Below are positions 1 through 64,000 of a stretch of DNA of 64,000 nt, piece by piece; positions within the stretch are counted from its first letter, which is position 1, and each line of letters opens with the position of its first letter. The stretch lies in contig JAGQMS010000002.1 in assembly GCA_020428535.1 (NCBI GenBank), positions 3,210 through 67,209 on the forward strand, written 5' to 3'. The position numbers were made by a program, and so were the translations under genes. The notes below the pieces were generated by a model. It was given only the letters and a program-made list of their open reading frames with translations. It did no database searches and was not told the origin of the DNA. This DNA is from Candidatus Saccharimonadota bacterium. Its GTDB lineage: Bacteria > Patescibacteriota > Saccharimonadia > Saccharimonadales > JAGQMS01.

Positions 1-2477
1 GCGTCAAGTTGGAGGTGCCGTGAATGCCACATTGTGTCGATGGCTTGCATAGTCTCGGCTTGGTCAAAGTTGTCGAAGTGAACAATTTGCTTTGATACCG
101 GCAATACAGAAGTCTTTCGCTCACTGCCCTCGCCAAATTCGAGTAAATATTTAACTGGTTCGGTCTTCTTGCCATTGTCCTTATGAGCATGGCTGGTTAG
201 GTAGAGCCCGTGTTTTGCGCGGGTGATGGCTACAAAAAGTAGTCGTCGAAGTTCGTCTTCGTCACTGCCACGGTAGCGGATGTATTGTAGGTTTGCGGGG
301 AGTGTAAGCTTGTTTGAGTAGCCTCGAGCAGATTTGCCCCAAACGTCGTCGTGCACAGAGAGCAAGAAAACATGCTCAAACTCGAGGCCTTTGGCTTTGT
401 AGGTAGTCATTAAGTTCACTGAATCTTCGGCAAGCGCGATTGGATGAGTGTTGATCAGTGGCTGTTCGGCAGCTTCGTAGGTATTAATAAAATGCAAAAA
501 GTCTTGTGGCTTGAGCAGAGTTTCTTGACCGGCCTGCCAGGCTCTAAGATGCTCACGGATAGTAGAAAGATTTGCCAGGCCTTCGTAGTACTGTAGAGTG
601 TTAGTGCTTTCAGCAAAGTAGAAGTTTCTGAATGGACTTTGGTAGGTGTTTTCAGAATCTATTGCCAGCGGGATAGTGCCCGTGAGGTAGTCGAGAATAT
701 ATTCGAGAGGTTCACTCGAGGTTTTCATGCCGAGGGCAAGATAGAACTGTATGTGCGGAGTGAGATCTGAATTTTCAAGAGCTAGTTCTGCCCAAGACAG
801 CTCATTTTGACGGTAATGTTGCCAGTTGATCTGCCAAATAGTTTTTACAGGCAACTGATAGAAGTCAAAAGACAGTACCCGCGGAAATAGCTGGTCCATC
901 AATTGCTGGTCATTATCAGAACATGCGATGACTAGCTCTATCATTGCCCTGAACATTCGAACCAACGGAGTTTCGAGAATATTTTCGCGCTTTTCGTATG
1001 AAACAGGAGTATTATTGTGAGCCAGAAACGGAACCAGATTTTCTAGATATTTGTGCTGAGGTGCTAAAACAGCAATTTCGTGAGGTTTTGTACCATTTTT
1101 TATAAGTTCTTTAATTTTGCTAGCAACCCAAGAGTATTCATTGGCTTCAGCGTCGAATTCGTGTCGCTCGATTGATGCGTCGCTTGGCAGGTCTTTTTTA
1201 CTAGCGACTAGGTTTTTGTCGATGCCTTCCATGTCGTGATGGAGGCGCGACTCTATCTGGCCAGCGATGCCGTGGGCGGTGTGCAAAATATCCGGGTGAG
1301 ATCGGTAGTTCTCGGTAAGGTTGATAACTTTTACGTCTCTGAAAACATGCCTAAACTCAGACATATTGCTGACGCTCGCTCCCTGGAAGGCATAGATTGC
1401 TTGATCATCGTCACCAACAGCAAAAATATTCGGCTGGCCTTCATTGACCGGGTTGTCGCATAGCTTTTTAACTAGCTCAAATTGAGCTGGGTTTGTGTCT
1501 TGGAACTCGTCGAGCAGTATGAATTGATACTTTTCTTGAAGAGTGAAGCGCAGATCGTCGTTTTTGTTCAGTGCATCGATGGTGCGGAGGATCATGTCGT
1601 CAAAATCGTAGAGATGCTTTTCTTCCAAGGCTTGATTATAGCGTTCGAATACTTTGGCGAGCTCTGCCATGCGAAGATGTTGGTCTTCGCTGGTTAGCAC
1701 AAAGTGGTCGTGGTCGTCTTTGGTTAGCCAAGTGTTCTTCCATTCGGTTAGGGGCGATGATTTGCCTGACTCAGACGCTTTTTCAATGGCTTTTTCTAGA
1801 GCTTCTGAGGCGGTTTTGGCCAGGCCGTCATCGCCATCCAGAAAATCAAGAAGAGGTTCAAAAAGTTCAATTGATTGGTCGGCTTTCGATGGAAAACGTT
1901 TTACACCTGCAAGGTGATCGGCAATTTTTGGGCTGAGAGTTTGGACTTGACGGAGGTTGTTTTTAGCTAGCTCTTCAAGGCTTTGGGGGGTGAAAAGACT
2001 TCGTTTTAGGTCGCTGATGGTGCTGGAGATGTCTTTGACGTAGTACTTGGCGCCAATGAGTTGGCTGGAATACGGCAATCTGCTGATGATCTCTGTGATG
2101 ATTTCTAGGCGCTGAAGTTCATCAATTGGTCGTTCAAGACGAGTGTCCTTGCCGGTTTCGAGATCGATTTCTTCAAAATACTGTGGGTATGTGCGGATTA
2201 TGTCACTCCCAAAGCTGTGGTAGGTCGAAATGTGCACATCGTAAGCGTCGTCTTTGATGATCTGCGCCAGACGTTCGCGCATGTTTTGAGCTGCGTTTTC
2301 GGTGAAAGTTAGACAGAGGATATTTTGGGGGCTAGCATCAGTGACGGTTAAAATTTTGGCGATTCGAGAGCTGAGAAGTTGAGTCTTACCCGTGCCGGGG
2401 CCCGCCAAGACTAAAAGCGGGCCGTAGATATAGTCGACTGCCTCTTGTTGCTTGGCGTTGAGTTTAATTTCTCCCAT
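1..2477 (-). CDS. UvrD/PcrA-type superfamily-1 ATP-dependent DNA helicase; the 3' end runs off the window
   Basis: Reading the reverse strand from ATG (cat 2475-2477) gives MGEIKLNAKQQEAVDY..LVLAGPGTGKT (Walker A). It continues with DEFQDTN, VGDDDQAIYAFQGA, NYRS, TYKAKGLEFEHVFL and VAITRAK helicase motifs. The frame stays open to position 1, which is why it is absent from the ORF track. Confidence 0.85.
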   Translation of the reverse strand, partial: MGEIKLNAKQQEAVDYIYGPLLVLAGPGTGKTQLLSSRIAKILTVTDASPQNILCLTFTENAAQNMRERLAQIIKDDAYDVHISTYHSFGSDIIRTYPQYFEEIDLETGKDTRLERPIDELQRLEIITEIISRLPYSSQLIGAKYYVKDISSTISDLKRSLFTPQSLEELAKNNLRQVQTLSPKIADHLAGVKRFPSKADQSIELFEPLLDFLDGDDGLAKTASEALEKAIEKASESGKSSPLTEWKNTWLTKDDHDHFVLTSEDQHLRMAELAKVFERYNQALEEKHLYDFDDMILRTIDALNKNDDLRFTLQEKYQFILLDEFQDTNPAQFELVKKLCDNPVNEGQPNIFAVGDDDQAIYAFQGASVSNMSEFRHVFRDVKVINLTENYRSHPDILHTAHGIAGQIESRLHHDMEGIDKNLVASKKDLPSDASIERHEFDAEANEYSWVASKIKELIKNGTKPHEIAVLAPQHKYLENLVPFLAHNNTPVSYEKRENILETPLVRMFRAMIELVIACSDNDQQLMDQLFPRVLSFDFYQLPVKTIWQINWQHYRQNELSWAELALENSDLTPHIQFYLALGMKTSSEPLEYILDYLTGTIPLAIDSENTYQSPFRNFYFAESTNTLQYYEGLANLSTIREHLRAWQAGQETLLKPQDFLHFINTYEAAEQPLINTHPIALAEDSVNLMTTYKAKGLEFEHVFLLSVHDDVWGKSARGYSNKLTLPANLQYIRYRGSDEDELRRLLFVAITRAKHGLYLTSHAHKDNGKKTEPVKYLLEFGEGSERKTSVLPVSKQIVHFDNFDQAETMQAIDTMWHSRHLQLD

Positions 2478-2498
2478 GTTATGTCTATAATACCCGCT

Positions 2499-2789
2499 AT
2501 GAGCGATCCCGAAAAGACTCCAGAGATTAAAGGTATTGGGCCAGAACGAACTGGCAATGGTACTTTTGATGACGGTTGGAGGCCGGGCGATGAAGATCCA
2601 AACCAAGAAATTGTACGAGGAGAATCCGACCCAAAAAAACCAGGAATAGTTTTGCCACGTGAGCTAGTGGATGTAGGTGGGATGATTTTAAACCGTGAAG
2701 TAGCTGAAGCTATGGGACTGGTGCAGGGTTTACCTCCAGATGCATATACCCATGCTAGTAGGCTTGGAGTGAAACCAAAATCAGACTAA
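2499..2789 (+). CDS. hypothetical small protein
   Basis: Internal ATG of ORF 2445..2789. TATAAT at 2486-2491 lies 7 nt before this ATG, and the upstream part of the ORF overlaps the helicase start. No recognisable domain. Confidence 0.4.
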   Translation: MSDPEKTPEIKGIGPERTGNGTFDDGWRPGDEDPNQEIVRGESDPKKPGIVLPRELVDVGGMILNREVAEAMGLVQGLPPDAYTHASRLGVKPKSD

Positions 2790-2843
2790 CCGTGTACCCC
2801 ACTTTGCACTTGGATACTAGGAAGGAGGGTATACTAACAAACA

Positions 2844-3362
2844 ATGAGTTTAGAAGAATTGTATGATAGCCAGTTTGACAAGGTATACAAATTTTTCTAC
2901 ATTCAATGTCTCAATCGGCATGTCGCAGAAGATCTGACATCTTCGACATTTACGATCTTGGTTGATAAATATTATGCCTTGCACATTGATGACCCGAAAA
3001 AGTATCTTTACGGAATCATGCGCAAAGTCTGGCTAGAATATTTGCGAGAAAAATATCAAAACCAGGCAGATTCTATCGAGCAAATTGAAGATTTTGAAAG
3101 TTTTGCTACCGAGACTGTTGAAGAATATGACAAAGCCAGTGTTGCTGAAAGATTAAGAAAATATGTAGAAAAATTGCCTGAAGCCCAACGAAAAGTCGTT
3201 GTATTAAGGCACTACCACGACAAAGCGCCGAGGCAAGTAGCCGAAGAGTTAGAAAAAGATATGAATTACGTCAAGGTGACATACCGGAGGGCGATAAAAA
3301 CACTTCGCGAGATCATCAAAGACCCGAATTTTAATAGTGCAGAGGAAGGAGCGGAAATATGA
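2844..3362 (+). CDS. ECF-type sigma-70 family RNA polymerase sigma factor
   Basis: 172 aa. The C-terminal region-4 HTH pattern is QRKVVVLRHYHDKAPRQVAEELEKDMNYVKVTYRRAIKTLRE. The stop overlaps the next start (ATGA). Confidence 0.75.
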   Translation: MSLEELYDSQFDKVYKFFYIQCLNRHVAEDLTSSTFTILVDKYYALHIDDPKKYLYGIMRKVWLEYLREKYQNQADSIEQIEDFESFATETVEEYDKASVAERLRKYVEKLPEAQRKVVVLRHYHDKAPRQVAEELEKDMNYVKVTYRRAIKTLREIIKDPNFNSAEEGAEI

Positions 3363-4186
3363 AAAAAATGCCAAAAAGCCTATATTCAGCAGTCAGCGAC
3401 AAAAACTCCGCTGCGAGAAAAAGTTTTAAAAGGAATTTAAGAAATAATCTATTCAGAGAAGGAAAAACAGTGAAGAAATCGTTATTTAGTGAGATATCCA
3501 GGCCGATGTATTATGTTCCGGCCACTTTGGGAGTGCTTTTAATTGCCGGCACTACCCTGTTTGCCTACAAGACTACAAACGCAAGCAAATCAAATGAAAA
3601 AGCACTGCTTGCCAACGTTGCATTACCGTCTGATTTGTCTGCAGTAAAACCGATTGATGAGATAAGAACATTGGCATCTACAGGCCTTGCAGATGGTGTG
3701 ACGGTAGTTGGTGTTGAGCTAGACAACGAAGATGGAACTTTGCTTTATAAAGTTAAGTTTAGTGATGGAACAGTGAAGTTCTATGATGCTAATAGCGGCG
3801 AATTGGTCACCAAGCCTGTCGAAAATGAGACTTCTGAAATACCATCAAACTTTACAGCTACAATTTCAGTTGATCAGGCGAGAACTATTGCCCAAGATCA
3901 AGAACCTGGAAAAACAATTGTGAAGATTGAGTTTGAGATGGAAGACGGCAAAGCCGTATATATGGTGATATTTAGCGATAAGACTAGACTTCTAATATCT
4001 GCAGACGACGGTTCGATTATTCAGCAAAAAACAGAAACGCACCAGGAAACTGAAGACCAAAACGAAAGCCATGACGATGGTGATCACGAATCAGACTCAA
4101 GTAATTCAGGAAGTAGCAAAACTTCAAACGATGATTCTCATGATGAATCGCATAGCGGTAGTGGCTCTTCTGGTTCGGGCAGATAG
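3359..4186 (+). CDS. membrane-anchored PepSY-repeat protein, putative anti-sigma factor
   Basis: Translationally coupled to the sigma factor. It has one TM helix (YYVPATLGVLLIAGTTLFAY) and two PepSY-like repeats (DGTLLYKVKFSDGTVKFYDANSGELV and DGKAVYMVIFSDKTRLLISADDGSII). The tail is rich in His, Asp and Ser. Confidence 0.55.
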   Translation: MKKMPKSLYSAVSDKNSAARKSFKRNLRNNLFREGKTVKKSLFSEISRPMYYVPATLGVLLIAGTTLFAYKTTNASKSNEKALLANVALPSDLSAVKPIDEIRTLASTGLADGVTVVGVELDNEDGTLLYKVKFSDGTVKFYDANSGELVTKPVENETSEIPSNFTATISVDQARTIAQDQEPGKTIVKIEFEMEDGKAVYMVIFSDKTRLLISADDGSIIQQKTETHQETEDQNESHDDGDHESDSSNSGSSKTSNDDSHDESHSGSGSSGSGR

Positions 4187-4187
4187 A

Positions 4188-4439
4188 TTATTTAGTTAAT
4201 CTATATTTAGTACCTTCACGGTTGCGTATGAGGTAGCCTCTGTCGATTAGTTCTCTTCGAAGACCTGACCAGTCTTGGAAGGAATGCCATTGCTTTAAAA
4301 GTTCGTTAACTTCTAGCTCGTGATAAACCTTGTTTGGTTCAAATTTTGAAGCAAGGTATTCTAAGATCTCTCGGCGCTGCTGACGGTTCTTGGGCCAGCG
4401 AGTGACGATACCTTCTTTAGTGATAAGTGGTGTGTTCAT
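4188..4439 (-). CDS. DUF2087-like small protein
   Basis: Inner ATG at 4439 is preceded by AGGAG. The C-terminal pattern FQDWSGLRRELIDRGYLIRNREGTKYRL is typical of DUF2087. Confidence 0.5.
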   Translation of the reverse strand: MNTPLITKEGIVTRWPKNRQQRREILEYLASKFEPNKVYHELEVNELLKQWHSFQDWSGLRRELIDRGYLIRNREGTKYRLTK

Positions 4440-4536
4440 GGATACTCCTATTATATGGTAGAGGCCCAGCACTTGAAATCAGGTGCTGGGCCAGCGGTGA
4501 TTGAAGGCTCAACCGCTTAAAGCCTGTATGGATATG

Positions 4537-5217
4537 TCAGGGACGCTCGACATGCTGCCGAGCCCACTCAAGGGCTTCAATGGTCTTCTTGCGACCTTCG
4601 AGCCACTTCTTCGTGGGTTTCTCGTTGCGCCACCAGTAGCTCCAGACGTACTTGTCCGGGTTGATGCACTGGAGGTTGTAGTCGAACCTGGGCTCTCCCT
4701 TGTAGAGGTGGCCCATGCGGTCCATGTGATGGACAACATAGCCGACTGACTCAACAGCTCGCCTGCTGGCCTCGTTCTCGAAAATCACGCCTGAGCGGAT
4801 CACGACGAGCCCGAGGTCATCGAAAGCATACATCGTCCGTGCACGGTGACAAGCTCCGGCGATCCCCTTCCCCCAGAATTCGGGGCGGAAGATCATGAAG
4901 CCAGAAGTCGCCGACTTGCACGGGCTATACATGTCGCCGTTGATGTCATGCAGGCCAGTGTTGCCGATCAGCGTCCGGGTTTCTCCGTCGACGACGTAAA
5001 TACCCCATATGATGTCGTCCTTGTCGGCTCTTGCCTTGTCGAACCACTCGTACTCGTCTTCGAGCACCGGGGCATTGAATCGCCCCAAGAACTTGTTGAC
5101 GTTGTGAGTTTGCAGGCCGCCGTTCTTCACGAACTCCGGCATGTCTTCTCTGTTGAGTGGTGCGAGCTCAATCATGAGCCCCGACTTGGTTCTGAATCGC
5201 ATGATCGTGCCGAACAT
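4537..5217 (-). CDS. GNAT-family N-acetyltransferase (RimJ/RimL-like) in a GC-rich island
   Basis: The GNAT core is RPEFWGKGIAGACHRARTMYAFDDLGLVVIRSGVIFENEASRRAVESVGY. Start MFGTIMRF at 5217 is preceded by GGAAGGAGGG. The segment is visibly much more GC-rich than its flanks. Confidence 0.7.
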   Translation of the reverse strand: MFGTIMRFRTKSGLMIELAPLNREDMPEFVKNGGLQTHNVNKFLGRFNAPVLEDEYEWFDKARADKDDIIWGIYVVDGETRTLIGNTGLHDINGDMYSPCKSATSGFMIFRPEFWGKGIAGACHRARTMYAFDDLGLVVIRSGVIFENEASRRAVESVGYVVHHMDRMGHLYKGEPRFDYNLQCINPDKYVWSYWWRNEKPTKKWLEGRKKTIEALEWARQHVERP

Positions 5218-5538
5218 CGATCCCTCCTTCCATATTGTTAATTCTCGATAGCGATTCGCCATCGGTGCGCTTCGGATGTTCCGAAGCAAGATCAGCTCCC
5301 GAAAAGTGTTATTTTGAAGGTTCTAAGTTCTGGAAAATATAGAAGCTCCCTTTTAGGGAGCTTATCTTGGTTCAAAAATGTGTTTTTATTAGAAACGAGA
5401 TAAGCTCTGGAATTTTTCGACATCAACAATTCCGCCAAACATGGTGGCTGAAGTTGAAAGCTTATATTTTCCAGAACTAAATTGGTTCATGTGCTATACT
5501 TTAGCACAAAATATAATTAAGTCAATAGCAAAAGCATT

Positions 5539-6147
5539 ATGATGTCTCAACAGTCAGCTATAAAGGCTTTAAAATGCCATGCAGAAAACAATCTAAAGTA
5601 TGATGTACCTTCTGAAAGTACGGTTAGGGCTATTTTATCTAGGCCCTTTGGAAGCGTTAGACAGATCGAAGATATAGTTGAAGCTGATCAAGCAATATAT
5701 TGTTCTGCTACTGACGGTCCTAAAACTAGGCGACGAGTGCTACTTGATGTTGTGATAAATCACCCTGAGATCGTATTTGATTTTGAGGGATCATGTTTCA
5801 CAGTTATAGAAGACGAAGCTCTTGGCGAAGAACTCGGTGGTATTGATTCGATGGTAGCTTTGGCTGTGCTTAAAGGCGGGGCAAAAGCTTGGCTAACGAT
5901 TGTAAATTACTACATGTATTCTGGGGATAATGATGCACCTGTAATTGCTACTTACGCCGGCAAAAAGATCCTTGGACCAGCAATGATGATTGCTGCTCGG
6001 CCTGCTAATAAATTCAGACCAGAAAATTCAGGATCAAAGTTTTTTCCTGATGCTCCTGCAAATAAATTAGTATGGACTGACTTCCGCAAGGGGAAGCAAA
6101 GACTTTTAGAAGTTGCTGGGGTTGATGCCGATGAATTGCAAGGGTAG
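5539..6147 (+). CDS. hypothetical protein
   Basis: 202-aa ORF with ordinary composition and no recognisable motif. Confidence 0.5.
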   Translation: MMSQQSAIKALKCHAENNLKYDVPSESTVRAILSRPFGSVRQIEDIVEADQAIYCSATDGPKTRRRVLLDVVINHPEIVFDFEGSCFTVIEDEALGEELGGIDSMVALAVLKGGAKAWLTIVNYYMYSGDNDAPVIATYAGKKILGPAMMIAARPANKFRPENSGSKFFPDAPANKLVWTDFRKGKQRLLEVAGVDADELQG

Positions 6148-6253
6148 TGAAGCCGACTTTACTAGATTTCCGAAACAGCGAACCTTATCATGATTATGAC
6201 CCGGGTAATACACCATTAATAAGATTTACGCATTGTAGATCGGAGATTTTAAT

Positions 6254-6967
6254 ATGGCACACGAAGTAAAAATTCACGAAGCACAGGTAGCGATATTGCG
6301 CGAACTACTATTTCATCCTGAAGCTGGTTTTGCTCAAATGCAAAAACCTACGGGTTTGAGCAGTGATCATTTCAACTTTCACATCACAAGACTTTTAGAT
6401 CTTGATTTTGTCGAAAAGGTTAAGAAAGGATCATACAAACTCAGTCAAAAAGGTAAAGAATACGCCAATAAACTTGATACAGATGCTAATACAATCGAAC
6501 GACAACCAAAAGTTGCTGTAATACTTGCCATAGATAAGGGCGATGGACGTTGGCTCTTTCAAGAACGACTGAAGAACCCGTATTTTGGATTTTGGGGATT
6601 TCCCTCTGGCAAAATACGTTGGGGTGAAACAATCAAAGAAACAGCAGCACGAGAATTAGACGAAGAAACAGGGCTTAGCGCAGATTTTCGAATAGCTGGG
6701 CTCTACCACGAAATAGTTAGAAGCAAGGAAACGGACGAAATCCTTGAGGACAAGCAGTTTTTTATGGTGCACTGCACTAACCCAACAGGTAACTTAAAAA
6801 TTGATTTCGAAGGTGGGCATAATGAATGGAGAATGCCAGAGGATGTTTTCGAAAGAGAAAAGCATTTTGATAGTGTCGAAATCGAAATAGACATAGCATA
6901 CGGAAAGTACAAGGACGAAGCAATATTCTTCGAAAGAACCACTTCCTACACGAAAGATCAGTTTTAG
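6254..6967 (+). CDS. winged-helix (HTH) plus NUDIX hydrolase fusion protein
   Basis: Nudix box GKIRWGETIKETAARELDEETGL. The N-terminal ~70 aa look like a winged-helix domain. GGAG sits 8 nt before the ATG. Confidence 0.75.
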   Translation: MAHEVKIHEAQVAILRELLFHPEAGFAQMQKPTGLSSDHFNFHITRLLDLDFVEKVKKGSYKLSQKGKEYANKLDTDANTIERQPKVAVILAIDKGDGRWLFQERLKNPYFGFWGFPSGKIRWGETIKETAARELDEETGLSADFRIAGLYHEIVRSKETDEILEDKQFFMVHCTNPTGNLKIDFEGGHNEWRMPEDVFEREKHFDSVEIEIDIAYGKYKDEAIFFERTTSYTKDQF

Positions 6968-7000
6968 TTAGGACGTATTAGCCTGGTATAGTAACAGATA

Positions 7001-8044
7001 ATGCTAATAATATATCTTGTTGTTTCGGTAATTTGTTTTTATATTTTATCTATAATTACTGAGGGTTTCTTTGTACCCTCGATCGACAAAATTGCTAAAA
7101 AACTTAGGCTGAGTAGCGATGCGGCAGGTGCAACTCTGCTTGCGATGGGCTCAAGTGCGCCAGAATTTTTCACATCAGTTATTGCGGTATTTGGTATCGC
7201 CGGTTCGGGCACAGCAGATGTTGGTTCGGGCACGATTGTCGGATCAGCGATTTTCAACGTTTTGGTGATTGTCGGTGCTGCTGCAATGTTCAAATCTGTA
7301 ACTTTGCAATGGAAGCCCGTCATTCGAGACCAGATATTTTATGTTTTGACTATCTTGATGTTACTTTGGGCTTTCTGGGATGGCAAAATAATTCTTATCG
7401 AAGCCCTGAGTTTTGTATTGATGTACTCAGTTTATGTATTATTGGCTGCAAATTGGCGAAAATGGTTTAAGTACAAAGATGTCGAAGTAGTTGATAGCAC
7501 CGAGGATAAAAAAGGCTTCAATGCTAGTTTTACAAACTTTGTCGGCTATTTAATACCTTCAGTCAAGAAGAAGCCAAAGTATTACATGGTGACTTTCCTA
7601 CTCTCAGTAGCGCTGATTGGTGTTATCAGTTGGGTTTTGGTCGAGCAGATAATCGGGGCATCGGATATCTTGAAAATTAACCCGATATTCCTCTCACTGA
7701 CTGTGTTGGCTGCCGGAACTTCTGTGCCGGACCTCATCGGTTCAATAGTTGTTGCAAAGCAAGGTCGAGGAGATATGGCTGTGTCGAACGCCATTGGCTC
7801 AAATATATTTGATGTACTTTTTGGGCTCGGATTGCCCTGGTCTTTGAAGCTATTAATTTCGGGTGGTTCAATTGCCGTTGGAAAATCGAACTTAATTGCC
7901 AGTGTGATCTTATTGTTTGCAACCGTGATTGCAATTTTATTTATGTTGATAATTCGAAACTGGAAAATTGGGCATAAAAGCGGTTTATTTTTGATAGTTA
8001 TGTATGTCGGCTACTGTATCTACATAGTATTAAAATCTAGTTGA
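7001..8044 (+). CDS. Ca2+/cation antiporter (CaCA family, YrbG-like)
   Basis: Polytopic membrane protein with two alpha-repeats: GSSAPEFFTSV and GTSVPDLIGSIVVAKQGRGDMAVSNAIGSNIFD. Confidence 0.8.
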   Translation: MLIIYLVVSVICFYILSIITEGFFVPSIDKIAKKLRLSSDAAGATLLAMGSSAPEFFTSVIAVFGIAGSGTADVGSGTIVGSAIFNVLVIVGAAAMFKSVTLQWKPVIRDQIFYVLTILMLLWAFWDGKIILIEALSFVLMYSVYVLLAANWRKWFKYKDVEVVDSTEDKKGFNASFTNFVGYLIPSVKKKPKYYMVTFLLSVALIGVISWVLVEQIIGASDILKINPIFLSLTVLAAGTSVPDLIGSIVVAKQGRGDMAVSNAIGSNIFDVLFGLGLPWSLKLLISGGSIAVGKSNLIASVILLFATVIAILFMLIIRNWKIGHKSGLFLIVMYVGYCIYIVLKSS

Positions 8045-8071
8045 CGGTATAACTGATGGTAAACTGGTTCA

Positions 8072-9052
8072 ATGGATGAATTATATAATTTTGAGCTGCC
8101 TGAAGATCTGATCGCACAAAGCCCAGCGAACCCTCGTGATCATGCTAAATTGTTAATCTACACCCGTAAAACAGGTGTGATCGTGGATGATTATTTCTAT
8201 AATCTTGCAAATTATTTGCCAAGTAATACTACGTTAGTGGCTAACAACACTAAAGTAGATCATTGTAGGTATCTTTTCGATGGTGGTAAAACGGAAATTT
8301 TTGTAATTGATGCGGTAAACGATAGAACAGTAAAAGCGCTAGTTAGGCCAGGTAGAAAGTTCAAAGTTGGAAAGACCCTGGAATTAGCTGAAGGGCTAAA
8401 CGCAAATATTCTCGATGTAGATGAAAACGGTGTAAGGACAATCCAGTTTAACAAACCAAGAAGTTGCGATGATCTGATAGTTGCAAGTCATGTTCCCCTG
8501 CCCCCGTATATTCAGCAAAATGATTTGTTGGCAGAAGAATACCAGACAATCTATGCTAAATTGCCGGGTTCGCTAGCGGCACCAACTGCTGGTTTGCATT
8601 TTACCCCAGAGCTAAAGGATGGAATATCCGAAAAGTTTCAATGGCAAGAAATTACACTATCGGTTGGCTTGGGAACTTTTGCCCCATTGAAAGAAGAAAA
8701 TTTCGTGACTAATAAATTACATTCAGAAAGCTATCATATTAGTGAGAGCGTTTGGCAAAATATTGCGAATGCAAAACATGTCACAGCTGTTGGTACTACC
8801 ACACTTCGAACAATTGAATCTGTCGCTATTAGCGGAAAATTGAAAGGCGATACTGAAATATTCATTACCCCAGGCTACAATTTTGTACGTGTTGACTCTT
8901 TAATCACGAATTTTCACTTACCAAAAACCTCTCTTTTGTTATTGGTTGAAGCTTTTTTGGGCTCAAGAAAAGACATAGAAAAAATCTATACCCATGCTAT
9001 CAGCGAAAGGTATAGATTTTATTCTTTTGGTGATGGAATGTTGATTTTGTAG
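8072..9052 (+). CDS. queA: S-adenosylmethionine:tRNA ribosyltransferase-isomerase
   Basis: FELPEDLIAQSPANPRDHAKLL, TAGLHFT, VGTTTLRTIES and FHLPKTSLLLLVEAF match QueA hallmarks. Length is 326 aa. Confidence 0.85.
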   Translation: MDELYNFELPEDLIAQSPANPRDHAKLLIYTRKTGVIVDDYFYNLANYLPSNTTLVANNTKVDHCRYLFDGGKTEIFVIDAVNDRTVKALVRPGRKFKVGKTLELAEGLNANILDVDENGVRTIQFNKPRSCDDLIVASHVPLPPYIQQNDLLAEEYQTIYAKLPGSLAAPTAGLHFTPELKDGISEKFQWQEITLSVGLGTFAPLKEENFVTNKLHSESYHISESVWQNIANAKHVTAVGTTTLRTIESVAISGKLKGDTEIFITPGYNFVRVDSLITNFHLPKTSLLLLVEAFLGSRKDIEKIYTHAISERYRFYSFGDGMLIL

Positions 9053-9703
9053 TTACTCTTCGCTGATTACGTAGCTCACACCTGTTGGGTCGCCATTGCT
9101 TCCTTCTGAGACAGTGATGAACACGCTGTATTTTGAGTTTTTTCCTGAGTAATATTTCACAGTTGAAGCACCGTATGTTGTTACATCTGTGTAATCAGGC
9201 TCCTTTACTTTGCCTTCAAAATAAGATGAAGCTTCGGCGAATGACTCATTTACCGTAGTTGTCACTGACCACGATTTCTTACCATCTGAAGTTGAAGTAA
9301 GTTGAAAAGTCACCTCTTTTTCAGGCAAGTACGGCACATCAGATTTTGGAAAGTCGCTGGGTAAGTTTTGATTCGAGCCGTACGAAAGACTACTACCGTT
9401 GTCACCTTTTATGTTGACAGAGCCTTTTGAACTGTCGACATCAACATCACTCCCGGTTGCTTTGCTAACAATATCTGAAACAGTGTTGTCGATAGCTTTC
9501 TGACTGCCAAATTTGTTTTTTAGCAGAAATCCACCGACTGTCAGTGCCGTTAAAGGCAAGACTACAAACACCACTACAACCGCAACGATTACGATTACAA
9601 GTGTTTTATTGGATTTTTTTGCAGGCGCAGGAGCTGCGCTCGGTGTAGGTGCTTTTGGCGTATCGGCAGTTTTGTTTTGCTCTGTATTGGTATCCTCTGC
9701 CAT
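9053..9703 (-). CDS. membrane-anchored extracytoplasmic protein, unknown function
   Basis: Inner ATG at 9703 is preceded by AGGAG. It has an Ala/Pro-rich N-terminus, one TM helix (LVIVIVAVVVVFVVLPL) and a soluble domain. Confidence 0.5.
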   Translation of the reverse strand: MAEDTNTEQNKTADTPKAPTPSAAPAPAKKSNKTLVIVIVAVVVVFVVLPLTALTVGGFLLKNKFGSQKAIDNTVSDIVSKATGSDVDVDSSKGSVNIKGDNGSSLSYGSNQNLPSDFPKSDVPYLPEKEVTFQLTSTSDGKKSWSVTTTVNESFAEASSYFEGKVKEPDYTDVTTYGASTVKYYSGKNSKYSVFITVSEGSNGDPTGVSYVISEE

Positions 9704-9713
9704 AATATTTCTC

Positions 9714-10043
9714 CTACTTGATGATATCAATATTACCGATGAGAGGGAGTCTCTTCATCTCACCTTGAGAGGCACTGATGATCCCCATAATCCAGAACAC
9801 CATCGCTACTGGATAAAGTAAGAAGCCAATGAACAAAAAGCTAGTTACACCAGCAACGATGTATAGCAAGACGACTAATAAACTCTGGTTTGCATGAAAC
9901 TTAGCAAACTGCGAATCTTTTGCGTCTGTTAATAGTGGTAGGAAGAAAATTACCCAAGCCAAAATTGCCATTGTTTTGTTTTTTTCAACGTCTTCTTTAG
10001 ACGCGTGTGGTGTTTTTGGTGCATTCTTAGCTTCGTCAGCCAT
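9714..10043 (-). CDS. small integral membrane protein (DUF4870-like)
   Basis: Start MADEAKN at 10043 is preceded by AAGGAGGG. There are three predicted TM helices, and the pattern ILAWVIFFLPLL...HANQSLL. Confidence 0.5.
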   Translation of the reverse strand: MADEAKNAPKTPHASKEDVEKNKTMAILAWVIFFLPLLTDAKDSQFAKFHANQSLLVVLLYIVAGVTSFLFIGFLLYPVAMVFWIMGIISASQGEMKRLPLIGNIDIIK

Positions 10044-10164
10044 TTCGTAACCCTCCTTAAACTCTAATATCCACATTATCGCTCTAATATAGATAAATCT
10101 CAAGCAGATTTATTTTAAGATGTAGCAATATGGGATTTTAGATAGTATAATTGTCTCCTGACAG

Positions 10165-10238
10165 TCGGGGATCGTCTAATGGTAGGACAACGGGTTTTGG
10201 TCCCGTCAATCTGGGTTCAACTCCTAGTCCCCGAGCCA
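10165..10238 (+). tRNA. tRNA-Gln (anticodon UUG), CCA encoded
   Basis: Manual cloverleaf. Acceptor TCGGGGA/TCCCCGA, anticodon stem ACGGG/CCCGT with loop TTTTGGT (UUG), T arm CTGGG-TTCAACT-CCTAG, discriminator G then CCA. Confidence 0.9.
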
Positions 10239-10249
10239 AGAATTTAGAA

Positions 10250-10281
10250 GGTCAAGCCAGTCTTGGCCTTTTGAATTTTTT
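10250..10281 (+). terminator. rho-independent terminator after tRNA-Gln
   Basis: Stem GGTCAAG / CTTGGCC (one G-U pair) with loop CCAGT, followed by TTTTGAATTTTTT. Confidence 0.6.
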
Positions 10282-10315
10282 GCCTAAAAATGCTTTCGCG
10301 TTTAGAATCATCACT

Positions 10316-10711
10316 ATGTTGTCAACGGCACCGATATGGTCTCCAAAATCTCCTGAACAAGGAGCTCGTATTTCTGTGATGAGTAGGCATACATTACCCG
10401 ATGGCGTTACCCCAGATCCTTCAATAACATCAGATATGTTTGATGAACGGGCTTTAGATCTGGCGCCACCACCTAAATTAATAGGTTCATATTACCGTGG
10501 CGAGATCATGTGGGGAGAATTTGAAAATCTTTTTAAGGAATATCTAGGGGCTGGACCCGGCCGATTAGCGGCTCTACGAATCGGCGAGAGAGCCATGTCC
10601 GCTAATATAACGCTTCTTTGTATAGAACGATCGTGTGTTTGTTGTCATAGACGATTAGTTGCCGAACATTGCAAAACGTTGTTCCCTACCTTAGAAGTTT
10701 CTATTGGTTAG
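10316..10711 (+). CDS. DUF488 family protein
   Basis: Inner ATG of ORF 10151..10711; the upstream part of that ORF overlaps the tRNA. DUF488-like layout: ISVMSRH..., LAPPPKLIGSY, ITLLCIERSCVCCHRRLVAEH. TAGAAT lies 7 nt before the ATG. Confidence 0.6.
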   Translation: MLSTAPIWSPKSPEQGARISVMSRHTLPDGVTPDPSITSDMFDERALDLAPPPKLIGSYYRGEIMWGEFENLFKEYLGAGPGRLAALRIGERAMSANITLLCIERSCVCCHRRLVAEHCKTLFPTLEVSIG

Positions 10712-10852
10712 AAAATATATAAATGTTGATATAATTTGAAAGTTGGTAAATCCAGGCTCCGGGTATCCTCTGTAAGTCTCAACGGGATCAAATACCCTAC
10801 TGGTACACGTGTCAAGAGACTCATTGTTAACATTAATAAGGAGTCACAAACT

Positions 10853-11011
10853 ATGTCTAAGATGCAAAAAGAGGAGCAGATGGACTGGTACGAGAAGACC
10901 CATAAACATTGGCGTTCATGGGGTTCATGGTTCAGCTGGGGATCGCCAGTTGGGTTAGGTCTATTCTTCCTCGCCCTAGCTGGCGCGATTTGGATCATCG
11001 CCCAGATCTGA
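10853..11011 (+). CDS. small Trp-rich membrane protein
   Basis: Inner ATG is preceded by AAGGAG. 52 aa with one TM helix (VGLGLFFLALAGAIWIIAQI). It is followed by a clean terminator. Confidence 0.45.
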   Translation: MSKMQKEEQMDWYEKTHKHWRSWGSWFSWGSPVGLGLFFLALAGAIWIIAQI

Positions 11012-11029
11012 ACAGGCATGCACAAAAAA

Positions 11030-11054
11030 ACACCGCTACTAAGCGGTGTTTTTA
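11030..11054 (+). terminator. rho-independent terminator
   Basis: Stem ACACCGCT / AGCGGTGT with loop ACTA, followed by a TTTT run. Confidence 0.75.
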
Positions 11055-11106
11055 GTTTTAGCCTAATTCGATAATTTGCCTACATCGGTTATAATTTAAT
11101 CAGATT

Positions 11107-12036
11107 ATGAATAAATTTGAACTTCAAGACTACATTGAAGATATTGAGCTAAATGGCCTAAGGGGCCGGATGATTAATGCCCCGGCAAGGAATCCAAAAA
11201 AGCGCGATACTAATATCTTATTGGTACATGGACAACACTCCAGCTTGGAGAGATTGGCCGGTGCGGCTGATTTAATGATGGACTACGGTAATTTTTGCCT
11301 TCCTGACATGCCGGGTTTCGGTGGCATGGATCACTTGTACAAAATTGGCGAGAAACCGACACTTGATGCTTTAGCTGATTATATGGCAGCATTTATTAAA
11401 CTAAGATACGGTAAAAGCAAGAAATTTATAATTATCGGCTATTCATTTGGTTTTATAGTTACGGTTCGCATGTTGCAAAAATACCCAGAAATCCAAAAAC
11501 AGTGTAAAGAAGTGATTGCACTTGCGGGGTTCCTACACAAAAATGACTTTAAGTTTACGGCAACGAGAAGGCGTGCATATTTAATCTTCAGTCGGATTTT
11601 AGAAACTAAATTAGTGTCTTGGATAGTCCGAGAGTTCTTCTTGAGGAAAATATTCTTGGGCATGTTTTATACAAGGTCACACAATGCTAAAGAAAAATTT
11701 CAAGATCTTAGTCCGGCCGAACATAAAAGATTGTTAGCATTTGAGACTAAACTTTGGAGGATAAATCATATCCCTACTTGGTGCTACACATCTCGCCTGA
11801 TGCTCAATGCCGATCTGGCAACTAGGGGTGAGAAATTGCCAATGCCCCTCATTTCAATTAATATAGAAGCAGATAAGTATTTCAATAATGATAGTGTGGT
11901 GGAGCATTTTAAGATGATCTTTCCAAAAGTTAAGGTGATAAACGCTGAGTCTGCGCACCACGGTGGCGGTATCATAGAATCCGCAAAAGAAGCTGCCCCA
12001 TTCTTCCCTAAGTCTCTTCGTAAGTACATAAAATAG
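11107..12036 (+). CDS. alpha/beta-fold hydrolase
   Basis: LLVHGQHSS oxyanion region and GYSFGF nucleophile elbow (GxSxG). Length is 309 aa. Confidence 0.6.
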   Translation: MNKFELQDYIEDIELNGLRGRMINAPARNPKKRDTNILLVHGQHSSLERLAGAADLMMDYGNFCLPDMPGFGGMDHLYKIGEKPTLDALADYMAAFIKLRYGKSKKFIIIGYSFGFIVTVRMLQKYPEIQKQCKEVIALAGFLHKNDFKFTATRRRAYLIFSRILETKLVSWIVREFFLRKIFLGMFYTRSHNAKEKFQDLSPAEHKRLLAFETKLWRINHIPTWCYTSRLMLNADLATRGEKLPMPLISINIEADKYFNNDSVVEHFKMIFPKVKVINAESAHHGGGIIESAKEAAPFFPKSLRKYIK

Positions 12037-12037
12037 T

Positions 12038-13150
12038 ATGAAAATAGCAATCTTTAACCCTTATAACGTCTCAATGCCTGGAGGCGTACAAGACCATGTT
12101 CGAGCTCAGGCATCGGAGTTGAAGAGGCGAGGTCATAAAGTAACGATAATTACCCCTCGGCCCAGAAAGTTTGAAGATAAGTTACCAGAAGATACGGTCT
12201 TTATAGGTGTTTCTGCAAGAGTAAAAGCACAGAGTTCCACAGTAGATATCTCAGCAGCTATTGATCAAGAAGAAATTGATGATTTCTTTAAATCTAATAA
12301 GTTTGATGTGGTGCATTTTCACGAGCCAGTAGTGCCATTTGTTGGAAGACAGCTTATAGCAAGCTGTCCCTACCCTACTGTTGCGACCCTTCATGCGGCA
12401 TTGCCAGAGACTGGTATTGGGCGCACCTTAGGATCAATCACCCCCTATTTTAGATCTGTTATACAGCATGTCGATGTTTTAACGCGAGTTTCTCCAGCGG
12501 CAGGGGAATATCTATCCGAGCTGATTCAAGGTGTTGAGGTATTTGATGTACCAAACGGAGTGAATATTAAAGATTTCAAACCATCAAAAAAACGTGATAA
12601 GAATACAATTGTGTATATAGGCAGATTAGAAAAGCGTAAAGGACCAAAATATTTATTATTGGCAGTGTCTCAGTTAGTGAAGAAGATACCAGAATTGAAG
12701 TTGATAATCGCTGGTGATGGCCCTGACAGGGATAAGCTAGAAGAGTTAGCAGAAGATTTAGAGCTAAAAAATGTAGAGTTCTTGGGCTATGTAAGTGACC
12801 AAGAAAAGCGAGATTTACTTTCTCGAGCCACTGTTGCCTGTTACCCAGCAATATACGGAGAAAGCTTCGGTATTGTTTTACTTGAAGCTATGGCAACAGG
12901 AACACCTATCGTTGCCGGTGATAACCCTGGGTACTCTTCAGTTTTAAGAGAAACGGGTTTATTGAGTCTCGTGAACCCGCACGTTACAAGAGAATTCTCT
13001 CGACGGCTGGAACTGTTTTTGACAGATAAAACCATTCAGAACCTAATGAGTGAGTGGGGGCTAAAATACGTTAAGCAGTTTGACTACTCTCGTGTCGTGG
13101 ATGATTATGAAAAAGTTTATAAATATGCCATCAACAAACACAAAGCTTAA
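12038..13150 (+). CDS. GT4-family glycosyltransferase (PimA-like)
   Basis: GRLEKRKGPKYLL and ESFGIVLLEAMATGTPIVA (E-x7-E region). The start is 1 nt after the upstream stop. Confidence 0.75.
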   Translation: MKIAIFNPYNVSMPGGVQDHVRAQASELKRRGHKVTIITPRPRKFEDKLPEDTVFIGVSARVKAQSSTVDISAAIDQEEIDDFFKSNKFDVVHFHEPVVPFVGRQLIASCPYPTVATLHAALPETGIGRTLGSITPYFRSVIQHVDVLTRVSPAAGEYLSELIQGVEVFDVPNGVNIKDFKPSKKRDKNTIVYIGRLEKRKGPKYLLLAVSQLVKKIPELKLIIAGDGPDRDKLEELAEDLELKNVEFLGYVSDQEKRDLLSRATVACYPAIYGESFGIVLLEAMATGTPIVAGDNPGYSSVLRETGLLSLVNPHVTREFSRRLELFLTDKTIQNLMSEWGLKYVKQFDYSRVVDDYEKVYKYAINKHKA

Positions 13151-14261
13151 AATTGCCTATCTGCTGGACGACACCCTTGATAAAACAGATGGAGTCCAGC
13201 AATATGTCTTGGCTGTGGGTGAATATATGCGTTCCAAGGGCCACGAAGTACATTATCTTGTAGCGGATACTTCGAGAAGTGATCTAGAAAATGTTCACAA
13301 TATTTCAAAATTTGTATCTCTAAAGTTCAATGGTAACAGTGTAAGAACGCCGCTGCCCGTATCGAGTAAAAAGATAAAAAACTTTCTAGCCAAAAATAAA
13401 TTTGATGTTGTTCACGTGCAGATGCCTTATAGCCCATTTTTTGCTTCAAAAGTAATCAAACAACTACCAAAATCGACTATAATTGTTGGAACTTGGCACA
13501 CCTTTCCGGCCGGAAGAGCGCAGTACTTATCTCATTTTCTGCTGGCATTGATGATTAGGAAAAGTCTGAAGAAGGTCAAAATTGCGATCGGCGTAAGTGA
13601 ACCAACTGCAAAATATGCCGACCGTATTTACAGAACGAAAAGTATTGTTATCCCTAACGCCGTGAATTTAGCTAAATTTAGATCAATTACACCGGATTCA
13701 AGATTTAAGACAGATAGAAAAAAGATAGTATTCTTGGGCCGATTTGACACCCGGAAAGGCCCAAAATATTTGATTCAAGCCCTGGCAAAAGCTAGAGAAC
13801 TTGGAATGAATATGCAAAATATCGAAGTTGTGATGGGAGGAAAGGGCCCGGATTTACTTGGATGTATTGAACTCGCTAAAAACTTCAGTCTTTTTGGGAC
13901 TATTACCTTCCCTGGCTTTGTTGATGAATCAGAGAAGTCAGCCTTACTTTCGTCTGCTGATATATGTGTGTTTCCATCAACCGGAGGTGAGGCATTTGGT
14001 ATTAGTGTTGTTGAAGCGATGGCAAGCGGACATTCAGTTGTATTGGGCGGTGACAATGCCGGGTATAGGTCGATATTGGGCGAAAAACCGGAGCTCTTGT
14101 TTGACCCAAAAAACACGGTTCAGTTTGCTACGAAATTGATGGAGTTTGCCAATATGCCAAGAGAAGAAATTGATAAATATCAGCTATGGCTAAAGAAGAC
14201 AGCTGATCAGTATGATAGCTCAGTTGTTTGTGCAAAATTACTAGAGATATATCTTAATTAG
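13125..14261 (+). CDS. second GT4-family glycosyltransferase
   Basis: GRFDTRKGPKYLI and EAFGISVVEAMASGHSVV. The start is taken as the last ATG (13125) before the conserved KIAYLLDD N-terminus, but ORF-track start 13080 is possible. It overlaps the upstream stop. Confidence 0.7.
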   Translation: MPSTNTKLKIAYLLDDTLDKTDGVQQYVLAVGEYMRSKGHEVHYLVADTSRSDLENVHNISKFVSLKFNGNSVRTPLPVSSKKIKNFLAKNKFDVVHVQMPYSPFFASKVIKQLPKSTIIVGTWHTFPAGRAQYLSHFLLALMIRKSLKKVKIAIGVSEPTAKYADRIYRTKSIVIPNAVNLAKFRSITPDSRFKTDRKKIVFLGRFDTRKGPKYLIQALAKARELGMNMQNIEVVMGGKGPDLLGCIELAKNFSLFGTITFPGFVDESEKSALLSSADICVFPSTGGEAFGISVVEAMASGHSVVLGGDNAGYRSILGEKPELLFDPKNTVQFATKLMEFANMPREEIDKYQLWLKKTADQYDSSVVCAKLLEIYLN

Positions 14262-15661
14262 ATATATGACCAAATTTGCCCGGTTGGTGTGTCCTTAACC
14301 TCTAAGCCGAGATTGTTTAATTCCGTGCGTAGTTTGTCAGATTCTGCCCAGTTCTTATCAGCTCTCGCCTTAGAACGATCTGCGAGAGTTTTTTCAATCT
14401 CTGGGCTGATATTTGGTGTAGAGCCACATAGATCTAGACCCAAAAGACTGTCTATGCTTTCAAGGAAAGTTGAAAAGCCAGTTTGTTCCTCGGGTGTAAT
14501 TGTAACGTTAATCTTGCTAAAGGATTCATCGATTAATGCTAAAGCCCCTGGAGTGTCTAAATCTTCTTTTAGCTTAGTATTTAAGTCATTCAATTGTTCG
14601 TCATAATTAATGTTTGAAGTTTGAGTGCCTGGCAATGCTTGCCAGCGGAGTGAGGCAATATTTCGCCAATTTTGTAGTCGATTATGAGCAGCTTCTAAAA
14701 TTTCCCAGGTGAAATTGCCTTCTGTACGGTAGTGCTTACTAAGAACTAACATTTTGAAATCCATCGGGCTGTATCCCTTGGCAATTATGTCGTCGAGTGT
14801 GTAAATATTCCCAATAGATTTGGACATTTTGGTTCCGTCAACCTTGACATGATTGTTGTGAACCCAAATTTGTGAAAATGGCTTTTTGCCGGTTAGGCTC
14901 TCGGTCTGAGCAATCTCGTTAGTGTGGTGAACTGGTATATGATCAATACCACCGCAGTGGATATCTATTTGATCACCAAGTGTTTGCCTGGCGATGACCG
15001 AACATTCTAAATGCCAACCAGGGAAACCCAATCCCCAAGGGCTTTCCCATTGCATATCTCTTTTTGAATCCTTTGGGCTGAACTTCCAAAGGGCAAAGTC
15101 AGTAATATTTTTTTTACCCTCGACGGATACCCTAGCGCCAGCTTCTAAACCGGCAATATCTAATCTTGCGAGTTTGCCGTAGTCATCAAGTTTCGAAGTG
15201 TCAAAATAGATTCCGTCTTCTGGTATAGAGTAGACGTAGCCTTTCTCCTCAAGTTTGCTTACAAAATCGATCTGCTGTTGGATAAGGCTTGTTGCTCTGA
15301 TTAGATGTGTTGGTTTTAAAAGGTTCAGAGAATCGGACTCACTATCACAGATCTCGATGTAGCGCTCTGCAACATCCCATGCAGTAAGACCTTCTGCTTT
15401 AGCGCCCTTTTCCATCTTATCTTCGCCGTTATCGTCGTCACTCGTGAGGTGACCAACATCAGTAAAGTTCTGAGTACGTTCTACCTGATAGCCTTCTGCT
15501 AGCAAGGCTCTTTGCAGAACGTCCCAATATATGTACCCTACCCAGTTACCGATGTGGGGGTGGCTGTAAACAGTAATACCACAGGTATAGATTTTGACTA
15601 TGTTGTCTTGGAGAGGTTTTAGAGTATCAATTTGACGAGTTAGTGTATTGTAGAGCTTCAT
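14258..15661 (-). CDS. cysS: cysteine--tRNA ligase
   Basis: MKLYNTLTRQ start, HIGN motif (SHPHIGN) and KMSKS motif (KMSKSIGN). ATG at 15661; the track's TTG at 15670 is unlikely. TATACT lies 8 nt upstream and there is no SD. Confidence 0.9.
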   Translation of the reverse strand: MKLYNTLTRQIDTLKPLQDNIVKIYTCGITVYSHPHIGNWVGYIYWDVLQRALLAEGYQVERTQNFTDVGHLTSDDDNGEDKMEKGAKAEGLTAWDVAERYIEICDSESDSLNLLKPTHLIRATSLIQQQIDFVSKLEEKGYVYSIPEDGIYFDTSKLDDYGKLARLDIAGLEAGARVSVEGKKNITDFALWKFSPKDSKRDMQWESPWGLGFPGWHLECSVIARQTLGDQIDIHCGGIDHIPVHHTNEIAQTESLTGKKPFSQIWVHNNHVKVDGTKMSKSIGNIYTLDDIIAKGYSPMDFKMLVLSKHYRTEGNFTWEILEAAHNRLQNWRNIASLRWQALPGTQTSNINYDEQLNDLNTKLKEDLDTPGALALIDESFSKINVTITPEEQTGFSTFLESIDSLLGLDLCGSTPNISPEIEKTLADRSKARADKNWAESDKLRTELNNLGLEVKDTPTGQIWSYI

Positions 15662-15708
15662 TGATAACAAGTATAAAGGAGAAAGTTTAAAGTAGTAAGT
15701 TTAAATTA

Positions 15709-15968
15709 CCCTACATCTTAGGCTGAAAGTTCAGCCGAACATGTAGGGTGGCAGACTGGTCGGGTCATGCGCACCCTGAGACCTCATCCCTTACGGAGGT
15801 AAGCACGCAGCTTATATTTCCTGAAAGGGTTGAAGCTGGTTCTGGTGAACCACACGCGAACCGGTCCTACGTTCCTCAATCTCCGCTTCTCATTGACGGC
15901 GGAAATAGCATCATCTAGGGCTTCACGGCTCTCATACCATCTTTCCATCAAAGACCCCCAAGTCTGCC
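15709..15968 (-). ncRNA. unclassified GC-rich structured RNA candidate (219-nt helix-closed domain plus 3' hairpin)
   Basis: The 342-nt gap between the DHH gene and cysS has no credible ORF and is visibly GC-richer than its flanks. On the minus strand, GGCAGACU (15968-15961) pairs with AGUCUGCC (15757-15750) and closes a 219-nt domain with several internal hairpins. A long interrupted hairpin at 15748-15709 (CCCUACAU...AUGUAGGG) follows immediately. The family is not identified. Confidence 0.45.
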
Positions 15969-16012
15969 GCCGAGTCGTCTCTCAACGCCCGGATATTATG
16001 ACTATATACTCA

Positions 16013-17047
16013 CTAACTTACCGAGTCAATTTCTTGGAGGAGCTGGTATGCCTTATCCAACGTGTCTCTTTTTATTTGTGCAAAATTGAGGTCATCACCT
16101 TCAACTTTAAAGCCCGCCGCATAAGGATGCCCTCCCCCATCGGCGAATTGTGAAGCTAGCTTGTCAGCAAAGCGATAACCGTAGCCACAGCGTATGCGGG
16201 CAGTTACTTTGTAGATATTCCCAAGTTTTTCATAAATCTTAAAGCCAATTGATATTGCTAAGCCCTCAATATTGCGGGTTTCATCCAGGATAACTGTCGG
16301 ATTATAGTCCATTGAGTATTCTTTGATTTCGTCGTGCGGAATATCGATTGTCGCTATGCGGTTATCATAGTGGAACTCAACACGTTTCATTAGCTCTGCT
16401 TTATAGCCGAATATGTCGGTGCTAATTTGAAATTGCTTTAACCGTCGTTCGTTTAAATCGGCTAGCTCAGCACCGAGATCTACAAGTTCAGCAACAACTC
16501 GCAGTGGCGATGAATTATTATTTAGGAATTGGCTTGTGAAGCCGAGTGTGTCCGCAAGGATTGAAACTGTCATCATTTCTGCTGCGTGCTTCGTTATTTT
16601 CCAGTCTAGTGTTTTTGCAATGTTGAAAATTACTTGGCTCGTTGCTCCACAAGATATATCGCATACCATAACTGAGGCGTAATTGATGTCACTAGGCGCG
16701 TCGTGGTGGTCAATTATTAGCAGCGGTGTTTGTTTAAGCTTTTCGAGATCTCCCTTATCCTCAACATTTTTTAAAAGATTTTCAAATGAGCAATCTACTA
16801 AAATCCAGCCATCGAATTGCTCAGGAAGTTCGGTTGTGACTCTATCCCATCCATCTAGGTAGCGAAGGTGATGAGAAACATCAACTGAGCAATATAGAGT
16901 GCTACTGATATTCTGTTCCAGTAGCAATTCTTCAAGCGCTAACGAGGAAGCCAGACTATCTGCATCGGGGTTGTCGCCCTGAACAATGACGAGATGATTC
17001 TTTCCTGAGAAATAGTTTGAAAGCTGTTCTTTTAGATTTTCGTACAT
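16013..17047 (-). CDS. DHH/DHHA1 phosphoesterase (NrnA-like oligoribonuclease / pAp phosphatase)
   Basis: DNPDADS (DHH motif I), IIDHHD and GGGHPYAAGF (DHHA1). ATG at 17047 is used because the conserved promoter module abuts it. The track start at 17101 is a GTG. Confidence 0.75.
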   Translation of the reverse strand: MYENLKEQLSNYFSGKNHLVIVQGDNPDADSLASSLALEELLLEQNISSTLYCSVDVSHHLRYLDGWDRVTTELPEQFDGWILVDCSFENLLKNVEDKGDLEKLKQTPLLIIDHHDAPSDINYASVMVCDISCGATSQVIFNIAKTLDWKITKHAAEMMTVSILADTLGFTSQFLNNNSSPLRVVAELVDLGAELADLNERRLKQFQISTDIFGYKAELMKRVEFHYDNRIATIDIPHDEIKEYSMDYNPTVILDETRNIEGLAISIGFKIYEKLGNIYKVTARIRCGYGYRFADKLASQFADGGGHPYAAGFKVEGDDLNFAQIKRDTLDKAYQLLQEIDSVS

Positions 17048-17084
17048 CGTAGATAGTATATAGGACTTAGGACTTAGAACATAG
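17048..17084 (-). promoter_or_regulatory. 37-nt promoter module CTATGT-N9-CTAAGTCCTATATACTA-N6 directly abutting the ATG
   Basis: The minus strand reads CTATGTTCTAAGTCCTAAGTCCTATATACTATCTACG followed by ATG. 27 of its first 31 positions are identical to 36378-36408 upstream of an unrelated gene. TATACT ends 7 nt before the ATG. Confidence 0.55.
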
Positions 17085-17165
17085 GGTATAGGTACTGGCA
17101 CAGAGAATATACAATTAGACCATATATTACTATCGCATTATTAAGTCCTAAATCTTGAGTACCAA

Positions 17166-17771
17166 CTAGAACTCTTGGCGACCTTCGAATGCGCGGCTGA
17201 GAGTAATTTGATCAGCATATTCAAGATCTACTCCAATTGGAAGACCGCGCGCCAAACGTGTTACTTTTACGGGGAGCTCTTTAAGTATATTTTGGAGGTA
17301 GATAGACGTTGTTTCACCCTCTACGCTTGCATTTGTCGCTAATATTATTTCTTTAACCTGATCTTCTTTTACCCTTGCTACTAACTCTTTGGTTCTAAGG
17401 TGTTCGGGCTCAATGCCATCAATTGGTGAGATTAAGCCACCAAGGACGTGGTACGTTCCTTTAAACAGGCCTGTTTTTTCAATAGCAACGACATCAAACG
17501 GTTCTGCGACAACGGCAACAACCTGTTTGTCTCTACCTGGGTCTGAATAAAGTTGCGAAACCTCTTTGTCAGCATCAATGAGGGTAAATGTTTTTGGGCA
17601 TACTTTGATTTCAGAATGTAATTTTTCAAGACTTGTAGCTAGTTTTTTCGATGTTAAGGGGCTACTTTTCAAAAGATAATAAGCATATCTTTCAGCAGTT
17701 CTTGGGCCGACACCCGCGATCTTATTAAGTGAATCAACAACTTCCTCAAATGCTTTTGGTAATAAACTCAT
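17166..17771 (-). CDS. recR: recombination protein RecR
   Basis: N-terminal HhH (LNKIAGVGPRTAERYAYYLL) and a Toprim region (VVAVVAEPFDVVAIEKTGLFKGTYHVLGG...ILATNASVEGETTS). The usual C4 zinc-finger cysteines are mostly absent. Confidence 0.85.
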   Translation of the reverse strand: MSLLPKAFEEVVDSLNKIAGVGPRTAERYAYYLLKSSPLTSKKLATSLEKLHSEIKVCPKTFTLIDADKEVSQLYSDPGRDKQVVAVVAEPFDVVAIEKTGLFKGTYHVLGGLISPIDGIEPEHLRTKELVARVKEDQVKEIILATNASVEGETTSIYLQNILKELPVKVTRLARGLPIGVDLEYADQITLSRAFEGRQEF

Positions 17772-18301
17772 ATTGCGCTACTTACTCTTTTTGTGAGTCT
17801 AACTATCACCGATTCACCCGGTTCTGAACTAGATGTGTTTCTGAGAATAGGATGATCTTTAGCAACTGATACACCTTTTGAGATTAAGTCCAGCTGTAGA
17901 TCTGTCTCGGAAATTCTAAAATTTGGCTGGTGACGTATTATGAATGATAATTCATGTAGTTTGCCGCTGGCTTTTCTTAGCTTTTTTCTCGCCTCTGAGG
18001 TTAGGGCGAGCTCACTCTTCCGTCTATCAGAAGATATAGCTTTTTTCAGTAGGCCTTTGGACTCTAGATTGCTGACTGTTCTGCTGATAATAGATTGCGA
18101 AACATCAATGTATTCACAAAGATCTTTCATGCTAATTCGCGGTATACGATCAATGTAATAGAGGGCCAAATAACTATGAAAAGTCAGATCAAAATCAATC
18201 AATATTTGCTCTGCATGTCGCATTACACGGTATGAGGTTAGGTATAGCTTATTACCCAATGGGTCATCGGCGGTTTCTTTGTAGAGTGCACTTTTAGCCA
18301 T
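17768..18301 (-). CDS. MarR-family winged-helix transcriptional regulator
   Basis: ISMKDLCEYIDVSQSIISRTVSNLESKGLLKKAISSDRRKSELALTSEARKKL is a MarR-type wHTH. Its stop overlaps the recR start. Confidence 0.65.
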   Translation of the reverse strand: MAKSALYKETADDPLGNKLYLTSYRVMRHAEQILIDFDLTFHSYLALYYIDRIPRISMKDLCEYIDVSQSIISRTVSNLESKGLLKKAISSDRRKSELALTSEARKKLRKASGKLHELSFIIRHQPNFRISETDLQLDLISKGVSVAKDHPILRNTSSSEPGESVIVRLTKRVSSAI

Positions 18302-18307
18302 TTCTAT

Positions 18308-18601
18308 TTAAAGACCCAAGTCACCAAGCGCACCCATCATAGGTTGCATCTTCTCTGCTGCTAGTTTTTGACTTGTCTGGATTGCTTCTTTCACAGCGTC
18401 CTCAACCCATCTTTCAAGTTGCCCGATATCATCAAGGTCTACAAATTCTGGGTCGATATGTATTTTTTTTATCTTTTGCTCACCGGTGATTTCAACTTTT
18501 ACGGCACCATCGCCTTTTTCGACGACAATAACTTCTTTTTGAAGTTCTTTTTGAAGCTTTTTTACTTTTAATAGCATCTTAGCTTGGTCAAAACGACTCA
18601 T
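18308..18601 (-). CDS. ybaB: YbaB/EbfC nucleoid-associated protein
   Basis: 97 aa. KMLLKVKKLQKELQKE...GDGAVKVEITGEQKIKKIHIDPEFVD is the typical YbaB pattern, and the gene sits in dnaX/recR context. Confidence 0.8.
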   Translation of the reverse strand: MSRFDQAKMLLKVKKLQKELQKEVIVVEKGDGAVKVEITGEQKIKKIHIDPEFVDLDDIGQLERWVEDAVKEAIQTSQKLAAEKMQPMMGALGDLGL

Positions 18602-18638
18602 AGTATTCCCCTATTACTTACCTTCTACATATTATACC

Positions 18639-19838
18639 CTAACTTTGAGTATAGAGCTGTCGTATTTCGGGGTTTCCTGGGCGCGCGATGAATGTTCTAT
18701 TTAAGTGATAAGATGCGGTAAATCCAATTGCCGTGGCAATTACAAATACTCCCAGTGCCCTAGCAATAGGGTTTTTAGGGAAAACTGCCAACCAACGGCT
18801 AATGCTTTCGTGTACGCCAGCCGCAATAAATATATATATCAATGGTAATAATAGTGAGAGCCTCATAATGTCGAAGCCTGCCATTGAGCAAACTACCAGT
18901 CCAAGTGTTAAACCACCGAAGAGCAACTTAGACCGCTTTAGGGACAATCTTCTTTCGAAGAAATATATCCCCAGTAGGAACATAAACATTTCAAAAATGT
19001 TAAGCATTGGCAATTTGCCCAGCCCTAGAACATTCATATTATTGCTTGAGAAAAATATAGCCTTCACACTATCGGCAACATTGAGAGTCAGCTCTGGAAT
19101 ACTGTGAGCGATATTATCTTTTACCCCGAGCAGTGCCAGAATTTGTTCTGGGTTTCTGATACATGCCATTAGAAGAGGAGTTATCAGTATTAACCCAACT
19201 CCTGCGACAACAAATTTTTGCCAAAGCTTTAAAGGTAGACTTCGTTGTCTTTGCTTGTAGTGTAGAACAGATACAACCCCCGCAACAAAGACAAGCCAAA
19301 CCACTGTAGGGGAATATAGGGCCAATGCCGATGCCGAAATAAGCAATAACCAGTCCAGAAAAGGCTTAGTTGTAAAGAGTAATCTTGTGCCGAGTGAGAA
19401 TATCAACAACAGTAAAAACGAGCCAATCATAGCGCTATGGGCTCCTCTGCCTAATGCAAGCGCCCATGAGGACGTTGCGAATAACACTGTACCAACTAGT
19501 GCTTTACCTGGAGACAAAAGCCAATTTCTTAAAAGCTCGTAAAACATCAGCACACTAAATATGTAGGCTACTGCAGTAATAAGGCGGGCACTACGAAGCT
19601 CGCTTATGCCAGCTTTATGGAGAAGCCATGAAGCGGATATATATGGTGCATCGACAGCATTTCTCCAAGGATATTCATAGTTCTGAACGCTTGCAACAAC
19701 ACTGTTTTCGTACGAATTAGATCCGGGGATTAGTGACTGTTGTTTGTAGATGATAATCGTTGCCGCCATTGCTAGCAGAATAATGTACGTTAAAGACAAC
19801 ACGAGTTTTGATTTTACCCACCCAAAAAAGGACTTCAT
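18639..19838 (-). CDS. polytopic membrane protein, possible GT-C-type glycosyltransferase
   Basis: 399 aa with about 10 hydrophobic segments. The architecture resembles the ArnT/PMT family, but no diagnostic motif is confirmed. Confidence 0.35.
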   Translation of the reverse strand: MKSFFGWVKSKLVLSLTYIILLAMAATIIIYKQQSLIPGSNSYENSVVASVQNYEYPWRNAVDAPYISASWLLHKAGISELRSARLITAVAYIFSVLMFYELLRNWLLSPGKALVGTVLFATSSWALALGRGAHSAMIGSFLLLLIFSLGTRLLFTTKPFLDWLLLISASALALYSPTVVWLVFVAGVVSVLHYKQRQRSLPLKLWQKFVVAGVGLILITPLLMACIRNPEQILALLGVKDNIAHSIPELTLNVADSVKAIFFSSNNMNVLGLGKLPMLNIFEMFMFLLGIYFFERRLSLKRSKLLFGGLTLGLVVCSMAGFDIMRLSLLLPLIYIFIAAGVHESISRWLAVFPKNPIARALGVFVIATAIGFTASYHLNRTFIARPGNPEIRQLYTQS

Positions 19839-19869
19839 AGATGATTGTATTTTAACATGTTTTTCACCT

Positions 19870-21237
19870 CTATGTATCGAAAGGAGTCTTTGTTATTTTT
19901 CGATCTAGAGATTTGAAAATTTGCTTGTTGGCGTTAAAGAATAATTCTACATTCCCAATTGGTCCATTTCGGTGTTTTCGGATTAAGATATCTGCTACAT
20001 TTGGTTTTTCTGTTTTCTCAGGGTTGTAGTATTCGTCCCTATATATAAACATTACCATGTCAGCATCTTGCTCAATTGAACCAGATTCACGTAAATCAGA
20101 TAGTTGTGGTATTTGCGGGCTTCGAGTTTCTACAGAACGACTTAGTTGAGAAAGTGCAATAACAGGTACGTTTAGCTCACGTGCGATTGATTTTAGGCCT
20201 CTCGAAATTTCTGATATTTCTTGTACGCGATTTGAATCACTCCCAAATCGGGATCCACCACTCATCAGCTGTAAATAGTCGATGATAATTAGACCGAGCT
20301 GTCGACGATGTTGCTCGCGTCGAGCCTTGGTACGGAGGTCACTCACTGTTATGCCCGCAGTGTCGTCAATATAAATAGGTGCCTCTGCAAGTGAACCCAT
20401 GGCTGTTGAGAGCTTTTCCCAGTCTTCATTTGAGAGATTGCCTGTTCGAATATTCCACGCATCTACACCTGATTCCATGGCCAGCATACGATCGACAAGC
20501 TGGTCCTTACTCATTTCGAGGCTAAAGTACAAAACCGGCATTTCAGATTTGGTGGCCACCTTATGTGCAAAGTTCAAGGCTAAAACTGACTTACCCATAG
20601 CAGGTCGAGCGGCTAAAATCACTAGGTCACTTTTTTGCCAACCGGCAATGATATTGTCCAGATCCCTAAACCCAGTTGGGATACCCCTAACGCCGCCCCC
20701 ACCTTTATGAAGCTCGTCAAGTCGCTCAAAACTGGTTGAAAGAATTGATTCAATTGATTCGATATCTTGTTTAACATGTCTTTGCGATACTTGAAACAGC
20801 TCAACCTCAGCTTCTTCGATAATATCCTTGATCGGCTTACCTTCGTCGTAGCCTATGCCAACAATATCTTGTGATGCTTTGATTAGCTTCCGCCTGAGTG
20901 ATTTATCGGCAACAATTTCGGCATAATGTTCAGCATGCGCGGCCGTTGGAACATAGTTTGTTAGTTCAGTAAGATAAGTGGCGCCACCAACAACCTCTAG
21001 AAAACCATCGTCCTTCAGCTGATTGGTGAGCGTTAAGATATCAATCGGCCGGTGCCTTTCATATAATTTTCTTATTGCTTCATAAATACGTTGGTGTCTT
21101 TCGTCGTAGAAGTCTGATACATCAATACTGTCCGCTACCCGAACTATAGCATCAGCATCTATCATGATCGCACCGATTAATGACATTTCAGCATCTGTGT
21201 TCTGCGGTGGTATTTTTGGGTCAATTTTGTTGGCCAT
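19870..21237 (-). CDS. dnaB: replicative DNA helicase DnaB
   Basis: PPQNTDAEMSLIGAI N-terminus, Walker A AARPAMGKSVLAL, IIIDYLQLM and SQLSRSVE motifs. Length is 455 aa. Confidence 0.92.
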   Translation of the reverse strand: MANKIDPKIPPQNTDAEMSLIGAIMIDADAIVRVADSIDVSDFYDERHQRIYEAIRKLYERHRPIDILTLTNQLKDDGFLEVVGGATYLTELTNYVPTAAHAEHYAEIVADKSLRRKLIKASQDIVGIGYDEGKPIKDIIEEAEVELFQVSQRHVKQDIESIESILSTSFERLDELHKGGGGVRGIPTGFRDLDNIIAGWQKSDLVILAARPAMGKSVLALNFAHKVATKSEMPVLYFSLEMSKDQLVDRMLAMESGVDAWNIRTGNLSNEDWEKLSTAMGSLAEAPIYIDDTAGITVSDLRTKARREQHRRQLGLIIIDYLQLMSGGSRFGSDSNRVQEISEISRGLKSIARELNVPVIALSQLSRSVETRSPQIPQLSDLRESGSIEQDADMVMFIYRDEYYNPEKTEKPNVADILIRKHRNGPIGNVELFFNANKQIFKSLDRKITKTPFDT

Positions 21238-21295
21238 AATTAAAAGAAGTGTATCCTATTTATTTAATACTTAACAGCTTAAGCATTATTAATTA

Positions 21296-22711
21296 TTAAA
21301 GTGGTTGGGCGTCACCGAAAACATTTTTGACAATAGAAAGAGGGTCTGACATCAAACTTTCGTCAGTATCTGTAGGTTGAATATCTTGAAGTTTAGGTTT
21401 CGTCTCTGGTATTTCACCAGATTCAAGACGAAAGACCTCAATGTTAAGCTCTTTGTTGCCTACCCTTCTTGCTGTTTCCTCCAAAACCTCGAAATTTTTT
21501 GATTCTTGTATTCTTTTTATATGAAACGGAAAAGCTAAGCCAATCCGGAGCATATTACCGTTAAATTCTGTTTTAGCTAGCCTCAGTGGCCCATAAATAG
21601 CATGGTTTCCTTCTTTCAGTGATTCGAGTATTTTCGACCATAAGTCGCTTTCTTCTGACGAAGGGACTTCCCTTTTTTCTACCTTTGCTGGAATTTTAAT
21701 TTCTTTATTTACTTCCTTAGTTTTTGGCTTTTGTGCAAGAACGGAAACAGGTTTCTGTTGGGCTTCAGTGTCTTCAATTTGCTTGCTAGGGTGTTCATTT
21801 GCTTCAGCCAGCGAAAGAAGCAGGAGGCTTGTTTTTGGGTCGTGGGAAGAGTTCACTTCTAAAAGCATCCTAGCCAAACCAACATTGTGTTCTTCGATTG
21901 CTAGCATCAACAGATTTTGAGCGATTATAGGGGCATGAAAGCCTTGGTCATAGAGTTGATTTAGTAAATTCTTTGTAGAGCTACTATGTTTTTTTAAGCT
22001 CTCCCAGAGATCTGTGAGCAACTTTGTACTTGGTGCACCTATTGCATCTTGAATATCTGATTTTTTAATATTTTCTGAAAGGCTTCGCACTTGATCAAGG
22101 AGGCTGATCGCATCACGGAAACCACCATTTGCATGTTCTGCAATCATTTCTAGGGCGTCGTCTTCAATGTTAATATTTTCTTGCTCTGCAATTGAACGAA
22201 GATGCGAAATAATCTTGCTTTTCTCTATAGGCTTGAAACTAAAGCGCTGCGTCCTGGAAACTATTGTCTCCGGTACCTTGTGTAGCTCTGTTGTTGCAAG
22301 AATAAAGATCGCGTGTTCAGGAGGCTCTTCTATTGTTTTCAGAAGCGCATTAAATGCTTCTTTTGTAAGCATGTGAACTTCGTCGATAATGTAGACCTTA
22401 TATTTACTACTTGTCGGGGCAATATTTACTTTTTCGCGTAAGTCACGGATCTCGTCAATTCTTCTATTAGACGCGGCATCAATCTCAATGATGTCTAAAT
22501 TGGTCGCAGATTCATCGTACGGTAAATTATTTAGTTGGTATGCAAGAATTCTTGCAACAGAAGTCTTCCCTGTCCCTTTGGGCCCTGTAAATAAATAGGC
22601 GTGAGAAATTTTACCCTGATCAATAGCTTTTTTTAGTGCAAGAGTAATATGCTCCTGACCCACGAGCTCATCAAGTGATTTAGAACGGTATTTTCTATAT
22701 AATACGGCCAT
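21296..22711 (-). CDS. dnaX: DNA polymerase III subunit gamma/tau
   Basis: LYRKYRSKSLDELVGQEH, GPKGTGKTS, IIDEVHMLT and TTELHKVPETIVSRTQRF. Confidence 0.9.
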   Translation of the reverse strand: MAVLYRKYRSKSLDELVGQEHITLALKKAIDQGKISHAYLFTGPKGTGKTSVARILAYQLNNLPYDESATNLDIIEIDAASNRRIDEIRDLREKVNIAPTSSKYKVYIIDEVHMLTKEAFNALLKTIEEPPEHAIFILATTELHKVPETIVSRTQRFSFKPIEKSKIISHLRSIAEQENINIEDDALEMIAEHANGGFRDAISLLDQVRSLSENIKKSDIQDAIGAPSTKLLTDLWESLKKHSSSTKNLLNQLYDQGFHAPIIAQNLLMLAIEEHNVGLARMLLEVNSSHDPKTSLLLLSLAEANEHPSKQIEDTEAQQKPVSVLAQKPKTKEVNKEIKIPAKVEKREVPSSEESDLWSKILESLKEGNHAIYGPLRLAKTEFNGNMLRIGLAFPFHIKRIQESKNFEVLEETARRVGNKELNIEVFRLESGEIPETKPKLQDIQPTDTDESLMSDPLSIVKNVFGDAQPL

Positions 22712-22842
22712 TTATTTTGTACATAGGTGGTAAAACTAAGGACTTAGAAAGTCTAAAAAACACACCTACGGTCGTCCCCTCCAAATTCTAGGTTATATTA
22801 TATAGCCTTATCACGAGTTCGTGCAGGGTGGTTTTTACAATA

Positions 22843-23244
22843 CTAAAAAGCTTGCGCGCAAAGTTCGGCTTGATCAGCTGTAAAAGTTAGGTGATGGAGT
22901 GTCTGAGCCTGTGATAACTTATCTATCAATTCTTGACGTAGTTTTCTGTGCTCATCACCGCGTTCTTCGGGCGGTACTAAATTTACTACTGTAGTTAGAG
23001 AAGCAAGTGTTCCAATACGTGCACTTAGGTCTTGTTCGAATTTTCGTCTTTGTGTAAGTTCGGGGTACGAATCGCGCATACATCTTCTCATGACTATGCC
23101 AATAAACCACTGGTGCTGTAAGCCGCCAATTTCAGCATCTGAACAGCCTTGTTCTAAAAATTTTTCTAGCGGAAAATCAGCCAGATCTATTTCACTGGGT
23201 CCAGATTTCAGTCGCTCAAGTGCTTCATGAAGTGATAGAGACAT
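22843..23244 (-). CDS. hypothetical protein
   Basis: 133-aa ORF on the same strand as its neighbours, with no recognisable motif. Confidence 0.45.
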   Translation of the reverse strand: MSLSLHEALERLKSGPSEIDLADFPLEKFLEQGCSDAEIGGLQHQWFIGIVMRRCMRDSYPELTQRRKFEQDLSARIGTLASLTTVVNLVPPEERGDEHRKLRQELIDKLSQAQTLHHLTFTADQAELCAQAF

Positions 23245-23250
23245 AATAGA

Positions 23251-23790
23251 TCAAAGTGCGGCTTCGATTGCAGCCCATTCGGCATCGACTTCGTCCGCAG
23301 GTACGTTGATGCTAATCTGATCACCTGGTTTTGCTTTGAAATATGTCACGCTTGCAAGCAGAACACGGTAATCACGTTTACCAACCTCGACAAAATAGTG
23401 GCCTTCACGTTGAACAAGTTGGCCAACTAACTGCTTGCGTGGTATTGGGCCAATTTGCTTGTACATAAATGCCCCGTCATCGGCGATAGTAAGTTTCAAA
23501 ATGTCACCTTGAACTAGCTTCGATTTTGAAGCGTAGTTAGCAGGAACTGGGTATGTTTTACCGTCGCTACCAACCATATTTTGGCCATCGAAGACACCTT
23601 CAATAATTTTTCCAGTAGACTCTTCTCTTACACTTGCAGTTAGATCGGCATCCTCGCCAACCATACTTACTAAGAGTTCTTTTGCCGCAGCCAAAGATGT
23701 TTCAGCTTCCTGAATAAGGCTTCTCAGCCTTTTTACCTGTTTTTCTGGTATTTCAGACATTTGTTTCTCGCAGTTCTGGGGGTCTCGCAT
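23251..23790 (-). CDS. hypothetical protein (N-terminal coiled coil plus beta-rich domain)
   Basis: 179-aa ORF; an alternative start is at 23760 (MSEIPEK). No recognisable motif. Confidence 0.45.
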   Translation of the reverse strand: MRDPQNCEKQMSEIPEKQVKRLRSLIQEAETSLAAAKELLVSMVGEDADLTASVREESTGKIIEGVFDGQNMVGSDGKTYPVPANYASKSKLVQGDILKLTIADDGAFMYKQIGPIPRKQLVGQLVQREGHYFVEVGKRDYRVLLASVTYFKAKPGDQISINVPADEVDAEWAAIEAAL

Positions 23791-23886
23791 TCCCCCTTTT
23801 ATTTTCTGATTTCAATGGCAATCTTACAACAAAGATACCATCCTTGTCAAAAGTTCAAGGGGGTAACATGTAAAAACTGTGGATAA

Positions 23887-24444
23887 CTAATCTCTAGTGG
23901 CTACCATCATATATCCCACACCTCTTACGGTTCTTATGAGCTGCATCACTTCATCTTCGCTAACGCTATTACCACACAGAGCTTTTCTGAGATTCCTTAT
24001 ATGTACATCTAGGGTTTTGGAATCTCCGTTATCGATAATGTAATTATCGCCCCATACGTGGTCCAGTAGTTGTCTACGTAGCAGCACTCTATTGCAATTC
24101 TCGGCAAGATAGGCTAGAAGATTAAATACTTTCTTCGGTAGGGTCAGCGTAACATCATGGAAAAATACCTTTCTAGATGCAGAATCGACTAATAGCTTAC
24201 CTCCGTTAAAGCTATGGGTTTCGTGCCCATGGGCATGAGTCTCTACCAGGGGTAAGTGTACAACTGTATCATCCGTGGGATTGGGCCCCGTTGCTCTAAT
24301 TAAGGAGCCGTAGGTAAATGCAATAGTCGGAACATTGTCTCCATCGGGTGTAGTAATCTGCGATTCAAATATTTGGTCAAGTGGACGAGGGTCTCTTTCT
24401 GCACCGGGCAACTGGACATATACTGCACTTTGTCTTTTTGGCAT
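23887..24444 (-). CDS. OmpR/PhoB-type winged-helix DNA-binding protein without a receiver domain
   Basis: The C-terminal region matches the Trans_reg_C pattern: LTLPKKVFNLLAYLAENCNRVLLRRQLLDHVWG...TLDVHIRNLRKAL...IRTVRGVGYMM. The N-terminal ~90 aa have no Asp-pocket motifs. ATG at 24444; the track start at 24480 is a TTG. Confidence 0.6.
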   Translation of the reverse strand: MPKRQSAVYVQLPGAERDPRPLDQIFESQITTPDGDNVPTIAFTYGSLIRATGPNPTDDTVVHLPLVETHAHGHETHSFNGGKLLVDSASRKVFFHDVTLTLPKKVFNLLAYLAENCNRVLLRRQLLDHVWGDNYIIDNGDSKTLDVHIRNLRKALCGNSVSEDEVMQLIRTVRGVGYMMVATRD

Positions 24445-24544
24445 ACGAAGAATGTTAATCTTTGTGTACTTAAAAAGCAAGCATTAGAACAAACAAAAAC
24501 AGGAGATATTACACTCCTGTCTTAGGGATGAACTACCTTCGTGA

Positions 24545-24934
24545 TTATGCTAGTTCAACAGTAGCACCTGCTTCTTCCAAAGCTTTTTTCATAGCTTCTG
24601 CGTCAGCTTTTGCTACCTTTTCTTTAACTGTGCCTGGAGCACCGTCAACGATAGCCTTTGCTTCACCAAGACCTAGACCTGTTGCATCTTTAACTGCCTT
24701 GATAACAGCAACTTTTTGAGCGCCAGCGTCTTTTAGAACTACATCGTATTCAGCTTTTTCTGCTGCTGCTTCACCTGCTGCTTCACCGCCAGCGACTGGA
24801 CCAGCTGCAACTGCAACTGCTGCTGCAGCTGGTTCGATGCCGTATTCGTCTTTTAGAATTGTTGATAGTTCATTAACTTCTAGTACGCTCAAAGAAACTA
24901 GTTCCTCGGCGATTTTCTTAAGATCTTTAGCCAT
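24545..24934 (-). CDS. rplL: 50S ribosomal protein L7/L12
   Basis: Ala-rich hinge followed by [25 protein letters not shown]...[25 protein letters not shown]. Confidence 0.95.
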
Positions 24935-24954
24935 TTAAATTCTCCGATATTAAA

Positions 24955-25479
24955 TTAATTTGTTGCCTTTGCGGCGATAGCGTCCATCAGACCAAGTAGG
25001 TTTCCCTTTAGTTGACCTGTAACGGTACGCATTGGTGATTGAAGTGTGTTGATCACACCTGCAATAAGTTGTTGCTTACTTGGTAGGCTTGCAAGAGCTT
25101 TGATCTGATCGGCGCTCATAAATTCACCAGTGGCAGTGATACCACCGACAAACTTGATGGCGTCTTCTTTCTTAGCAAATGCCGCCAATACTTGAGCACC
25201 AGCAGTCTCGTCATTTGAGTTAAAGACGTACATGAGCATGTCTTTGAGCTCGCTTGTGTCGGTTCCTTTGATAGAATCGACATTTTCAATAGCTTTTCGC
25301 ACTAGTCGGTTTTTGACGACCTTTATAACGCTACCGTTCTCACGTGCGTTACCACGAAGTTCCTGCATGCTTTTTACAGACATACCCTGGTACTTCGCTA
25401 CTACTGTAAGCTTTGAATCAGCGAATAGACTCTCTAGCTGAGCTACTACTTCTGCTTTTTTATCCTTTGATAGAGCCAT
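24955..25479 (-). CDS. rplJ: 50S ribosomal protein L10
   Basis: MALSKDKKAEVV start at 25479 is preceded by GAAAGGA. It sits directly upstream of rplL and has an L10-like sequence. Confidence 0.9.
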   Translation of the reverse strand: MALSKDKKAEVVAQLESLFADSKLTVVAKYQGMSVKSMQELRGNARENGSVIKVVKNRLVRKAIENVDSIKGTDTSELKDMLMYVFNSNDETAGAQVLAAFAKKEDAIKFVGGITATGEFMSADQIKALASLPSKQQLIAGVINTLQSPMRTVTGQLKGNLLGLMDAIAAKATN

Positions 25480-25660
25480 GTCTAAATATGGTCCTTTCGT
25501 AGTTATTTGACACCACATATCGACCTATTACCGCGGTGTTTGATTACCTCTAGTTGTTCTAATTAAGAGAACTCCTCGGTGGCACTATTAAGCGATTTCT
25601 CGCAGCCACTGTCTTTGGGTAACCTAGGTATTTTACTAAAACAGGGGTAAAAAATCAACT

Positions 25661-25975
25661 CTAATCTGTATATGGAATTTGCGGATCTTGAGTAAGATGA
25701 CTAGCGTGAAATTGAATTCGCGCAGATTCTGTAGCCGGGTCATGGATAAGCACCGGGAGGGGCGCTAGCTCCCCCGCCACTACTCTTTCTCTGTATACAC
25801 CTAATTGCCACTCAAATACTTCGCCTAATCTATCAATATGCCTTTGGTGAACAGGTTTTTGTAATTCAGCTACTGAACAACTGAATGGTAGAGATACACC
25901 TCGGCACTCTTGCCCGTCAAGATATCGTTCGTAACTTTTGAATATTTCTAATGGTCCTCTTTCTAAAAATGCCAT
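25661..25975 (-). CDS. hypothetical protein
   Basis: 104-aa ORF, somewhat GC-richer than average, with no recognisable motif. Confidence 0.4.
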   Translation of the reverse strand: MAFLERGPLEIFKSYERYLDGQECRGVSLPFSCSVAELQKPVHQRHIDRLGEVFEWQLGVYRERVVAGELAPLPVLIHDPATESARIQFHASHLTQDPQIPYTD

Positions 25976-26175
25976 ATAAACTCCTTTAAAATTAAAAAAC
26001 TTCCCCTAAATTTTGCGGGAAGTCTTTGTTGGCTCTTATTGTTGTTGGTTACGACTTCAGATAATCAGCAACAAGAGCATTATCAATAATGACTAGATTC
26101 TTGTTTGTGATCAATCTGATCTGCATATTAGCTAAAGTTTAACATATCACCAGAGATTATTGTTAGAATATACAC

Positions 26176-26844
26176 ATGAATAATACTAATTCTTGGCATA
26201 AAATAACTGGCGCCGATAAAGATGAGATGTTAGACCGAATTATCCATGAAAATATTCGCTTAGCAAAAAAAGTAGCCGATATGCAGAGGGTTATTAAGGA
26301 ATACAAATCTCATGCCGAGCATCACAAGAAACGCGCCGAAACGGATCAACTTACTGGTGTTGGGAGCAGACATTCTCTGGACACCTGGGAAGAGATTCAT
26401 TATGAACCCAAAAAGAATACATACATTGCTATTTGTTTTGATCTTGTAAAGTTCAAGTATGTGAATGACACTTTCGGGCACGATATCGGGGATAAAGTCT
26501 TAACAATTTTTGCGATTAAGCTTCTGGAAACGTTTCGTTTTAATATGAGAGAGGATTGTGCAGGCAAATTCTTTGCGCCTGATAATCTCTTTGTTAGACA
26601 GGGTGGTGACGAGTTCGCCGTTATACTAACTTTGGATCCAAAAATAAGCAAAGTAGATTTTTTGAAGATTATAGATGAGAGAATAAATTCAAACTTAATC
26701 GTAAATTTTGAAGATATGGGTATGGGTGAAGAAATTCGCCATCATTTCATGGACGTTCGATGTCGATACAGTTATGCTTTTAGTGAGCCTCGCATAGATC
26801 TTGAAACTCTCCTTCAAAAGGCTGATAGTAAAAATAAGTCTTGA
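26176..26844 (+). CDS. GGDEF-domain diguanylate cyclase with a short coiled-coil N-terminus
   Basis: DQLTGVGSRHSL, FDLVKFKYVNDTFGHDIGDKVL and an intact RQGGDEFAV active-site motif. There is no sensor or EAL/HD-GYP domain. TAGAAT lies 6 nt before the ATG. Confidence 0.8.
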   Translation: MNNTNSWHKITGADKDEMLDRIIHENIRLAKKVADMQRVIKEYKSHAEHHKKRAETDQLTGVGSRHSLDTWEEIHYEPKKNTYIAICFDLVKFKYVNDTFGHDIGDKVLTIFAIKLLETFRFNMREDCAGKFFAPDNLFVRQGGDEFAVILTLDPKISKVDFLKIIDERINSNLIVNFEDMGMGEEIRHHFMDVRCRYSYAFSEPRIDLETLLQKADSKNKS

Positions 26845-26965
26845 CTAAAGTGTCTTGGCTGTAGTAAAAAAGACGTAATGACAAAAAACAGCATTATTTT
26901 GAGCCTCGTGCTCCTCGCCCAGTAGCGAGTGTTGTTGTCATAAAAAAATCTAGCAGAATTAGGCA

Positions 26966-27001
26966 ACCGGACACTCGCTATAAGCAACAGTCCGGTTTTT
27001 T
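26966..27001 (+). terminator. rho-independent terminator downstream of the GGDEF gene
   Basis: Stem ACCGGAC / GTCCGGT followed by a T run. An upstream 10-nt segment, TAGCGAGTGT (26923-26932), is complementary to ACACTCGCTA (26971-26980) inside the loop. Confidence 0.6.
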
Positions 27002-27029
27002 GAACCTTTACAAATTGCTTTGCTCAATC

Positions 27030-27257
27030 ATGCGCCCGAAGAAGTGGCTTCGGACGCAGGTGAGAGCAAAGGGGAATGACGTGCGAAGTGCAGATGATGC
27101 ATTGGATGATGCGAAGGTGGCGGCAGATCATGGAGATGCTGATTCTGCCTTGGCGTTCGTACGGGAAGCAACTGAGAATGCCGGTGGGCGGTTGTCCTCA
27201 AGGCTTCAAAAGCTTGCCGATGAAATTTGTTCACGAATTCGATTCAGCCATTCGTGA
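27030..27257 (+). CDS. possible small helical protein in a GC-rich patch
   Basis: ATG-started 75-aa frame (MRPKKWLRTQ...DDALDDAKVAADHGDADSALAFVREATENAGG). Other frames are open here too because of the high GC, so coding is uncertain. Confidence 0.25.
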   Translation: MRPKKWLRTQVRAKGNDVRSADDALDDAKVAADHGDADSALAFVREATENAGGRLSSRLQKLADEICSRIRFSHS

Positions 27258-27498
27258 ACGTTGCATGAAATTCCAAGAAAGATTGCGGTTGGTGCGCGTA
27301 ACATGCGCCCTGACAATTTGCTATACGGTCTAACCCGTGGCAAATGCAAATGCGAGACTGATGAGGCAAAACATGCCAATACTCAGAAGCTAAAAGCTTC
27401 GGACTGCCCGAAGTAGCTTTTTTGGAAAAACCTTATTTGCTCTAAAGGGTTGAGCGTGTGAAGGCGAAGAACCTCCACGCTCCCCTTCTCAACCAAAA

Positions 27499-27717
27499 TT
27501 ATTTTGATTTTCTAGATGCTAACCAGTGCATGATAACTGCACCACTGACCCAATACGGCACAATGCCAATTAGGGTGTCGCTCACCGAATGACTATTTCT
27601 ATCAACTGCCAAAAAAGTTATCACCAACCAATAAAGATAAGGTAAATAAAGTAACCATCCCTGCCAAGAACAAGGAAGATAACTTCCCCGCACTTTCTTG
27701 AACCAGTATCGTTGCAT
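27499..27717 (-). CDS. small membrane protein
   Basis: Inner ATG at 27717 has TATAAT 10 nt upstream. Two hydrophobic helices. The longer track ORF would overlap thyX. Confidence 0.4.
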   Translation of the reverse strand: MQRYWFKKVRGSYLPCSWQGWLLYLPYLYWLVITFLAVDRNSHSVSDTLIGIVPYWVSGAVIMHWLASRKSK

Positions 27718-27766
27718 TATATTTATGATTATATACGTTTTAGTTATCGTAGTGGGTGAAAGTTTA

Positions 27767-29344
27767 TTATTGTAAACCGCTCTCTCTTGCTTTACGGGCA
27801 TTTCTCAACGCTTCTTGAAGACGAGCCAGATCTGGATTTTCACCATGATCAACGTGCACCATACCCTCGGCAATTGTTGGGTGTACCTGGCCCAATTGGC
27901 GATGCATCTCATTTACTACTTTCCGGTACCCTGGATGACCTTGGCTAGAAGTACGAAGTTCATGTATATGGTATGCTTCTCGTGCATTAATGGTCATCAT
28001 CCACCTCATATTATGCCCTAGCAGCGTTCCGTATTGGGCAACCGTAGTGCCGTACCTTTGCTTCAAGTGTTCATATAGTCCAGATGAAATATCGAAAGCT
28101 TCATTGAATAGATGAGCGACACCAGACTGAATCGCTAATTCTGGGATTTCTACATGACCATGATACGGAGTCAATTTCTGCCAGCGTAGATCATCAACCA
28201 TCCTATGCCTCTGTAGATCTCTGAAGATACCATAATCAGTGACGTATTCCCAGGTGTAGTGAGGGTGCTCAAAGGCTCTTCCTGGTTTATGGCGTCTGTT
28301 ATGCCGGTCCCCGATGTAGTCTTTAAGGATACTTCTAATCTCAGCATCGCTACGTTGTGACAAAATTTTTTCTATACCATCAAGCGAGATATCTGACGCG
28401 TCAAATAATACATATTTAACTACTTCAAGCTCATCTTTCGGAGTAAAGTCGTACAACTTCACGTTATCCCTGGTAACAGGTTCGCCATTTATACCTAATT
28501 CAGTTGCCCATTCTGACATTCTCTGTCGCTGGTCTAGTAGATAAGCAGACGCCATATTTCCCCTATCTGGCAAGTCTACTCTTCGCATATAATCTGGAGC
28601 AATCACCCGTGCATGTTGCAACATTAAGTTTCCGACCAGACGTGCTTCACGTAAATCACTCGCTCTCAATCTTAGAAGTAAATTCTCAAAAGATTGTGCG
28701 CTACCAACTATACCAACCGTAGCTTTGACCGATACTGGCAGTAATACACGAGCGGCATCACATGCCTGCGCTCTTAGTGTGCTAATCCATTCGCCTGGCT
28801 TGAGTTCAGGAGACTTTTCTAGAATCTCACCTAAGTAATCTTGCATGGCCCGGACCGCCTGTGAATATCTTACAAATATTTCTTCAGTCTGAGTTTCAAA
28901 GAACCTAGTATCTTCGTCGCCTAATTCAACTGGTGTGTAAAATGGGAATTTCCCATTTTCGTCCCGTCTATCAAATACTAGATAACGCGTGGATTGTTCA
29001 AGATATGACCCTAGTCTCCCCCATTCTAATATTTTTGTTAGTAAATTGGATGCTCCTTCAACTACTCCTTGCATTGTATATAATTGTGCTACCGAATCAT
29101 CTCCATATTTAAAAAAGATGTTTTGTCGAACTACAGAAGGATCTTTTCCATCATCCTGCAAAAACTCCTTACCCATTATTAACCTTAAATCATTCGGGCT
29201 ACGAGATAAACGAGCCATAGCTGTTGCTACCATTAACGGATCTGCCCCTGCCGTTGCAAAGTAGACCGGTTCATCCAACGAAGTAAACTGCCTGTCTAGT
29301 TCTGCTAATATTGCAGGATCTAGCTCTGATAATGATGCGCTCAT
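27767..29344 (-). CDS. thyX: tandem-domain ThyX-like flavin-dependent thymidylate synthase
   Basis: 525 aa, roughly twice a canonical ThyX. The N-terminal half keeps LEQSTRY (S-x-R-Y part of the ThyX motif) and the C-terminal half keeps FRDLQRHRMV (RHR part). It lies next to tmk and dcd. Confidence 0.6.
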   Translation of the reverse strand: MSASLSELDPAILAELDRQFTSLDEPVYFATAGADPLMVATAMARLSRSPNDLRLIMGKEFLQDDGKDPSVVRQNIFFKYGDDSVAQLYTMQGVVEGASNLLTKILEWGRLGSYLEQSTRYLVFDRRDENGKFPFYTPVELGDEDTRFFETQTEEIFVRYSQAVRAMQDYLGEILEKSPELKPGEWISTLRAQACDAARVLLPVSVKATVGIVGSAQSFENLLLRLRASDLREARLVGNLMLQHARVIAPDYMRRVDLPDRGNMASAYLLDQRQRMSEWATELGINGEPVTRDNVKLYDFTPKDELEVVKYVLFDASDISLDGIEKILSQRSDAEIRSILKDYIGDRHNRRHKPGRAFEHPHYTWEYVTDYGIFRDLQRHRMVDDLRWQKLTPYHGHVEIPELAIQSGVAHLFNEAFDISSGLYEHLKQRYGTTVAQYGTLLGHNMRWMMTINAREAYHIHELRTSSQGHPGYRKVVNEMHRQLGQVHPTIAEGMVHVDHGENPDLARLQEALRNARKARESGLQ

Positions 29345-29355
29345 TTGTTCCTCCT

Positions 29356-29985
29356 TTATATTCCTAATCTATCTCTACACAGTCGTCTTATTTGAAAATA
29401 AACATTATCTGGGCTGGCATTACCATCAACTAATACCCCAATGTCATGGTATGTATCTAATAAATAGTCATAACCTTTGTCAACTAGATCATGGAACTCG
29501 TCCCCTGCCTGCTCGAATCTATCAAGCTCACGCCCTGTCATACGCTTTCTAGCTTCTTCTTTTGTAACTCTAATTACCACAACCAAGTCTGGCATGTATA
29601 ACTCACCAGTTGCCATCCGGGTGAGCCGGTACATGTTGCCGATATCCTGTTCCCTACCAAAACCTTGGTATGCTACAAAACTCCACCAATTTCGATCAGA
29701 TACTAGATCTCTTCCCGAATATAGTGTAGGCGCTACGACTTCAAAAATATGCTGTGCGCGATCTGCAGATACAAGCATAGCTTCGGCCATAGGATCTAGG
29801 TTAGTTACTGAATTGTCGTGCAGGATCTCCCTTATTCGTCTGCCAATGTCGGTACCGCCAGTCTCTCTTGTTAGGCAAGCCCCTAAAGCTTCAGCAAGCC
29901 TTCTTGCTTGAGCAGATTTCCCAGCGCCCTCACCACCCTCAATTACGATGTATTTCCCTCTTTGTATCTCAACCTCAGATGCCAT
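29356..29985 (-). CDS. tmk: thymidylate (dTMP) kinase
   Basis: P-loop IVIEGGEGAGKSAQ, DRNWWSFVAYQG and a lid region. Length is 209 aa. Confidence 0.8.
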   Translation of the reverse strand: MASEVEIQRGKYIVIEGGEGAGKSAQARRLAEALGACLTRETGGTDIGRRIREILHDNSVTNLDPMAEAMLVSADRAQHIFEVVAPTLYSGRDLVSDRNWWSFVAYQGFGREQDIGNMYRLTRMATGELYMPDLVVVIRVTKEEARKRMTGRELDRFEQAGDEFHDLVDKGYDYLLDTYHDIGVLVDGNASPDNVYFQIRRLCRDRLGI

Positions 29986-30672
29986 CTAAATAGCCCTCGG
30001 AAGTTGACGTTTGTCTTTGTAGCTTCTCGGGAGCATGTCCTCAGGGCGCCAATGTTTTATTAGTTCAACCAAATCTGATGAAGACTGGTATTTTCCACTT
30101 AATTTTGAGTAATCTTCCTCGACTTCGCCAGTATGAAAAAATACTAACTGTGCAACACGTTCTCCAACTGGTAGCACGACGCTATGTTTAGTATTTAAAT
30201 TATAGATCTCCATAGTCCAGCGATTTATATAGCCTGGATCGCCCCAACCGGCGTCAAAACATACTGCAATCCCGTTCCGTCCCGTTGAACTGCGGGCTTG
30301 CATTGAAGTTGTCCCAGGACCTTTAATACCGATAAATTCGTGCGTATGGGCCAAGATTCGCTCACCAGGTGCCAGTACAATTATTGGGTGATCATCTGGA
30401 ATATTTGAAAGTAATCTGAAGCCATGTTTTTCGCACCATTGCTTATGTGGCGTAGCTTGCTGTGGATCACCAAAATAATGGTGTACGGCATGTTCGTCAT
30501 ACGGGTTGTAGATTGTAGAACCTGTTTTTCTGTCCGTACGATAAAACCATTCACCCAATGTGACGTCAATACTCGAGCCATTTATATGTTCTGGAGTGTA
30601 GGGATGAAAAACTATATGGCCATTTTTGATGGCATCGTATATCTGCAGATTGCTATATACGCCTGTATCCAT
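29986..30672 (-). CDS. dcd: dCTP deaminase / dUTPase-superfamily protein
   Basis: Start MDTGVYSNLQIYDAIKNGHIVFHPY at 30672. GSSIDVTLG, ARSSTGRNGI, GWGDPGY and VAQLVFF fit the dCTP deaminase pattern. Its stop abuts the tmk start. Confidence 0.65.
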   Translation of the reverse strand: MDTGVYSNLQIYDAIKNGHIVFHPYTPEHINGSSIDVTLGEWFYRTDRKTGSTIYNPYDEHAVHHYFGDPQQATPHKQWCEKHGFRLLSNIPDDHPIIVLAPGERILAHTHEFIGIKGPGTTSMQARSSTGRNGIAVCFDAGWGDPGYINRWTMEIYNLNTKHSVVLPVGERVAQLVFFHTGEVEEDYSKLSGKYQSSSDLVELIKHWRPEDMLPRSYKDKRQLPRAI

Positions 30673-30753
30673 TGCCCTCTCCTGTTCAACTAATGTTAAA
30701 CAATCCTTTGATGAGTAGCAATACATTACTTTTGTAGTATTGGCAACGTTGTA

Positions 30754-31299
30754 TTAAATAACTATATTATTGAAATGTATTTGTAGTTTCTTTTCTGATA
30801 AAGAATCAATCTTAGAAGCTTCAAAATAGCTAATATGTTTACCGAGATTCAGGTAGTTGGCGATACGCATTACCTCCTCAATACATGGGTATGGGTAGAC
30901 CCAGAGGCTTCGTTGCATCATATGCAGACCAAGCTTGTGCAAGCGACGGTTGAAAAATAATCTCTCTTTGTCCTTACCTTTCGGGAAGTCAAAACAAACA
31001 AAATGCCAGGAATCGTCCCATTTTTTATTATGTTGTAGCTTAATTTCATCTACTTCAGCTTTTAGAAGCCTCATAGCCCCAGCCGGCGTAAGGGTGAAAA
31101 CGTATAATTTTTCTGATTTTTTCTTAGAGCTAATCAGTTTTTGCCTGTAAAGCTCATTGTATATTTTTTTAGCTTGCTCTTCTTCAAGGTTTGTCGCACT
31201 GGCAAATGCCGAGGATTTTGTGTGGCCATTTGAAGTAATACCATCAAAGCCCTCAGTGCCTATAGTTTTTAGCGCGTTTATCAGTGCAGTTTTATTCAT
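30754..31299 (-). CDS. PaaX-like protein (winged helix plus PaaX_C/Cas2-like C-terminal fold)
   Basis: WDDSWHFVCFDFPKGKDKERLFFNRRLHKLGLHMMQRSLWVYPYP resembles the PaaX C-terminal pattern. This is motif-level evidence only. Confidence 0.35.
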   Translation of the reverse strand: MNKTALINALKTIGTEGFDGITSNGHTKSSAFASATNLEEEQAKKIYNELYRQKLISSKKKSEKLYVFTLTPAGAMRLLKAEVDEIKLQHNKKWDDSWHFVCFDFPKGKDKERLFFNRRLHKLGLHMMQRSLWVYPYPCIEEVMRIANYLNLGKHISYFEASKIDSLSEKKLQIHFNNIVI

Positions 31300-31392
31300 T
31301 ATCAAAATATTATCAACAATAACGTACAAATGAAATAATAATGTATAAAAAATCTTGACTAACAGTAGTAATTAATGTAAAATATCGATTCC

Positions 31393-31824
31393 ATGAAGAG
31401 GCTTGAAGTAGATAGACATAATCCGTTAGTTTTGCCACCGGCATATTATATGAATGCTGAGTCTGTTTCAGCTCTTTACCCTCTCGTCAACGTAGGAAAA
31501 ATTGCTTTAATTGAATTTGTGCTTACAGCTGGTGGGCTGCCTAGGTATTGTGTCATCGCAAATACACCTGGAGATATCGAATTACCAGAGATTATTGGAG
31601 CAGAGTGGGAAATTATTGACCCTGCAAAAATTGGTAGTGAAAAATTATTGGATATTGCAACTCATGGTCACAGAGTAGCCGGTACTTCGGCATACCTTAC
31701 TTCACTAATCCTGCGCGTTGAACAGATGGAAACAGCCGCCAACGAGTTCATTGAAGGATTAGACGGATACTTGGAACCGGGACTAAGTACAAATGTAGAA
31801 GCCACTGAGCTTGTGTTGGAATAG
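31393..31824 (+). CDS. hypothetical protein
   Basis: 143-aa ORF with no recognisable motif. Confidence 0.4.
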   Translation: MKRLEVDRHNPLVLPPAYYMNAESVSALYPLVNVGKIALIEFVLTAGGLPRYCVIANTPGDIELPEIIGAEWEIIDPAKIGSEKLLDIATHGHRVAGTSAYLTSLILRVEQMETAANEFIEGLDGYLEPGLSTNVEATELVLE

Positions 31825-31964
31825 TTATCCACAAAAACAGACACTATCTTAATTTAGCCTCTTTGTACTTCCGGGCTCGTTTAGTATAAAAATCTTGGAT
31901 ATAGTAACTTATTCATCAAGTCTGGTTTTAGATATTATTCCTAAATAAATCTAAGAAGCCATAA

Positions 31965-32465
31965 TCAAATACTAACCCCGAAATGTTGCAATAATCTCAG
32001 TGAGGCTGCAGTTGACCTGTGCGGAACCCTTTGTTGTTCATCGCGCATTAATTGGTATGCTGATTTTGGAGAATCGGTGCGGACAAAGCTGGGGTCTCTT
32101 TTGATAGCCTCGGGTTGAGCGTCACATTCAATAGTTGTCGCTAAATAAAGCCTAGGTGGATTATTGTGGCTAGTTAATACCGTGGCTAAGTCATGAACAG
32201 TAGCTACGCAAGATGTTGCATACGAATCTACGAATCTATCAATACAGTCCCGCACTTCCTCCGGGTACTCTACTTTGATATGAGGTAGTGCTAGCGCATC
32301 TTTATGGAGTGTACGTCTCAACACCAGTCCGCCACCACATCGAAAAAATGCAATTGCATTAACCGCATATTCTTTTGGTATCGGCAGTGTCAAATCGTAC
32401 GCCCTAAAGGGTGGTACACCTTCATAGGATACTGGCGGATGTTTGTGTCGTTTTCTTGCGGGCAT
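31965..32465 (-). CDS. hypothetical protein (possibly a degenerate Nudix-like fold)
   Basis: 166-aa ORF, GC-richer than average. AIAFFRCGGGLVLRR...LALPHIKVEYPEEVRDCIDRFV loosely resembles a Nudix core but lacks the full box. Confidence 0.35.
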   Translation of the reverse strand: MPARKRHKHPPVSYEGVPPFRAYDLTLPIPKEYAVNAIAFFRCGGGLVLRRTLHKDALALPHIKVEYPEEVRDCIDRFVDSYATSCVATVHDLATVLTSHNNPPRLYLATTIECDAQPEAIKRDPSFVRTDSPKSAYQLMRDEQQRVPHRSTAASLRLLQHFGVSI

Positions 32466-32493
32466 ATAAGTTCTTAACCCACCACTGAATGTT

Positions 32494-33480
32494 TTATAGT
32501 TCGCTGATAGCTACTCGGACGCTAGGGCCCATTGTTGTAGTAAGGAAGATACCTTTCACGTAGTTGCTCTTTACCGATGCAGGCTTAGCGGCCTTGATTG
32601 AGGCAAACACTGCATTAACGTTTTCGACTAGTTTGTCTGTGCCGAAAGAAACTTTACCGACACCAAGGTGAACGATTCCTGCGCTGTCCACGCGGTATTC
32701 AACACGACCAGCTTTTGCTTGCGCAACTGCTTTTTCGACATCGTTTGTTACTGTCCCGCTCTTTGGGTTAGGCATCAGACCCTTTGGCCCAAGGAGGCGA
32801 GCGTATTTACCGAGTTTTGCCATATTCGAAGGAGTTGCAACCAAAATATCGAAATTGATAATCTCTTTTTCAAGTTGTTGCAAGAAGTCGTCTGCTCCGA
32901 CAACGTCTGCACCTGCTTTTTTTGCTGAAGCATGTAGGTCAGCATCAGCGAAAACCGCAACTCGAACCGTTCGGCCTGTGCCGTTTGGTAATACTAAGTT
33001 GTCGCGGATATTCTGATCAGCGTGTTTTGGGTCTACTGCTAGATTTACGTGCAATTCAACTGTCGAGTCGAACTTTGTGGTTGAAGTTTTAGCAACGACG
33101 TCCAGTGCTTCTGCTAGAGAGTATTCTTTAGTCTTGTCGACAAGTGTTGATGCTTCACGGAGTTTCTTGCCAGCTCGCTCTAGGCGTGTTCTAGCTTTTT
33201 TTACAGGGGCCTTTGGCTTTTCGGATTCTTCTTCTGTGCTAGCTTTTCTCTCTTCTTTTGCTACTTCTGCTTCTTTTTCTGCAATTGCCTTAGCACTTCT
33301 TTTACCTGATTTTGCAACTTTAGCTACATGCTCTTCTGTTGGAAGTGCTTCTTTGTCGTGCTTCTTAGGAGCAACTGAAGAAATAGCTTCACGAAGTTCT
33401 GCCATTGTGTTCTTAGTGCTAAGATGCTCGATACCGAGTTCTTTAGCTTTTTTGATTAGATCTGCTTTGGTCTCTGCCAT
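32494..33480 (-). CDS. rplA: 50S ribosomal protein L1 with a ~100-aa N-terminal extension
   Basis: The canonical L1 core starts near KEYSLAEALDVV..KFDSTVELHVNLAVDPKHADQNIR...GLMPNPKSGTVT. ATG at 33480 is preceded by AAAGGA. The N-terminal extension is Lys/Glu/Ala-rich. Confidence 0.9.
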   Translation of the reverse strand: MAETKADLIKKAKELGIEHLSTKNTMAELREAISSVAPKKHDKEALPTEEHVAKVAKSGKRSAKAIAEKEAEVAKEERKASTEEESEKPKAPVKKARTRLERAGKKLREASTLVDKTKEYSLAEALDVVAKTSTTKFDSTVELHVNLAVDPKHADQNIRDNLVLPNGTGRTVRVAVFADADLHASAKKAGADVVGADDFLQQLEKEIINFDILVATPSNMAKLGKYARLLGPKGLMPNPKSGTVTNDVEKAVAQAKAGRVEYRVDSAGIVHLGVGKVSFGTDKLVENVNAVFASIKAAKPASVKSNYVKGIFLTTTMGPSVRVAISEL

Positions 33481-33532
33481 TGTTTTATCCTTTCGTGGTT
33501 CTGACGGCTTTTCACAGCCTCCCACTAATTAA

Positions 33533-33940
33533 TTATTTTGTTGGGCTACTATTTACTACATCAAGTACTCGGGTTAACTCAGAGTCATATCTTCCGTTGG
33601 ATGCTTCTGATGTTTGAGCTGCTACACCCCGAAGCATGTTTATACCAAGTACTCTCACAGAACTAGCGCCGCTTTTTAGGCCAACCGCATCCATTCTCTG
33701 CGCAAGTAACATTATTGCATGCTCTGCTAGCCTAACTCCTTCAGCAAGATGAGATAGCAATTCTAATCTCATATCGGGTGGTAATTCTCCGATTCTTTCG
33801 ATGAAGTCAGTCCAATCTACCCTGCTCACACTTGCGTCTATTTCACCTGGTGCTACTCTTTCGGCACCTTCGATATGGCTACCGCGTTTTCGCCTTCCTT
33901 CCGGCCATGTGCCAGGCAAATATGTTGCAGGAAGTGGCAT
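33533..33940 (-). CDS. hypothetical protein wedged between rplK and rplA
   Basis: 135-aa ORF whose ATG is 2 nt after the rplK stop. It ends 52 nt before the rplA ATG. GC-richer than the ribosomal genes, with no recognisable motif. Confidence 0.45.
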   Translation of the reverse strand: MPLPATYLPGTWPEGRRKRGSHIEGAERVAPGEIDASVSRVDWTDFIERIGELPPDMRLELLSHLAEGVRLAEHAIMLLAQRMDAVGLKSGASSVRVLGINMLRGVAAQTSEASNGRYDSELTRVLDVVNSSPTK

Positions 33941-33942
33941 CT

Positions 33943-34377
33943 TTACTTCTCGACCTCTACACCCATTGAACGGGCTGTGCCAGCAACTATTTTCTTGACT
34001 GCTTCTACATCGTGGGCATTCATGTCTTTCATCTTGCCTTCAGCAATTTGAGTCAATTGAGCCTGAGAAAGTTTTTTGCTAACTTTTTCAGTATTTGGTC
34101 GCCCTGAACCTTTTTCGATGCCAAGCACACGGCGAATTGCGTCGTCAGTAGGCTCACCAACTACACGAAAGTCCATTGTGCGGTCTTCGTAGATATTGAT
34201 GTGTGCTGTGACCGTTACTCCGCCCATGTCGCGAGTTGCCTCGTTGAAAGGGTTGATGAAATCCATCATGTTTACACCGTACTGACCAAGTGTGCTACCT
34301 ACTGGAGGAGCTGCACTAGCCTGGCCGGCTTTGATTTTCATTTTTAGTCTTGCTTTTACTGGCTTTGCATCTGCCAT
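33943..34377 (-). CDS. rplK: 50S ribosomal protein L11
   Basis: KAGQASAAPPVGSTLGQYGVNMMDFINPFN is the L11 N-terminal signature. Length is 144 aa. Confidence 0.95.
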   Translation of the reverse strand: MADAKPVKARLKMKIKAGQASAAPPVGSTLGQYGVNMMDFINPFNEATRDMGGVTVTAHINIYEDRTMDFRVVGEPTDDAIRRVLGIEKGSGRPNTEKVSKKLSQAQLTQIAEGKMKDMNAHDVEAVKKIVAGTARSMGVEVEK

Positions 34378-34660
34378 CTTGCTGTCCTTTCACGAGCGAA
34401 CCGAATCTCTTGCCACCTAGCTTTGTCTACTGACTCATCGCATTCTCTCACCGTACATTAGTACGGCTCGGTCATTCGACGCGCCAATATTCGCGCTATC
34501 TAACAAGATCTTCTAGTTCTTAACAGTGGTAAATTATTTCCACTGTAAACCCTGCTGGTTGTTAATTACGATTTAAATGGTGATGGGAAGTTCACAATCT
34601 TTCCATCTTGCTAATTCTGTTAGTTGATGTGAAGCACTAACAGAGTGCGTAACATATTAA

Positions 34661-34891
34661 TTATACCAGATTATCCCTGTTATTGTCTAGGTTTTCTTTT
34701 GCTTGCGGCGTGCTTGTTGATGCGACGCTCAGAACCATGCTTGTCAAAAATACTAGCCCTCCTTTTATAGGGCTACCAGTTTCTGTCAGAGCTGCTCCAA
34801 TAATTTCCCCGATTATACTCGCATGAAATGCAAGTCGTTCATAACCGGGCAATCTTGAGGTGAATTTTGAGTATCTAGTATAGAGTTCCAT
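34661..34891 (-). CDS. small hypothetical membrane protein
   Basis: 76-aa ORF with two hydrophobic segments, lying between nusG and rplK. Confidence 0.35.
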   Translation of the reverse strand: MELYTRYSKFTSRLPGYERLAFHASIIGEIIGAALTETGSPIKGGLVFLTSMVLSVASTSTPQAKENLDNNRDNLV

Positions 34892-34897
34892 GTAGAG

Positions 34898-35284
34898 CTA
34901 TATAATAAGTTCGAGCCCGGCTCGGTATGCTTTGACTCCCCGGCTTGCTGCTTTCAAAACACTTCTGTGAAAAGGATCACTTACTGGGTCAAATACTTCA
35001 GGTGCAGTTGAGCGTCTAAGCTCGTGTATAAGCACCGGAACACTGGGGTCTGTTGAAACAGAAATTGTTCCTTCTAAAAGCGATCCTACATACGGAATTG
35101 TAAATCCACCTGGATGCATTAATATATCTGGTTTACCTAAAACAGGAATCTCAACTTCTCCACTCCTAAGTTTGTGTGCTTCGGCTAAAACAGCATGGTT
35201 CGTTCTTAAGGTTTCAAGAATTCTTTCTGCTCTTGATGTCGTAGAAAAGTACTTTCCTATTCGTATAGCCGTATTTGACTTCAT
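34898..35284 (-). CDS. hypothetical protein between nusG and rplK
   Basis: 128-aa ORF that starts 14 nt downstream of the nusG stop, with no recognisable motif. Confidence 0.4.
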   Translation of the reverse strand: MKSNTAIRIGKYFSTTSRAERILETLRTNHAVLAEAHKLRSGEVEIPVLGKPDILMHPGGFTIPYVGSLLEGTISVSTDPSVPVLIHELRRSTAPEVFDPVSDPFHRSVLKAASRGVKAYRAGLELII

Positions 35285-35298
35285 ATATACTCCTAAAA

Positions 35299-35841
35299 TT
35301 ATACTTTTTTAACTTGAAGACCGTCGAGTTCAACTGGAGTTTCTCGGCCGAACATGTTGACCAAGACTTTTAGTTTGCCTTTAAGTGGGTCAACCTCTGA
35401 AATTGCGCCATCAAAGCCTTTGAATGGACCATCAACGATTGAGACAACATCACCAGTTTTGTATTCAAACTTGTGTTTTGGATCTTTCTTGCCCATGCGT
35501 TTCATGATTTTTTCCATTTCATCAGAAGCGATCGGTGTTGGCTCTGTGCCACTACCAACAAAGCCGGTGACATTTGGTGTATTTCGGACGATGTACCACG
35601 CATCTTCAGACAATTTCATCTGCACCATGACATAGCCTTGGAAGATTTTTTTCTCAACAACGCGTCTTTTACCATTCTTGATTTCAATTTGCTTTTCTTT
35701 CGGTACGACAACTTGGAAAATTTTATCTGCCATATCAAGGCTTTCAGCTCGTTGGCGGATGCTTTCTGCGACCTTTTCTTCGTAGCCACTATATGTGTGT
35801 ATTGCGTACCATTGTTTTGATGAATCGTATCTCTTTGTCAT
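35299..35841 (-). CDS. nusG: transcription termination/antitermination factor NusG
   Basis: WYAIHTYSGYEEKV NGN start and KOW motif GDVVSIVDGPFKGFDGAISEVD. Length is 180 aa. Confidence 0.93.
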   Translation of the reverse strand: MTKRYDSSKQWYAIHTYSGYEEKVAESIRQRAESLDMADKIFQVVVPKEKQIEIKNGKRRVVEKKIFQGYVMVQMKLSEDAWYIVRNTPNVTGFVGSGTEPTPIASDEMEKIMKRMGKKDPKHKFEYKTGDVVSIVDGPFKGFDGAISEVDPLKGKLKVLVNMFGRETPVELDGLQVKKV

Positions 35842-35849
35842 ATCTCTTC

Positions 35850-36254
35850 CTACTTTAAAATTACATCTCTAAATAACTTTTCAAAACCAAAGTCCAAGCC
35901 TTTTACAATTGCAGCGAGTACAAATGAGAAAATAAAGACCGCTAAGGTTAGTTTTGCGGTGGTCTTTTTATCTGGCCAGGTAACATTTTTTAACTCTCTA
36001 AAGGACTCAACGAAATACATAGGGGTGAATCTACGAGACTTGCCTAAGAATTGCCCGGCCTTTGAATCACCAGTTTTAAATGGTGTGTATTCTTTTGAGA
36101 GAATGCCGGAAACTTTGCCTTTCGTTTTTGAAGCAGTATCCGCTAACTTTCTAATTCTTGGAGTTTTATCTTTTTTTGCAGAAGACTTTACTGCTTTTTC
36201 GCGAACTGTTTCGCGCTTTCTTTTTACGACCAACTTCTTCTTTGACTCAGCCAT
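35850..36254 (-). CDS. secE: preprotein translocase subunit SecE with a Lys-rich N-terminal extension
   Basis: C-terminal FFVESFRELKNVTWPDKKTTAKLTLAVFIFSFVLAAIVKGLD is the SecE TM signature. It sits directly upstream of nusG. Confidence 0.85.
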   Translation of the reverse strand: MAESKKKLVVKRKRETVREKAVKSSAKKDKTPRIRKLADTASKTKGKVSGILSKEYTPFKTGDSKAGQFLGKSRRFTPMYFVESFRELKNVTWPDKKTTAKLTLAVFIFSFVLAAIVKGLDFGFEKLFRDVILK

Positions 36255-36377
36255 TATTTAAAACCTCCAGATATTAAAAAAGATTACCATATAGATAATC
36301 TCGTCTGCCTGTCAATATATCATAAGCTACCAAGAGTAGCAAGTATTAAGTAATAAGAAAATGTTGGAAGCTTAGAT

Positions 36378-36414
36378 CTATGTCCTTAGCACTAAGTCCT
36401 ATATACTAATAGCA
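36378..36414 (+). promoter_or_regulatory. second copy of the 37-nt promoter module, abutting the ATG at 36415
   Basis: CTATGTCCTTAGCACTAAGTCCTATATACTAATAGCA followed by ATG. It shares the 17-nt core CTAAGTCCTATATACTA with 17054-17070 on the minus strand. TATACT (36402-36407) ends 7 nt before the ATG. Confidence 0.55.
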
Positions 36415-37902
36415 ATGATTGGGCTTATGCTTCTTGGCTTTTCTGTTTTATTGGCTATTCTGAGCTACTTCATCAAGAATAGCAGATCATTCTTGGCTGG
36501 CACTGCGATGCTGATCAATGGGCTAGCAACGGGTGTTCTGTTTGGCTATAACCCTTCGGTTTGGTCGCTAATCGCCGCTGTCTTTGGGTTCTATCAGCTT
36601 TTTAACCTTGGTCGTTTGGTCAAATCTCGACTCCATTCCAGACACCTTAAACTAGCGTTTTATGTGGGCGGTCTCAGACTTTTGGCTTTACAAATTTTGT
36701 TTGTTGGTCTTGCAAATCTTAGCTCATGGTCTACACAATTAGAAGAATATTCAATCTTAGTGTTACGTGTTGCCCAAGTTAGTGTCGCCTTTCTGATAAT
36801 GCTCGCTGTCGTGTATCGTCTTTATAAGTCGAGGCCCAAAAACTCCACAAATTTTTTTAGTGATACTGAGCTACCTTCGATTAGCGTTTTGATCCCTGCC
36901 CGATTCGAAGACCGTGAGCTAGAAGAAATTTTGCACGGTATAGTAGCTAATGATTACCCCAAAATGGAGGTGATAGTTCTTGATGACCAATCAAATTCAC
37001 CTCGAATCTCCGAAATCGTCAAAGGTTTTGCACAAAAAGGGGTAAGGTTTGTCGAAGGTGGTGAAATTAAAGAAAATTGGTTGGCAAAAAATCAGGCCTA
37101 TGATGTTTTGGCAAGCTCAGCAAGTGGCGAATATCTAGTTTTTATGGGTGTTGACGTGCGTTTGGGTGTCGACGCGATCAGAAGTGCCGTGACATATGCT
37201 AAAAACAATTCTGTCGATATGATATCGATCTTGCCATCACGTTTTGACGGTTCATTTTGGCAGGGATTTTTCTCGCCTCTAAGGTATTTCAGAGAGCTCA
37301 TCAGGCCTGGTTTTAGGCTTGGAGGAGCACCTGCGCTCAGTACAATGTGGCTGATCCGTAGGGATGCATATGATTCTCTGGGGGGTATGCCAGCTGTGGC
37401 GCGAAAAGTCATTCCAGAACAGTATTTTGCCCGACAATTAAACAGACAAAAGAAGTATGCTTTTGTACGCACAAATTCGAAAATGCACATTTCGACAGCA
37501 AAAACACTTAAAGAGCAACTAGCTACTTCAAAAAGAGTTATATATCCTTCACAGCATCGAAGGATGGAGATTAATGCAATTACAAATATTGCGATGCTGG
37601 TGTTTTTATTTACACCGTTCTTGCAACTTCCACATGCACTATATTTTGGTGAATGGCATAATGCTATCTTAAGCGGTCTGGCTGTGTTATTTTTAGCTAT
37701 TTCACATATGGCCATTGTGACCTTAACGAACCCAATTCTTTGGCCAATGGCAGTAGTAAATTTTCCTTACCTAGTCCTCCAAGAAGTTGTGCTCAGCTTT
37801 AGTTCGATGTATTCGTATGAGTTTGGAGAGGTCTACTGGAAGGGTCGAACTATCAGCCAGCCTGTCATGCAAGTGATCCCCCACTTGCCAAAAATTGAAT
37901 AG
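36415..37902 (+). CDS. membrane-embedded GT2-family glycosyltransferase
   Basis: N- and C-terminal TM bundles flank ISVLIPARFEDRELEEIL..DYPKMEVIVLDDQS (GT2 DxD region). Confidence 0.7.
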   Translation: MIGLMLLGFSVLLAILSYFIKNSRSFLAGTAMLINGLATGVLFGYNPSVWSLIAAVFGFYQLFNLGRLVKSRLHSRHLKLAFYVGGLRLLALQILFVGLANLSSWSTQLEEYSILVLRVAQVSVAFLIMLAVVYRLYKSRPKNSTNFFSDTELPSISVLIPARFEDRELEEILHGIVANDYPKMEVIVLDDQSNSPRISEIVKGFAQKGVRFVEGGEIKENWLAKNQAYDVLASSASGEYLVFMGVDVRLGVDAIRSAVTYAKNNSVDMISILPSRFDGSFWQGFFSPLRYFRELIRPGFRLGGAPALSTMWLIRRDAYDSLGGMPAVARKVIPEQYFARQLNRQKKYAFVRTNSKMHISTAKTLKEQLATSKRVIYPSQHRRMEINAITNIAMLVFLFTPFLQLPHALYFGEWHNAILSGLAVLFLAISHMAIVTLTNPILWPMAVVNFPYLVLQEVVLSFSSMYSYEFGEVYWKGRTISQPVMQVIPHLPKIE

Positions 37903-37923
37903 TGTCTATAGTACATAGGTATT

Positions 37924-38199
37924 ATGCCTCCGAAAACAACATATGAAATTCTTGCGGAAGAATTCCCGCCAAATTGCATATCTAACGAAGGGCCATGCTA
38001 TAAATTTGCTTTGTGGTTATTGCAGTATGCTAGTGATGTTGATGCAAAACGTATTACATTAGAAAAAGCTCGCCAGCTACTATCGCCAGTAGTTGAAAAG
38101 GTACAGGATTGCCCTGGTCAAAAACCAGATGAAGATCCTGGGTGCTTCGGTTCTGGATCACGGTGTGGTCTTGAAGATAGAGATATTGTAATTAACTAG
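37924..38199 (+). CDS. hypothetical small Cys-containing protein
   Basis: 91-aa ORF with no recognisable motif. Confidence 0.35.
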   Translation: MPPKTTYEILAEEFPPNCISNEGPCYKFALWLLQYASDVDAKRITLEKARQLLSPVVEKVQDCPGQKPDEDPGCFGSGSRCGLEDRDIVIN

Positions 38200-38860
38200 C
38201 ACGTCGAACAGTTTTAGCGATTTTTTTAGAGTTTGGTAGTACTGATTCCATATGAGCCCAAAAATCTGGACCATGGTTCATGTGAACTGTGTGTGTCAAC
38301 TCATGCAAGATTACGTAATCAATATGTAGGGTGTCTAGGCTCATCAGCCGGTAGTTGAATATTATTTGTTTTTTTGAATTACAACTCCCCCATCGTCTTT
38401 TTAATTTTCTTACTGAAACTTTTGAAAATTTAAAGTTAAACATATCAGCAAGTTGCGTAGTGCGCTCTGGAAGGTAGCTTTCTGCTTCTTTGCGAAGAAC
38501 ATCCTCTACTTTTTCACTTATGAATTTGTTCAGTGCGTCTTTACCAGTACCCTGAGGGTAAGTAATTTCTAGAAGATTGTCTTTATTGCGATATTTTAGT
38601 GAGTCACCAGGAACGAACTTTAGGGTGTGGCGAATACCAATTTGTTGACCATCTTGAAAATTCTCTTGCGGTTTTATATGCTCAAGTACCCAAGATACGC
38701 GAGACTTAACAAAACTTTCGCCTGCTGAATACGGCAACCACGCTGGTTGAGAGACACGAACACTCGAACCATGCAGGCTAATTCTGATCGTCTTCTGGCC
38801 TCGTCGCTTAGAAATGTTTATTTCACCAATCTCAGGAACGTTGATAGTTTTTGACGGCAT
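38192..38860 (-). CDS. YgjP/DUF45-like zinc metallopeptidase-fold protein
   Basis: RRWGSCNSKKQIIFNYRLM...IDYVILHELTHTVHMNHGPDFW (HExxH plus H). Confidence 0.7.
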   Translation of the reverse strand: MPSKTINVPEIGEINISKRRGQKTIRISLHGSSVRVSQPAWLPYSAGESFVKSRVSWVLEHIKPQENFQDGQQIGIRHTLKFVPGDSLKYRNKDNLLEITYPQGTGKDALNKFISEKVEDVLRKEAESYLPERTTQLADMFNFKFSKVSVRKLKRRWGSCNSKKQIIFNYRLMSLDTLHIDYVILHELTHTVHMNHGPDFWAHMESVLPNSKKIAKTVRRAS

Positions 38861-38954
38861 GGTTAAAGTTTACATCAGTCAGCAAACGACCGCCTAATGC
38901 AAATCTATCGCCACTACACCACATATAGCGTAGTGACACCATATGTGGTGTCTT

Positions 38955-39614
38955 TTAGCTTATATTTACGTTTCTACGATTTGGGTCTACGCGGCCAGCT
39001 TGAGCTCCTGAGACTAGATTGACTAGCCCAGGCATTGGCACGTGGAAATTCGGGTCTGTTTCCGCAATTGCTTGAAGCTCACTCAATTTTCGAAGAAATA
39101 CATTCTTTTGCGAGTTGAACAGATGCTTACCACTTATGACTACAGCGTCCTCACCTACAGGCAGCTGCATTTGTTTTTCGATATTGTTGAATGTTGTCTG
39201 ACTCATACTTGGCGAGTATTGGTCATCAATTTTCTGCGGATTTCTGCTTTTTACTCTACCAAAGCACGTTTCATTGTCCGCTTGTAGCCAAATTAGCATA
39301 GTTGAGAGCTTATGTTTTTTGGCAAAATCTTTCATGAGCTTTCTGTCTTGGGCTCTGTTTAGGGAGATGTCATAAATAACAGATAAACCAGCCTTAATAT
39401 ATTCATCCAGCATGATGTTCATCATGTTCATGACTACCTGGTTCTCTTCTTTTGAATATGTAGGTTTTTCAAAAAGTTCATAACGGATACGGTCACTTGA
39501 GATCACAGGCATGTTCAACATTTCTGATGCCTGTCTCGAGAAAAAAGTTTTGCCACTTCCGGGCAAACCAAAAAATATAATCAAAAGCTGCTTCAGCAGA
39601 GTGCTCTTTCGCAT
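38955..39614 (-). CDS. P-loop kinase-like ATPase (AAA_33 / zeta-toxin-like fold)
   Basis: Walker A FFGLPGSGKTFF near the N-terminus. Size and layout resemble small nucleotide/polynucleotide kinases. Confidence 0.5.
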   Translation of the reverse strand: MRKSTLLKQLLIIFFGLPGSGKTFFSRQASEMLNMPVISSDRIRYELFEKPTYSKEENQVVMNMMNIMLDEYIKAGLSVIYDISLNRAQDRKLMKDFAKKHKLSTMLIWLQADNETCFGRVKSRNPQKIDDQYSPSMSQTTFNNIEKQMQLPVGEDAVVISGKHLFNSQKNVFLRKLSELQAIAETDPNFHVPMPGLVNLVSGAQAGRVDPNRRNVNIS

Positions 39615-39683
39615 GCCAATACTATATCATAAGATTTTGTGTTTTGTGCTTCGTGACAGATGCGAGTGCTATACTAGATACTA

Positions 39684-41171
39684 ATGAAATCTAGAAGTAA
39701 AATGTTAGTAAAACTTGGCTATAAAGCTGGACGATCCAGGGCTTTTAGGGGCTCTGATGACTTTTTTGATGAGTTCATAGATATTCTTACAAATCTAGGA
39801 GGAATCTATGCTAAATTCTTGCAAGGAATTTTACTGGGTTTCGCGGTCACAAAGGGTCAAAAACTGAACCCCAAACAACTCGATGTTTTTGAAGACAATA
39901 TAGACCCAGAAATGGGTTTGCAGGCTATTAATGATGCTCTTGGCACGAGTGCTTCAAGAGTTTCTGTGACAAATACAATTCCCATAGGTGTGGGAAGTTA
40001 TAGTGCTGTTTATCAAGGTAAACTTGATGGCCACAGACCAATAATTATCAAAATCTTAAAACCTCATATTTTAGAAGAGATTAAATACGATCTCAAATTT
40101 CTTAAAAAATTGGCTTATATTTTAAAACTTTCGGGTATCAAGATAGCTGCTGTCGATATTGGCCAGTTTTATGGCTCATTTAAAAAAGCCTGTATTAAGG
40201 AGACAGATTTTCCGAGAGAGATAGAGTTCGCGCATGAACTATATGAAAGATATAAAAATCACCCCACCATAGTTATCCCCGAAACTATTATGGAACTTTG
40301 CAATGAGCGCGTAATTGTCCAAGACCGAGTTGATGGAATCTCAGTAAAGACCCTAGTCGAGCTGAGGCTCAAGGAAAATGAAGATATTGTCGAGATGATT
40401 AGAGAAAATTACGACACAGATCTAGCAGAAATGATAAGAGAGCTGACCTTCGAACTATTCTATAGCCTAACTTCCGGTAAAGCTTTTCACGGTGATCTAC
40501 ACCCAGGAAATATAAGGATATTACCAAACAACAGGATTGCCATTCTAGATTTCGGTATTCGTGCGGAACCGTACGCACAAAGTATTGTTGCGGCTGTAAT
40601 AAACAAATTCGAATCAGATAATCTATTTATCCAGGGTGATCTTGATTTAGTGCGGACACTCGATGCGCATTTTCGCGTTTATATGGCAAACCTATACAGC
40701 AGTATCGATAGTTTGTTGAGTTACTACAAAATCGACGTAAGGGTCTTTTTTACAAAGTTTGCCGAGAGTATTGGAATAAACACAGAATCTATCCCCGATT
40801 CTAAACGTAAAGAGTGGCATTCGCATGGCCCAGCCTATATGATGAACGATCTTCTTAAAGGTTCAGAAAAATACGGCATCGAAGTGAAGGTAAAAGATCA
40901 AACAGCCCAAAGAGCTATTTCTACACAATTTAGCCTTATAAAAGCACTTGGCGTTCGTGATGAGGTTTTGCCTGCTGTTTATGAAAGAGTCTGTAGTTTG
41001 GTCAGAAAAGAGCAACCAGATTTGTTCTCTAAAAAGAAGACAATAATGCCTGACATTGCACTTGAGAACGTCTACGTTTGGTTAGAAAAAGTTAATTCAA
41101 CAAACCCAGAATTAGCAAATAAACTACGCAGTTCACTGGATCAAGAAGTAATCTCTGCAGCGATCGTCTGA
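39684..41171 (+). CDS. ABC1/UbiB-family atypical protein kinase
   Basis: IIIKILKP (Lys), HGDLHPGNIRIL and ILDFG motifs. TATACT lies 8 nt before the ATG. Confidence 0.7.
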   Translation: MKSRSKMLVKLGYKAGRSRAFRGSDDFFDEFIDILTNLGGIYAKFLQGILLGFAVTKGQKLNPKQLDVFEDNIDPEMGLQAINDALGTSASRVSVTNTIPIGVGSYSAVYQGKLDGHRPIIIKILKPHILEEIKYDLKFLKKLAYILKLSGIKIAAVDIGQFYGSFKKACIKETDFPREIEFAHELYERYKNHPTIVIPETIMELCNERVIVQDRVDGISVKTLVELRLKENEDIVEMIRENYDTDLAEMIRELTFELFYSLTSGKAFHGDLHPGNIRILPNNRIAILDFGIRAEPYAQSIVAAVINKFESDNLFIQGDLDLVRTLDAHFRVYMANLYSSIDSLLSYYKIDVRVFFTKFAESIGINTESIPDSKRKEWHSHGPAYMMNDLLKGSEKYGIEVKVKDQTAQRAISTQFSLIKALGVRDEVLPAVYERVCSLVRKEQPDLFSKKKTIMPDIALENVYVWLEKVNSTNPELANKLRSSLDQEVISAAIV

Positions 41172-41612
41172 TTAGAATGCTTGTTTCTTCGAGTAACGAT
41201 ATTCACTGATATCGAGAAGCCATACAGGCACTAAAAAGATGCTTCCAATTGAAAAGATACCAAAAACTACGCTGAGCCTTCGTAGCCATACAGTAGTATT
41301 TGAATCGAGTTGACTAGAAATTGACTCGCATTTCATATCTGTGGTTTGTGTTGAAGTGTTTGTATCGGCCTGATTTGTTGTCGTGGTAGTTGTAGTTGTT
41401 TGTTGAGTACAGAGTTGACCGCTGGAGTTTTTGCCTGTAAGTATTGGCACAAACCACAAAACTAAGGAAAGTGCAGCCAGAAATATTGGCATCAGTACCA
41501 AACTTAGTAGCCTGGGGATGGGGCTTTTTGGTGGTAATGATGGTAGTGGAGCTTTTTGGGGGACTGTTTGAGGAATAGGCTCGTTCGATTGTTGAATATT
41601 TTGATTTTCCAT
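41172..41612 (-). CDS. membrane protein with a poly-Thr tract
   Basis: 146-aa ORF with two TM helices and a TTTTTTT run. Confidence 0.4.
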   Translation of the reverse strand: MENQNIQQSNEPIPQTVPQKAPLPSLPPKSPIPRLLSLVLMPIFLAALSLVLWFVPILTGKNSSGQLCTQQTTTTTTTTNQADTNTSTQTTDMKCESISSQLDSNTTVWLRRLSVVFGIFSIGSIFLVPVWLLDISEYRYSKKQAF

Positions 41613-41727
41613 CTCGATTTATCGTATCACATACTCTGTTAATATCTTTTGAAATAGATGCGATTAGGTTATACTTTATCTTGCTTAGGGGAGTAGCACT
41701 CTGAGATTAATTAAGAAGAAGATATAC

Positions 41728-41803
41728 AGGGGAGTAGCTCAATTGGTAGAGTAGCGGTCTCCAAAACCGTTGGTTGCAGGTTCGAGTCCTGTCTCCCCTG
41801 CCA
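41728..41803 (+). tRNA. tRNA-Trp (anticodon CCA), CCA encoded
   Basis: Acceptor AGGGGAG/CTCCCCT, anticodon stem GCGGT/ACCGT with loop CTCCAAA, T arm GCAGG-TTCGAGT-CCTGT, discriminator G then CCA. Confidence 0.92.
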
Positions 41804-41805
41804 CG

Positions 41806-41837
41806 AAAAGTCCCGGTCAGTTTGTCCGGGCTTTTTT
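41806..41837 (+). terminator. terminator hairpin after tRNA-Trp
   Basis: AAAGTCCCGG ... CCGGGCTTTTTT. The A-run and T-run on either side make it potentially bidirectional. Confidence 0.7.
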
Positions 41838-41973
41838 CGTGGCCATGTGATTCAGGCTCAACTTAAAACCAACGGAGTTGGTTGGAGGTGAGAAAAGCCA
41901 GCGGCTTTTCGCAAGGGAGTCCACTCTTGAAGCTGTGCTTCAAAGATGTGGCGACGGGGTCGCGGAACGTGAC

Positions 41974-41994
41974 CGAGTCCTGTCTCCCCTGCCA
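41974..41994 (+). repeat. exact 21-nt duplicate of the tRNA-Trp 3' end, with its own terminator hairpin
   Basis: CGAGTCCTGTCTCCCCTGCCA is identical to 41783-41803. It is followed by hairpin GCCTGAGT..ACTCAGGT plus a T run at about 42004-42030. Confidence 0.85.
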
Positions 41995-42081
41995 AACTAA
42001 AATGCCTGAGTTTTGCACTCAGGTGTTTTAGTTTGATAAGTGATTCGACTCGGTTCTGCAACTCGCCAAGAAGTGGCGAAA

Positions 42082-42187
42082 GTTGCAGGTTCGGTCTTGA
42101 GTCTAGTGCCCGAGTATACTCGGCGCACTGATTCAAGTGCTCTGTCCCCCGCCTACCTTGCTTGGCGGGCAGGTGTCTCCCCTACCA
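42082..42187 (+). repeat. degenerate third tRNA-Trp 3'-half remnant
   Basis: GTTGCAGGTTCG (42082-42093) matches the tRNA T-arm. TGTCTCCCCTACCA (42174-42187) matches the tRNA 3' end at 13 of 14 positions. It is followed by a hairpin with a T run (AGTCCC..GGGCTTTT). Confidence 0.6.
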
Positions 42188-42249
42188 AGCATAAGAATAT
42201 GATAAAAAGAGTCCCATTGCGGGCTTTTATATTGCTAATGTAATAGCTA

Positions 42250-43053
42250 TCATTTCGTTCGAATGTAGATCAATGTAATAGCTGCCGCTAAGATCATTAA
42301 TAAAAATATTGAAATGGATTCTGATAGCCTAACTATAAATGGCGTTATTTTGTGTACTTTTACGAATTTTGTTTCGTTAATTACCAAGCTACCATTTGTC
42401 TCGGGCAGACTGATATTTTTTGCAAAATCATATATGAGAGTCAATGTTTCAGGGTCTCTTTTATCTCCACCGATTAATAGCCATACTCCTCCACTTCCCA
42501 CTTCAATGTCTATATATAGTTTTTTTTCCGTAAGCTGCTTCGCTAGTTGAAGCGCATACTCATGAGACCCCTGGGAGTAGTATATATCCGTACTTTCTTG
42601 CGATGCTCTGGTTAAATTACCTGAGACATACTGTGCTGCAAAATTTTTCGGAAAACTTATAAGGAAGTTAAGATTTGTAGCTTTAGGTAAAAACAATACC
42701 GTTGCCTGCCTTCTTGTAGCTCCTTGACGGACATTTCCGGCTGAAAAGGGAGACTTTTTTTCGTATCTAACTAAGCCGAGTAGTGTATTATCGTCTAAGC
42801 CAATAATCGTACTCGTTCGAAAATTGATTATCCGACTACTATTTTTCAGCTGTGAAAGCGATTGCGGTAGCCGCCATTTTGATTTCAATTGCTGAGTGTC
42901 ACACTCTAAACCATTGTCTCTAATAAATTGTGCCCAAGACGAATCAAAGTCCGCAGTAGATAACCCATGACCGTCGTTTCTGAGACTGTTTTGATAGAAT
43001 ACCGCCTTATTGTTGTAAGGTTTCTTACCATTTATGGCTGAAGTATTAAGCAT
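42250..43053 (-). CDS. hypothetical protein with a C-terminal TM anchor
   Basis: 267-aa ORF with no recognisable motif. Confidence 0.45.
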   Translation of the reverse strand: MLNTSAINGKKPYNNKAVFYQNSLRNDGHGLSTADFDSSWAQFIRDNGLECDTQQLKSKWRLPQSLSQLKNSSRIINFRTSTIIGLDDNTLLGLVRYEKKSPFSAGNVRQGATRRQATVLFLPKATNLNFLISFPKNFAAQYVSGNLTRASQESTDIYYSQGSHEYALQLAKQLTEKKLYIDIEVGSGGVWLLIGGDKRDPETLTLIYDFAKNISLPETNGSLVINETKFVKVHKITPFIVRLSESISIFLLMILAAAITLIYIRTK

Positions 43054-43224
43054 ATAGTAATAATAATAAAATTCTTGATTTTGTCTATGTCGAGTTATGT
43101 ATACGAATTACTAGACGAAGTTTCTACTTCAACATATTTTCTCTGAGAAGTTCGTCCATAAAGGGTTGCCGAGCATAAGCATTATGAAAGAGCCAGTCCT
43201 GGCTCTTTTTGTTATTATCTAGTT

Positions 43225-43743
43225 ATGAAGATATTGGAAGGGTATGAAAGATTTATAGAAAATGTGAATAATGGCTTGAAAAGAGTCGGAATTTCAGCGC
43301 ATGAATTGGCTATGATGGATCATATCTGTTATCGCGTAGCTACTGGAGAGAGATACAAACAGATACTCGCAGATCTTGGTGGAGCTACTCTATTGGGTGA
43401 AGCTATTATTTCGGGAAGACCAATTGCTACTATAGAGCTTGAAGAACCTCTTGAAGCAGGAGGATGGAGAGTTCCTTATTTAGAGCTTCCTTCCCCAAAA
43501 CAATCCAGTCCGTACCCTGAAGGACTTGAACATGTTGAATTTGTTGTGATCGGTGGACTAGATAGGTTTGCAGCGCGGCATTCAGATTTAGATTTTGATC
43601 GTGGCGGTATGGGTAAGGATTTGAATCCAGAACTTGGGTTGAAAGATGGTGATCTGTCAGTCAAGTTTCATGAGCAACCCTTAGGTGCGGTTGTTCGAAT
43701 TGAACATCGTTTGGGTCGGACCTTACCTCAGCCTCAACGTTGA
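43225..43743 (+). CDS. VOC-superfamily (YecM-like) protein
   Basis: DHICYRVATGERYKQ and GLEHVEFVV resemble the YecM/VOC metal-site strands. This is motif-level evidence only. Confidence 0.45.
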   Translation: MKILEGYERFIENVNNGLKRVGISAHELAMMDHICYRVATGERYKQILADLGGATLLGEAIISGRPIATIELEEPLEAGGWRVPYLELPSPKQSSPYPEGLEHVEFVVIGGLDRFAARHSDLDFDRGGMGKDLNPELGLKDGDLSVKFHEQPLGAVVRIEHRLGRTLPQPQR

Positions 43744-43811
43744 GAAGTTCATTGATGAGGGGCTGACTTGTATTGGAACTTTGTAATCACAAACCATATA
43801 ATGGGATATAT

Positions 43812-44027
43812 ATGTCAAAAATGGACAGCGACGGTAGAAGCGGAATTTATCAAATTGTTGGCAGGCCCGATATTGACCTGACGAGCTATCTTGTTATTGT
43901 GAACGGTAGAAGTATTATCGATTACGATAGAATCAAGGTCGAAAACCCTAGTCTCTACCATGAAATATTGGAGTTAGAAGATGAAGCAAACGAGCAAGAA
44001 GACCTCTACCTGGAAAGCCTAGAGTAA
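43812..44027 (+). CDS. small acidic hypothetical protein
   Basis: Inner ATG has TATAAT 9 nt upstream. 71 aa with an acidic C-terminus. Confidence 0.35.
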   Translation: MSKMDSDGRSGIYQIVGRPDIDLTSYLVIVNGRSIIDYDRIKVENPSLYHEILELEDEANEQEDLYLESLE

Positions 44028-44110
44028 AACCGATCAACGATTCTATTTACCTCCAAACGCTTTCACACTAATAAAGATCAAATGCTAAGTTAATTTGCTA
44101 TTATTTATTA

Positions 44111-44779
44111 ATGCTGAGCAATGAATTCTACTCAAATGAAGATTCGAAAACTGATACTTTAGCATGTCTAGTCGCTGGTTTTGGAGGGAGATTAAAATCC
44201 TATCAAAAAGCCATTCAGGCACTTTTAAATGCTGGCTATGATGTAATAGCATTCGAGTACGACCGTAACGTGTTAGATAGTGGCAATCCCGATGATCTAC
44301 TAAATTTAGTGGAGTCTATTACAAAAGAAGTTGAAGGCAGAGCGAGTTCTTATGAACGTGTTGTTTGCTGTGGTGTTAGTTTGGGGGCTTACATATCATT
44401 TAATGTTCAAAGGCGAATAGACAATGCTAAAACGGGTATTTATGGGACAGCAGGGATATCCGTGTCGCATGCAATATACACAGCAAAGATTTTCAGAAAA
44501 GTAAGATCTAAGTTCGTCGGTAACGGCTACGATGAAGCTTCCCTTAGAAAAAAGTGGGAGTCGATTGAGATATTGGATGATGCGGGCATAGACAGTACAA
44601 AATCTCTAAAGATTGTAATGGGCAAAATGGACAAGATCGTGCGCTATCGCTCTGCCAGTAGAGTAATGGATGGCTGGAAAGACAACGGGACCAAGGTGAG
44701 TTATTTTGGGCTGAATGGACGTGGGCACACACTCACAATCAGCTGGTATAAAAACAATCTGTCAAAACTACTGATCTAA
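44111..44779 (+). CDS. alpha/beta-fold hydrolase-like protein
   Basis: Nucleophile elbow CCGVSLGAY and a C-terminal GRGHT. Length is 222 aa. Confidence 0.5.
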   Translation: MLSNEFYSNEDSKTDTLACLVAGFGGRLKSYQKAIQALLNAGYDVIAFEYDRNVLDSGNPDDLLNLVESITKEVEGRASSYERVVCCGVSLGAYISFNVQRRIDNAKTGIYGTAGISVSHAIYTAKIFRKVRSKFVGNGYDEASLRKKWESIEILDDAGIDSTKSLKIVMGKMDKIVRYRSASRVMDGWKDNGTKVSYFGLNGRGHTLTISWYKNNLSKLLI

Positions 44780-44878
44780 CCTATTCTCCAGCGTTTTATG
44801 ATCTAACATCGACATTTTAAACCTTACTTGATTAACATCATGAATAGTCGTATATTTTACTTAGACCGTAATGGTTAA

Positions 44879-45133
44879 GGGAGTGACGAAACCACTCGGC
44901 TTAAAATGCACTGGAGAGTTTGCCGTCGCTAAATGGATACTCGAAGAAGGTGCGCCGGGCTGGGAGGGCTCATCCTGTCGTTGGATTGAATACCGAAAGC
45001 TGGAAACAGCTTGATGGAAAAAAGACGGAACAAACGTTCCGACCAGCGATTCAAGGAAGACCCGGGTAAACCTAACCCCCGACCGTGCGTAAGTTGCTCG
45101 GTCGGGGGAAGGTCCCTATAAGTTCGCACTCCC
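44879..45133 (+). ncRNA. unclassified GC-rich structured RNA candidate (~255 nt, strand uncertain)
   Basis: Lies between the 3' ends of convergent genes and is visibly GC-rich. The termini pair: GGGAGTG(A)CGAA with TTCGCACTCCC. Internal hairpins are CCCCCGACCG-13nt-CGGTCGGGGG, CGGAAC-AAAC-GTTCCG and AGCTG-GAAA-CAGCT. The only ORF here (66 aa, minus strand) looks like noise. Confidence 0.5.
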
Positions 45134-45164
45134 TATTTTCATTTGAAATTTATTTTAGCGGTTC

Positions 45165-45977
45165 TTATTTGTGAGTATTGGGGTTTATTACTTGACCGGG
45201 TGTATATGTTGGATTTGGATTCGGGATATTTGTGAACAGTGAAGTTGTCGGTGGCGAATAGTCTAGGTATGTATAATTATTCATTTTTCCCTTTAAGAAA
45301 TTTTTGGAATTGTACCTTCGAACACCGAAGATAATACCAGCGACTGTAGTTACGACTATCAGTATCGCTCCTGCTAAATAGTATGGTGTTTTAAATATTT
45401 TCTTAGTGCTATCAGCGATAGGTGTTGCTACCTTTTCTTTTACAAAAGACACTGTTTTGCCTATGGCATTTGTAGGCTTTGTTGAACTAGCGGACTGCTG
45501 AGTTGTACCCCCGCTTGCCGAAGAAGTACCTGCAGTAGTTGCTGTGTCTGCAACTTGAGTGTTGGCGCAACTAGTCGAATCGGTAGGAGCAAATAAGGAA
45601 TTTGATGATAGCACGATACAATCTAGATCAACATTGGCTTTGGTAGCAGATATTTGAATATCAATGGTGCCGCCCGTGGTTGTAAAAATGTTTTGTGAGT
45701 TGGCCCATTTCCAATTTGTAGCATCAGTAGTCGAGATTTGTTGATTACAAGCTGTTCCGCCTCCAGAAAGATTGAATTTTAGGTCTGGCGACCCATCTGC
45801 ATTCTTTACTCTAACCCACAGAGAATGGGTGCCTGCTTGTACGTCACTAAGTTGATAGTTTGATATTCCGTAGCCAGTTGATAGATCCGGGCATGTACTT
45901 TGCGCATTCGTAGCTATTGGCGTGAAAACCATTAAAACTAGTATCGAGGTCAGCAAAATCGAAAACTTTTTCATCAT
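45165..45977 (-). CDS. secreted, C-terminally anchored protein with a carbohydrate-binding-module-like domain
   Basis: Signal peptide MMKKFSILLTSILVLMVFTPIATNAQS, a beta-rich domain, a Ser/Thr/Ala linker and a C-terminal TM helix. Its ATG overlaps the upstream stop (ATGA). Confidence 0.5.
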   Translation of the reverse strand: MMKKFSILLTSILVLMVFTPIATNAQSTCPDLSTGYGISNYQLSDVQAGTHSLWVRVKNADGSPDLKFNLSGGGTACNQQISTTDATNWKWANSQNIFTTTGGTIDIQISATKANVDLDCIVLSSNSLFAPTDSTSCANTQVADTATTAGTSSASGGTTQQSASSTKPTNAIGKTVSFVKEKVATPIADSTKKIFKTPYYLAGAILIVVTTVAGIIFGVRRYNSKNFLKGKMNNYTYLDYSPPTTSLFTNIPNPNPTYTPGQVINPNTHK

Positions 45978-47254
45978 GGTGTCCCCGCACAACTACTTGG
46001 TGATGAATAGCATACCGTATCACTTCCCCAACTATTGCCTGTTCTTGTAGTTGAGCCAATAGTACCGCTAAATACGTAAAGATTTCCGTCTATAGATGAT
46101 TTTGGCCAACCCGCCTGAGCAGTAAATACATTGTCGGTAAAAATGATAGATTGAATGCCACTAGTTTGGCCGTAAAAGCGCACTGGGTAATAACCGCCAC
46201 CTGATATCTGATTATGTTTGACGATATAGACTTTGTCTGGGTTTGAATCTTCGTCTGCATAGACTGCGATTGCTCCAGTCCCACCGAATTCATAACAGCC
46301 TGAACCTGGCCCGTTCGACCATCCTGCACTACAAAGTTCCCATCTGTTGGCAATGATTGTGTTGTCTTCGATATTGACGGTGCCGTTATTTCCAGTGAAG
46401 TATATTCCGTTTGCATGACCCAGATGTGGTGGAGATGCATATGGGGTGTCGTCGTAGTCGTATATATAATTTCTGTAGATAGTTGTTGTTGTGCCTGAGT
46501 CTAGATCTCCAGCAGATTCTACGACGTGTGATGCGCCTCTAACTTGCGAATATTGAAGAGTAAATTGACCGTGTCGAGCCGTTAGACCGTATTCGTGTCT
46601 GTTACCGCCGTCGATGTAACAATGATCAAAAGTGATGTTTTTAGGGCGAATGCTTGAATCCCAAGCTTTACCGATGAATATAAAACCATTTGGCGAATGG
46701 CTTGTGCCAGTGTATACGATCCTACAATTCTTAAAAGTTATATTGTTACCAGTTATATAAAATTCCTGACCGTTGCCTACCAATATCTCCACATTTTCGA
46801 ACGTTTTACCGCTATCTGAGGTGCCGAATTCTCTTGGAGATAAACTTGTGAAAGTTGTACCTGCAGTCGGGCCAGTGTTTTGCAATGTAGCCGGCCATGT
46901 CCAGGTTGTGGACCCGCTGCTTCCGCCTGAGCTACCACTGCCAGGATCCGGTGTTGTGCCTCCTCCCCCGCTAGAACCACCACTTGCTGGTGGAGGAGTG
47001 CTGACCGCAGCGCTATTGAAACTTAAATATTTACCTCCCGATGCGTTCTCATCTGTGTATGTAGTCGTGTTTGATTCACTAAGATAATTCTCGGCTTCTG
47101 TCCCTTTCGTGCCTGAATCATTTACTGCGAATGATCGCACGAATAATAGGTTTCCACCCAAAAGAGTCAATATGAAAAACAATAGAAATATTTTGCTTTC
47201 AAAAATATCATCAAATCTAAAGTTTTTTATATAAAGTTTTATTTTTGCCCCCAA
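45974..47254 (-). CDS. secreted right-handed beta-helix (pectate-lyase-fold) protein
   Basis: N-terminal TM/signal segment, a Gly/Ser-rich linker, and repeats such as NITFKNCRIVYTG, ITFDHCYIDGG and VNIEDNTIIAN. The only in-frame start near the N-terminus is the TTG at 47254. Confidence 0.55.
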   Translation of the reverse strand: MGAKIKLYIKNFRFDDIFESKIFLLFFILTLLGGNLLFVRSFAVNDSGTKGTEAENYLSESNTTTYTDENASGGKYLSFNSAAVSTPPPASGGSSGGGGTTPDPGSGSSGGSSGSTTWTWPATLQNTGPTAGTTFTSLSPREFGTSDSGKTFENVEILVGNGQEFYITGNNITFKNCRIVYTGTSHSPNGFIFIGKAWDSSIRPKNITFDHCYIDGGNRHEYGLTARHGQFTLQYSQVRGASHVVESAGDLDSGTTTTIYRNYIYDYDDTPYASPPHLGHANGIYFTGNNGTVNIEDNTIIANRWELCSAGWSNGPGSGCYEFGGTGAIAVYADEDSNPDKVYIVKHNQISGGGYYPVRFYGQTSGIQSIIFTDNVFTAQAGWPKSSIDGNLYVFSGTIGSTTRTGNSWGSDTVCYSSPSSCAGTP

Positions 47255-47335
47255 AGAGTGTTTGTTAAATAACGCTTAGGTTTATTTAATGTTCTTTAGC
47301 TTAAAATGTCAATAGTTTCAAGGGGTGATAAATTT

Positions 47336-47599
47336 TTAATTTTTCGATAGTTTTTTACTAAATATCATTACTAGAATTCCAACAATACCTATCAAAGCTC
47401 CTAGCACATACTCTATTCCCCGCGATCTACCGCTTATGGATAGCCCGATCATAACAGTTGCCGGAATTGCGCCAAGTGTTAGCAGTAACCCAAAAATAAA
47501 TACAAAGATTTTATTTCTACGGATTATAGTTTTATAGGTTACCAGTATCAGTACTGCAATAATTGACAACACCAGCAGATCATCAAGATAATCTTTCAT
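47336..47599 (-). CDS. small membrane protein
   Basis: 87 aa with three hydrophobic helices. Confidence 0.45.
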   Translation of the reverse strand: MKDYLDDLLVLSIIAVLILVTYKTIIRRNKIFVFIFGLLLTLGAIPATVMIGLSISGRSRGIEYVLGALIGIVGILVMIFSKKLSKN

Positions 47600-47619
47600 A
47601 GGCTTATGTTAGCACTAAT

Positions 47620-48189
47620 CTAGATTTTACCGACTAGTTTTACGCCCGGTTTGAGAGTCTTTTCGCCTGGTTCCCAGTTAGCTGGGCAGACATTGCCGCC
47701 ATGTTCACGCACGAATTGTGCGGCTTTTAATTTTCGAACCATTTCTTTAGCACTTCGGCCGATATCATTATTATGAATTTCAATAGTTTTCAAAAATCCA
47801 TCAGGATCGATAATGAAAGTACCCCTGAGTGAGAGCCCTTCATCTTCGATGTATGTACCGAACATTCTGCAAACTTTGCCAGTTGGGTCGGCGAGCATTG
47901 GGTAGTTGATCTTGGAAATTGAATCGGATGTGTCGTGCCAAGCTTTATGTGAAAAAGCGGTATCGGTACTGACGCTCATGATCTCGCCATTTAGTTTATT
48001 CACTTCTTCGTGAAAATTCGCAGCATCCACTAGTTCTGTTGGGCAAACAAATGTAAAGTCTGCAGGGTAAAAAACCAACACAACCCACTTGCCCTTGTAG
48101 TCTGACAAACTAATTTTGGTTAGGTCGTCTTTGTAGTATGCCTCAAGCGTAAAGTCTGGAACCTGAGCATTAATCTGAACTTGATCCAT
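47620..48189 (-). CDS. typical 2-Cys peroxiredoxin (AhpC/Prx1 type)
   Basis: FYPADFTFVCPTE peroxidatic Cys motif and a C-terminal resolving VCPANW. Confidence 0.88.
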   Translation of the reverse strand: MDQVQINAQVPDFTLEAYYKDDLTKISLSDYKGKWVVLVFYPADFTFVCPTELVDAANFHEEVNKLNGEIMSVSTDTAFSHKAWHDTSDSISKINYPMLADPTGKVCRMFGTYIEDEGLSLRGTFIIDPDGFLKTIEIHNNDIGRSAKEMVRKLKAAQFVREHGGNVCPANWEPGEKTLKPGVKLVGKI

Positions 48190-48206
48190 TTTTTGATCTC
48201 CTTAAA

Positions 48207-48698
48207 TTATTTCTTAACTTTCAATTCGGGGTGCACAAAACGACGATAACCCAAGTAGGCGACAGTTATTAAGCCAACTGTAATTGTAACAAATATATAC
48301 TTACTGTTTTCAGAAATGATGCTCCGAATTATGCTGTACATCAAGGTAAATAGACCACCCATCATCAAACCATCAGCAAGTATTTTGATCTTTGAAACGT
48401 ATATCAGACTTAATGAAATCAAGGCGATTGCAGACAAAAGTACAATTATTGAAACATTTCGGCTGTACGGTTTTAGAGATTCATTGTAAGCAATCTGTTC
48501 TTCATTGTAGGCTTTTTCGGCTGCAATTTGTTCTTCTGATGGTGCTTTATCGCCATATATTGCCATAGTTGAAGATGGATATTCAGGAGCTTTAGGCCCC
48601 TCATAGAATGTGTTAACTCCAAAACCGACGAACATTGCTAAAAGTAGCCCTAAGAAAAACGTATACACGAATTTGAGTAACTTGTTCTCTTCCTTCAT
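48207..48698 (-). CDS. membrane protein, unknown function
   Basis: 163 aa with four hydrophobic helices. Confidence 0.45.
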   Translation of the reverse strand: MKEENKLLKFVYTFFLGLLLAMFVGFGVNTFYEGPKAPEYPSSTMAIYGDKAPSEEQIAAEKAYNEEQIAYNESLKPYSRNVSIIVLLSAIALISLSLIYVSKIKILADGLMMGGLFTLMYSIIRSIISENSKYIFVTITVGLITVAYLGYRRFVHPELKVKK

Positions 48699-48741
48699 CT
48701 CGCCCCCTTATAATGAAATTATACGCTTTAAAATGAAGATT

Positions 48742-50754
48742 CTAAATAATTCCATCACGCTTCAACATTGCTTCTGGTTTTGGTGCTCGGTGTAAAAATT
48801 CTTTGACAAGAATATCCGGTTCTACTTCGTCGCCTCGTGAAAGAACCGAATTCTTAAAATCTTCACCTGTCTTCTCATTGAAAACGCCTTCGCTTTCAAA
48901 CCTTGAGAATAGATCTGCCTGCAGTGAGTCTGACCACTTATATGTGTAATAACCGGAGGCATAGCCATCAGTGATGTGGGCAAATGTTGCTAAGATTGCA
49001 AAGTACGGCATCGGTTTTACCGGTAGGTATTTCTCTCGTAAGTTAAAGGCGAAATCTGACATTTCCTTTACGTTTTTAAGCTCGAGCCCTGAATGCAATA
49101 GCAAATCAAGATATGCAAAGTAGAGTTGTCTCATGGTTTTGATACCGATGTTAAACAGCGACATGTTCTTAATTGCTCTGACTGTATTTTTAGCAAGAGG
49201 CTTGCCCGTTTTGTAGTGTTTGGCGTATTTCGGGAGTACGTCATCATGAAGTACCCAGTTTTCCATAATTTGTGAAGGGGCTTCGATAAAATCACGTTTT
49301 ACATGATTCATCCCCTGCTCTTTTAGCCTAGTATTGCTAAGAGCAAAATGTATAAAGTGGCCAAATTCGTGCCACATTGTTTCGACTGAATTAATGGGCA
49401 TGAGTGCTGGCAATTTTGCCGTAGCCGGTGATATGTTCATGATTACGCAACCAATATGAGGTTTCTCGACGCCGATAGATCTATCAGCATTTACGAACTC
49501 ATTCATCCAGGCATGACCGTGTTTATCTTTTCTCGAAAACCAGTCGCAGTGCACCTCTGCAAGTTGCTTTTTCGAACTGTCAAAGATAGCGTATACCTGG
49601 ACATCTTTGTGCCATGATTTCTTTTGAAGTCTTCGAAAATTAATGCCATACAGTTTCGAGAACGATTCGAGCATGAAACTAAGGCATCTACTGAATTCAA
49701 AGTATTCCTTTGTATCGTCTAGGTTTATTTTGAATTTATTTTCAAAATATTTCGCAGGGTAGAACATATCAATACCGCTGTCGAATTCAAATTGTTCGAG
49801 GTTTTTAATAGCAGGGTCGTAGTTCTTACAGACAAAATTTAGTAGTTCTTGATATTCAATCTTAGCTTTGTGGCTGTATTTTTCTAGTAGTGGTTCAATG
49901 AAATCTAGTGCTTTCTGCGGTGTATTGAGCATCCTTTCGCGCATAAGCATCGCTCCGGGGTTTTCAAACCCAAGGATGTCTGCTTGTTTTTGCCTGATTG
50001 TCAACAGCTCAAACATTATCTTATTATTTTTGTTAGTCACGCATGCAGAGTAAGCTCTGTGGAATTTCTTTCTTGTAGCTGAAATGCTACAAGTTGTCAT
50101 AATATGGTCAAAGTTGCCATCATCGTTTGAAATAAGGAAGCCCTCGACACCCGCTTTAGCCGCAGCTTCTCTGTAAGATTCCACAATGTCATTTCTGACG
50201 CCTTTGAGTTGAGAAATATTGCGTACGATAATTGGGTTATTGTCTCTAGCAAGCAGTATGTTGCTTCTGAATTGCGTACTTAGTTTAGCGCTACGTTTTG
50301 AAAGTTTTTTCAGTTCTATTTGCTTGTCTTTGGGTAGATGAATGCCGTTCGCTTGGTAGTTTTTAATTAATTTATCGAGAAGTCGAAGCTCTAACTTATC
50401 AACTACCTTGCCATCATCTTGAAGAATTTTTAGTTGAAGATAAATCTTTTGATCAAACTCTACTTCTAGGCCAAATGAAACATATTTCTTTATCGCATAG
50501 TCGCGTGCTTCTTGCCATACGCTTGTTTTCATAGACTCTAAGTGCGAAATTACTCCCGTCACAAACTCAAGCTTTTCATCTGAGCGCGTTAGACCAAGTA
50601 CCGTATTCTCGAATGTTGGTTTTTTAATCTTCTTTAGTTTAGCTATATTGGCTTTTGCTTCTTTGAGGGCCAAGTCTACCGCTTCCTTGGCGTCACTAGG
50701 TTTGTATTTATCAAAATGGACTTGGTCAATTGTGTGAAGAAAAGTATTTGTCAT
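48742..50754 (-). CDS. M3-family oligopeptidase (thimet oligopeptidase / Dcp-like)
   Basis: HEFGH zinc motif (MWHEFGHFIH) with a downstream FIEAPSQIMENW glutamate region. ATG at 50754; the track start at 50778 is a TTG. Confidence 0.8.
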   Translation of the reverse strand: MTNTFLHTIDQVHFDKYKPSDAKEAVDLALKEAKANIAKLKKIKKPTFENTVLGLTRSDEKLEFVTGVISHLESMKTSVWQEARDYAIKKYVSFGLEVEFDQKIYLQLKILQDDGKVVDKLELRLLDKLIKNYQANGIHLPKDKQIELKKLSKRSAKLSTQFRSNILLARDNNPIIVRNISQLKGVRNDIVESYREAAAKAGVEGFLISNDDGNFDHIMTTCSISATRKKFHRAYSACVTNKNNKIMFELLTIRQKQADILGFENPGAMLMRERMLNTPQKALDFIEPLLEKYSHKAKIEYQELLNFVCKNYDPAIKNLEQFEFDSGIDMFYPAKYFENKFKINLDDTKEYFEFSRCLSFMLESFSKLYGINFRRLQKKSWHKDVQVYAIFDSSKKQLAEVHCDWFSRKDKHGHAWMNEFVNADRSIGVEKPHIGCVIMNISPATAKLPALMPINSVETMWHEFGHFIHFALSNTRLKEQGMNHVKRDFIEAPSQIMENWVLHDDVLPKYAKHYKTGKPLAKNTVRAIKNMSLFNIGIKTMRQLYFAYLDLLLHSGLELKNVKEMSDFAFNLREKYLPVKPMPYFAILATFAHITDGYASGYYTYKWSDSLQADLFSRFESEGVFNEKTGEDFKNSVLSRGDEVEPDILVKEFLHRAPKPEAMLKRDGII

Positions 50755-51092
50755 GAATACTATTGTATTACCAAGCAATCTAAATCTATAGAGATTTGAG
50801 TATTGCTAGCACAGGCAAAAAGGTTATATACTCATCTTAGCCTGTGTGAGGGCTTTGGGATTTTTGAAATTCTGATTCCTCCTCACAAGACTTCTTTTAC
50901 CAGTCACGAGCCACTAGTCGCTAGTCTCGAGATGAATCACATTTTTCGTTGGCAGTGTGTGCGTAAACTGACCACCCTATTGATCGATACTCTTTTTCGA
51001 ATTTTTAACAATACCCAAGAACGACAAAGCCCCCGGATGACCGAGAGCTCTGCCGTGTGGCGGCTCAACCGACTCCTAGGGGGGGGCTAACC

Positions 51093-51284
51093 TCACGCCG
51101 CAACCATGACGAGGACCAGGATGCACCCAACAGCAATGCCCAGGAAGCCCAGAGCTATATTGCGGCGGGTTTCGTCATCACCTGGAGGGGGGTTGGAGTA
51201 TTTGAACCTTGCATGGGCGTTCTCAGCCTTGACGGCCCCATGTATCACCAACCACAACCCCGTGATTGCGATAATGAACTTCAC
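51093..51284 (-). CDS. small two-TM membrane protein in GC-rich DNA
   Basis: GTG at 51284 is preceded by AAAAAGGAGGTGA. 63 aa: VKFIIAITGLWLVIHG...ALGFLGIAVGCILVLVMVAA. Confidence 0.45.
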   Translation of the reverse strand: MKFIIAITGLWLVIHGAVKAENAHARFKYSNPPPGDDETRRNIALGFLGIAVGCILVLVMVAA

Positions 51285-51377
51285 GCTATCACCTCCTTTT
51301 TGTCCAGGGGCGTGAATGAGCATATTTTACAACTTTATTATTTATTAATCAAAAACTTGAGACTGGAGACTAATTAT

Positions 51378-51569
51378 ATGAGAGAAGGACTTAACTTTAT
51401 ATCAGATGCCTTGCATTTTGAGATTTTGCGAGGCGCCAGTGAAGCGCGGAAAGAGATGTACATGCTAGTACTTCACTTGAGCACTGGAGCTGGGAACGAA
51501 GTAAAAGCCAAAAACCCTCTAGCCGGGCGGGCTTTGCTCGCCCTAGAGAGGGGATGCGAGAGCATATGA
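51378..51569 (+). CDS. possible small protein (63 aa)
   Basis: ATG is preceded by GGAG 9 nt upstream. MREGLNFISDALHFEILRG.... Its stop overlaps the next ATG (ATGA at 51566-51569). Confidence 0.3.
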   Translation: MREGLNFISDALHFEILRGASEARKEMYMLVLHLSTGAGNEVKAKNPLAGRALLALERGCESI

Positions 51570-51859
51570 GAGAAAGTTTGAATGAACCGGTATCAGTAAT
51601 ATGCACCTACAACGCCAGCCTGCACCGTTTTACACCCCTGCAACTTGGCTGGGCCAACGAAACATATCGTCTTGGCAAAGTAGATTTTTATCACAAAACA
51701 AAAAGTGGAACAAAAGTATTACACCACTTTTCGATGGCTGACGTTGGTGGCCAGGTTTATTTCAAGCTGTGTTTTGATGCCGATACGCTTAATTGGACGC
51801 TGGAGGAGTATATGAATGCGGGTGAGGCTAGTGTGAATTATGAGGGTTTTGGGGTATGA
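51566..51859 (+). CDS. small hypothetical protein upstream of dinB
   Basis: 97 aa: MRESLNEPVSVICTYN...KVDFYHKTKSGTKVLHHFSMADVGGQVYFKLCFD. Protein-like composition with no recognisable motif. Confidence 0.5.
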   Translation: MRESLNEPVSVICTYNASLHRFTPLQLGWANETYRLGKVDFYHKTKSGTKVLHHFSMADVGGQVYFKLCFDADTLNWTLEEYMNAGEASVNYEGFGV

Positions 51860-51873
51860 AAGAGCCCCTCCCT

Positions 51874-51895
51874 CTACTTTGTACCGACAAAGTAG
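51874..51895. promoter_or_regulatory. 22-nt palindrome CTACTTTGT-ACCG-ACAAAGTAG
   Basis: Perfect 9-bp arms. It shares TACTTTGT/ACAAAGTA arms with the palindrome at 52966-52986. Confidence 0.5.
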
Positions 51896-52130
51896 GCAAA
51901 ACTCTCAGGGCGGATGAAAAAACGAGATTGAATCTTGCCCCCATAGGAAGCTGCGAGTCCAGGACTCCTTTCAGTCGGTCCGACATGAGCGGACTTTATC
52001 TTCCTCGCTATACGCTTCCTAAGGTAGGGCAATCTTCATCTGTTTTTCATAGCCCCGAACCCCGGAGTCGCAAACATATAATTTGTGTGCTTGTTTATAT
52101 ATTTGGCTGTGTCAGGAGATCTAGAAACGG

Positions 52131-52156
52131 AAAAACCCTCGCACATGTGACGAGGG
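52131..52156 (-). terminator. rho-independent terminator of the 52171..52593 gene
   Basis: The minus strand reads CCCTCG-TCACATGTG-CGAGGG followed by TTTTT. Confidence 0.7.
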
Positions 52157-52170
52157 CTCAACCGTTGGGC

Positions 52171-52593
52171 CTAATGATAGGCTCTGGGAGCGTCTCGCTG
52201 GTTGCGAGGGCTGTTTGTGGGCGGACATTGATTGTTCCTGAGTTCGGCGTTCTCCGCACGGAGCCGCTCGAGCTCAAGCTCGTTACGCCACGCGACATCT
52301 TGTTGGTGCCGACGCTCGCCTCGTTCTTTTGCTCGCTTTCGATCCGACCTTCCCTTTTCTGCAATGCGGTGCAGGAAGATGAGAATGGTGGCAATGCCAA
52401 GCGCCGGCCAGCCTACCCAGGCTCCAATGGTCTGCCAGGTGGCGTCCTTATCGGGCGTCACATAGCGCAACATCAAGCCGGTGAGCGCAAAGAAAACCGC
52501 AGTAATCGCAGCAAGATCGATGCGAAACTCTTCTTCGCGCTGGTTGTTACGTTTGCCGTCATACAGGTCGTAGAAAAAATCAATGATACCCAT
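52171..52593 (-). CDS. GC-rich membrane protein with a basic coiled-coil tail
   Basis: 140 aa with two TM helices (LAAITAVFFALTGLML and WVGWPALGIATILIFL), followed by RSDRKRAKERGERRHQQDVAWRNELELERLRAENAELR. Confidence 0.55.
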   Translation of the reverse strand: MGIIDFFYDLYDGKRNNQREEEFRIDLAAITAVFFALTGLMLRYVTPDKDATWQTIGAWVGWPALGIATILIFLHRIAEKGRSDRKRAKERGERRHQQDVAWRNELELERLRAENAELRNNQCPPTNSPRNQRDAPRAYH

Positions 52594-52965
52594 GTTAAAG
52601 GCCTTTCTTGGTGGTCGTGGTGGGTTGAAAGAACTTTCATAGGATACACGAGCGTGACCCTATGTTCATATTATAGCATAAGAGTTATATATTTGTCAAT
52701 ATTTGAGAGCTCTGGCGGGTGCATAGCTTACTGGTTTATGGAGCGTTCGACAAAGTCGAGCATCAATCAAAGTTGCAAATTATGTATTTGCACAAGTTCC
52801 CTGGGGTATGGGGCACTAAGGAAGCTTGTTCCCGAGGAAATTGTTGGTCAAAAATACAAGATGCGACTAAGGGAGAATGAGGAGGAAGCAAAGCGCCTTT
52901 CGACCTTCTTGTATTTGTTGACAACATATTTCCTAGAGAACAAGGTGACCCCGCCCCATGTTTTG

Positions 52966-52986
52966 GTACTTTGTCGCACAAAGTAC
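52966..52986. promoter_or_regulatory. 21-nt palindrome GTACTTTGT-CGC-ACAAAGTAC, 42 nt upstream of dinB (candidate operator)
   Basis: Perfect 9-bp arms, located just upstream of the Y-family polymerase start codon at 53028. Confidence 0.5.
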
Positions 52987-53027
52987 GCACGCAGAATTAT
53001 TTGGCAACAAAAATACGGAATTGTTTT

Positions 53028-54401
53028 ATGTTGAATAAGTCGAAGCCGATGATTATGCATATTGATTTGAACTGTTGTTTTGCAATTATCGAACAGCAGG
53101 CTAACCGGCTACTGAGGGGTAGACCGGTGGCGGTGAGCGCCTACGGAACCGACCACGGTATGGTACTGGCGTCAAGCTATGAAGCAAAACGCCTTGGAGT
53201 GAAGCTGGGCGTCAACAATAAAGAGGCGCGTATGCTCGCCCCCAACGTAGTAATACTGACGCCAGATCCCGCAAAGTACCGAGAAGCACACCGGCGCTTT
53301 AAGGAGCTCCTGCTGGACTTCACTCCTGATGTAGCCCCCAAGAGCATCGATGAGTTTGTGCTAGATTTTGGAGGGTCGTTACTTATCAAGAAGGACCTCT
53401 CCTACGACGCGCATTGCCGGCGCATGCAGGAGATTGGGCAAGAGATAAAGCGACGGGTACGTGAGCACCTCGGAGAGTGGGTAACGGTGAATGTCGGTAT
53501 TGGACCGAACCGGTTTCTTGCAAAATATGCGGCGGGGTTTGGTAAACCGGATGGTATGACGCTTATTTGCTATAAGAATGTCAAAAAGATGTACGAGAAC
53601 ATGCAGTTGGTCGATTTGCCGGGCATTAATGTACGGTACGCGGCACGTCTCCGGGCGTGTGGCATCAATAGCCCGATAGAGTTCTTTGATGCCGACCAGC
53701 TACTACTCAAAAAGACTGTCTTCAAGAGCGTGGTGGGCTACTACTGGTGGGCGCGTTTGCGCGGGCACGAGGTCGACAACCGAACTTTTTCAACAAAGTC
53801 TATAGGGCACCAATACGCTCTACCTAAAAAAACTGATGACAAAAAAGAGCTGGCACGCCTATATATGAAGCTCTGCGAGAAGGTTGGCCGAAGGCTACGC
53901 AAAAACAATTTTTGCGCCCGAGGCATACATCTTTATATGGGCTTCGAGAGAGGTGCGATTAAGCCAGTCGACTCACCCATAGGTTTTGAAAATATGCACC
54001 TGCTGAGATCTTGGCACGAGGGGCATCGTTTGGGATATCGTCTATACACCACAAGTGAAATTTTTGAGGCGATGAAGGTTCTTTTGAGCCGAGCAGAGAT
54101 ACCTAGCAGAGTGACTATTATAGCTATCACTGTGTATGATCTCGAGCCATGGGACCCAGAACAGCTGAGCATTTTCGACTATCATGAGTCGCGAGTTGAT
54201 AGTTGTGAGTCGCGAAATAATCATAAAAAATCCGTGGCCATCACAGAATATAGATCGCAAGAGGCAAAAAAGCGACTTTCAGACGCGCTGGATAGCATCA
54301 ACAGTCGCTACGGTGAGTTTGTGATAACTCCGGGTAATATGATCGATATGCACGGCGAAATACTCGACCGAATCGCCTTCGGTTCGACCACTTTAGACTA
54401 A
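53028..54401 (+). CDS. dinB: Y-family DNA polymerase IV
   Basis: MIMHIDLNCCFAIIEQ, VAVSAYGT...VLASSYEAKRLGVKLG, SIDEFVLD and the little-finger region. ATG at 53028; 53043 (MIMH) is also possible. Confidence 0.85.
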   Translation: MLNKSKPMIMHIDLNCCFAIIEQQANRLLRGRPVAVSAYGTDHGMVLASSYEAKRLGVKLGVNNKEARMLAPNVVILTPDPAKYREAHRRFKELLLDFTPDVAPKSIDEFVLDFGGSLLIKKDLSYDAHCRRMQEIGQEIKRRVREHLGEWVTVNVGIGPNRFLAKYAAGFGKPDGMTLICYKNVKKMYENMQLVDLPGINVRYAARLRACGINSPIEFFDADQLLLKKTVFKSVVGYYWWARLRGHEVDNRTFSTKSIGHQYALPKKTDDKKELARLYMKLCEKVGRRLRKNNFCARGIHLYMGFERGAIKPVDSPIGFENMHLLRSWHEGHRLGYRLYTTSEIFEAMKVLLSRAEIPSRVTIIAITVYDLEPWDPEQLSIFDYHESRVDSCESRNNHKKSVAITEYRSQEAKKRLSDALDSINSRYGEFVITPGNMIDMHGEILDRIAFGSTTLD

Positions 54402-54424
54402 ACTGCATGGTAAGATAAAAGTTA

Positions 54425-55177
54425 ATGACAATAAAAAGAAAAAAACATGTTTCGACACCTGTAGTAATAATCTTAGGGGTACTGCTGCTAGGGGGTGCCA
54501 TATTTGGCTGGTACAAGATAACAAAAACTGTTAGCTATCCGAAGGCAGACATAGTAGAGGGTGACTTCCCAAAGAAGCAACAAGATCCACAAATTAGCCA
54601 AAACTATGCGCCGGAGCTAAGCCTAGAACAATCAGCAAACCTGACAGTAGTAGTTAACAAAAAACACGCTCTACCAAGCACATACATTCCGGAACTGACA
54701 TATATCAGAGGCGTACAGATGCGCCCAGAAGCAGCGCTAGCAATAGGTTCATTGCTAGCAGATGCTGAAAAAGCAGGCTTTAACACAAAAATAATTAGTG
54801 GCTACAGATCCTATAAAACTCAGGAAAATGTATATAACGGTTATGTATCTAGAGACGGCCAAACTCAGGCAGATACCTACAGTGCTAGACCTGGCCACAG
54901 CGAACACCAAACTGGATTAGCTGCAGATGTTGGTAATGCAAGTGGTTACTGTGATCTAGAGATTTGTTTCGGCCAAACTGATTTTGGTGCTTGGCTTGCA
55001 GAAAACGCCGCAAATTATGGCTTCATTATCCGTTACCCTGAGGGCAAGGAAGCTATTACTGGTTATCAATACGAACCGTGGCATATTCGTTTTGTTGGCG
55101 TTGATATAGCAAAAAATATTATCACTTCAGGCAAAACCCTTGATGAGTACTTCGGCGTTAGTTCAGGCGATTATTGA
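54425..55177 (+). CDS. VanY-type D-alanyl-D-alanine carboxypeptidase (peptidase M15B)
   Basis: N-terminal TM helix, SGYRSY, SEHQTGLAADV and EPWHIRFVG zinc-site motifs. Confidence 0.85.
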   Translation: MTIKRKKHVSTPVVIILGVLLLGGAIFGWYKITKTVSYPKADIVEGDFPKKQQDPQISQNYAPELSLEQSANLTVVVNKKHALPSTYIPELTYIRGVQMRPEAALAIGSLLADAEKAGFNTKIISGYRSYKTQENVYNGYVSRDGQTQADTYSARPGHSEHQTGLAADVGNASGYCDLEICFGQTDFGAWLAENAANYGFIIRYPEGKEAITGYQYEPWHIRFVGVDIAKNIITSGKTLDEYFGVSSGDY

Positions 55178-55545
55178 TTTTTCCAAATAAACTTAACTGC
55201 AAACCAGTTATCTGTTATGCCAATCTCTTCTTCGGCTTTTAAGCCTAGTGGCTCAAATACTTCCCTGGCGTCTTCTCGACTTAAAGAACTTTTTTCATGT
55301 CTTTTAGGAAAAGAAATCCACATAATACCACCGTGGGAAAGTTTACTAAGCAAAATATCTGAAAAGTTTTTGAGTTCTTCTTTTGACTCAAAGAACGCAT
55401 GGATAAAGTCGTACTCACCACTATTGTCATCATACGGCGCTTGACGCATCCCCAAAGCTTGCCAATATTCTTGTGGCGCACGTAGGAAGTATGCTGTATG
55501 GTTAGCATTTAAACCAAGCTTTATCCTTAAATCTTCATTTTTCAT
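55171..55545 (-). CDS. DUF3052-like small protein
   Basis: 124 aa. The GGIMWISFPKR...DNWFAVKF pattern resembles DUF3052. This is motif-level evidence only. Confidence 0.4.
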   Translation of the reverse strand: MKNEDLRIKLGLNANHTAYFLRAPQEYWQALGMRQAPYDDNSGEYDFIHAFFESKEELKNFSDILLSKLSHGGIMWISFPKRHEKSSLSREDAREVFEPLGLKAEEEIGITDNWFAVKFIWKNQ

Positions 55546-55613
55546 AAATTTAATATATTAATTAAAAATGTTCCGTTAATGTAGGCTTGAATTGACTTAT
55601 TAATATATATTTC

Positions 55614-55979
55614 ATGTTTTTTAAGTATATAATTCTAAATGTGATAAACAAACATAATAAAGCAATCTTAGCTAGTGCGATTGTCTTATCTGTTATTTCG
55701 ATAGGCTTATCGGCATGGCTAATAAAAGTTTGGGTTAACAACGGAAATAGTTATGACAACACGCCGTTCTTGAGCGGCGATATGTCAGCTGTGTTTTATA
55801 TTTTGATTGCTCTTTGCATCACATCACCTATCAGAATGTGGCTATGGTACATATTTGGTGGTAACAAGGTGCTCTTTTGGATAGTTACTTCAATGGACAT
55901 AATAGTTGTACTATCTACTTTCTTACTGCCGCTAATTTTACTAGTCATACTTTCAATTGCCTTGACGACTTTAGGGTGA
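55614..55979 (+). CDS. small integral membrane protein
   Basis: 121 aa with four hydrophobic helices. Confidence 0.4.
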   Translation: MFFKYIILNVINKHNKAILASAIVLSVISIGLSAWLIKVWVNNGNSYDNTPFLSGDMSAVFYILIALCITSPIRMWLWYIFGGNKVLFWIVTSMDIIVVLSTFLLPLILLVILSIALTTLG

Positions 55980-55981
55980 AG

Positions 55982-57799
55982 CTACTTAGAGGAACGTTTT
56001 CTCTTGTTATGATCTAATTCTTTTTTGCGTAAACGCAACGATTTGGGAGTTACTTCTAATAATTCATCGTTTTCGATAAAATCTAGGCACTGTTCAAGGC
56101 TGAATATAACTGGCGGGGTTAATTGCACTGTACCATCAGATGCTTTTGATCGCATATTAGTGAGGTGTTTTTCCTTACAAACGTTAACTTCGAGATCATC
56201 GCCACGAGAATTCAAGCCGACAATTTGACCGGCATAGATTGGTTCTGTTGGCCCTACGAAAAGCTGACCACGTTCTTCAGCGTTCTGAAGTGCATACGGA
56301 GTTGAGGTTCCTGCCTCCCATGCTATTAACACACCATTTCTGATTTGCTCTAAGGCAGCACCTAGAGGTTGATAAGAATCCAAGAGCGTGTTCATTATGA
56401 TGGTTCCTTTAGTAGCAGTTAGAAGGATATTCCTTGCTCCAAGAAGTGTTCTGGTAGCCATTTTGTAAACTAGCTTAGTCACGCCCTTATTTGAATTGAA
56501 CTGATCAACCATGGTTGCTTTTCTGCGCCCAAACTCCATTTGTACTGCACCGACGTGTTCTGCAGGTACTTCGACGATTACTTCTTCGACCGGTTCCATA
56601 ACTTTCCCATCTTCAATATGCGTGACTACTTGCGGGCGACCTACCTCGAACTCAAATCCTTCGCGTCTCATTGTCTCAATTAAGACTGAAAGGTGTAGCT
56701 CACCACGACCAGAAACCAAGAAACCGATGCCTTCTTCTTCAACTTTCAAGCCTACATTTGTTTCTAATTCTTGTTTTAGTCGGTCACCAATTTGTCTAGA
56801 TGTAGTAAACTCACCTTCCTTACCTTTTAGAGGCGAGGTATTTGGGCCTAAGTAAATCTTGAGTGTTGGTGCTTCAACTTCGATTCGAGGGAGTGCTTCT
56901 GGATTATCTATCGATGCGATAGTGTCACCTATTTGAGTATCGCTTACGCCTGTTACTGAAACAATATCACCAGCAATCGCTGAATCTATTTCAAAAAAAT
57001 TTGTGCCAATAGTTCGATATATTCGATCTATTTTTGACTTGGTTTGCTTTTCTTCGCCACATAAAATCACCTGATCACCGCGTTGCAGTTTTCCTCGTTC
57101 TACTCTACCGACAGAGTATTTGCCCTGAAAGGAGTCATACCTAAGAGCCGATACAAGAAGTTGCAAAGAGCCATTTTGATCTACATTTGGCGCTTGTACA
57201 TCTTGAGTGATGGCTTCAAATATCGGCGTAAGATCTGCATCGTCGGCTGTGTTTGCTGGGACAATTTTCCAGGACTTAGCTTCCCGGCCGATTGCATAGT
57301 AAACCGGATAGTGGAGTTGATCTTCGTGAACTGCAAGTTCCAAAAACAGGTCAGCCAATTCGTTTTCTACTTCTGAGATTCGCGATGCCGGCTTGTCTAT
57401 CTTGTTAATCACTACAATCGGCTTGAGCTCGAGCTGTAGTGCTTTAGAAAGTACAAATTTTGTTTGAGGCATTGGGCCTTCCTGAGCGTCAACTACTAAA
57501 ATAACTCCGTCGGCCATACGGAGCGTTCGTTCAACTTCGCCAGAAAAATCTGCGTGCCCTGGAGTGTCTATGATATTGATTCGATAGCCTTGCCAGTCAA
57601 CTGCCGTGATCTTAGCTGTTATTGTGATTCCTCTTTCTTTTTCTTGATCACCAGAATCCATTATCAGCTCTTGATTCATTTCAGCTTGATTGTCCCTGAA
57701 AGTATTAGATTGTTTCAATAGACCATCGACAAGAGTGGTCTTTCCGTGGTCAACGTGGGCAATAATTGCAACATTTCTAATTTTTTGGACGTCGTTCAT
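55982..57799 (-). CDS. typA: translational GTPase TypA/BipA
   Basis: [27 protein letters not shown] and NKID. The 605-aa length and domain order fit BipA. Confidence 0.92.
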
Positions 57800-57985
57800 A
57801 GAGTCTCCATATCTTCATATGATTTTTAGCGATTAAATTATATGCAACTCTAAAAACGAGCTGTAATTAACTTGATGTAGATGATACCACAAACCTGTCG
57901 AAAAGTCATCTGTTTTACACCTTGAAAATTAACGTAAGCTCAAAGTATAATTAACAAGTAAACAATTAGGGTGGCTAAAACACAT

Positions 57986-59194
57986 ATGAAAATACTTATG
58001 CTAGGTTGGGAATTGCCTCCTCACAATGCTGGGGGTCTTGGAGTTGCGTGCGCACACATGTGCAGAGCATTAGCTTCCCAAGGAGCAGATATTGACTTCA
58101 TTGTGCCGTACATCAATTCACACCCAGACATAGATTTCATGAGAGTTATACCTGCTATTCCAGCAGACGCACGTGAAGTTATGAAGCACTCAGGTGCTTA
58201 TGATAGTTTTTACTATCAATCAAAGACTGGCAAAAAACACGAAATTGCTGCGAATGACTATCACAGTATTTATGAAGCTTCTGTAGACAGAATTGTTACC
58301 CTCGGAGAATACGATGTAATACATGCCTACGATTGGCTGACAATACGCCCTGCCCTGCGAGCCAAACAGCTTCTGGGTATCCCGCTAATAGTGAACATCC
58401 ACGCGCTTGAATATGACCGCTCTGGTGGTGGATATGGCAATCCTTTCGTGAGAGATATCGAATATCATGGAATGATGATGGCTGATAAAGTGGTTGCTAT
58501 TTCACAGCATGTGAAAAACATCATCGTTAGGGAGTATCACGTACCTGAGAGCAAGGTTGAAGTTATACATAATAGCCATGTAATTTCTGGTCTAAACAAC
58601 CAAATTGCGGGTCCTAACACCTATCGTTATATCGAAATGATGAGAAGCGTTGGATACGGAATTGTAATGTTTTTTGGTCGTCTCACAATTCAAAAAAATT
58701 TGCCAGGGCTTCTTAGGGTGATGCAAAAAGTTGTTGAAAAACATCCAAAATCAATGCTGGTCTTAATGGGTTCGGGCGAACAGGAACTTGAACTCGTGGA
58801 ACTTGCTGCGGAGCTTGGAATAGGCGGAAATGTCATCTTTGTAGGTTTTCAGCGTGGTAAAGAGTGGCGAGATATGTTTGGGGTCAGTGATATCTGCGTG
58901 ATGCCATCCGTAAGCGAACCTTTTGGTCTAACACCTCTAGAAGCAGCTGAATTTGGTGTTCCCAATCTGATCAGTCGTCAATCTGGAGTAGCAGAGATTT
59001 TGTCATCTGCGCTTCGCTCAGATTACTGGGATGTTGATGATATGGCAAACCAGATTGTGTCTGTCCTCCAAAATAAAGAATTGGCCACTCAACTCTCAGA
59101 AGACGGAATAAGCGAGGTTTCAAAAATGAATTGGGACAACAACGCTTCTAAGTTTTTAAACCTCTACCGAAACCAGCTGGGGTATGCTGCATGA
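57986..59194 (+). CDS. archaeal-type glycogen/alpha-glucan synthase (GT5/GT4-like)
   Basis: MKILMLGWELPPHNAGGLGVA N-terminus, FFGRLTIQKN, and EPFGLTPLEAAEFGVP. ATG at 57986; the track start at 57971 is a GTG. Confidence 0.7.
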   Translation: MKILMLGWELPPHNAGGLGVACAHMCRALASQGADIDFIVPYINSHPDIDFMRVIPAIPADAREVMKHSGAYDSFYYQSKTGKKHEIAANDYHSIYEASVDRIVTLGEYDVIHAYDWLTIRPALRAKQLLGIPLIVNIHALEYDRSGGGYGNPFVRDIEYHGMMMADKVVAISQHVKNIIVREYHVPESKVEVIHNSHVISGLNNQIAGPNTYRYIEMMRSVGYGIVMFFGRLTIQKNLPGLLRVMQKVVEKHPKSMLVLMGSGEQELELVELAAELGIGGNVIFVGFQRGKEWRDMFGVSDICVMPSVSEPFGLTPLEAAEFGVPNLISRQSGVAEILSSALRSDYWDVDDMANQIVSVLQNKELATQLSEDGISEVSKMNWDNNASKFLNLYRNQLGYAA

Positions 59195-60405
59195 GCGAGT
59201 CCAGGGCTATAGTTTTATATCTCCACGTCCACCAACCTTTTAGGATTCGACACTACACTATTTTCGACGCTGGCCAAGAACATAATTACTTCGATGCACC
59301 ATCTGGCTCGAAAGAAAACAATGCTGACGTACTGAGAAAAGTAGCTGCAAAGTCATATCTACCTACCAACGAGCGACTGCTTAGAATGCTAAACCATAAC
59401 CCAAAATTCAAACTCTCAATGTCGATAACGGGGACAGTTCTCGAACAGCTTGAGGCCTATGCACCAGAAGTGCTAGAAAGTTTCAAGCACGTTGTGGCGA
59501 CTGGCAGGGTCGAAATCGTAGCTGAAACCTACCATCACTCATTGGCGTTCTTCTATTCAAGAGATGAATTTGAAGCACAAGTTAGAATGCACCGAGAAAT
59601 TGTAGAAAGAATTTTTGGTGTTACCCCCACCGCATTTCGTAATACTGAGCTTTCTTACAATAACGAGTTAGCTTCTTGGGCTGATCAAGCCGGCTACAAA
59701 GCGATAATCTGCGAAGGTTGGGACCCAGTCATGGGTTGGAGAAGCCCAAACTTTTTGTATAAACCATACGGCACTAACAACATTCGTCTTTTAACTAAAA
59801 ACTACAAACTAAGCGACGACGTTGCCTTTAGATTTAGCAACCAGCATTGGCAAGAATACCCTTTGACTACTGAAAAATTTATGAATTGGGCTAATGCATC
59901 ATGGGATCAACCACTATTAAATCTATTTATGGATTATGAAACTTTTGGAGAACATCAATGGGAAGATAGTGGCATCTTCAATTTTTTGGAACACCTACCA
60001 AAAGCCTGGCTACAAAACCAAGAACATACCTTCATGACCATCAGTGAGGCTTCAGAAAGCTTCGAACCAGTGGACGAGTTAGACATACCTAACACTATTA
60101 CGTGGGCTGACACTGAGCGAGATCTGACGGCCTGGCTTGGCAATAAGATGCAACAAGGTGCAATTAGCTCGCTTTATGCACTTGAGGCTCCAATTCTTGC
60201 ATCCAATGACCTCAAATTGATCGAGGACTGGCGAAGATTGCAAACGAGTGACCATTTCTATTATATGTGCACCAAATGGTGGAGTGACGGTGACGTACAT
60301 GCCTATTTCAGCCCTTACGAAACTCCATACGTGGCTTATATGAATTTTATGAACGCTTGGCACGACTTGAAATTCAGACTCGCTGAAAAAGGAATTGAGG
60401 TTTAG
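59191..60405 (+). CDS. glycoside hydrolase family 57 protein
   Basis: N-terminal YLHVHQPFR (GH57 HxHQP), FRNTELSY and MDYETFGEH regions. Its start overlaps the upstream stop. Confidence 0.75.
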   Translation: MSESRAIVLYLHVHQPFRIRHYTIFDAGQEHNYFDAPSGSKENNADVLRKVAAKSYLPTNERLLRMLNHNPKFKLSMSITGTVLEQLEAYAPEVLESFKHVVATGRVEIVAETYHHSLAFFYSRDEFEAQVRMHREIVERIFGVTPTAFRNTELSYNNELASWADQAGYKAIICEGWDPVMGWRSPNFLYKPYGTNNIRLLTKNYKLSDDVAFRFSNQHWQEYPLTTEKFMNWANASWDQPLLNLFMDYETFGEHQWEDSGIFNFLEHLPKAWLQNQEHTFMTISEASESFEPVDELDIPNTITWADTERDLTAWLGNKMQQGAISSLYALEAPILASNDLKLIEDWRRLQTSDHFYYMCTKWWSDGDVHAYFSPYETPYVAYMNFMNAWHDLKFRLAEKGIEV

Positions 60406-62347
60406 CCCGGTGGGTAGAAGCGCGATCTTGAGCAACGGCAGGCTTGCAGTTGGCCTAAACGAAAAAGGATTCGTACACGACTTCTATTACCCATATGTTG
60501 GAATGCACAATATGACTAGCGCAAGAAGCATCCACCATAAAATCGGACTATGGGTGGACGGTACATTCAGCTGGTTAGACGATGAACAAGTTTGGGAATC
60601 GGAAACAGTTTTGGATGAAAATTCTATGATGGCGAGAACTTTATTTGTTAGCACTAAACTTGGTATCTCACTGTCATTTAGAGATTTTGTAGACTCTGGA
60701 ATAGATTTCTTTGGTCGAGTAGCAATTCTAGAAAATCGCATCGATCAAACACGAAATTGTAGATTATTTTTTGGCCAGGTTTTCCAGCTTTCAAAGAATG
60801 GTCGGGGCGACACAGCGCTTTACGCGCCTGGCAAACATCCATATATTCTTACATATTGTGACGATATTTACTTTGTAAGTAGTCTAAGAGACCACGACGG
60901 AGCTGCTTTTGATCAATTTGCAGTTGGTAATTATGGGATTGAGGGTAAAGAAGGTGCGTACGTAGACGCAGAAGATGGTGAACTCTCCGGTAATCTTGTT
61001 GAACATGGAGGCGTTGATTCTATAATTGGTATCAATTTAACTCTGAAGCCCAAACAATCTCACCACATAGACTACTGGATAACAGCATCATGCTCTGGGT
61101 ACAACAATGCATCTAATATTCACAGAAATCTCGCAAAGAATGGACTTTATCACTACCTTAATTCGACACATAACTATTGGAAAGATTGGCTCTCGAGGAG
61201 CTCAGAATTTATCAACTCTTTAGATGTAAAGTACCAGTCAATTGCCAAAAGAAGTTTATTAACCATCAGATCGCATATAGATGCTAGAGGCGGTGTTGTA
61301 GCTAGTTTGGACAGTAGTATTTATAATTATGGCCGAGACTACTACAGCTATGTTTGGCCACGAGATTCATATTATTCTTTAATGCCCTTGCTTAGACTAG
61401 GGTATTTTGAAGAAGTTAGAAACTATCTCCATTTTGTTACTGGCCTATTTCACCGAAGAGGTTATGTGCATCATAAATACCTACCAGATGGGAATTTAGG
61501 TAGTAGCTGGCATCCGCTAATGCAAGACGGCAAAAATGAATTAAATATTCAGGAAGATGAAACTGCGTCTACAGTTATGCTGGCGATAGAGTACTTAAGA
61601 TCAGCATCGGATCTCAGTCAACATGAGATAAATTCTTTGATTGAGAAGATCATTATTCCGTCGGCTAACTTTATGTCTGAATATTTTGATGAAGAGACAG
61701 GACTTCCACATGCAAGCTATGATTTATGGGAGCAGTTATTTCTAACATCTACATACACAACATCGACGGTATACAGCGCTATAAAACAATCCATCGACTT
61801 AGTTAACGAATATGGGGTGAAGGCTGATACTAGCAACTGGGTTTCTTCAATACAAAAAATAGAGCAGAATTATTCGAAACTCTTCGATGAAAAGAATCAG
61901 TATTTTTTGAGAGGTCTCAGCAACCAGTCTAATAACTATTCACAAAATATTACTCTGGATATCTCTAGCCTTTTTGGTATAGCTATGTACGGCCCTGCAG
62001 ATAAAAATAGCACTGCAATTTTTGCAACTAAAGAAGCTGTCGATAAATTCCTACAAAACCCAGGGATCACCAAGGGTGTAGTTAGGTACCCAAATGACAC
62101 ATATATGATGACAGAGGACAAAACAAATCCATGGTATGTATGTACAATGTGGCTGGGGAGAGTGAACGCACTACTTGGTGACATCGACAAGGCTCATGAA
62201 GCCCTAGATTGGGCTGTTGATAAGTTAGACAAGTCTCAAATGATGAGCGAACAGTTAGACCCTTCAACTGGAGAAAACAGGGGCGTCACTCCCCTAGTTT
62301 GGTCTCACGCAGAATACCTAAGCCTACTTTTGGATCTTTATCTGTAG
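60395..62347 (+). CDS. glycoside hydrolase family 15 (glucoamylase-like) protein
   Basis: (alpha/alpha)6-type catalytic region with YVWPRDS, SYDLWEQ and WSHAEYL. The track start is TTG at 60395; GTG at 60410 with an upstream GAGG is an alternative. Confidence 0.75.
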   Translation: MRFSPVGRSAILSNGRLAVGLNEKGFVHDFYYPYVGMHNMTSARSIHHKIGLWVDGTFSWLDDEQVWESETVLDENSMMARTLFVSTKLGISLSFRDFVDSGIDFFGRVAILENRIDQTRNCRLFFGQVFQLSKNGRGDTALYAPGKHPYILTYCDDIYFVSSLRDHDGAAFDQFAVGNYGIEGKEGAYVDAEDGELSGNLVEHGGVDSIIGINLTLKPKQSHHIDYWITASCSGYNNASNIHRNLAKNGLYHYLNSTHNYWKDWLSRSSEFINSLDVKYQSIAKRSLLTIRSHIDARGGVVASLDSSIYNYGRDYYSYVWPRDSYYSLMPLLRLGYFEEVRNYLHFVTGLFHRRGYVHHKYLPDGNLGSSWHPLMQDGKNELNIQEDETASTVMLAIEYLRSASDLSQHEINSLIEKIIIPSANFMSEYFDEETGLPHASYDLWEQLFLTSTYTTSTVYSAIKQSIDLVNEYGVKADTSNWVSSIQKIEQNYSKLFDEKNQYFLRGLSNQSNNYSQNITLDISSLFGIAMYGPADKNSTAIFATKEAVDKFLQNPGITKGVVRYPNDTYMMTEDKTNPWYVCTMWLGRVNALLGDIDKAHEALDWAVDKLDKSQMMSEQLDPSTGENRGVTPLVWSHAEYLSLLLDLYL

Positions 62348-64000
62348 CCCTCGGCTTGTTTGTTAAACATTTCAGCATATTTTGAATTATGCTGCACTAA
62401 TTCCGAATGAGTACCGGATTCAACAATTTTGCCTTCATCTATTACTACTATATGGTCAGCTTTCCTCACCGTCGAGAATCTATGAGATACGATTATTGCT
62501 GTTTTACCATCGTGCTTTTCGAAGATATTATTGAAGATTTCATATTCAGCTTTTGCATCTATTGCGCTTGTTGGCTCGTCAAGAATAATCATATTGGCAT
62601 TTCTATAGAAAGCTCTTGCAAGGGCAATTCTTTGCCACTGACCACCACTAAGATCGACACCGTCTTTGAATGACATATCTAGGTAAGTTTTATATTTCTT
62701 GGGTAACTTTTGTATGAGATTATGTGCACCACTCAATTTTGCTGACTTTTCAACAGCATTTTGATCTACACCGATACCAGATATAGCTATATTATCTGTA
62801 GCACTCATTGCATAATGATTGAAATCTTGAAAAAGTGTTGCTACTTGAGAATAAAGTGAATTTATTTTGATATCCCTTATATCTACTCCGTTTATCAATA
62901 TTTCACCGGAATCAAGTAAATAAAATCGCATCAAAAGCTTAATTAAAGTAGACTTCCCTGCACCGTTTTCACCTACGATGGCCACTTTATCACCTGATTC
63001 AATTTTCAAATTCAAATTATCAAAAACTTTATACTCAGTATTAGGGTAATGAAAAGTTGCATTTTTAAATTCGATCGTTATTTTTGGGCCTTTTATAGCA
63101 ACAGCATTTGGCTTGTCTATTATTGTTGGCTTCAATGTCAAGAACTCTCGGAAAATAGTAGTAAATTGCAGACCGTCTTGCATTCTTGCTATGTCCCCAA
63201 ATACACCATAAAGTGCTCCGTCAAGACGAAATACCAATGATATATTGAAGAAATATTGGTCGAGGGGTATCGCTTTATTTATTACCTGAAGGAGTAGCCA
63301 GCCCTGGGCAACTATTTCACGACTGATTTGAGCTAAGATTGCAAAGCCAGCTAGCCAGTTCGAGCCGTATACCAATTCTATCTGGCGTATTTGGTACTTT
63401 TTTACTAGATTATCAATAACCCCAAATAGTCTGGGTGCGGCGTTCAAAGCGCGTATTTCAAACTGCTCTTTCATACTCGTGAACTTCGACATAATGTTCC
63501 AGTAGATATGCATTGAATCGTTTTGTTCGTCCCATACAAACCACCCGATTTTTGCCATTTTAGCTTCGTACAAAAAAGCCGGGATAAGCATAAGAGCGAA
63601 AAGGGGTGTTATCCACCATGCCAGAATTGAAAGCGTAGCGATAGTAGCTAGCATATTAACAATTCCATGGACAAGACGGAGTGAGTCGAAAGATGTATTA
63701 GCGATTTTCCAAGTGTAAGCCTGATTAATTTTGTTCACATCATCTCTAACACTCTGTTCGCCCATACTTTTTAAATCAATTGTCATTAGCTGTCTTGCGA
63801 ATTGCATAGTTGCCCAATGCGAGGTACCAAAATAAATTGGCCTCTCAATGATGTGCATAGTCCGATAAGCTACGTAACCAATAACATTTAACGACATCGC
63901 AAACGCGAAAGTTTGCCAAATTCTTTGGTTAGCAATTGACCCGGCAAGTACTTGTACGATATTTGCACTTAGTTTTGCATTAAAATAGTAGGAACTAAGG
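62338..64000 (-). CDS. ABC exporter (fused TMD-NBD, MsbA-like); the N-terminus probably lies beyond the window end
   Basis: Walker A GENGAGKST, signature LSGGQWQR, Walker B MIILDEPTS, H-loop VSHR. The frame stays open upstream of the first Met at 63897. Confidence 0.85.
   Translation of the reverse strand, partial: LSSYYFNAKLSANIVQVLAGSIANQRIWQTFAFAMSLNVIGYVAYRTMHIIERPIYFGTSHWATMQFARQLMTIDLKSMGEQSVRDDVNKINQAYTWKIANTSFDSLRLVHGIVNMLATIATLSILAWWITPLFALMLIPAFLYEAKMAKIGWFVWDEQNDSMHIYWNIMSKFTSMKEQFEIRALNAAPRLFGVIDNLVKKYQIRQIELVYGSNWLAGFAILAQISREIVAQGWLLLQVINKAIPLDQYFFNISLVFRLDGALYGVFGDIARMQDGLQFTTIFREFLTLKPTIIDKPNAVAIKGPKITIEFKNATFHYPNTEYKVFDNLNLKIESGDKVAIVGENGAGKSTLIKLLMRFYLLDSGEILINGVDIRDIKINSLYSQVATLFQDFNHYAMSATDNIAISGIGVDQNAVEKSAKLSGAHNLIQKLPKKYKTYLDMSFKDGVDLSGGQWQRIALARAFYRNANMIILDEPTSAIDAKAEYEIFNNIFEKHDGKTAIIVSHRFSTVRKADHIVVIDEGKIVESGTHSELVQHNSKYAEMFNKQAEGYR

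Follow-up and report, generated by a model that had tools for sequence, protein, structure and literature searches.

Ribosomal protein genes rplA (L1) and rplJ (L10) are contiguous in most bacteria. In a 64-kb stretch of a Candidatus Saccharimonadota genome (64,000 nucleotides of contig JAGQMS010000002.1; here, the window), the rplA stop and the rplJ start are ~7.0 kb apart, which raises the question of whether foreign genes were inserted there or whether this is the gene order of the lineage. Here, we report that the gap is very probably an inherited Saccharibacteria (TM7, class Saccharimonadia) arrangement and not recently acquired cargo.

Gene layout
The features of the region are listed in Table 1. 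All genes named in the original prediction, which was made from the sequence alone, were present and confirmed with Pfam; the gap was real, and the block was interrupted relative to most bacteria. The prediction was also right that rpoBC does not follow rplL. An OmpR-type DNA-binding gene (Trans_reg_C) is found there instead, as it is in L103 and L106; its NCBIfam matches are confined to the DNA-binding C terminus of response regulators, and the 64-kb window contained no rpoB- or rpoC-sized open reading frame (ORF). The placement of secE upstream of nusG was conserved across 11 GTDB Saccharimonadia loci, and NusG was 78 to 84% identical to that of relatives. RplA carries a K/E/A-rich N-terminal extension of ~100 amino acids (aa) (NCBIfam rplA_bact, 303.8 bits, aligned from residue 103); its start is the ATG at 33480 in public gene calls, and an alternative GTG start (343 aa) falls inside the upstream hairpin. 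The rplJ start, ATGGCTCT, was kept in relatives.

Table 1. Features of the secE-to-rplL region and its downstream neighbor (window coordinates)
Feature	Position	Strand	Basis or remark
OmpR/PhoB-type winged-helix DNA-binding protein	23887..24444	-	Pfam Trans_reg_C only; lacks receiver domain
Intrinsic terminator after rplL	24496..24523	-	10-bp stem, then T-rich tail
rplL (L7/L12)	24545..24934	-	Pfam Ribosomal_L12_N + Ribosomal_L12
rplJ (L10)	24955..25479	-	174 aa; Pfam Ribosomal_L10
L10 leader (RF00557)	25556..25636	-	40.5 bits; short form without 60-nt variable hairpin
Promoter-like site for rplJL	25630..25658	-	Consensus scan
u104, fast-evolving small protein	25661..25975	-	Homology to relatives; ends just before rplJ promoter
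Stand-alone GGDEF-domain protein	26176..26844	+	222 aa; RQGGDEF motif; no sensor domain; Pfam GGDEF E = 2.9e-14
GC-richer patch	about 26.9-27.44 kb		Patch noted in the original prediction
Intrinsic terminator of GGDEF gene	26966..27002	+	ACCGGAC...GTCCGGT, then TTTTTT
Possible ORF in GC-richer patch, status uncertain	27030..27257	+	75 aa; called in public assemblies; codon score weak, ambiguous
Two-way terminator-like hairpin closing thyX unit	27396..27414	.	Terminator scan, both strands
Small membrane ORF	27499..27717	-	72 aa; public gene calls
thyX (flavin-dependent thymidylate synthase), long two-repeat form	27767..29344	-	525 aa; Pfam Thy1 E = 7.3e-34, two matched stretches
tmk (thymidylate kinase)	29356..29985	-	Pfam Thymidylate_kin E = 6.3e-33
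dcd (dCTP deaminase)	29986..30672	-	Pfam DCD E = 1.7e-32
PaaX_M-like protein	30754..31299	-	Winged-helix N terminus, Cas2-like middle domain; Pfam PaaX_M E = 3.2e-17
u143	31393..31824	+	Convergent with u166; no known relative
u166	31965..32465	-	28 nt downstream of rplA; no known relative
rplA (L1)	32494..33480	-	328 aa; Pfam Ribosomal_L1 E = 1e-58
Putative L1-binding hairpin	33495..33525	-	GUGG-GAG-[variable stem]-G.....-CCAC; directly before rplA Shine-Dalgarno + ATG
u135	33533..33940	-	Between rplK stop (2-nt gap) and pre-rplA hairpin; no known relative
rplK (L11)	33943..34377	-	Pfam Ribosomal_L11_N + Ribosomal_L11
Long-hairpin RNA element, rplK 5' leader	34391..34524	-	134 nt; ends ~13 nt before start codon
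Promoter-like site for rplK	34660..34689	-	TAGACA, 18 nt, TG-extended TATAAT
u76, small hydrophobic protein	34661..34891	-	Last codons overlap rplK promoter
u128	34898..35284	-	14 nt after nusG; no family in Pfam, PADLOC, or PHROGs
nusG	35299..35841	-	Pfam NusG E = 6.9e-30 + KOW
secE	35850..36254	-	134 aa; long basic N-terminal extension; Pfam SecE E = 9.6e-16

Gene order in relatives
The gap had been read as cargo acquired by this genome; synteny did not bear this out, as the same break was found in all 16 related Saccharibacteria loci carrying both genes, with rplA and rplJ 3.0 to 8.0 kb apart. tblastn of window proteins gave the order rplA, dcd-(tmk)-thyX, rplJ-rplL-u179-dnaX in L001, L003, L010, and L011; a compact 3-kb rplA-dcd-tmk-thyX-rplJ form occurred in L088, L091, L093, and L096; and the separation was 4.5 to 8.0 kb in each of the closer relatives (L102 to L109). 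In seven further loci other genes follow rplA, and in another six, thyX or other genes precede rplJ. Among non-Saccharibacteria in the same scan, rplJ or rplL came directly after rplA in 62 of 68 informative loci, the Patescibacteria locus L065 among them; metagenome loci L097 and L098 were also contiguous. Separation of rplKA from rplJL is documented in Bradyrhizobium diazoefficiens and Actinomyces israelii (bioRxiv 10.1101/2025.04.14.645983). Placing the split in the ancestor of the whole class Saccharimonadia would be an extrapolation from this sample, which spans L10 identities of ~48% and up and lies outside basal Saccharibacteria and the named cultured strains.

Thymidylate genes lay within the interval in 15 of the 16 Saccharibacteria loci. 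They were not all of one type: some loci have dcd-tmk-thyX and others a Tmk::ThyX fusion, and short ThyX and the combination of ThyA, DHFR, and dCMP deaminase also occurred. The window dcd (NCBIfam dCTP_deam, 94 bits; cutoff, 92.8) has counterparts downstream of rplA in most relatives. Its tmk stands alone, as in L107 (L10 67% identical), which also shares the 525-aa thyX; Tmk::ThyX fusions of 774 to 834 aa were found in L001, L003, L008 to L011, L108, and L109. The window thyX was 66% identical to that of L107 and 41 to 50% identical to those of distant relatives, and the short ThyX of L103, L104, and L106 had no detectable similarity to it. L104 combines dcd, tmk, and short thyX; L102 has thyA, folA, and dCMP deaminase in place of dcd-tmk-thyX; and L105, the closest sampled relative (L10 87% identical), lacks a thymidylate gene in the interval.

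This variety admits a second history, in which the split is ancestral but the dcd-tmk-thyX cassette of this genome was regained by transfer from some other lineage of Saccharibacteria and displaced a thymidylate module of another kind at a fixed address. We consider that unlikely. Relatives with 84 to 87% identical L10 do carry other modules (L102, L104) or none (L105), the window dcd shares more identity with that of L001 (65%), a more distant relative, than with that of L104 (52%), and thyA acquisition by Patescibacteria has been reported (PMC12455944). Neighbor-joining trees, however, placed L104, on a long branch, as the dcd outlier, with the window dcd paired with L001; in the rplA tree, L001 is the nearest outgroup of the window-L104 pair, so the dcd grouping fits vertical descent. 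The separate tmk and long thyX of L107 suggest an older state preserved in the window, with L102 to L106 derived, and the cassette left no compositional trace. The differing content of L102 to L106 shows that replacement did occur in some lineages, probably through transfer among Saccharibacteria, and there is a small chance that the window module was likewise regained from a relative of similar composition.

Other genes of the interval
Three further genes are, by sequence and position, shared with relatives. PaaX-like genes (29 to 37% identity) also follow rplA in L102 to L106; the window protein was rejected as a true PaaX (score far below the NCBIfam PaaX equivalog cutoff) and is a candidate regulator, its gene probably being the first of a paaX-dcd-tmk-thyX-membrane ORF unit. 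The GGDEF protein (NCBIfam GGDEF domain, 60.3 bits; cutoff, 37.4) has opposite-strand counterparts upstream of rplJ in L102, L104, L105, L107, L108, and L109, and its terminator was kept at the DNA level in L102, L103, and L104. In L105, u104 is matched by a weak homologue (33% identity, E = 3e-7); the ORFs that take its place in L102, L103, and L104 have nothing in common with it but a C-terminal P-[FY]-x-D, with synonymous third-position changes.

Between thyX and the GGDEF gene, the 72-aa membrane ORF had a weak codon score, and a search for homologues returned none; the 100-aa version was discarded as an overextended ORF listing. The segment flanking the hairpin after it was conserved in L104, and the region of the possible 75-aa ORF gave folding z-scores of -2.9 and -3.9 on its two strands.

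Only u166, u143, u128, and u135 appear, from these searches, to be specific to this species. u166 matched only itself among 5.8 billion proteins and had no Pfam, PADLOC, or PHROGs family; u135 matched only itself in an exhaustive HMMER search of 1.84 billion representatives; the database search with u143 returned a self-match only; and u128 had no tblastn or blastp match in any relative. None of the four had a counterpart even in relatives with 84 to 87% identical L10; part of the interval is therefore recent. u135 lies inside the rplK-rplA operon, at a position where the rplK-rplA gap in L102 and L103 is just 53 to 56 nt, and a promoter-like site was located near u143 (31355-31383, plus strand). 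Upstream of rplK, u76 is homologous to an ORF at the equivalent site in L103 (39% identity, E about 1e-13 to 1e-16), and its C-terminal LDNRGxL motif recurs in the ORFs that precede rplK in L005 and L010; the L-D-N codons of u76 hold the -35 hexamer of the rplK promoter.

Regulatory elements
Even E. coli has rplKA (the L11 transcription unit) and rplJL (the L10 transcription unit) in separate operons. The break falls at the boundary of these two units, each of which keeps its own regulatory leaders, and cuts no operon; the suggestion that it lies inside a core operon thus did not hold. The rplK promoter was the best promoter match in the region (11/12) and was kept in L102 and L103. The rplK leader element averaged 75% DNA identity with L102 and L103, showed 17 pairs with compensatory changes (RNAalifold), and had no Rfam match. 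Its covariance model (R1) recovered it in the window, L102, and L103; in L103 the model also found a further copy (72 bits), immediately upstream of rplL.

Each of the 14 Saccharibacteria loci inspected had the pre-rplA hairpin. Across 12 aligned loci, 92.7% of cells pair (84% in shuffles; 0/500), and the covariation score was 0.284 (0.126 in shuffles; 0/500). Its position matches that of L1-interacting RNAs described as "directly preceding rplA" (PMC3616713), and L1 may bind it. The window L10 leader scored below the Rfam gathering score of 44 (E = 9e-4 over 13.5 kb), with leaders above that score upstream of rplJ in seven relatives (47.7 to 74.1 bits). The -35 and -10 elements of the rplJL promoter were kept in L102, L103, and L104, and the leader, too, was conserved.

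Composition, mobility, and assembly
Patches of different composition had been suspected in the interval; windowed GC and tetranucleotide analysis showed no compositional break. GC content was 0.37 to 0.46, fluctuating as in the rest of the window. Tetranucleotide distance in 2-kb windows over 25.5 to 32.5 kb stayed within -1.1 to +0.9 standard deviations (SD) of the window mean, and z-scores reached +4.2 elsewhere (50.5 to 54.4 kb). With a codon table taken from the window, each ORF gave its highest score in its own frame, and codon usage was native in u128, u135, u166, and u143. There was no integrase or transposase domain (Pfam) and no PADLOC or PHROG mobile signature in the interval, no flanking repeat around it, and no tRNA near it.

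That this genome recently acquired the 7 kb as an accessory island within one of its core ribosomal operons is thus highly improbable. Its mixed strands and unknown ORFs, the lack of homologues of u166, u143, and u135 anywhere in the databases searched, and the differing gene content among close relatives speak for it. Against it stand the split itself, shared down to ~48% L10 identity; native codon usage with no compositional deviation, mobility gene, or flanking repeat; the agreement of the dcd and rplA trees; the PaaX-like, GGDEF, and u104 genes at the same positions in relatives; and a site between two operons that retain their own leaders. The interval does stand as a hotspot of gene turnover, but not as acquired cargo, given the same split in relatives.

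The exact RplL protein was indexed in 58 blocks of the collection, and 23 contigs were read. L099, L100, and L101 (three samples, two assembly pipelines) were 99.96 to 100% identical to the window and colinear over 13 to 20 kb, covering 14545-34934 and both junctions; the arrangement is not an assembly artifact. A chimera, with rplKA and rplJL truly adjacent and the intervening DNA misassembled in, is scarcely credible given these independent assemblies and the same gene order in different species, and no point in its favor was found.

Proposed history
Under inherited gene order, the rplKA/rplJL boundary would have opened in an ancestor of the sampled Saccharimonadia, and a pyrimidine-deoxynucleotide module, dcd-tmk-thyX, leading from dCTP to dTMP and dTDP, would have come to occupy it. 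The interval may since have been a stable address with changing content: thymidylate function nearly always kept; enzymes exchanged from lineage to lineage (the long or the short ThyX, the Tmk::ThyX fusion, or ThyA + DHFR + dCMP deaminase); and accessory genes gained or lost around the module (small unknown ORFs, the opposite-strand GGDEF gene, thioredoxin with DsbD, and the PaaX-like regulator among them).

The region would be read as seven predicted transcription units. The first is secE-nusG-u128-u76. The second, rplK-u135-rplA-u166, has a strong promoter and a structured 5' leader, and the L1-site-like hairpin immediately precedes its rplA gene. The third, u143, and the fifth, the GGDEF gene with a terminator of its own, run on the opposite strand. 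The fourth, paaX-like-dcd-tmk-thyX-membrane ORF, has a hairpin at its end; u104 is the sixth; and rplJ-rplL, the seventh, has a promoter, an L10 leader, and a terminator to itself. These units rest on promoter consensus scans that were not enriched over shuffles (24 sites found, 27 expected). Because the two operons are autoregulated independently, a split at their boundary would cost the ribosomal genes nothing. The PaaX-like protein may act as a regulator, and dTTP synthesis may be coupled through growth rate to ribosomal protein expression. Overall, the arrangement is best seen as ordinary lineage-specific gene order.

Gene order and gene content

Pfam scans of the 24.5- to 36.3-kb region gave the minus-strand order secE, nusG, u128, u76, rplK, u135, and rplA (ORFs without a known family are named by length in amino acids). 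After rplA come u166, u143 (plus strand), a PaaX middle-domain protein, dcd, tmk, a 525-aa two-repeat thyX, a small membrane ORF, a somewhat GC-richer stretch, a GGDEF gene (plus strand), u104, rplJ, rplL, and a winged-helix gene with a Trans_reg_C domain only. Each gene named in the original prediction was confirmed by Pfam, as was the separation of rplA from rplJ, by a gap of ~7.0 kb; dCTP deaminase and bacterial L1 have equivalog-level NCBIfam support. The predicted absence of rpoB and rpoC after rplL also held, with neither gene within 24 kb downstream and no ORF of at least 700 aa, hence none of rpoB/rpoC length, anywhere in the 64-kb window. On its 3′ side, rplL is followed by a terminator, the Trans_reg_C gene (at that position also in the relatives L103 and L106), the conserved u179, and dnaX; u179-dnaX follows rplL in relatives as well. 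Across Saccharibacteria, u179 is 73 to 90% identical, above the conservation of L1 or L10, and has no sequence match in Pfam, NCBIfam, or PDB.

The rplA start was set at the ATG at 33480 (328 aa), agreeing with public gene calls; an upstream GTG was rejected, being the first codon of the hairpin that precedes rplA. L1 typically has ~230 aa; in every Saccharibacteria locus it is 307 to 355 aa long, extended at the N terminus by ~100 K/E/A-rich residues. The first 35 residues of this extension, which has no Pfam match, resemble a SAP- or Rho-N-type helix-extension-helix motif.

Coordinates of features in the window and in other loci (L001 to L011, GTDB Saccharimonadia; L102 to L109, closer relatives)
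Feature	Locus	Position	Strand	Remarks
u179	Window	23251-23790	-	169-179 aa; after rplL directly or one gene later wherever region readable
Intrinsic terminator after rplL	Window	24523-24496	-	Terminator scan
L10 leader match	Window	25636-25556	-	RF00557, 40.5 bits vs gathering score 44, E=9e-4
Promoter-like site for rplJ-rplL	Window	25658-25630	-	Consensus match
u104	Window	25661-25975	-	Ends just before rplJ promoter
GGDEF protein	Window	26176-26844	+	Stand-alone, intact RQGGDEF motif, no sensor domain
Hairpin after membrane ORF	Window	27397-27413		
tmk and thyX, separate	Window	27767-29985	-	Different frames, 11 nt apart
tmk-thyX fusion	L001	13009-15333		
tmk-thyX fusion	L011	11345-13675		
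tmk-thyX fusion	L108	5091-7433		
rplA (L1)	Window	32494-33480	-	Extension, residues 1-102
rplK-rplA junction ORF (u135)	Window	33533-33940	-	
rplK-rplA junction ORF	L001	9561-9932		
rplK-rplA junction ORF	L003	9598-9807		
rplK-rplA junction ORF	L005	6244-6447		
rplK-rplA junction ORF	L009	9252-9581		
rplK-rplA junction ORF	L010	9538-9924		
rplK-rplA junction ORF	L107	783-1190		135 aa
Long-hairpin RNA element	Window	34391-34524	-	134 nt; ends ~13 nt before rplK start
Long-hairpin RNA element	L102	401-535		Before rplK
Long-hairpin RNA element	L103	968-1102		Before rplK
Long-hairpin RNA element, second copy	L103	10557-10690		Before rplL
u76	Window	34661-34891	-	Ends just before rplK promoter
ABC transporter	L102	1-231		Directly upstream of u76-rplK
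ABC transporter	L103	1-578		Directly upstream of u76-rplK
ABC transporter	L106	372-2236		Directly upstream of u76-rplK
Strongest compositional outlier	Window	50500-54400	+	GC ~0.49, tetranucleotide z up to +4.2
Second, milder outlier	Window	3500-6000		z ~+2.1, GC ~0.51
GNAT acetyltransferase gene	Window	4537-5289	-	Within the milder outlier

Conservation of the rplA-rplJ split

The L1 protein was used to scan one genome per GTDB species, and the best matches were eleven Saccharimonadia (TM7) loci (L001 to L011, 53 to 64% L1 identity), in none of which rplJ follows rplA (tblastn of window proteins). L001, L003, L010, and L011 have rplA, dcd, (tmk), and thyX, then rplJ-rplL-u179-dnaX, with an rplA-rplJ interval of 5.0 to 7.2 kb; L002 and L008 have dcd, tmk, and thyX after rplA up to the end of the readable sequence; in L004 to L007 and L009, rplA is followed by different genes, among them an opposite-strand lysyl-phosphatidylglycerol synthase-like gene. 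Metagenome Saccharibacteria loci found by a scan with L10 (L088, L091, L093, and L096) are compact, reading secE-nusG-rplK-rplA-dcd-tmk-thyX-rplJ-rplL-u179-dnaX with an interval of ~3 kb. Closer relatives (L102 to L109) were found by L10 homology search and context look-ups.

Gene content around the rplA-rplJ interval in closer relatives (opposite, gene on the opposite strand)
Locus	L10 identity to window	Genes
L105	87%	rplK-rplA-PaaX_M-Trx-DsbD-GGDEF(opposite)-122 aa-rplJ
L104	85%	rplA-Pup ligase-PaaX_M-Trx-DsbD-DCD-Tmk-short ThyX-GGDEF(opposite)-99 aa-rplJ
L102	84%	rplK-rplA-PaaX_M-HTH-Trx-DsbD-DHFR-dCMP deaminase-ThyA-GGDEF(opposite)-99 aa-rplJ
L103, L106	73%, 71%	PaaX_M-HTH-Trx-DsbD/AhpC-(Tmk)-short ThyX
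L107	67%	Separate Tmk and 525-aa ThyX (66% identical to window ThyX); GGDEF(opposite)
L108, L109	67%, 65%	rplA-(NUDIX, dUTPase)-DCD-Tmk::ThyX fusion-GGDEF(opposite)-rplJ-rplL-u179-thymidine kinase-dnaX

Because rplA and rplJ lie 3.0 to 8.0 kb apart in 16/16 Saccharibacteria loci carrying both, whereas rplJ or rplL directly follows rplA in 62 of 68 informative control loci (69 non-Saccharibacteria loci from the same scan) and rplA-rplJ is also contiguous in L065 (the sole locus labeled other Patescibacteria) and in the divergent metagenome loci L097 and L098, the break is, judged by synteny, a trait of the Saccharibacteria lineage and not of this genome. The insertion particular to this genome that had been proposed does not survive that comparison. 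A thymidylate synthase or kinase gene lies between rplA and rplJ in 15 of the 16 loci. Alphaproteobacterial control loci without rplJ within 3 kb of rplA have it at 3.0 kb (L041), at 7.8 kb (L079), or not within 10 kb (L046).

Composition, mobility signatures, and assembly

The interval had also been described as carrying patches of different composition. The strand-symmetric tetranucleotide distance of 2-kb windows to the whole-window profile does not bear this out, with z between −1.1 and +0.9 SD over 25.5 to 32.5 kb, and a compositional break is equally absent from GC content (0.37 to 0.46, like the rest of the window). The sole mildly deviant stretch within 24.5 to 36.3 kb is rplK plus rplA themselves (tetranucleotide +2.4). 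Every interval ORF, unknowns included, had its best codon score (usage log-odds trained on confident genes) in the annotated frame, with the usual GC1 > GC2 > GC3. No integrase, transposase, or recombinase domains (Pfam) and no defense-system or phage structural matches (PADLOC, PHROGs) were found among the interval ORFs; PADLOC and PHROGs returned only a weak match of the PaaX_M domain to Cas2-like proteins, plus function-unknown PHROGs that contain GGDEF. Flanking direct or inverted repeats were limited to short, low-identity pairs of chance quality, and no tRNA adjoins the interval (window tRNAs at 10.2 and 41.7 kb only). A horizontally acquired island or mobile element is contradicted by this native composition, by the lack of a mobility signature, and by the same split in relatives.

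Elsewhere in the window, the strongest compositional outlier contains a Y-family DNA polymerase (IMS) gene, which an unknown 392-aa ORF overlaps, with a VanY carboxypeptidase gene next in order; this stretch makes a stronger candidate for acquired DNA than the rplA-rplJ interval does. The second, milder outlier surrounds a GNAT acetyltransferase gene.

Assembly error is ruled out as the source of the split, since three other assemblies of this locus, each from a different sample (L099, L100, and L101), match the window colinearly at 99.96 to 100% identity over 13 to 20 kb that include the two junctions. In the public assembly collection, 58 indexed blocks list an identical RplL protein; the analysis covered 23 contigs that encode it.

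Operon boundaries and leader RNAs

Escherichia coli transcribes rplKA separately from rplJL-rpoBC, and each unit has a promoter and a feedback RNA of its own (PMC3616713; bioRxiv 10.1101/2025.04.14.645983). By analogy, the break would respect operon boundaries, with rplKA and rplJL as separate units, and it falls at the rplKA/rplJL boundary, not inside a core operon. The original prediction is borne out as to a break and a variable region and set aside as to an acquired island and an interrupted operon.

A promoter-like site and an L10 leader match lie upstream of rplJ. The leader scored just under the gathering score because a 60-nt variable hairpin is absent; in seven relatives, L10 leaders upstream of rplJ scored 47.7 to 74.1 bits. 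In the window, L102, L103, and L104, the leader core (AGACAG...CCGAGG) is invariant, and the promoter and leader core together are nearly so.

An opposite-strand GGDEF gene is also present upstream of rplJ in L102, L104, L105, and L107 to L109; this conserved stand-alone GGDEF may indicate c-di-GMP signaling in a very small genome. The GC-rich patch, considered as an RNA gene, had no Rfam match at E up to 5 and was left unassigned; most of its DNA-level similarity to L102, L103, and L104 lies in two hairpins, the GGDEF terminator and a small one after the GGDEF stop codon. A 75- to 85-aa ORF in the patch has an ambiguous codon score.

Upstream of rplA, the arrangement GUGG-GAG-[variable stem]-G.....-CCAC, then a Shine-Dalgarno sequence and ATG, was found in 14/14 Saccharibacteria loci examined, with no counterpart among Rfam hits. 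When 12 loci were aligned, the inner stem covaried (double changes in 3 of 4 pairs), with paired cells at 92.7% (84% in shuffles) and a covariation score of 0.284 (0.126 in shuffles; all slid controls far lower); 0/500 shuffles reached the observed value in either case. An L1-interacting RNA “directly preceding rplA” has been reported for Actinobacteria, Cyanobacteria, Chloroflexi, and Firmicutes (Fu et al. 2013, PMC3616713), and by position and architecture the hairpin described here, at 33495-33525 in the window, is a putative L1-binding site. Both are small hairpins with an asymmetric internal loop, placed between rplK and rplA just before the rplA Shine-Dalgarno sequence, with a conserved outer stem and bulge and a covarying inner stem; unlike the published RNA, the Saccharibacteria hairpin is separated from rplK by an unrelated small ORF in 7/15 loci checked.

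The 134-nt element before rplK has a second, diverged copy in L103, at the same position before rplL and with compensatory stem changes. It has no Rfam match, and covariance model R1 gave no convincing match in L001 to L011, L088 to L096, or L104 to L107. It may represent either a structured repeat or a ribosomal-protein leader of an undescribed kind.

The dcd-tmk-thyX module

Pfam scores were 113 bits for DCD and 114 bits for Thymidylate_kin (cutoff, 27 each) and 117.6 bits for Thy1 (cutoff, 24.8). NCBIfam dCTP_deam scored 94 bits (cutoff, 92.8), and the window ThyX fell under the TIGR02170 equivalog cutoff (56 versus 87.9), in line with its unusually long form. In many Saccharibacteria, tmk and thyX are fused (774 to 834 aa); they are separate in L107, as in the window. 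By neighbor joining, the window dcd pairs with that of L001, the discordant long branch being the L104 dcd, and in the rplA tree L001 is the nearest outgroup of the window-L104 pair. These trees, and a long ThyX in L107 that is 66% identical to that of the window, suggest that the window keeps the older state of the module and that some close relatives replaced or lost it.

Gaps are 81 nt between the PaaX-like gene and dcd, 0 nt between dcd and tmk, 11 nt between tmk and thyX, and 49 nt between thyX and the membrane ORF, which is followed by a hairpin; this tight spacing suggests that the five genes form one unit. At the family level, dcd, thyX, and tmk are known to convert dCTP to dUTP or dUMP, then dTMP, then dTDP, and would provide a route to thymidine nucleotides in an organism salvaging precursors.

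The 181-aa PaaX-like protein matched only the PaaX_M domain (Pfam E=3.2e-17), without PaaX_C, and scored 22.7 bits against the PaaX repressor model TIGR02277 (NCBIfam equivalog cutoff, 264.6). A true PaaX transcriptional repressor was therefore rejected, and “PaaX-like” is a description of fold, not function; a role for this winged-helix protein as regulator of the dcd-tmk-thyX unit is plausible. A PaaX_M-like gene directly after rplA is common to L102 to L106 (29 to 37% identity). The wider neighborhood in relatives includes thymidine kinase, dUTPase, NUDIX, dCMP deaminase, and DHFR genes, and dnaX, dnaB, and recR come next, which hints that selection may keep DNA-precursor supply, ribosome stalk, and replication genes linked.

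Small ORFs

The only species-specific ORFs are u166, u143, u128, and u135, all four with native codons. A word-indexed search of 5.8 billion proteins returned only self-matches for u166 and u143, as did an exhaustive HMMER search of 1.84 billion representative proteins for u135; u128 had no family match (Pfam, PADLOC, PHROGs) and no match in any relative. Compared with L102 and L103, u135 adds ~410 nt between the rplK stop and the pre-rplA hairpin and is the only genuine operon interruption in the region. ORFs of 67 to 135 aa occupy this junction in 7 of the 15 Saccharibacteria lineages checked, with no detectable similarity to one another across lineages; that of L107, of the same length as u135, was rejected as its homologue, being unrelated.

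The nusG/rplK junction is also variable, since the place of nusG-u128 is taken in closer relatives by an ABC transporter (an ATPase and an ABC-2 permease). A homologue of u76 lies upstream of rplK in L103, and its C-terminal motif is common to L005 and L010. A weak homologue of u104 was found in L105; same-position ORFs elsewhere end in P-[FY]-x-D, and this C terminus in u104 shows synonymous third-position changes. Both u76 and u104 are fast evolving with C-terminal residues kept, and u76 ends in LDNRGxL-like residues, its L-D-N codons spelling the −35 hexamer of the rplK promoter.

Relation to known systems

The locus shares with the canonical secE-nusG-rplKAJL-rpoBC cluster of E. coli, Vibrio, and Bacillus its genes and their order (secE, nusG, rplK, rplA, rplJ, rplL) and two ribosomal protein operons, each with a putative autoregulatory RNA (an L10(L12)4 leader match before rplJ and an L1-site-like hairpin). 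It differs in the ~7 kb between rplA and rplJ, in lacking rpoB and rpoC within 24 kb downstream of rplL, in the extra small ORFs at the nusG/rplK and rplK/rplA junctions of the window, and in the L1-site-like hairpin, which precedes rplA and not rplK.

In Mycobacterium tuberculosis, the mmaA genes lie between rplA and rplJ. Separation of rplKA from rplJL has been reported in Actinomyces israelii and Bradyrhizobium diazoefficiens (bioRxiv 10.1101/2025.04.14.645983). The Saccharibacteria split resembles known separations in using the same inter-operon boundary, in its unrelated metabolic filler genes, and in its stability within a lineage; unlike them, its filler has a recurring thymidylate/pyrimidine deoxynucleotide theme across the class as sampled, with thymidylate enzymes repeatedly replaced by nonorthologous ones. 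Nonorthologous displacement of ThyA and ThyX and thyA-folA linkage (Myllykallio and colleagues) are discussed in PMC11974145 and PMC12455944, and there is a report of Patescibacteria acquiring thyA (PMC12455944). As in those cases, related genomes here carry either flavin-dependent ThyX or ThyA plus DHFR; unlike them, the displacement recurs at one fixed address between ribosomal protein operons. A literature search, covering the 8 best-ranked of 13 thymidylate papers, found no paper on this Saccharibacteria gene order or joining Saccharibacteria with thyX. The split is a new lineage-level case of known gene-order variation, with the recurring thymidylate theme as its one added feature.

Implications

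Breaks in a textbook cluster should be compared with relatives before an insertion is called. The rplA-rplJ interval could be a class-wide thymidylate address at which the enzyme set has been repeatedly replaced in place, and dTTP supply could be tied physically and transcriptionally to ribosomal protein and replication genes (rplKA ... rplJL-u179-(tdk)-dnaX-dnaB). The tight nusG/rplK and rplK/rplA junctions could serve as nurseries in which unrelated small genes lacking known relatives, u135 among them, originate or take hold, riding very high expression, and the 134-nt hairpin, located before rplK and in one relative also before rplL, could be a ribosomal-protein leader RNA of a kind not yet described. 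That the stalk-operon junctions are more than tolerated break points, combining thymidylate address, small-gene nurseries, and undescribed leader RNA, strikes us as rather improbable when all three are taken jointly. For work on a cultured TM7 strain, the leader hairpin and the small genes without known relatives in the rplK-rplA operon would be inexpensive targets. Saccharibacteria are reduced epibionts dependent on salvaged nucleotides; for this lineage, thymidylate genes between the stalk operons are a synteny marker, and the locus shows naturally occurring, repeated ThyX/ThyA replacement at one site.

Follow-up and report, generated by a model that had tools for sequence, protein, structure and literature searches.

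Genomic context of the element

The element is a 255-nt stretch on the plus strand of the window (the whole 64-kb stretch of DNA analysed here), which belongs to a 783-kb genome assembly of 42 contigs and 87% completeness (G000). It lies between two convergent genes, one for an alpha/beta-hydrolase upstream and one for a 275-aa surface protein on the opposite strand, the latter paired with a second surface-protein gene that encodes a beta-helix domain (Table 1). The whole intergenic gap of the convergent pair is taken up by the element, and the 5 kb downstream of it hold minus-strand genes only. An earlier note had described a GC-rich, structured stretch of about 255 nt between convergent genes at this place, and the description was borne out by the coordinates, the base composition (54% G+C in the element versus 42% in the genome) and folding. 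The sequence was assembled on at least four contigs and is counted as real DNA, and it has a copy number of one in its genome. Further GC-rich patches are present elsewhere in the genome, a point that was counted against reading the element as a non-coding RNA.

The neighbourhood of the element is variable among related genomes. In three genomes of the same family (G002, G003 and G005), tRNA-Trp is located 200-600 bp from the homologue of an M3 peptidase gene, whereas in the source genome 7 kb lie between the two, the tRNA gene is inverted relative to the peptidase gene and the tRNA gene is followed by two more copies of its own 3' end. These 7 kb comprise a 267-aa ORF, YecM, an 84-aa ORF, the hydrolase gene and the element, followed by the two surface-protein genes, an 87-aa ORF, AhpC and a 163-aa ORF. 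An identical hydrolase is encoded on 28 contigs, and homologues with 63%, 47% and 42% identity were found on JGI contigs and in GTDB genomes, with no such RNA nearby; at the closest of these (L018, 63%), an insert of ~620 bp flanked by 55-bp direct repeats is present beside the same 3' flank. Homologues of the beta-helix gene were found in four other families and not in its own, the closest (G318, from another family) being 93% identical over the C-terminal 309 residues; there, the pair of surface-protein genes is directly followed by another gene, without an RNA. The tRNA-Trp context, together with the scattered occurrence of the hydrolase and beta-helix genes across families, marks the 7-kb region as a mosaic, horizontally exchanged island, with the element positioned at the seam of two of its modules.

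Table 1. Features of the element and its surroundings. Positions are those of the window; where RNA numbering is given, RNA position + 44878 = window position.
Feature	Position	Strand	Basis or remark
alpha/beta-Hydrolase gene	44111-44779	+	Upstream neighbour
Sigma-70-like promoter candidate TTGATT-17-TATATT	44828-44856	+	Pattern match
47-codon ATG ORF	44871-45014	+	Overlaps P1, arm A and half of arm B; judged an unlikely gene
Predicted structured RNA core, 255 nt, 86 bp, four-way junction	44879-45133	+	Folding
P1, 5' strand GGGAGUG-A-CGAA	44879-44890	+	Pairs with 45123-45133, UUCGCACUCCC (UUCG-CACUCCC)
P1 pairing	RNA 1-7/249-255 and 9-12/245-248	+	MFE fold
Arm A, interrupted hairpin with kink-turn-like internal loop	44892-44963 (RNA 14-85)	+	Fold
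Arm A, NC stem	44908-44912/44949-44953 (RNA 30-34/71-75)	+	Fold
Arm A, pair following the sheared pairs	A44948-G44913 (RNA A70-G35)	+	Reading against consensus
Arm A, proposed sheared pairs	G44946-A44915, A44947-G44914 (RNA G68-A37, A69-G36)	+	Reading against consensus
Arm A, C stem	44916-44919/44939-44942 (RNA 38-41/61-64)	+	Fold
Arm A, 3-nt bulge GAA	44943-44945 (RNA G65 A66 A67)	+	Reading against consensus
66-codon GTG ORF	44929-45129	-	Judged non-coding
Arm B, long stem leading to a three-way junction with two hairpins	44966-45063 (RNA 88-185)	+	Fold
Arm B, hairpin AAGCUG-GAAA-CAGCUU	44997-45012; GNRA tetraloop 45003-45006 (RNA 125-128)	+	Fold
Intrinsic-terminator-like CGGAAC-GUUU-GUUCCG, then UCUUUUUUCC (U6 tract)	45016-45041	-	Pattern match
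Arm B, second hairpin CGGAAC-AAAC-GUUCCG, AAAC loop	45026-45041	+	Fold
Arm C, 10-bp G+C hairpin on a short stem	45064-45116 (RNA 186-238)	+	Fold
Arm C, internal loop CCUAAC/GAAGG	45071-45076/45108-45112	+	Fold
Arm C, 10-bp hairpin CCCCCGACCG/CGGUCGGGGG	45076-45085/45099-45108	+	Fold
U-rich tail UAUUUUCAUUU, directly 3' of P1	45134-45144	+	Possible 3' end or termination tract, read from sequence
Surface-protein gene, 275 aa	45165-45992	-	Convergent neighbour
Surface-protein gene with beta-helix domain, 426 aa	45974-47254	-	Pairs with the 275-aa gene
M3 peptidase gene	48742-50778		Island reference gene

Predicted fold and strand preference

The fold of the element is one dominant structure, far beyond chance. 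On the plus strand its minimum free energy (MFE) is -114.7 kcal/mol, compared with -79.4 +/- 5.0 kcal/mol in dinucleotide shuffles (n = 200; z = -7.07), and none of the 200 shuffles was as stable. The MFE structure contains 86 base pairs with a mean pair probability of 0.97 and accounts for 8% of the ensemble, and the addition of 17 to 100 nt of flank leaves the fold of the element unchanged. As a calibration, the genome's own RNase P RNA gave z = -1.1 in the same shuffle test. When the whole 64-kb window was scanned with a GC-corrected measure of structure in 255-nt windows, the element ranked third on the plus strand, surpassed only by the repeats at 41.8-42.2 kb that are linked to tRNA-Trp and by an inverted repeat near 5.3 kb.

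The minus strand folds less well (-92.1 kcal/mol, z = -3.9), 22.6 kcal/mol worse than the plus strand, because the plus-strand structure includes seven G-U pairs. Two of the three arms strongly favour the plus strand: between the plus and the minus strand, z goes from -1.65 to +0.75 for arm A and from -5.83 to -2.32 for arm B. Arm C is a near-perfect hairpin with z of about -5.5 on either strand, and both this symmetry and the lack of significance of arm A taken alone were counted against reading the element as a non-coding RNA.

In the predicted architecture, an 11-bp terminal helix (P1) closes a four-way junction from which three arms extend. The helices that the earlier note had picked out from the sequence alone all recur in this fold: the pairing of the termini over about 11 bp, the 10-bp hairpin (now in arm C), the GAAA-tetraloop hairpin AGCUG-GAAA-CAGCU, which gains one further pair, and the 6-bp hairpin CGGAAC-AAAC-GUUCCG (both in arm B; Table 1).

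Two internal loops recall known tertiary-structure motifs. Kink-turns consist of a C stem, a 3-nt bulge, tandem sheared G-A/A-G pairs and an NC stem, and the internal loop GGA/GAAGAA of arm A (44908-44919/44939-44953) may fit this consensus, the estimated chance of such a fit in one loop of this kind being roughly 1 in 256. No kink-turn-binding protein of the L7Ae family was found in the genome, which we counted against the non-coding RNA reading, so any kink-turn would have to fold through tertiary contacts, in the manner of riboswitches. The internal loop of arm C, CCUAAC/GAAGG, may in turn be a relative in form of the 11-nt receptor for GAAA tetraloops (CCUAAG/UAUGG).

Search for relatives

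We found no relative of the element in about 1,000 related genomes. Searches with blastn, which covered 60 relatives as well as 400 genomes each of the order and the phylum, returned only chance matches of 17-33 nt, and these were rejected by a covariance model (R1) built from the single element sequence and its MFE structure. A 35-nt match in one genome (G342) is likewise at chance level, and no claim depends on it. Model R1 itself detected nothing in the 60 relatives, nothing in the family's five other genomes when its filters were relaxed, nothing in 150 genomes of the order and nothing in the whole window with filters off. The same model found nothing at loci with homologues of the hydrolase (from GTDB genomes and JGI metagenomes) or of the beta-helix protein, and short-word blastn of the element against all fetched syntenic loci gave only noise. 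Collections of phages and plasmids held no match to the element; two of its 19-mers had no match in IMG/VR, where the flanking surface-protein genes had no relatives either. Since no homologue was found, neither covariation nor purifying selection can be brought forward as evidence, which we counted against the non-coding RNA reading. Judged by these searches, the element is seemingly confined to its own species or to a very narrow lineage and, given its place at the seam of exchanged modules in a variable tRNA-Trp island, was probably acquired or arose recently.

Two kinds of mobile or retroelement-associated sequence were considered and rejected. A miniature inverted-repeat transposable element (MITE) or other small mobile element does not agree with a sequence that is single copy, was not found in relatives and has no target-site duplication: the terminal inverted repeat of the element is P1 itself, and no flanking direct repeats were found. 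A diversity-generating retroelement (DGR) template or a retron was dismissed, as no second copy or variable-repeat-like stretch was found in the genome; the neighbouring genes encode no reverse transcriptase-like Pfam domain.

The rival we take most seriously, while still considering it unlikely, is that the element is a non-functional relic: foreign or decayed DNA stranded in the tRNA-Trp island where two horizontally acquired modules meet, which possibly was once a structured RNA or another element in its donor, whose fold is inherited or incidental and on which nothing in this genome depends. A mosaic island is a setting where non-functional inserted DNA is plausible, a point that was counted against the non-coding RNA reading, and much of what was found around the element agrees with such an origin, namely the 7 kb inserted where three family genomes have only a few hundred base pairs, the close match of the beta-helix neighbour to a gene of another family and to none found in its own, the different, repeat-flanked insert beside the same 3' flank in the best hydrolase relative, and the searches of relatives, none of which brought up the RNA. 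A random or decaying insert, however, would not be expected to retain 86 pairs with a mean probability of 0.97, a z-score of -7 and G-U pairs specific to the plus strand, and searches of phages, plasmids, IMG/VR and 800 Patescibacteria genomes brought up no donor sequence.

Transcription signals

The promoter candidate upstream of the element would start transcription near 44863-44865, ~15 nt before P1. Promoter-like sites are at chance level in this 800-nt region (two, versus 1.7 expected from shuffles). No canonical plus-strand terminator was found around the element, the U-rich tail after P1 being a possible end of a plus-strand transcript. The placing of the promoter candidate was counted for the non-coding RNA reading, its chance-level match and the missing terminator against it. 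On the minus strand, the terminator-like hairpin inside the element could end transcripts of the operon of the 426-aa and 275-aa genes; one such site was found where 0.6 are expected by chance. Other genes in the genome end in simple terminators composed of an A-tract, a hairpin and a T-tract, for example after tRNA-Trp and after rnpB.

These signals bear on a second unlikely reading, ranked after the relic, in which the element is cis-acting, an oversized, structured 3' UTR that ends and insulates both convergent transcription units. On the plus strand it would stabilise the mRNA of the hydrolase, and on the minus strand it would terminate the surface-protein operon; in a variant, it would control whether antisense transcription passes into the 275-aa gene. 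Such a role would suit an element that occupies the entire convergent gap, with no terminator between the hydrolase stop codon (44779) and its 5' end, a U-rich tract directly after P1 and a canonical hairpin and U6 terminator on the minus strand. Nevertheless, a 255-nt four-way junction far exceeds what termination needs in a genome that terminates other genes by simpler means, the terminator on the minus strand matches no better than chance, and the closest homologues of the hydrolase and of the beta-helix protein have nothing similar downstream of their genes.

Coding potential

By every test run, the sequence of the element is non-coding. It overlaps two short ORFs, one on each strand (Table 1). 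Gene callers predicted the 47-codon ORF on four contigs, and its product matched only itself among 5.8 billion proteins; no Shine-Dalgarno sequence could be read upstream of it, its start region pairs with the far 3' end of the element and the fold runs 120 nt past its stop codon. The 66-codon ORF on the minus strand has no usable ribosome-binding site, and its product has no Pfam match. Among 1.84 billion representative proteins, it matched a single 1,244-aa repeat protein, with nine weak matches (28% identity) to a low-complexity unit that we judged spurious; the lack of a self-match in this search implies that gene callers never annotated this ORF.

It is rather improbable, and well below the two preceding alternatives, that the locus is a gene for a small protein of 47 (plus strand) or 66 (minus strand) codons carried on a GC-rich, tightly folded mRNA. 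While the gene calls and an ATG just past the predicted transcription start speak for the 47-codon ORF, neither ORF has a Shine-Dalgarno sequence, a Pfam match or any homologue beyond the self-match and the spurious repeat match, and a fold extending far beyond the shorter ORF would bury the region of its start codon.

Comparison with known RNA families

When the whole window was searched against the 4,227 families of Rfam 15 at gathering thresholds, two tRNAs were the only matches and the element had none. At E<=10, searches of 601 nt and 266 nt around the element brought up nothing above noise (9-15 bits, from models of snoRNAs, miRNAs and lncRNAs), and riboswitch aptamer models of any Rfam class did not match it. 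The models proposed for comparison in the earlier note (RNase P, SRP, 6S, tmRNA and the full Rfam set) were thus all run, without a match to the element at E<=10. Canonical SRP RNA, 6S RNA and tmRNA were not detected anywhere in the 87%-complete genome.

RNase P RNA was the family that the earlier note had been reminded of. The element resembles type-A RNase P RNA in being G+C-rich, in its length of a few hundred nucleotides and in its paired termini, and the strings in question, GAAGAAGGUGCGCCGGGCU and AGACCCGGGUAAACC, are indeed present and loosely like CR-I and CR-V, but statistics give no reason to regard them as RNase P elements. Unlike RNase P RNA, the element has no match to the models (RF00010/RF00011, E<=10), is about 100 nt shorter than any bacterial type A and has a misfitting order of elements, in agreement with the reservation made in the earlier note about length and order. 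The genome carries a canonical, full-length type-A RNase P RNA on another contig (RF00010, 187 bits; G000:C2:6256-6613) with the canonical CR-I and CR-V sequences GGAGGAAAGUCCGGGC and ACAGAACCCGGCUUAC, which refutes the suggestion of a strongly reduced RNase P RNA, and the family was rejected.

For SRP RNA, no model of the clan matched the element at E<=10, and the GAAA hairpin of the element is a perfect helix without internal loops, unlike SRP helix 8. SRP RNA (RF00169, RF01854) was found in none of 31 genomes of the order, including single-contig genomes of 99-100% completeness, and the Ffh M domain (PF02978) was likewise found in none of 31 genomes. The SRP54-type GTPase domain (PF00448) had no match over the cut-off in the source genome or four near-complete relatives and matches in just two of 151 genomes of the phylum, and tblastn searches of the source genome gave only P-loop-level matches. 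In line with this, many CPR bacteria are reported to lack the two SRP subunits (PMC8080830). A lineage in which SRP proteins were not found has no need of an SRP RNA, and SRP RNA was rejected on both counts.

A tmRNA (RF00023) was rejected because the element has no T-arm, tRNA-like acceptor or CCA end and its third pair is G3-C, not G3-U70; ARAGORN found no tmRNA in the region or the genome, and the RF00023 matches seen elsewhere in the genome fall short of the cut-off and have the size of a tRNA. 6S RNA (RF00013) was rejected for want of a match and for its shape, the predicted fold being a four-way junction and not a rod with a central bubble. We firmly conclude that the element is not a reduced RNase P RNA, SRP RNA, 6S RNA or tmRNA: the notion of a reduced or divergent housekeeping RNA, to which the missing SRP, 6S and tmRNA genes and the two loosely RNase P-like strings lend some colour, is vanishingly improbable in view of the canonical RNase P RNA elsewhere, the SRP proteins not found in the lineage, the missing tRNA-like features, the branched fold unlike the 6S rod, the lack of any housekeeping model match at E<=10 and the expectation that relatives would share such an RNA, which none does.

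A candidate structured RNA

The tiny genomes of Saccharibacteria (TM7) and other CPR bacteria offer little space for DNA that is not essential, and to our knowledge almost nothing is known about the non-coding RNAs of these bacteria. RNAs of the size and complexity predicted here have usually proved to be riboswitches, ribozymes or ribonucleoprotein scaffolds. The earlier note had offered a housekeeping RNA or a new class; with the former refuted, an unclassified structured RNA is the best surviving reading. We consider the chances about even that the element is a stand-alone, lineage-restricted structured non-coding RNA of a new and so far single-member class, a proposal based on the thermodynamics of one sequence and its strand asymmetry. 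Being known from a single sequence, it is at present a well-supported candidate rather than an RNA class in its own right.

As a stand-alone RNA, the element would be a plus-strand gene with a core of ~255 nt and a primary transcript of ~280 nt, presumably made from its own promoter (TTGATT-17-TATATT) and ending at the U-rich tract after P1. The 11-bp terminal helix would lock the 5' and 3' ends together and close the four-way junction, while the putative kink-turn of arm A could, together with a docking contact between the GAAA tetraloop of arm B and the receptor-like loop of arm C, pack the arms into a globular shape. Such an RNA would probably act as a structure, whether a scaffold that binds a protein or ligand or a ribozyme, and not as a base-pairing sRNA. 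A more specific form of the proposal, which we hold to be unlikely, is that the element is the founding member of a new compact RNA class, defined by the four-way junction, the kink-turn and the tetraloop-receptor contact, and serves as a ligand-sensing aptamer or ribozyme on horizontally exchanged DNA. In a concrete version, formation of P1 would decide between a stop of plus-strand transcription at the U-tract and antisense read-through into the operon of the 275-aa and beta-helix genes, an arrangement that would resemble the riboswitch-controlled antisense RNAs of Listeria and Enterococcus. If expressed, the structured RNA would be a new class outside all 4,227 Rfam families, and, to judge from its position in the island, such RNAs may be carried as cargo from one of these episymbionts to another.

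Among known RNAs, the closest comparison in architecture, and in architecture only, is SAM-I (S-box, RF00162), a four-way junction with a kink-turn in its published structures. The element shares with it the P1-closed four-way junction and, with SAM-I and other junction riboswitches, a kink-turn-like loop in the first arm and plausible tertiary contacts through a GNRA loop, and it falls within the size range of large riboswitch aptamers. In contrast to these, it is about twice the size of SAM-I, matches no riboswitch family in sequence or model, and has neither a same-strand gene downstream to regulate nor an identified expression platform. The raiA motif (RF03072), ROOL (RF03087), GOLLD (RF01998) and OLE (RF01071) RNAs, large or 'ornate' bacterial orphan RNAs that came to light as GC-rich islands between the genes of AT-rich genomes, offer another comparison; these classes have many covarying members whereas the element is a single sequence that matches none of their models and is smaller than ROOL, GOLLD and OLE, but, like all four, it forms a GC-rich, ORF-poor, structured intergenic island.

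Variable island separating tRNA-Trp from the M3-peptidase gene

In the window, tRNA-Trp and an M3-peptidase gene are separated by a variable island of 7 kb (see table). In three other genomes of the same family (G002, G003 and G005) the two genes are spaced 200-600 bp apart, and tRNA-Trp is inverted with respect to the M3-peptidase gene when compared with the arrangement in the window.

Within the island, the C-terminal 309 residues of the beta-helix surface-protein gene share 93% identity with a gene from a different family of the same order (genome G318), and identity to genes from three further families is ~62%. A search of the other five genomes in its own family did not find the gene. This pattern points strongly to a recent horizontal exchange of the beta-helix gene. 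Its downstream partner of 275 aa reaches an identity of only 35%.

Just 3' of tRNA-Trp lie repeat stretches; at its end, the one of ~100 nt duplicates the 3' end of tRNA-Trp. Multiple copies of this stretch occur across genomes of the family at 84-90% identity, with four sites in G001 and further occurrences in G002, G004 and G005. The region at 41.8-42.2 kb has the strongest folding in the entire window (-120 kcal/mol per 255 nt), and the repeat region has no match in Rfam. Several of the GC-rich, most structured loci elsewhere in the genome holding the window (G000) also adjoin tRNA genes. The ~100-nt stretch looks like a tRNA-linked repeat element and not a mere set of one-off integration scars.

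A small insert was also seen beside the closest homologue (63% identity) of the hydrolase gene upstream of the 255-nt structured RNA candidate, on a JGI contig (L018). There, a ~55-bp direct repeat spans the 3' end of the hydrolase homologue and flanks an insert of ~620 bp containing a 110-codon ORF, in the same place that the RNA candidate occupies in the window. The repeat looks like an att-type duplication left by a small integrated element.

Coordinates of features in the window, in its genome (G000) and on a related contig
Feature	Location	Strand	Remark
Variable 7-kb island	window 41800-48740		between tRNA-Trp and M3-peptidase gene
tRNA-Trp	window 41728-41803
Repeat stretches	window 41883-41981 and 42085-42147		immediately 3' of tRNA-Trp
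Beta-helix surface-protein gene	window 45974-47254	-	compared with L052/L067, the beta-helix locus of G318 (G318:C88)
Unclassified candidate RNA	window 15700-15975	-	helix-closed, GC-rich
Direct repeat, ~55 bp	L018 1470-1525 and 2143-2198		Ga0163144_10048501
Further GC-rich 255-nt windows	G000 C6:3486, C37:9351, C39:1021, C11:45221, C1:4250-4760 (~70% G+C)

Housekeeping RNAs and other candidate structured RNAs

Neither SRP RNA (RF00169, RF01854) nor an Ffh M domain was detected in any of 31 genomes of the order, and among 151 genomes of the phylum only 2 had SRP54-type GTPase matches. That the SRP pathway was not found in G000 and the relatives searched is consistent with a published report that many CPR bacteria lack the two SRP subunits (PMC8080830). 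tmRNA and 6S RNA were likewise undetectable in G000, which is 87% complete.

The second candidate RNA in the window (15700-15975) folds at -107.7 kcal/mol (z = -4.58), without a match in Rfam or similarity to the candidate at 44879-45133. The further GC-rich windows in G000 (see table) have GC-corrected folding energies equal to or beyond the extreme of the latter, and some of these may be rRNA, tRNA clusters or additional orphan RNAs.
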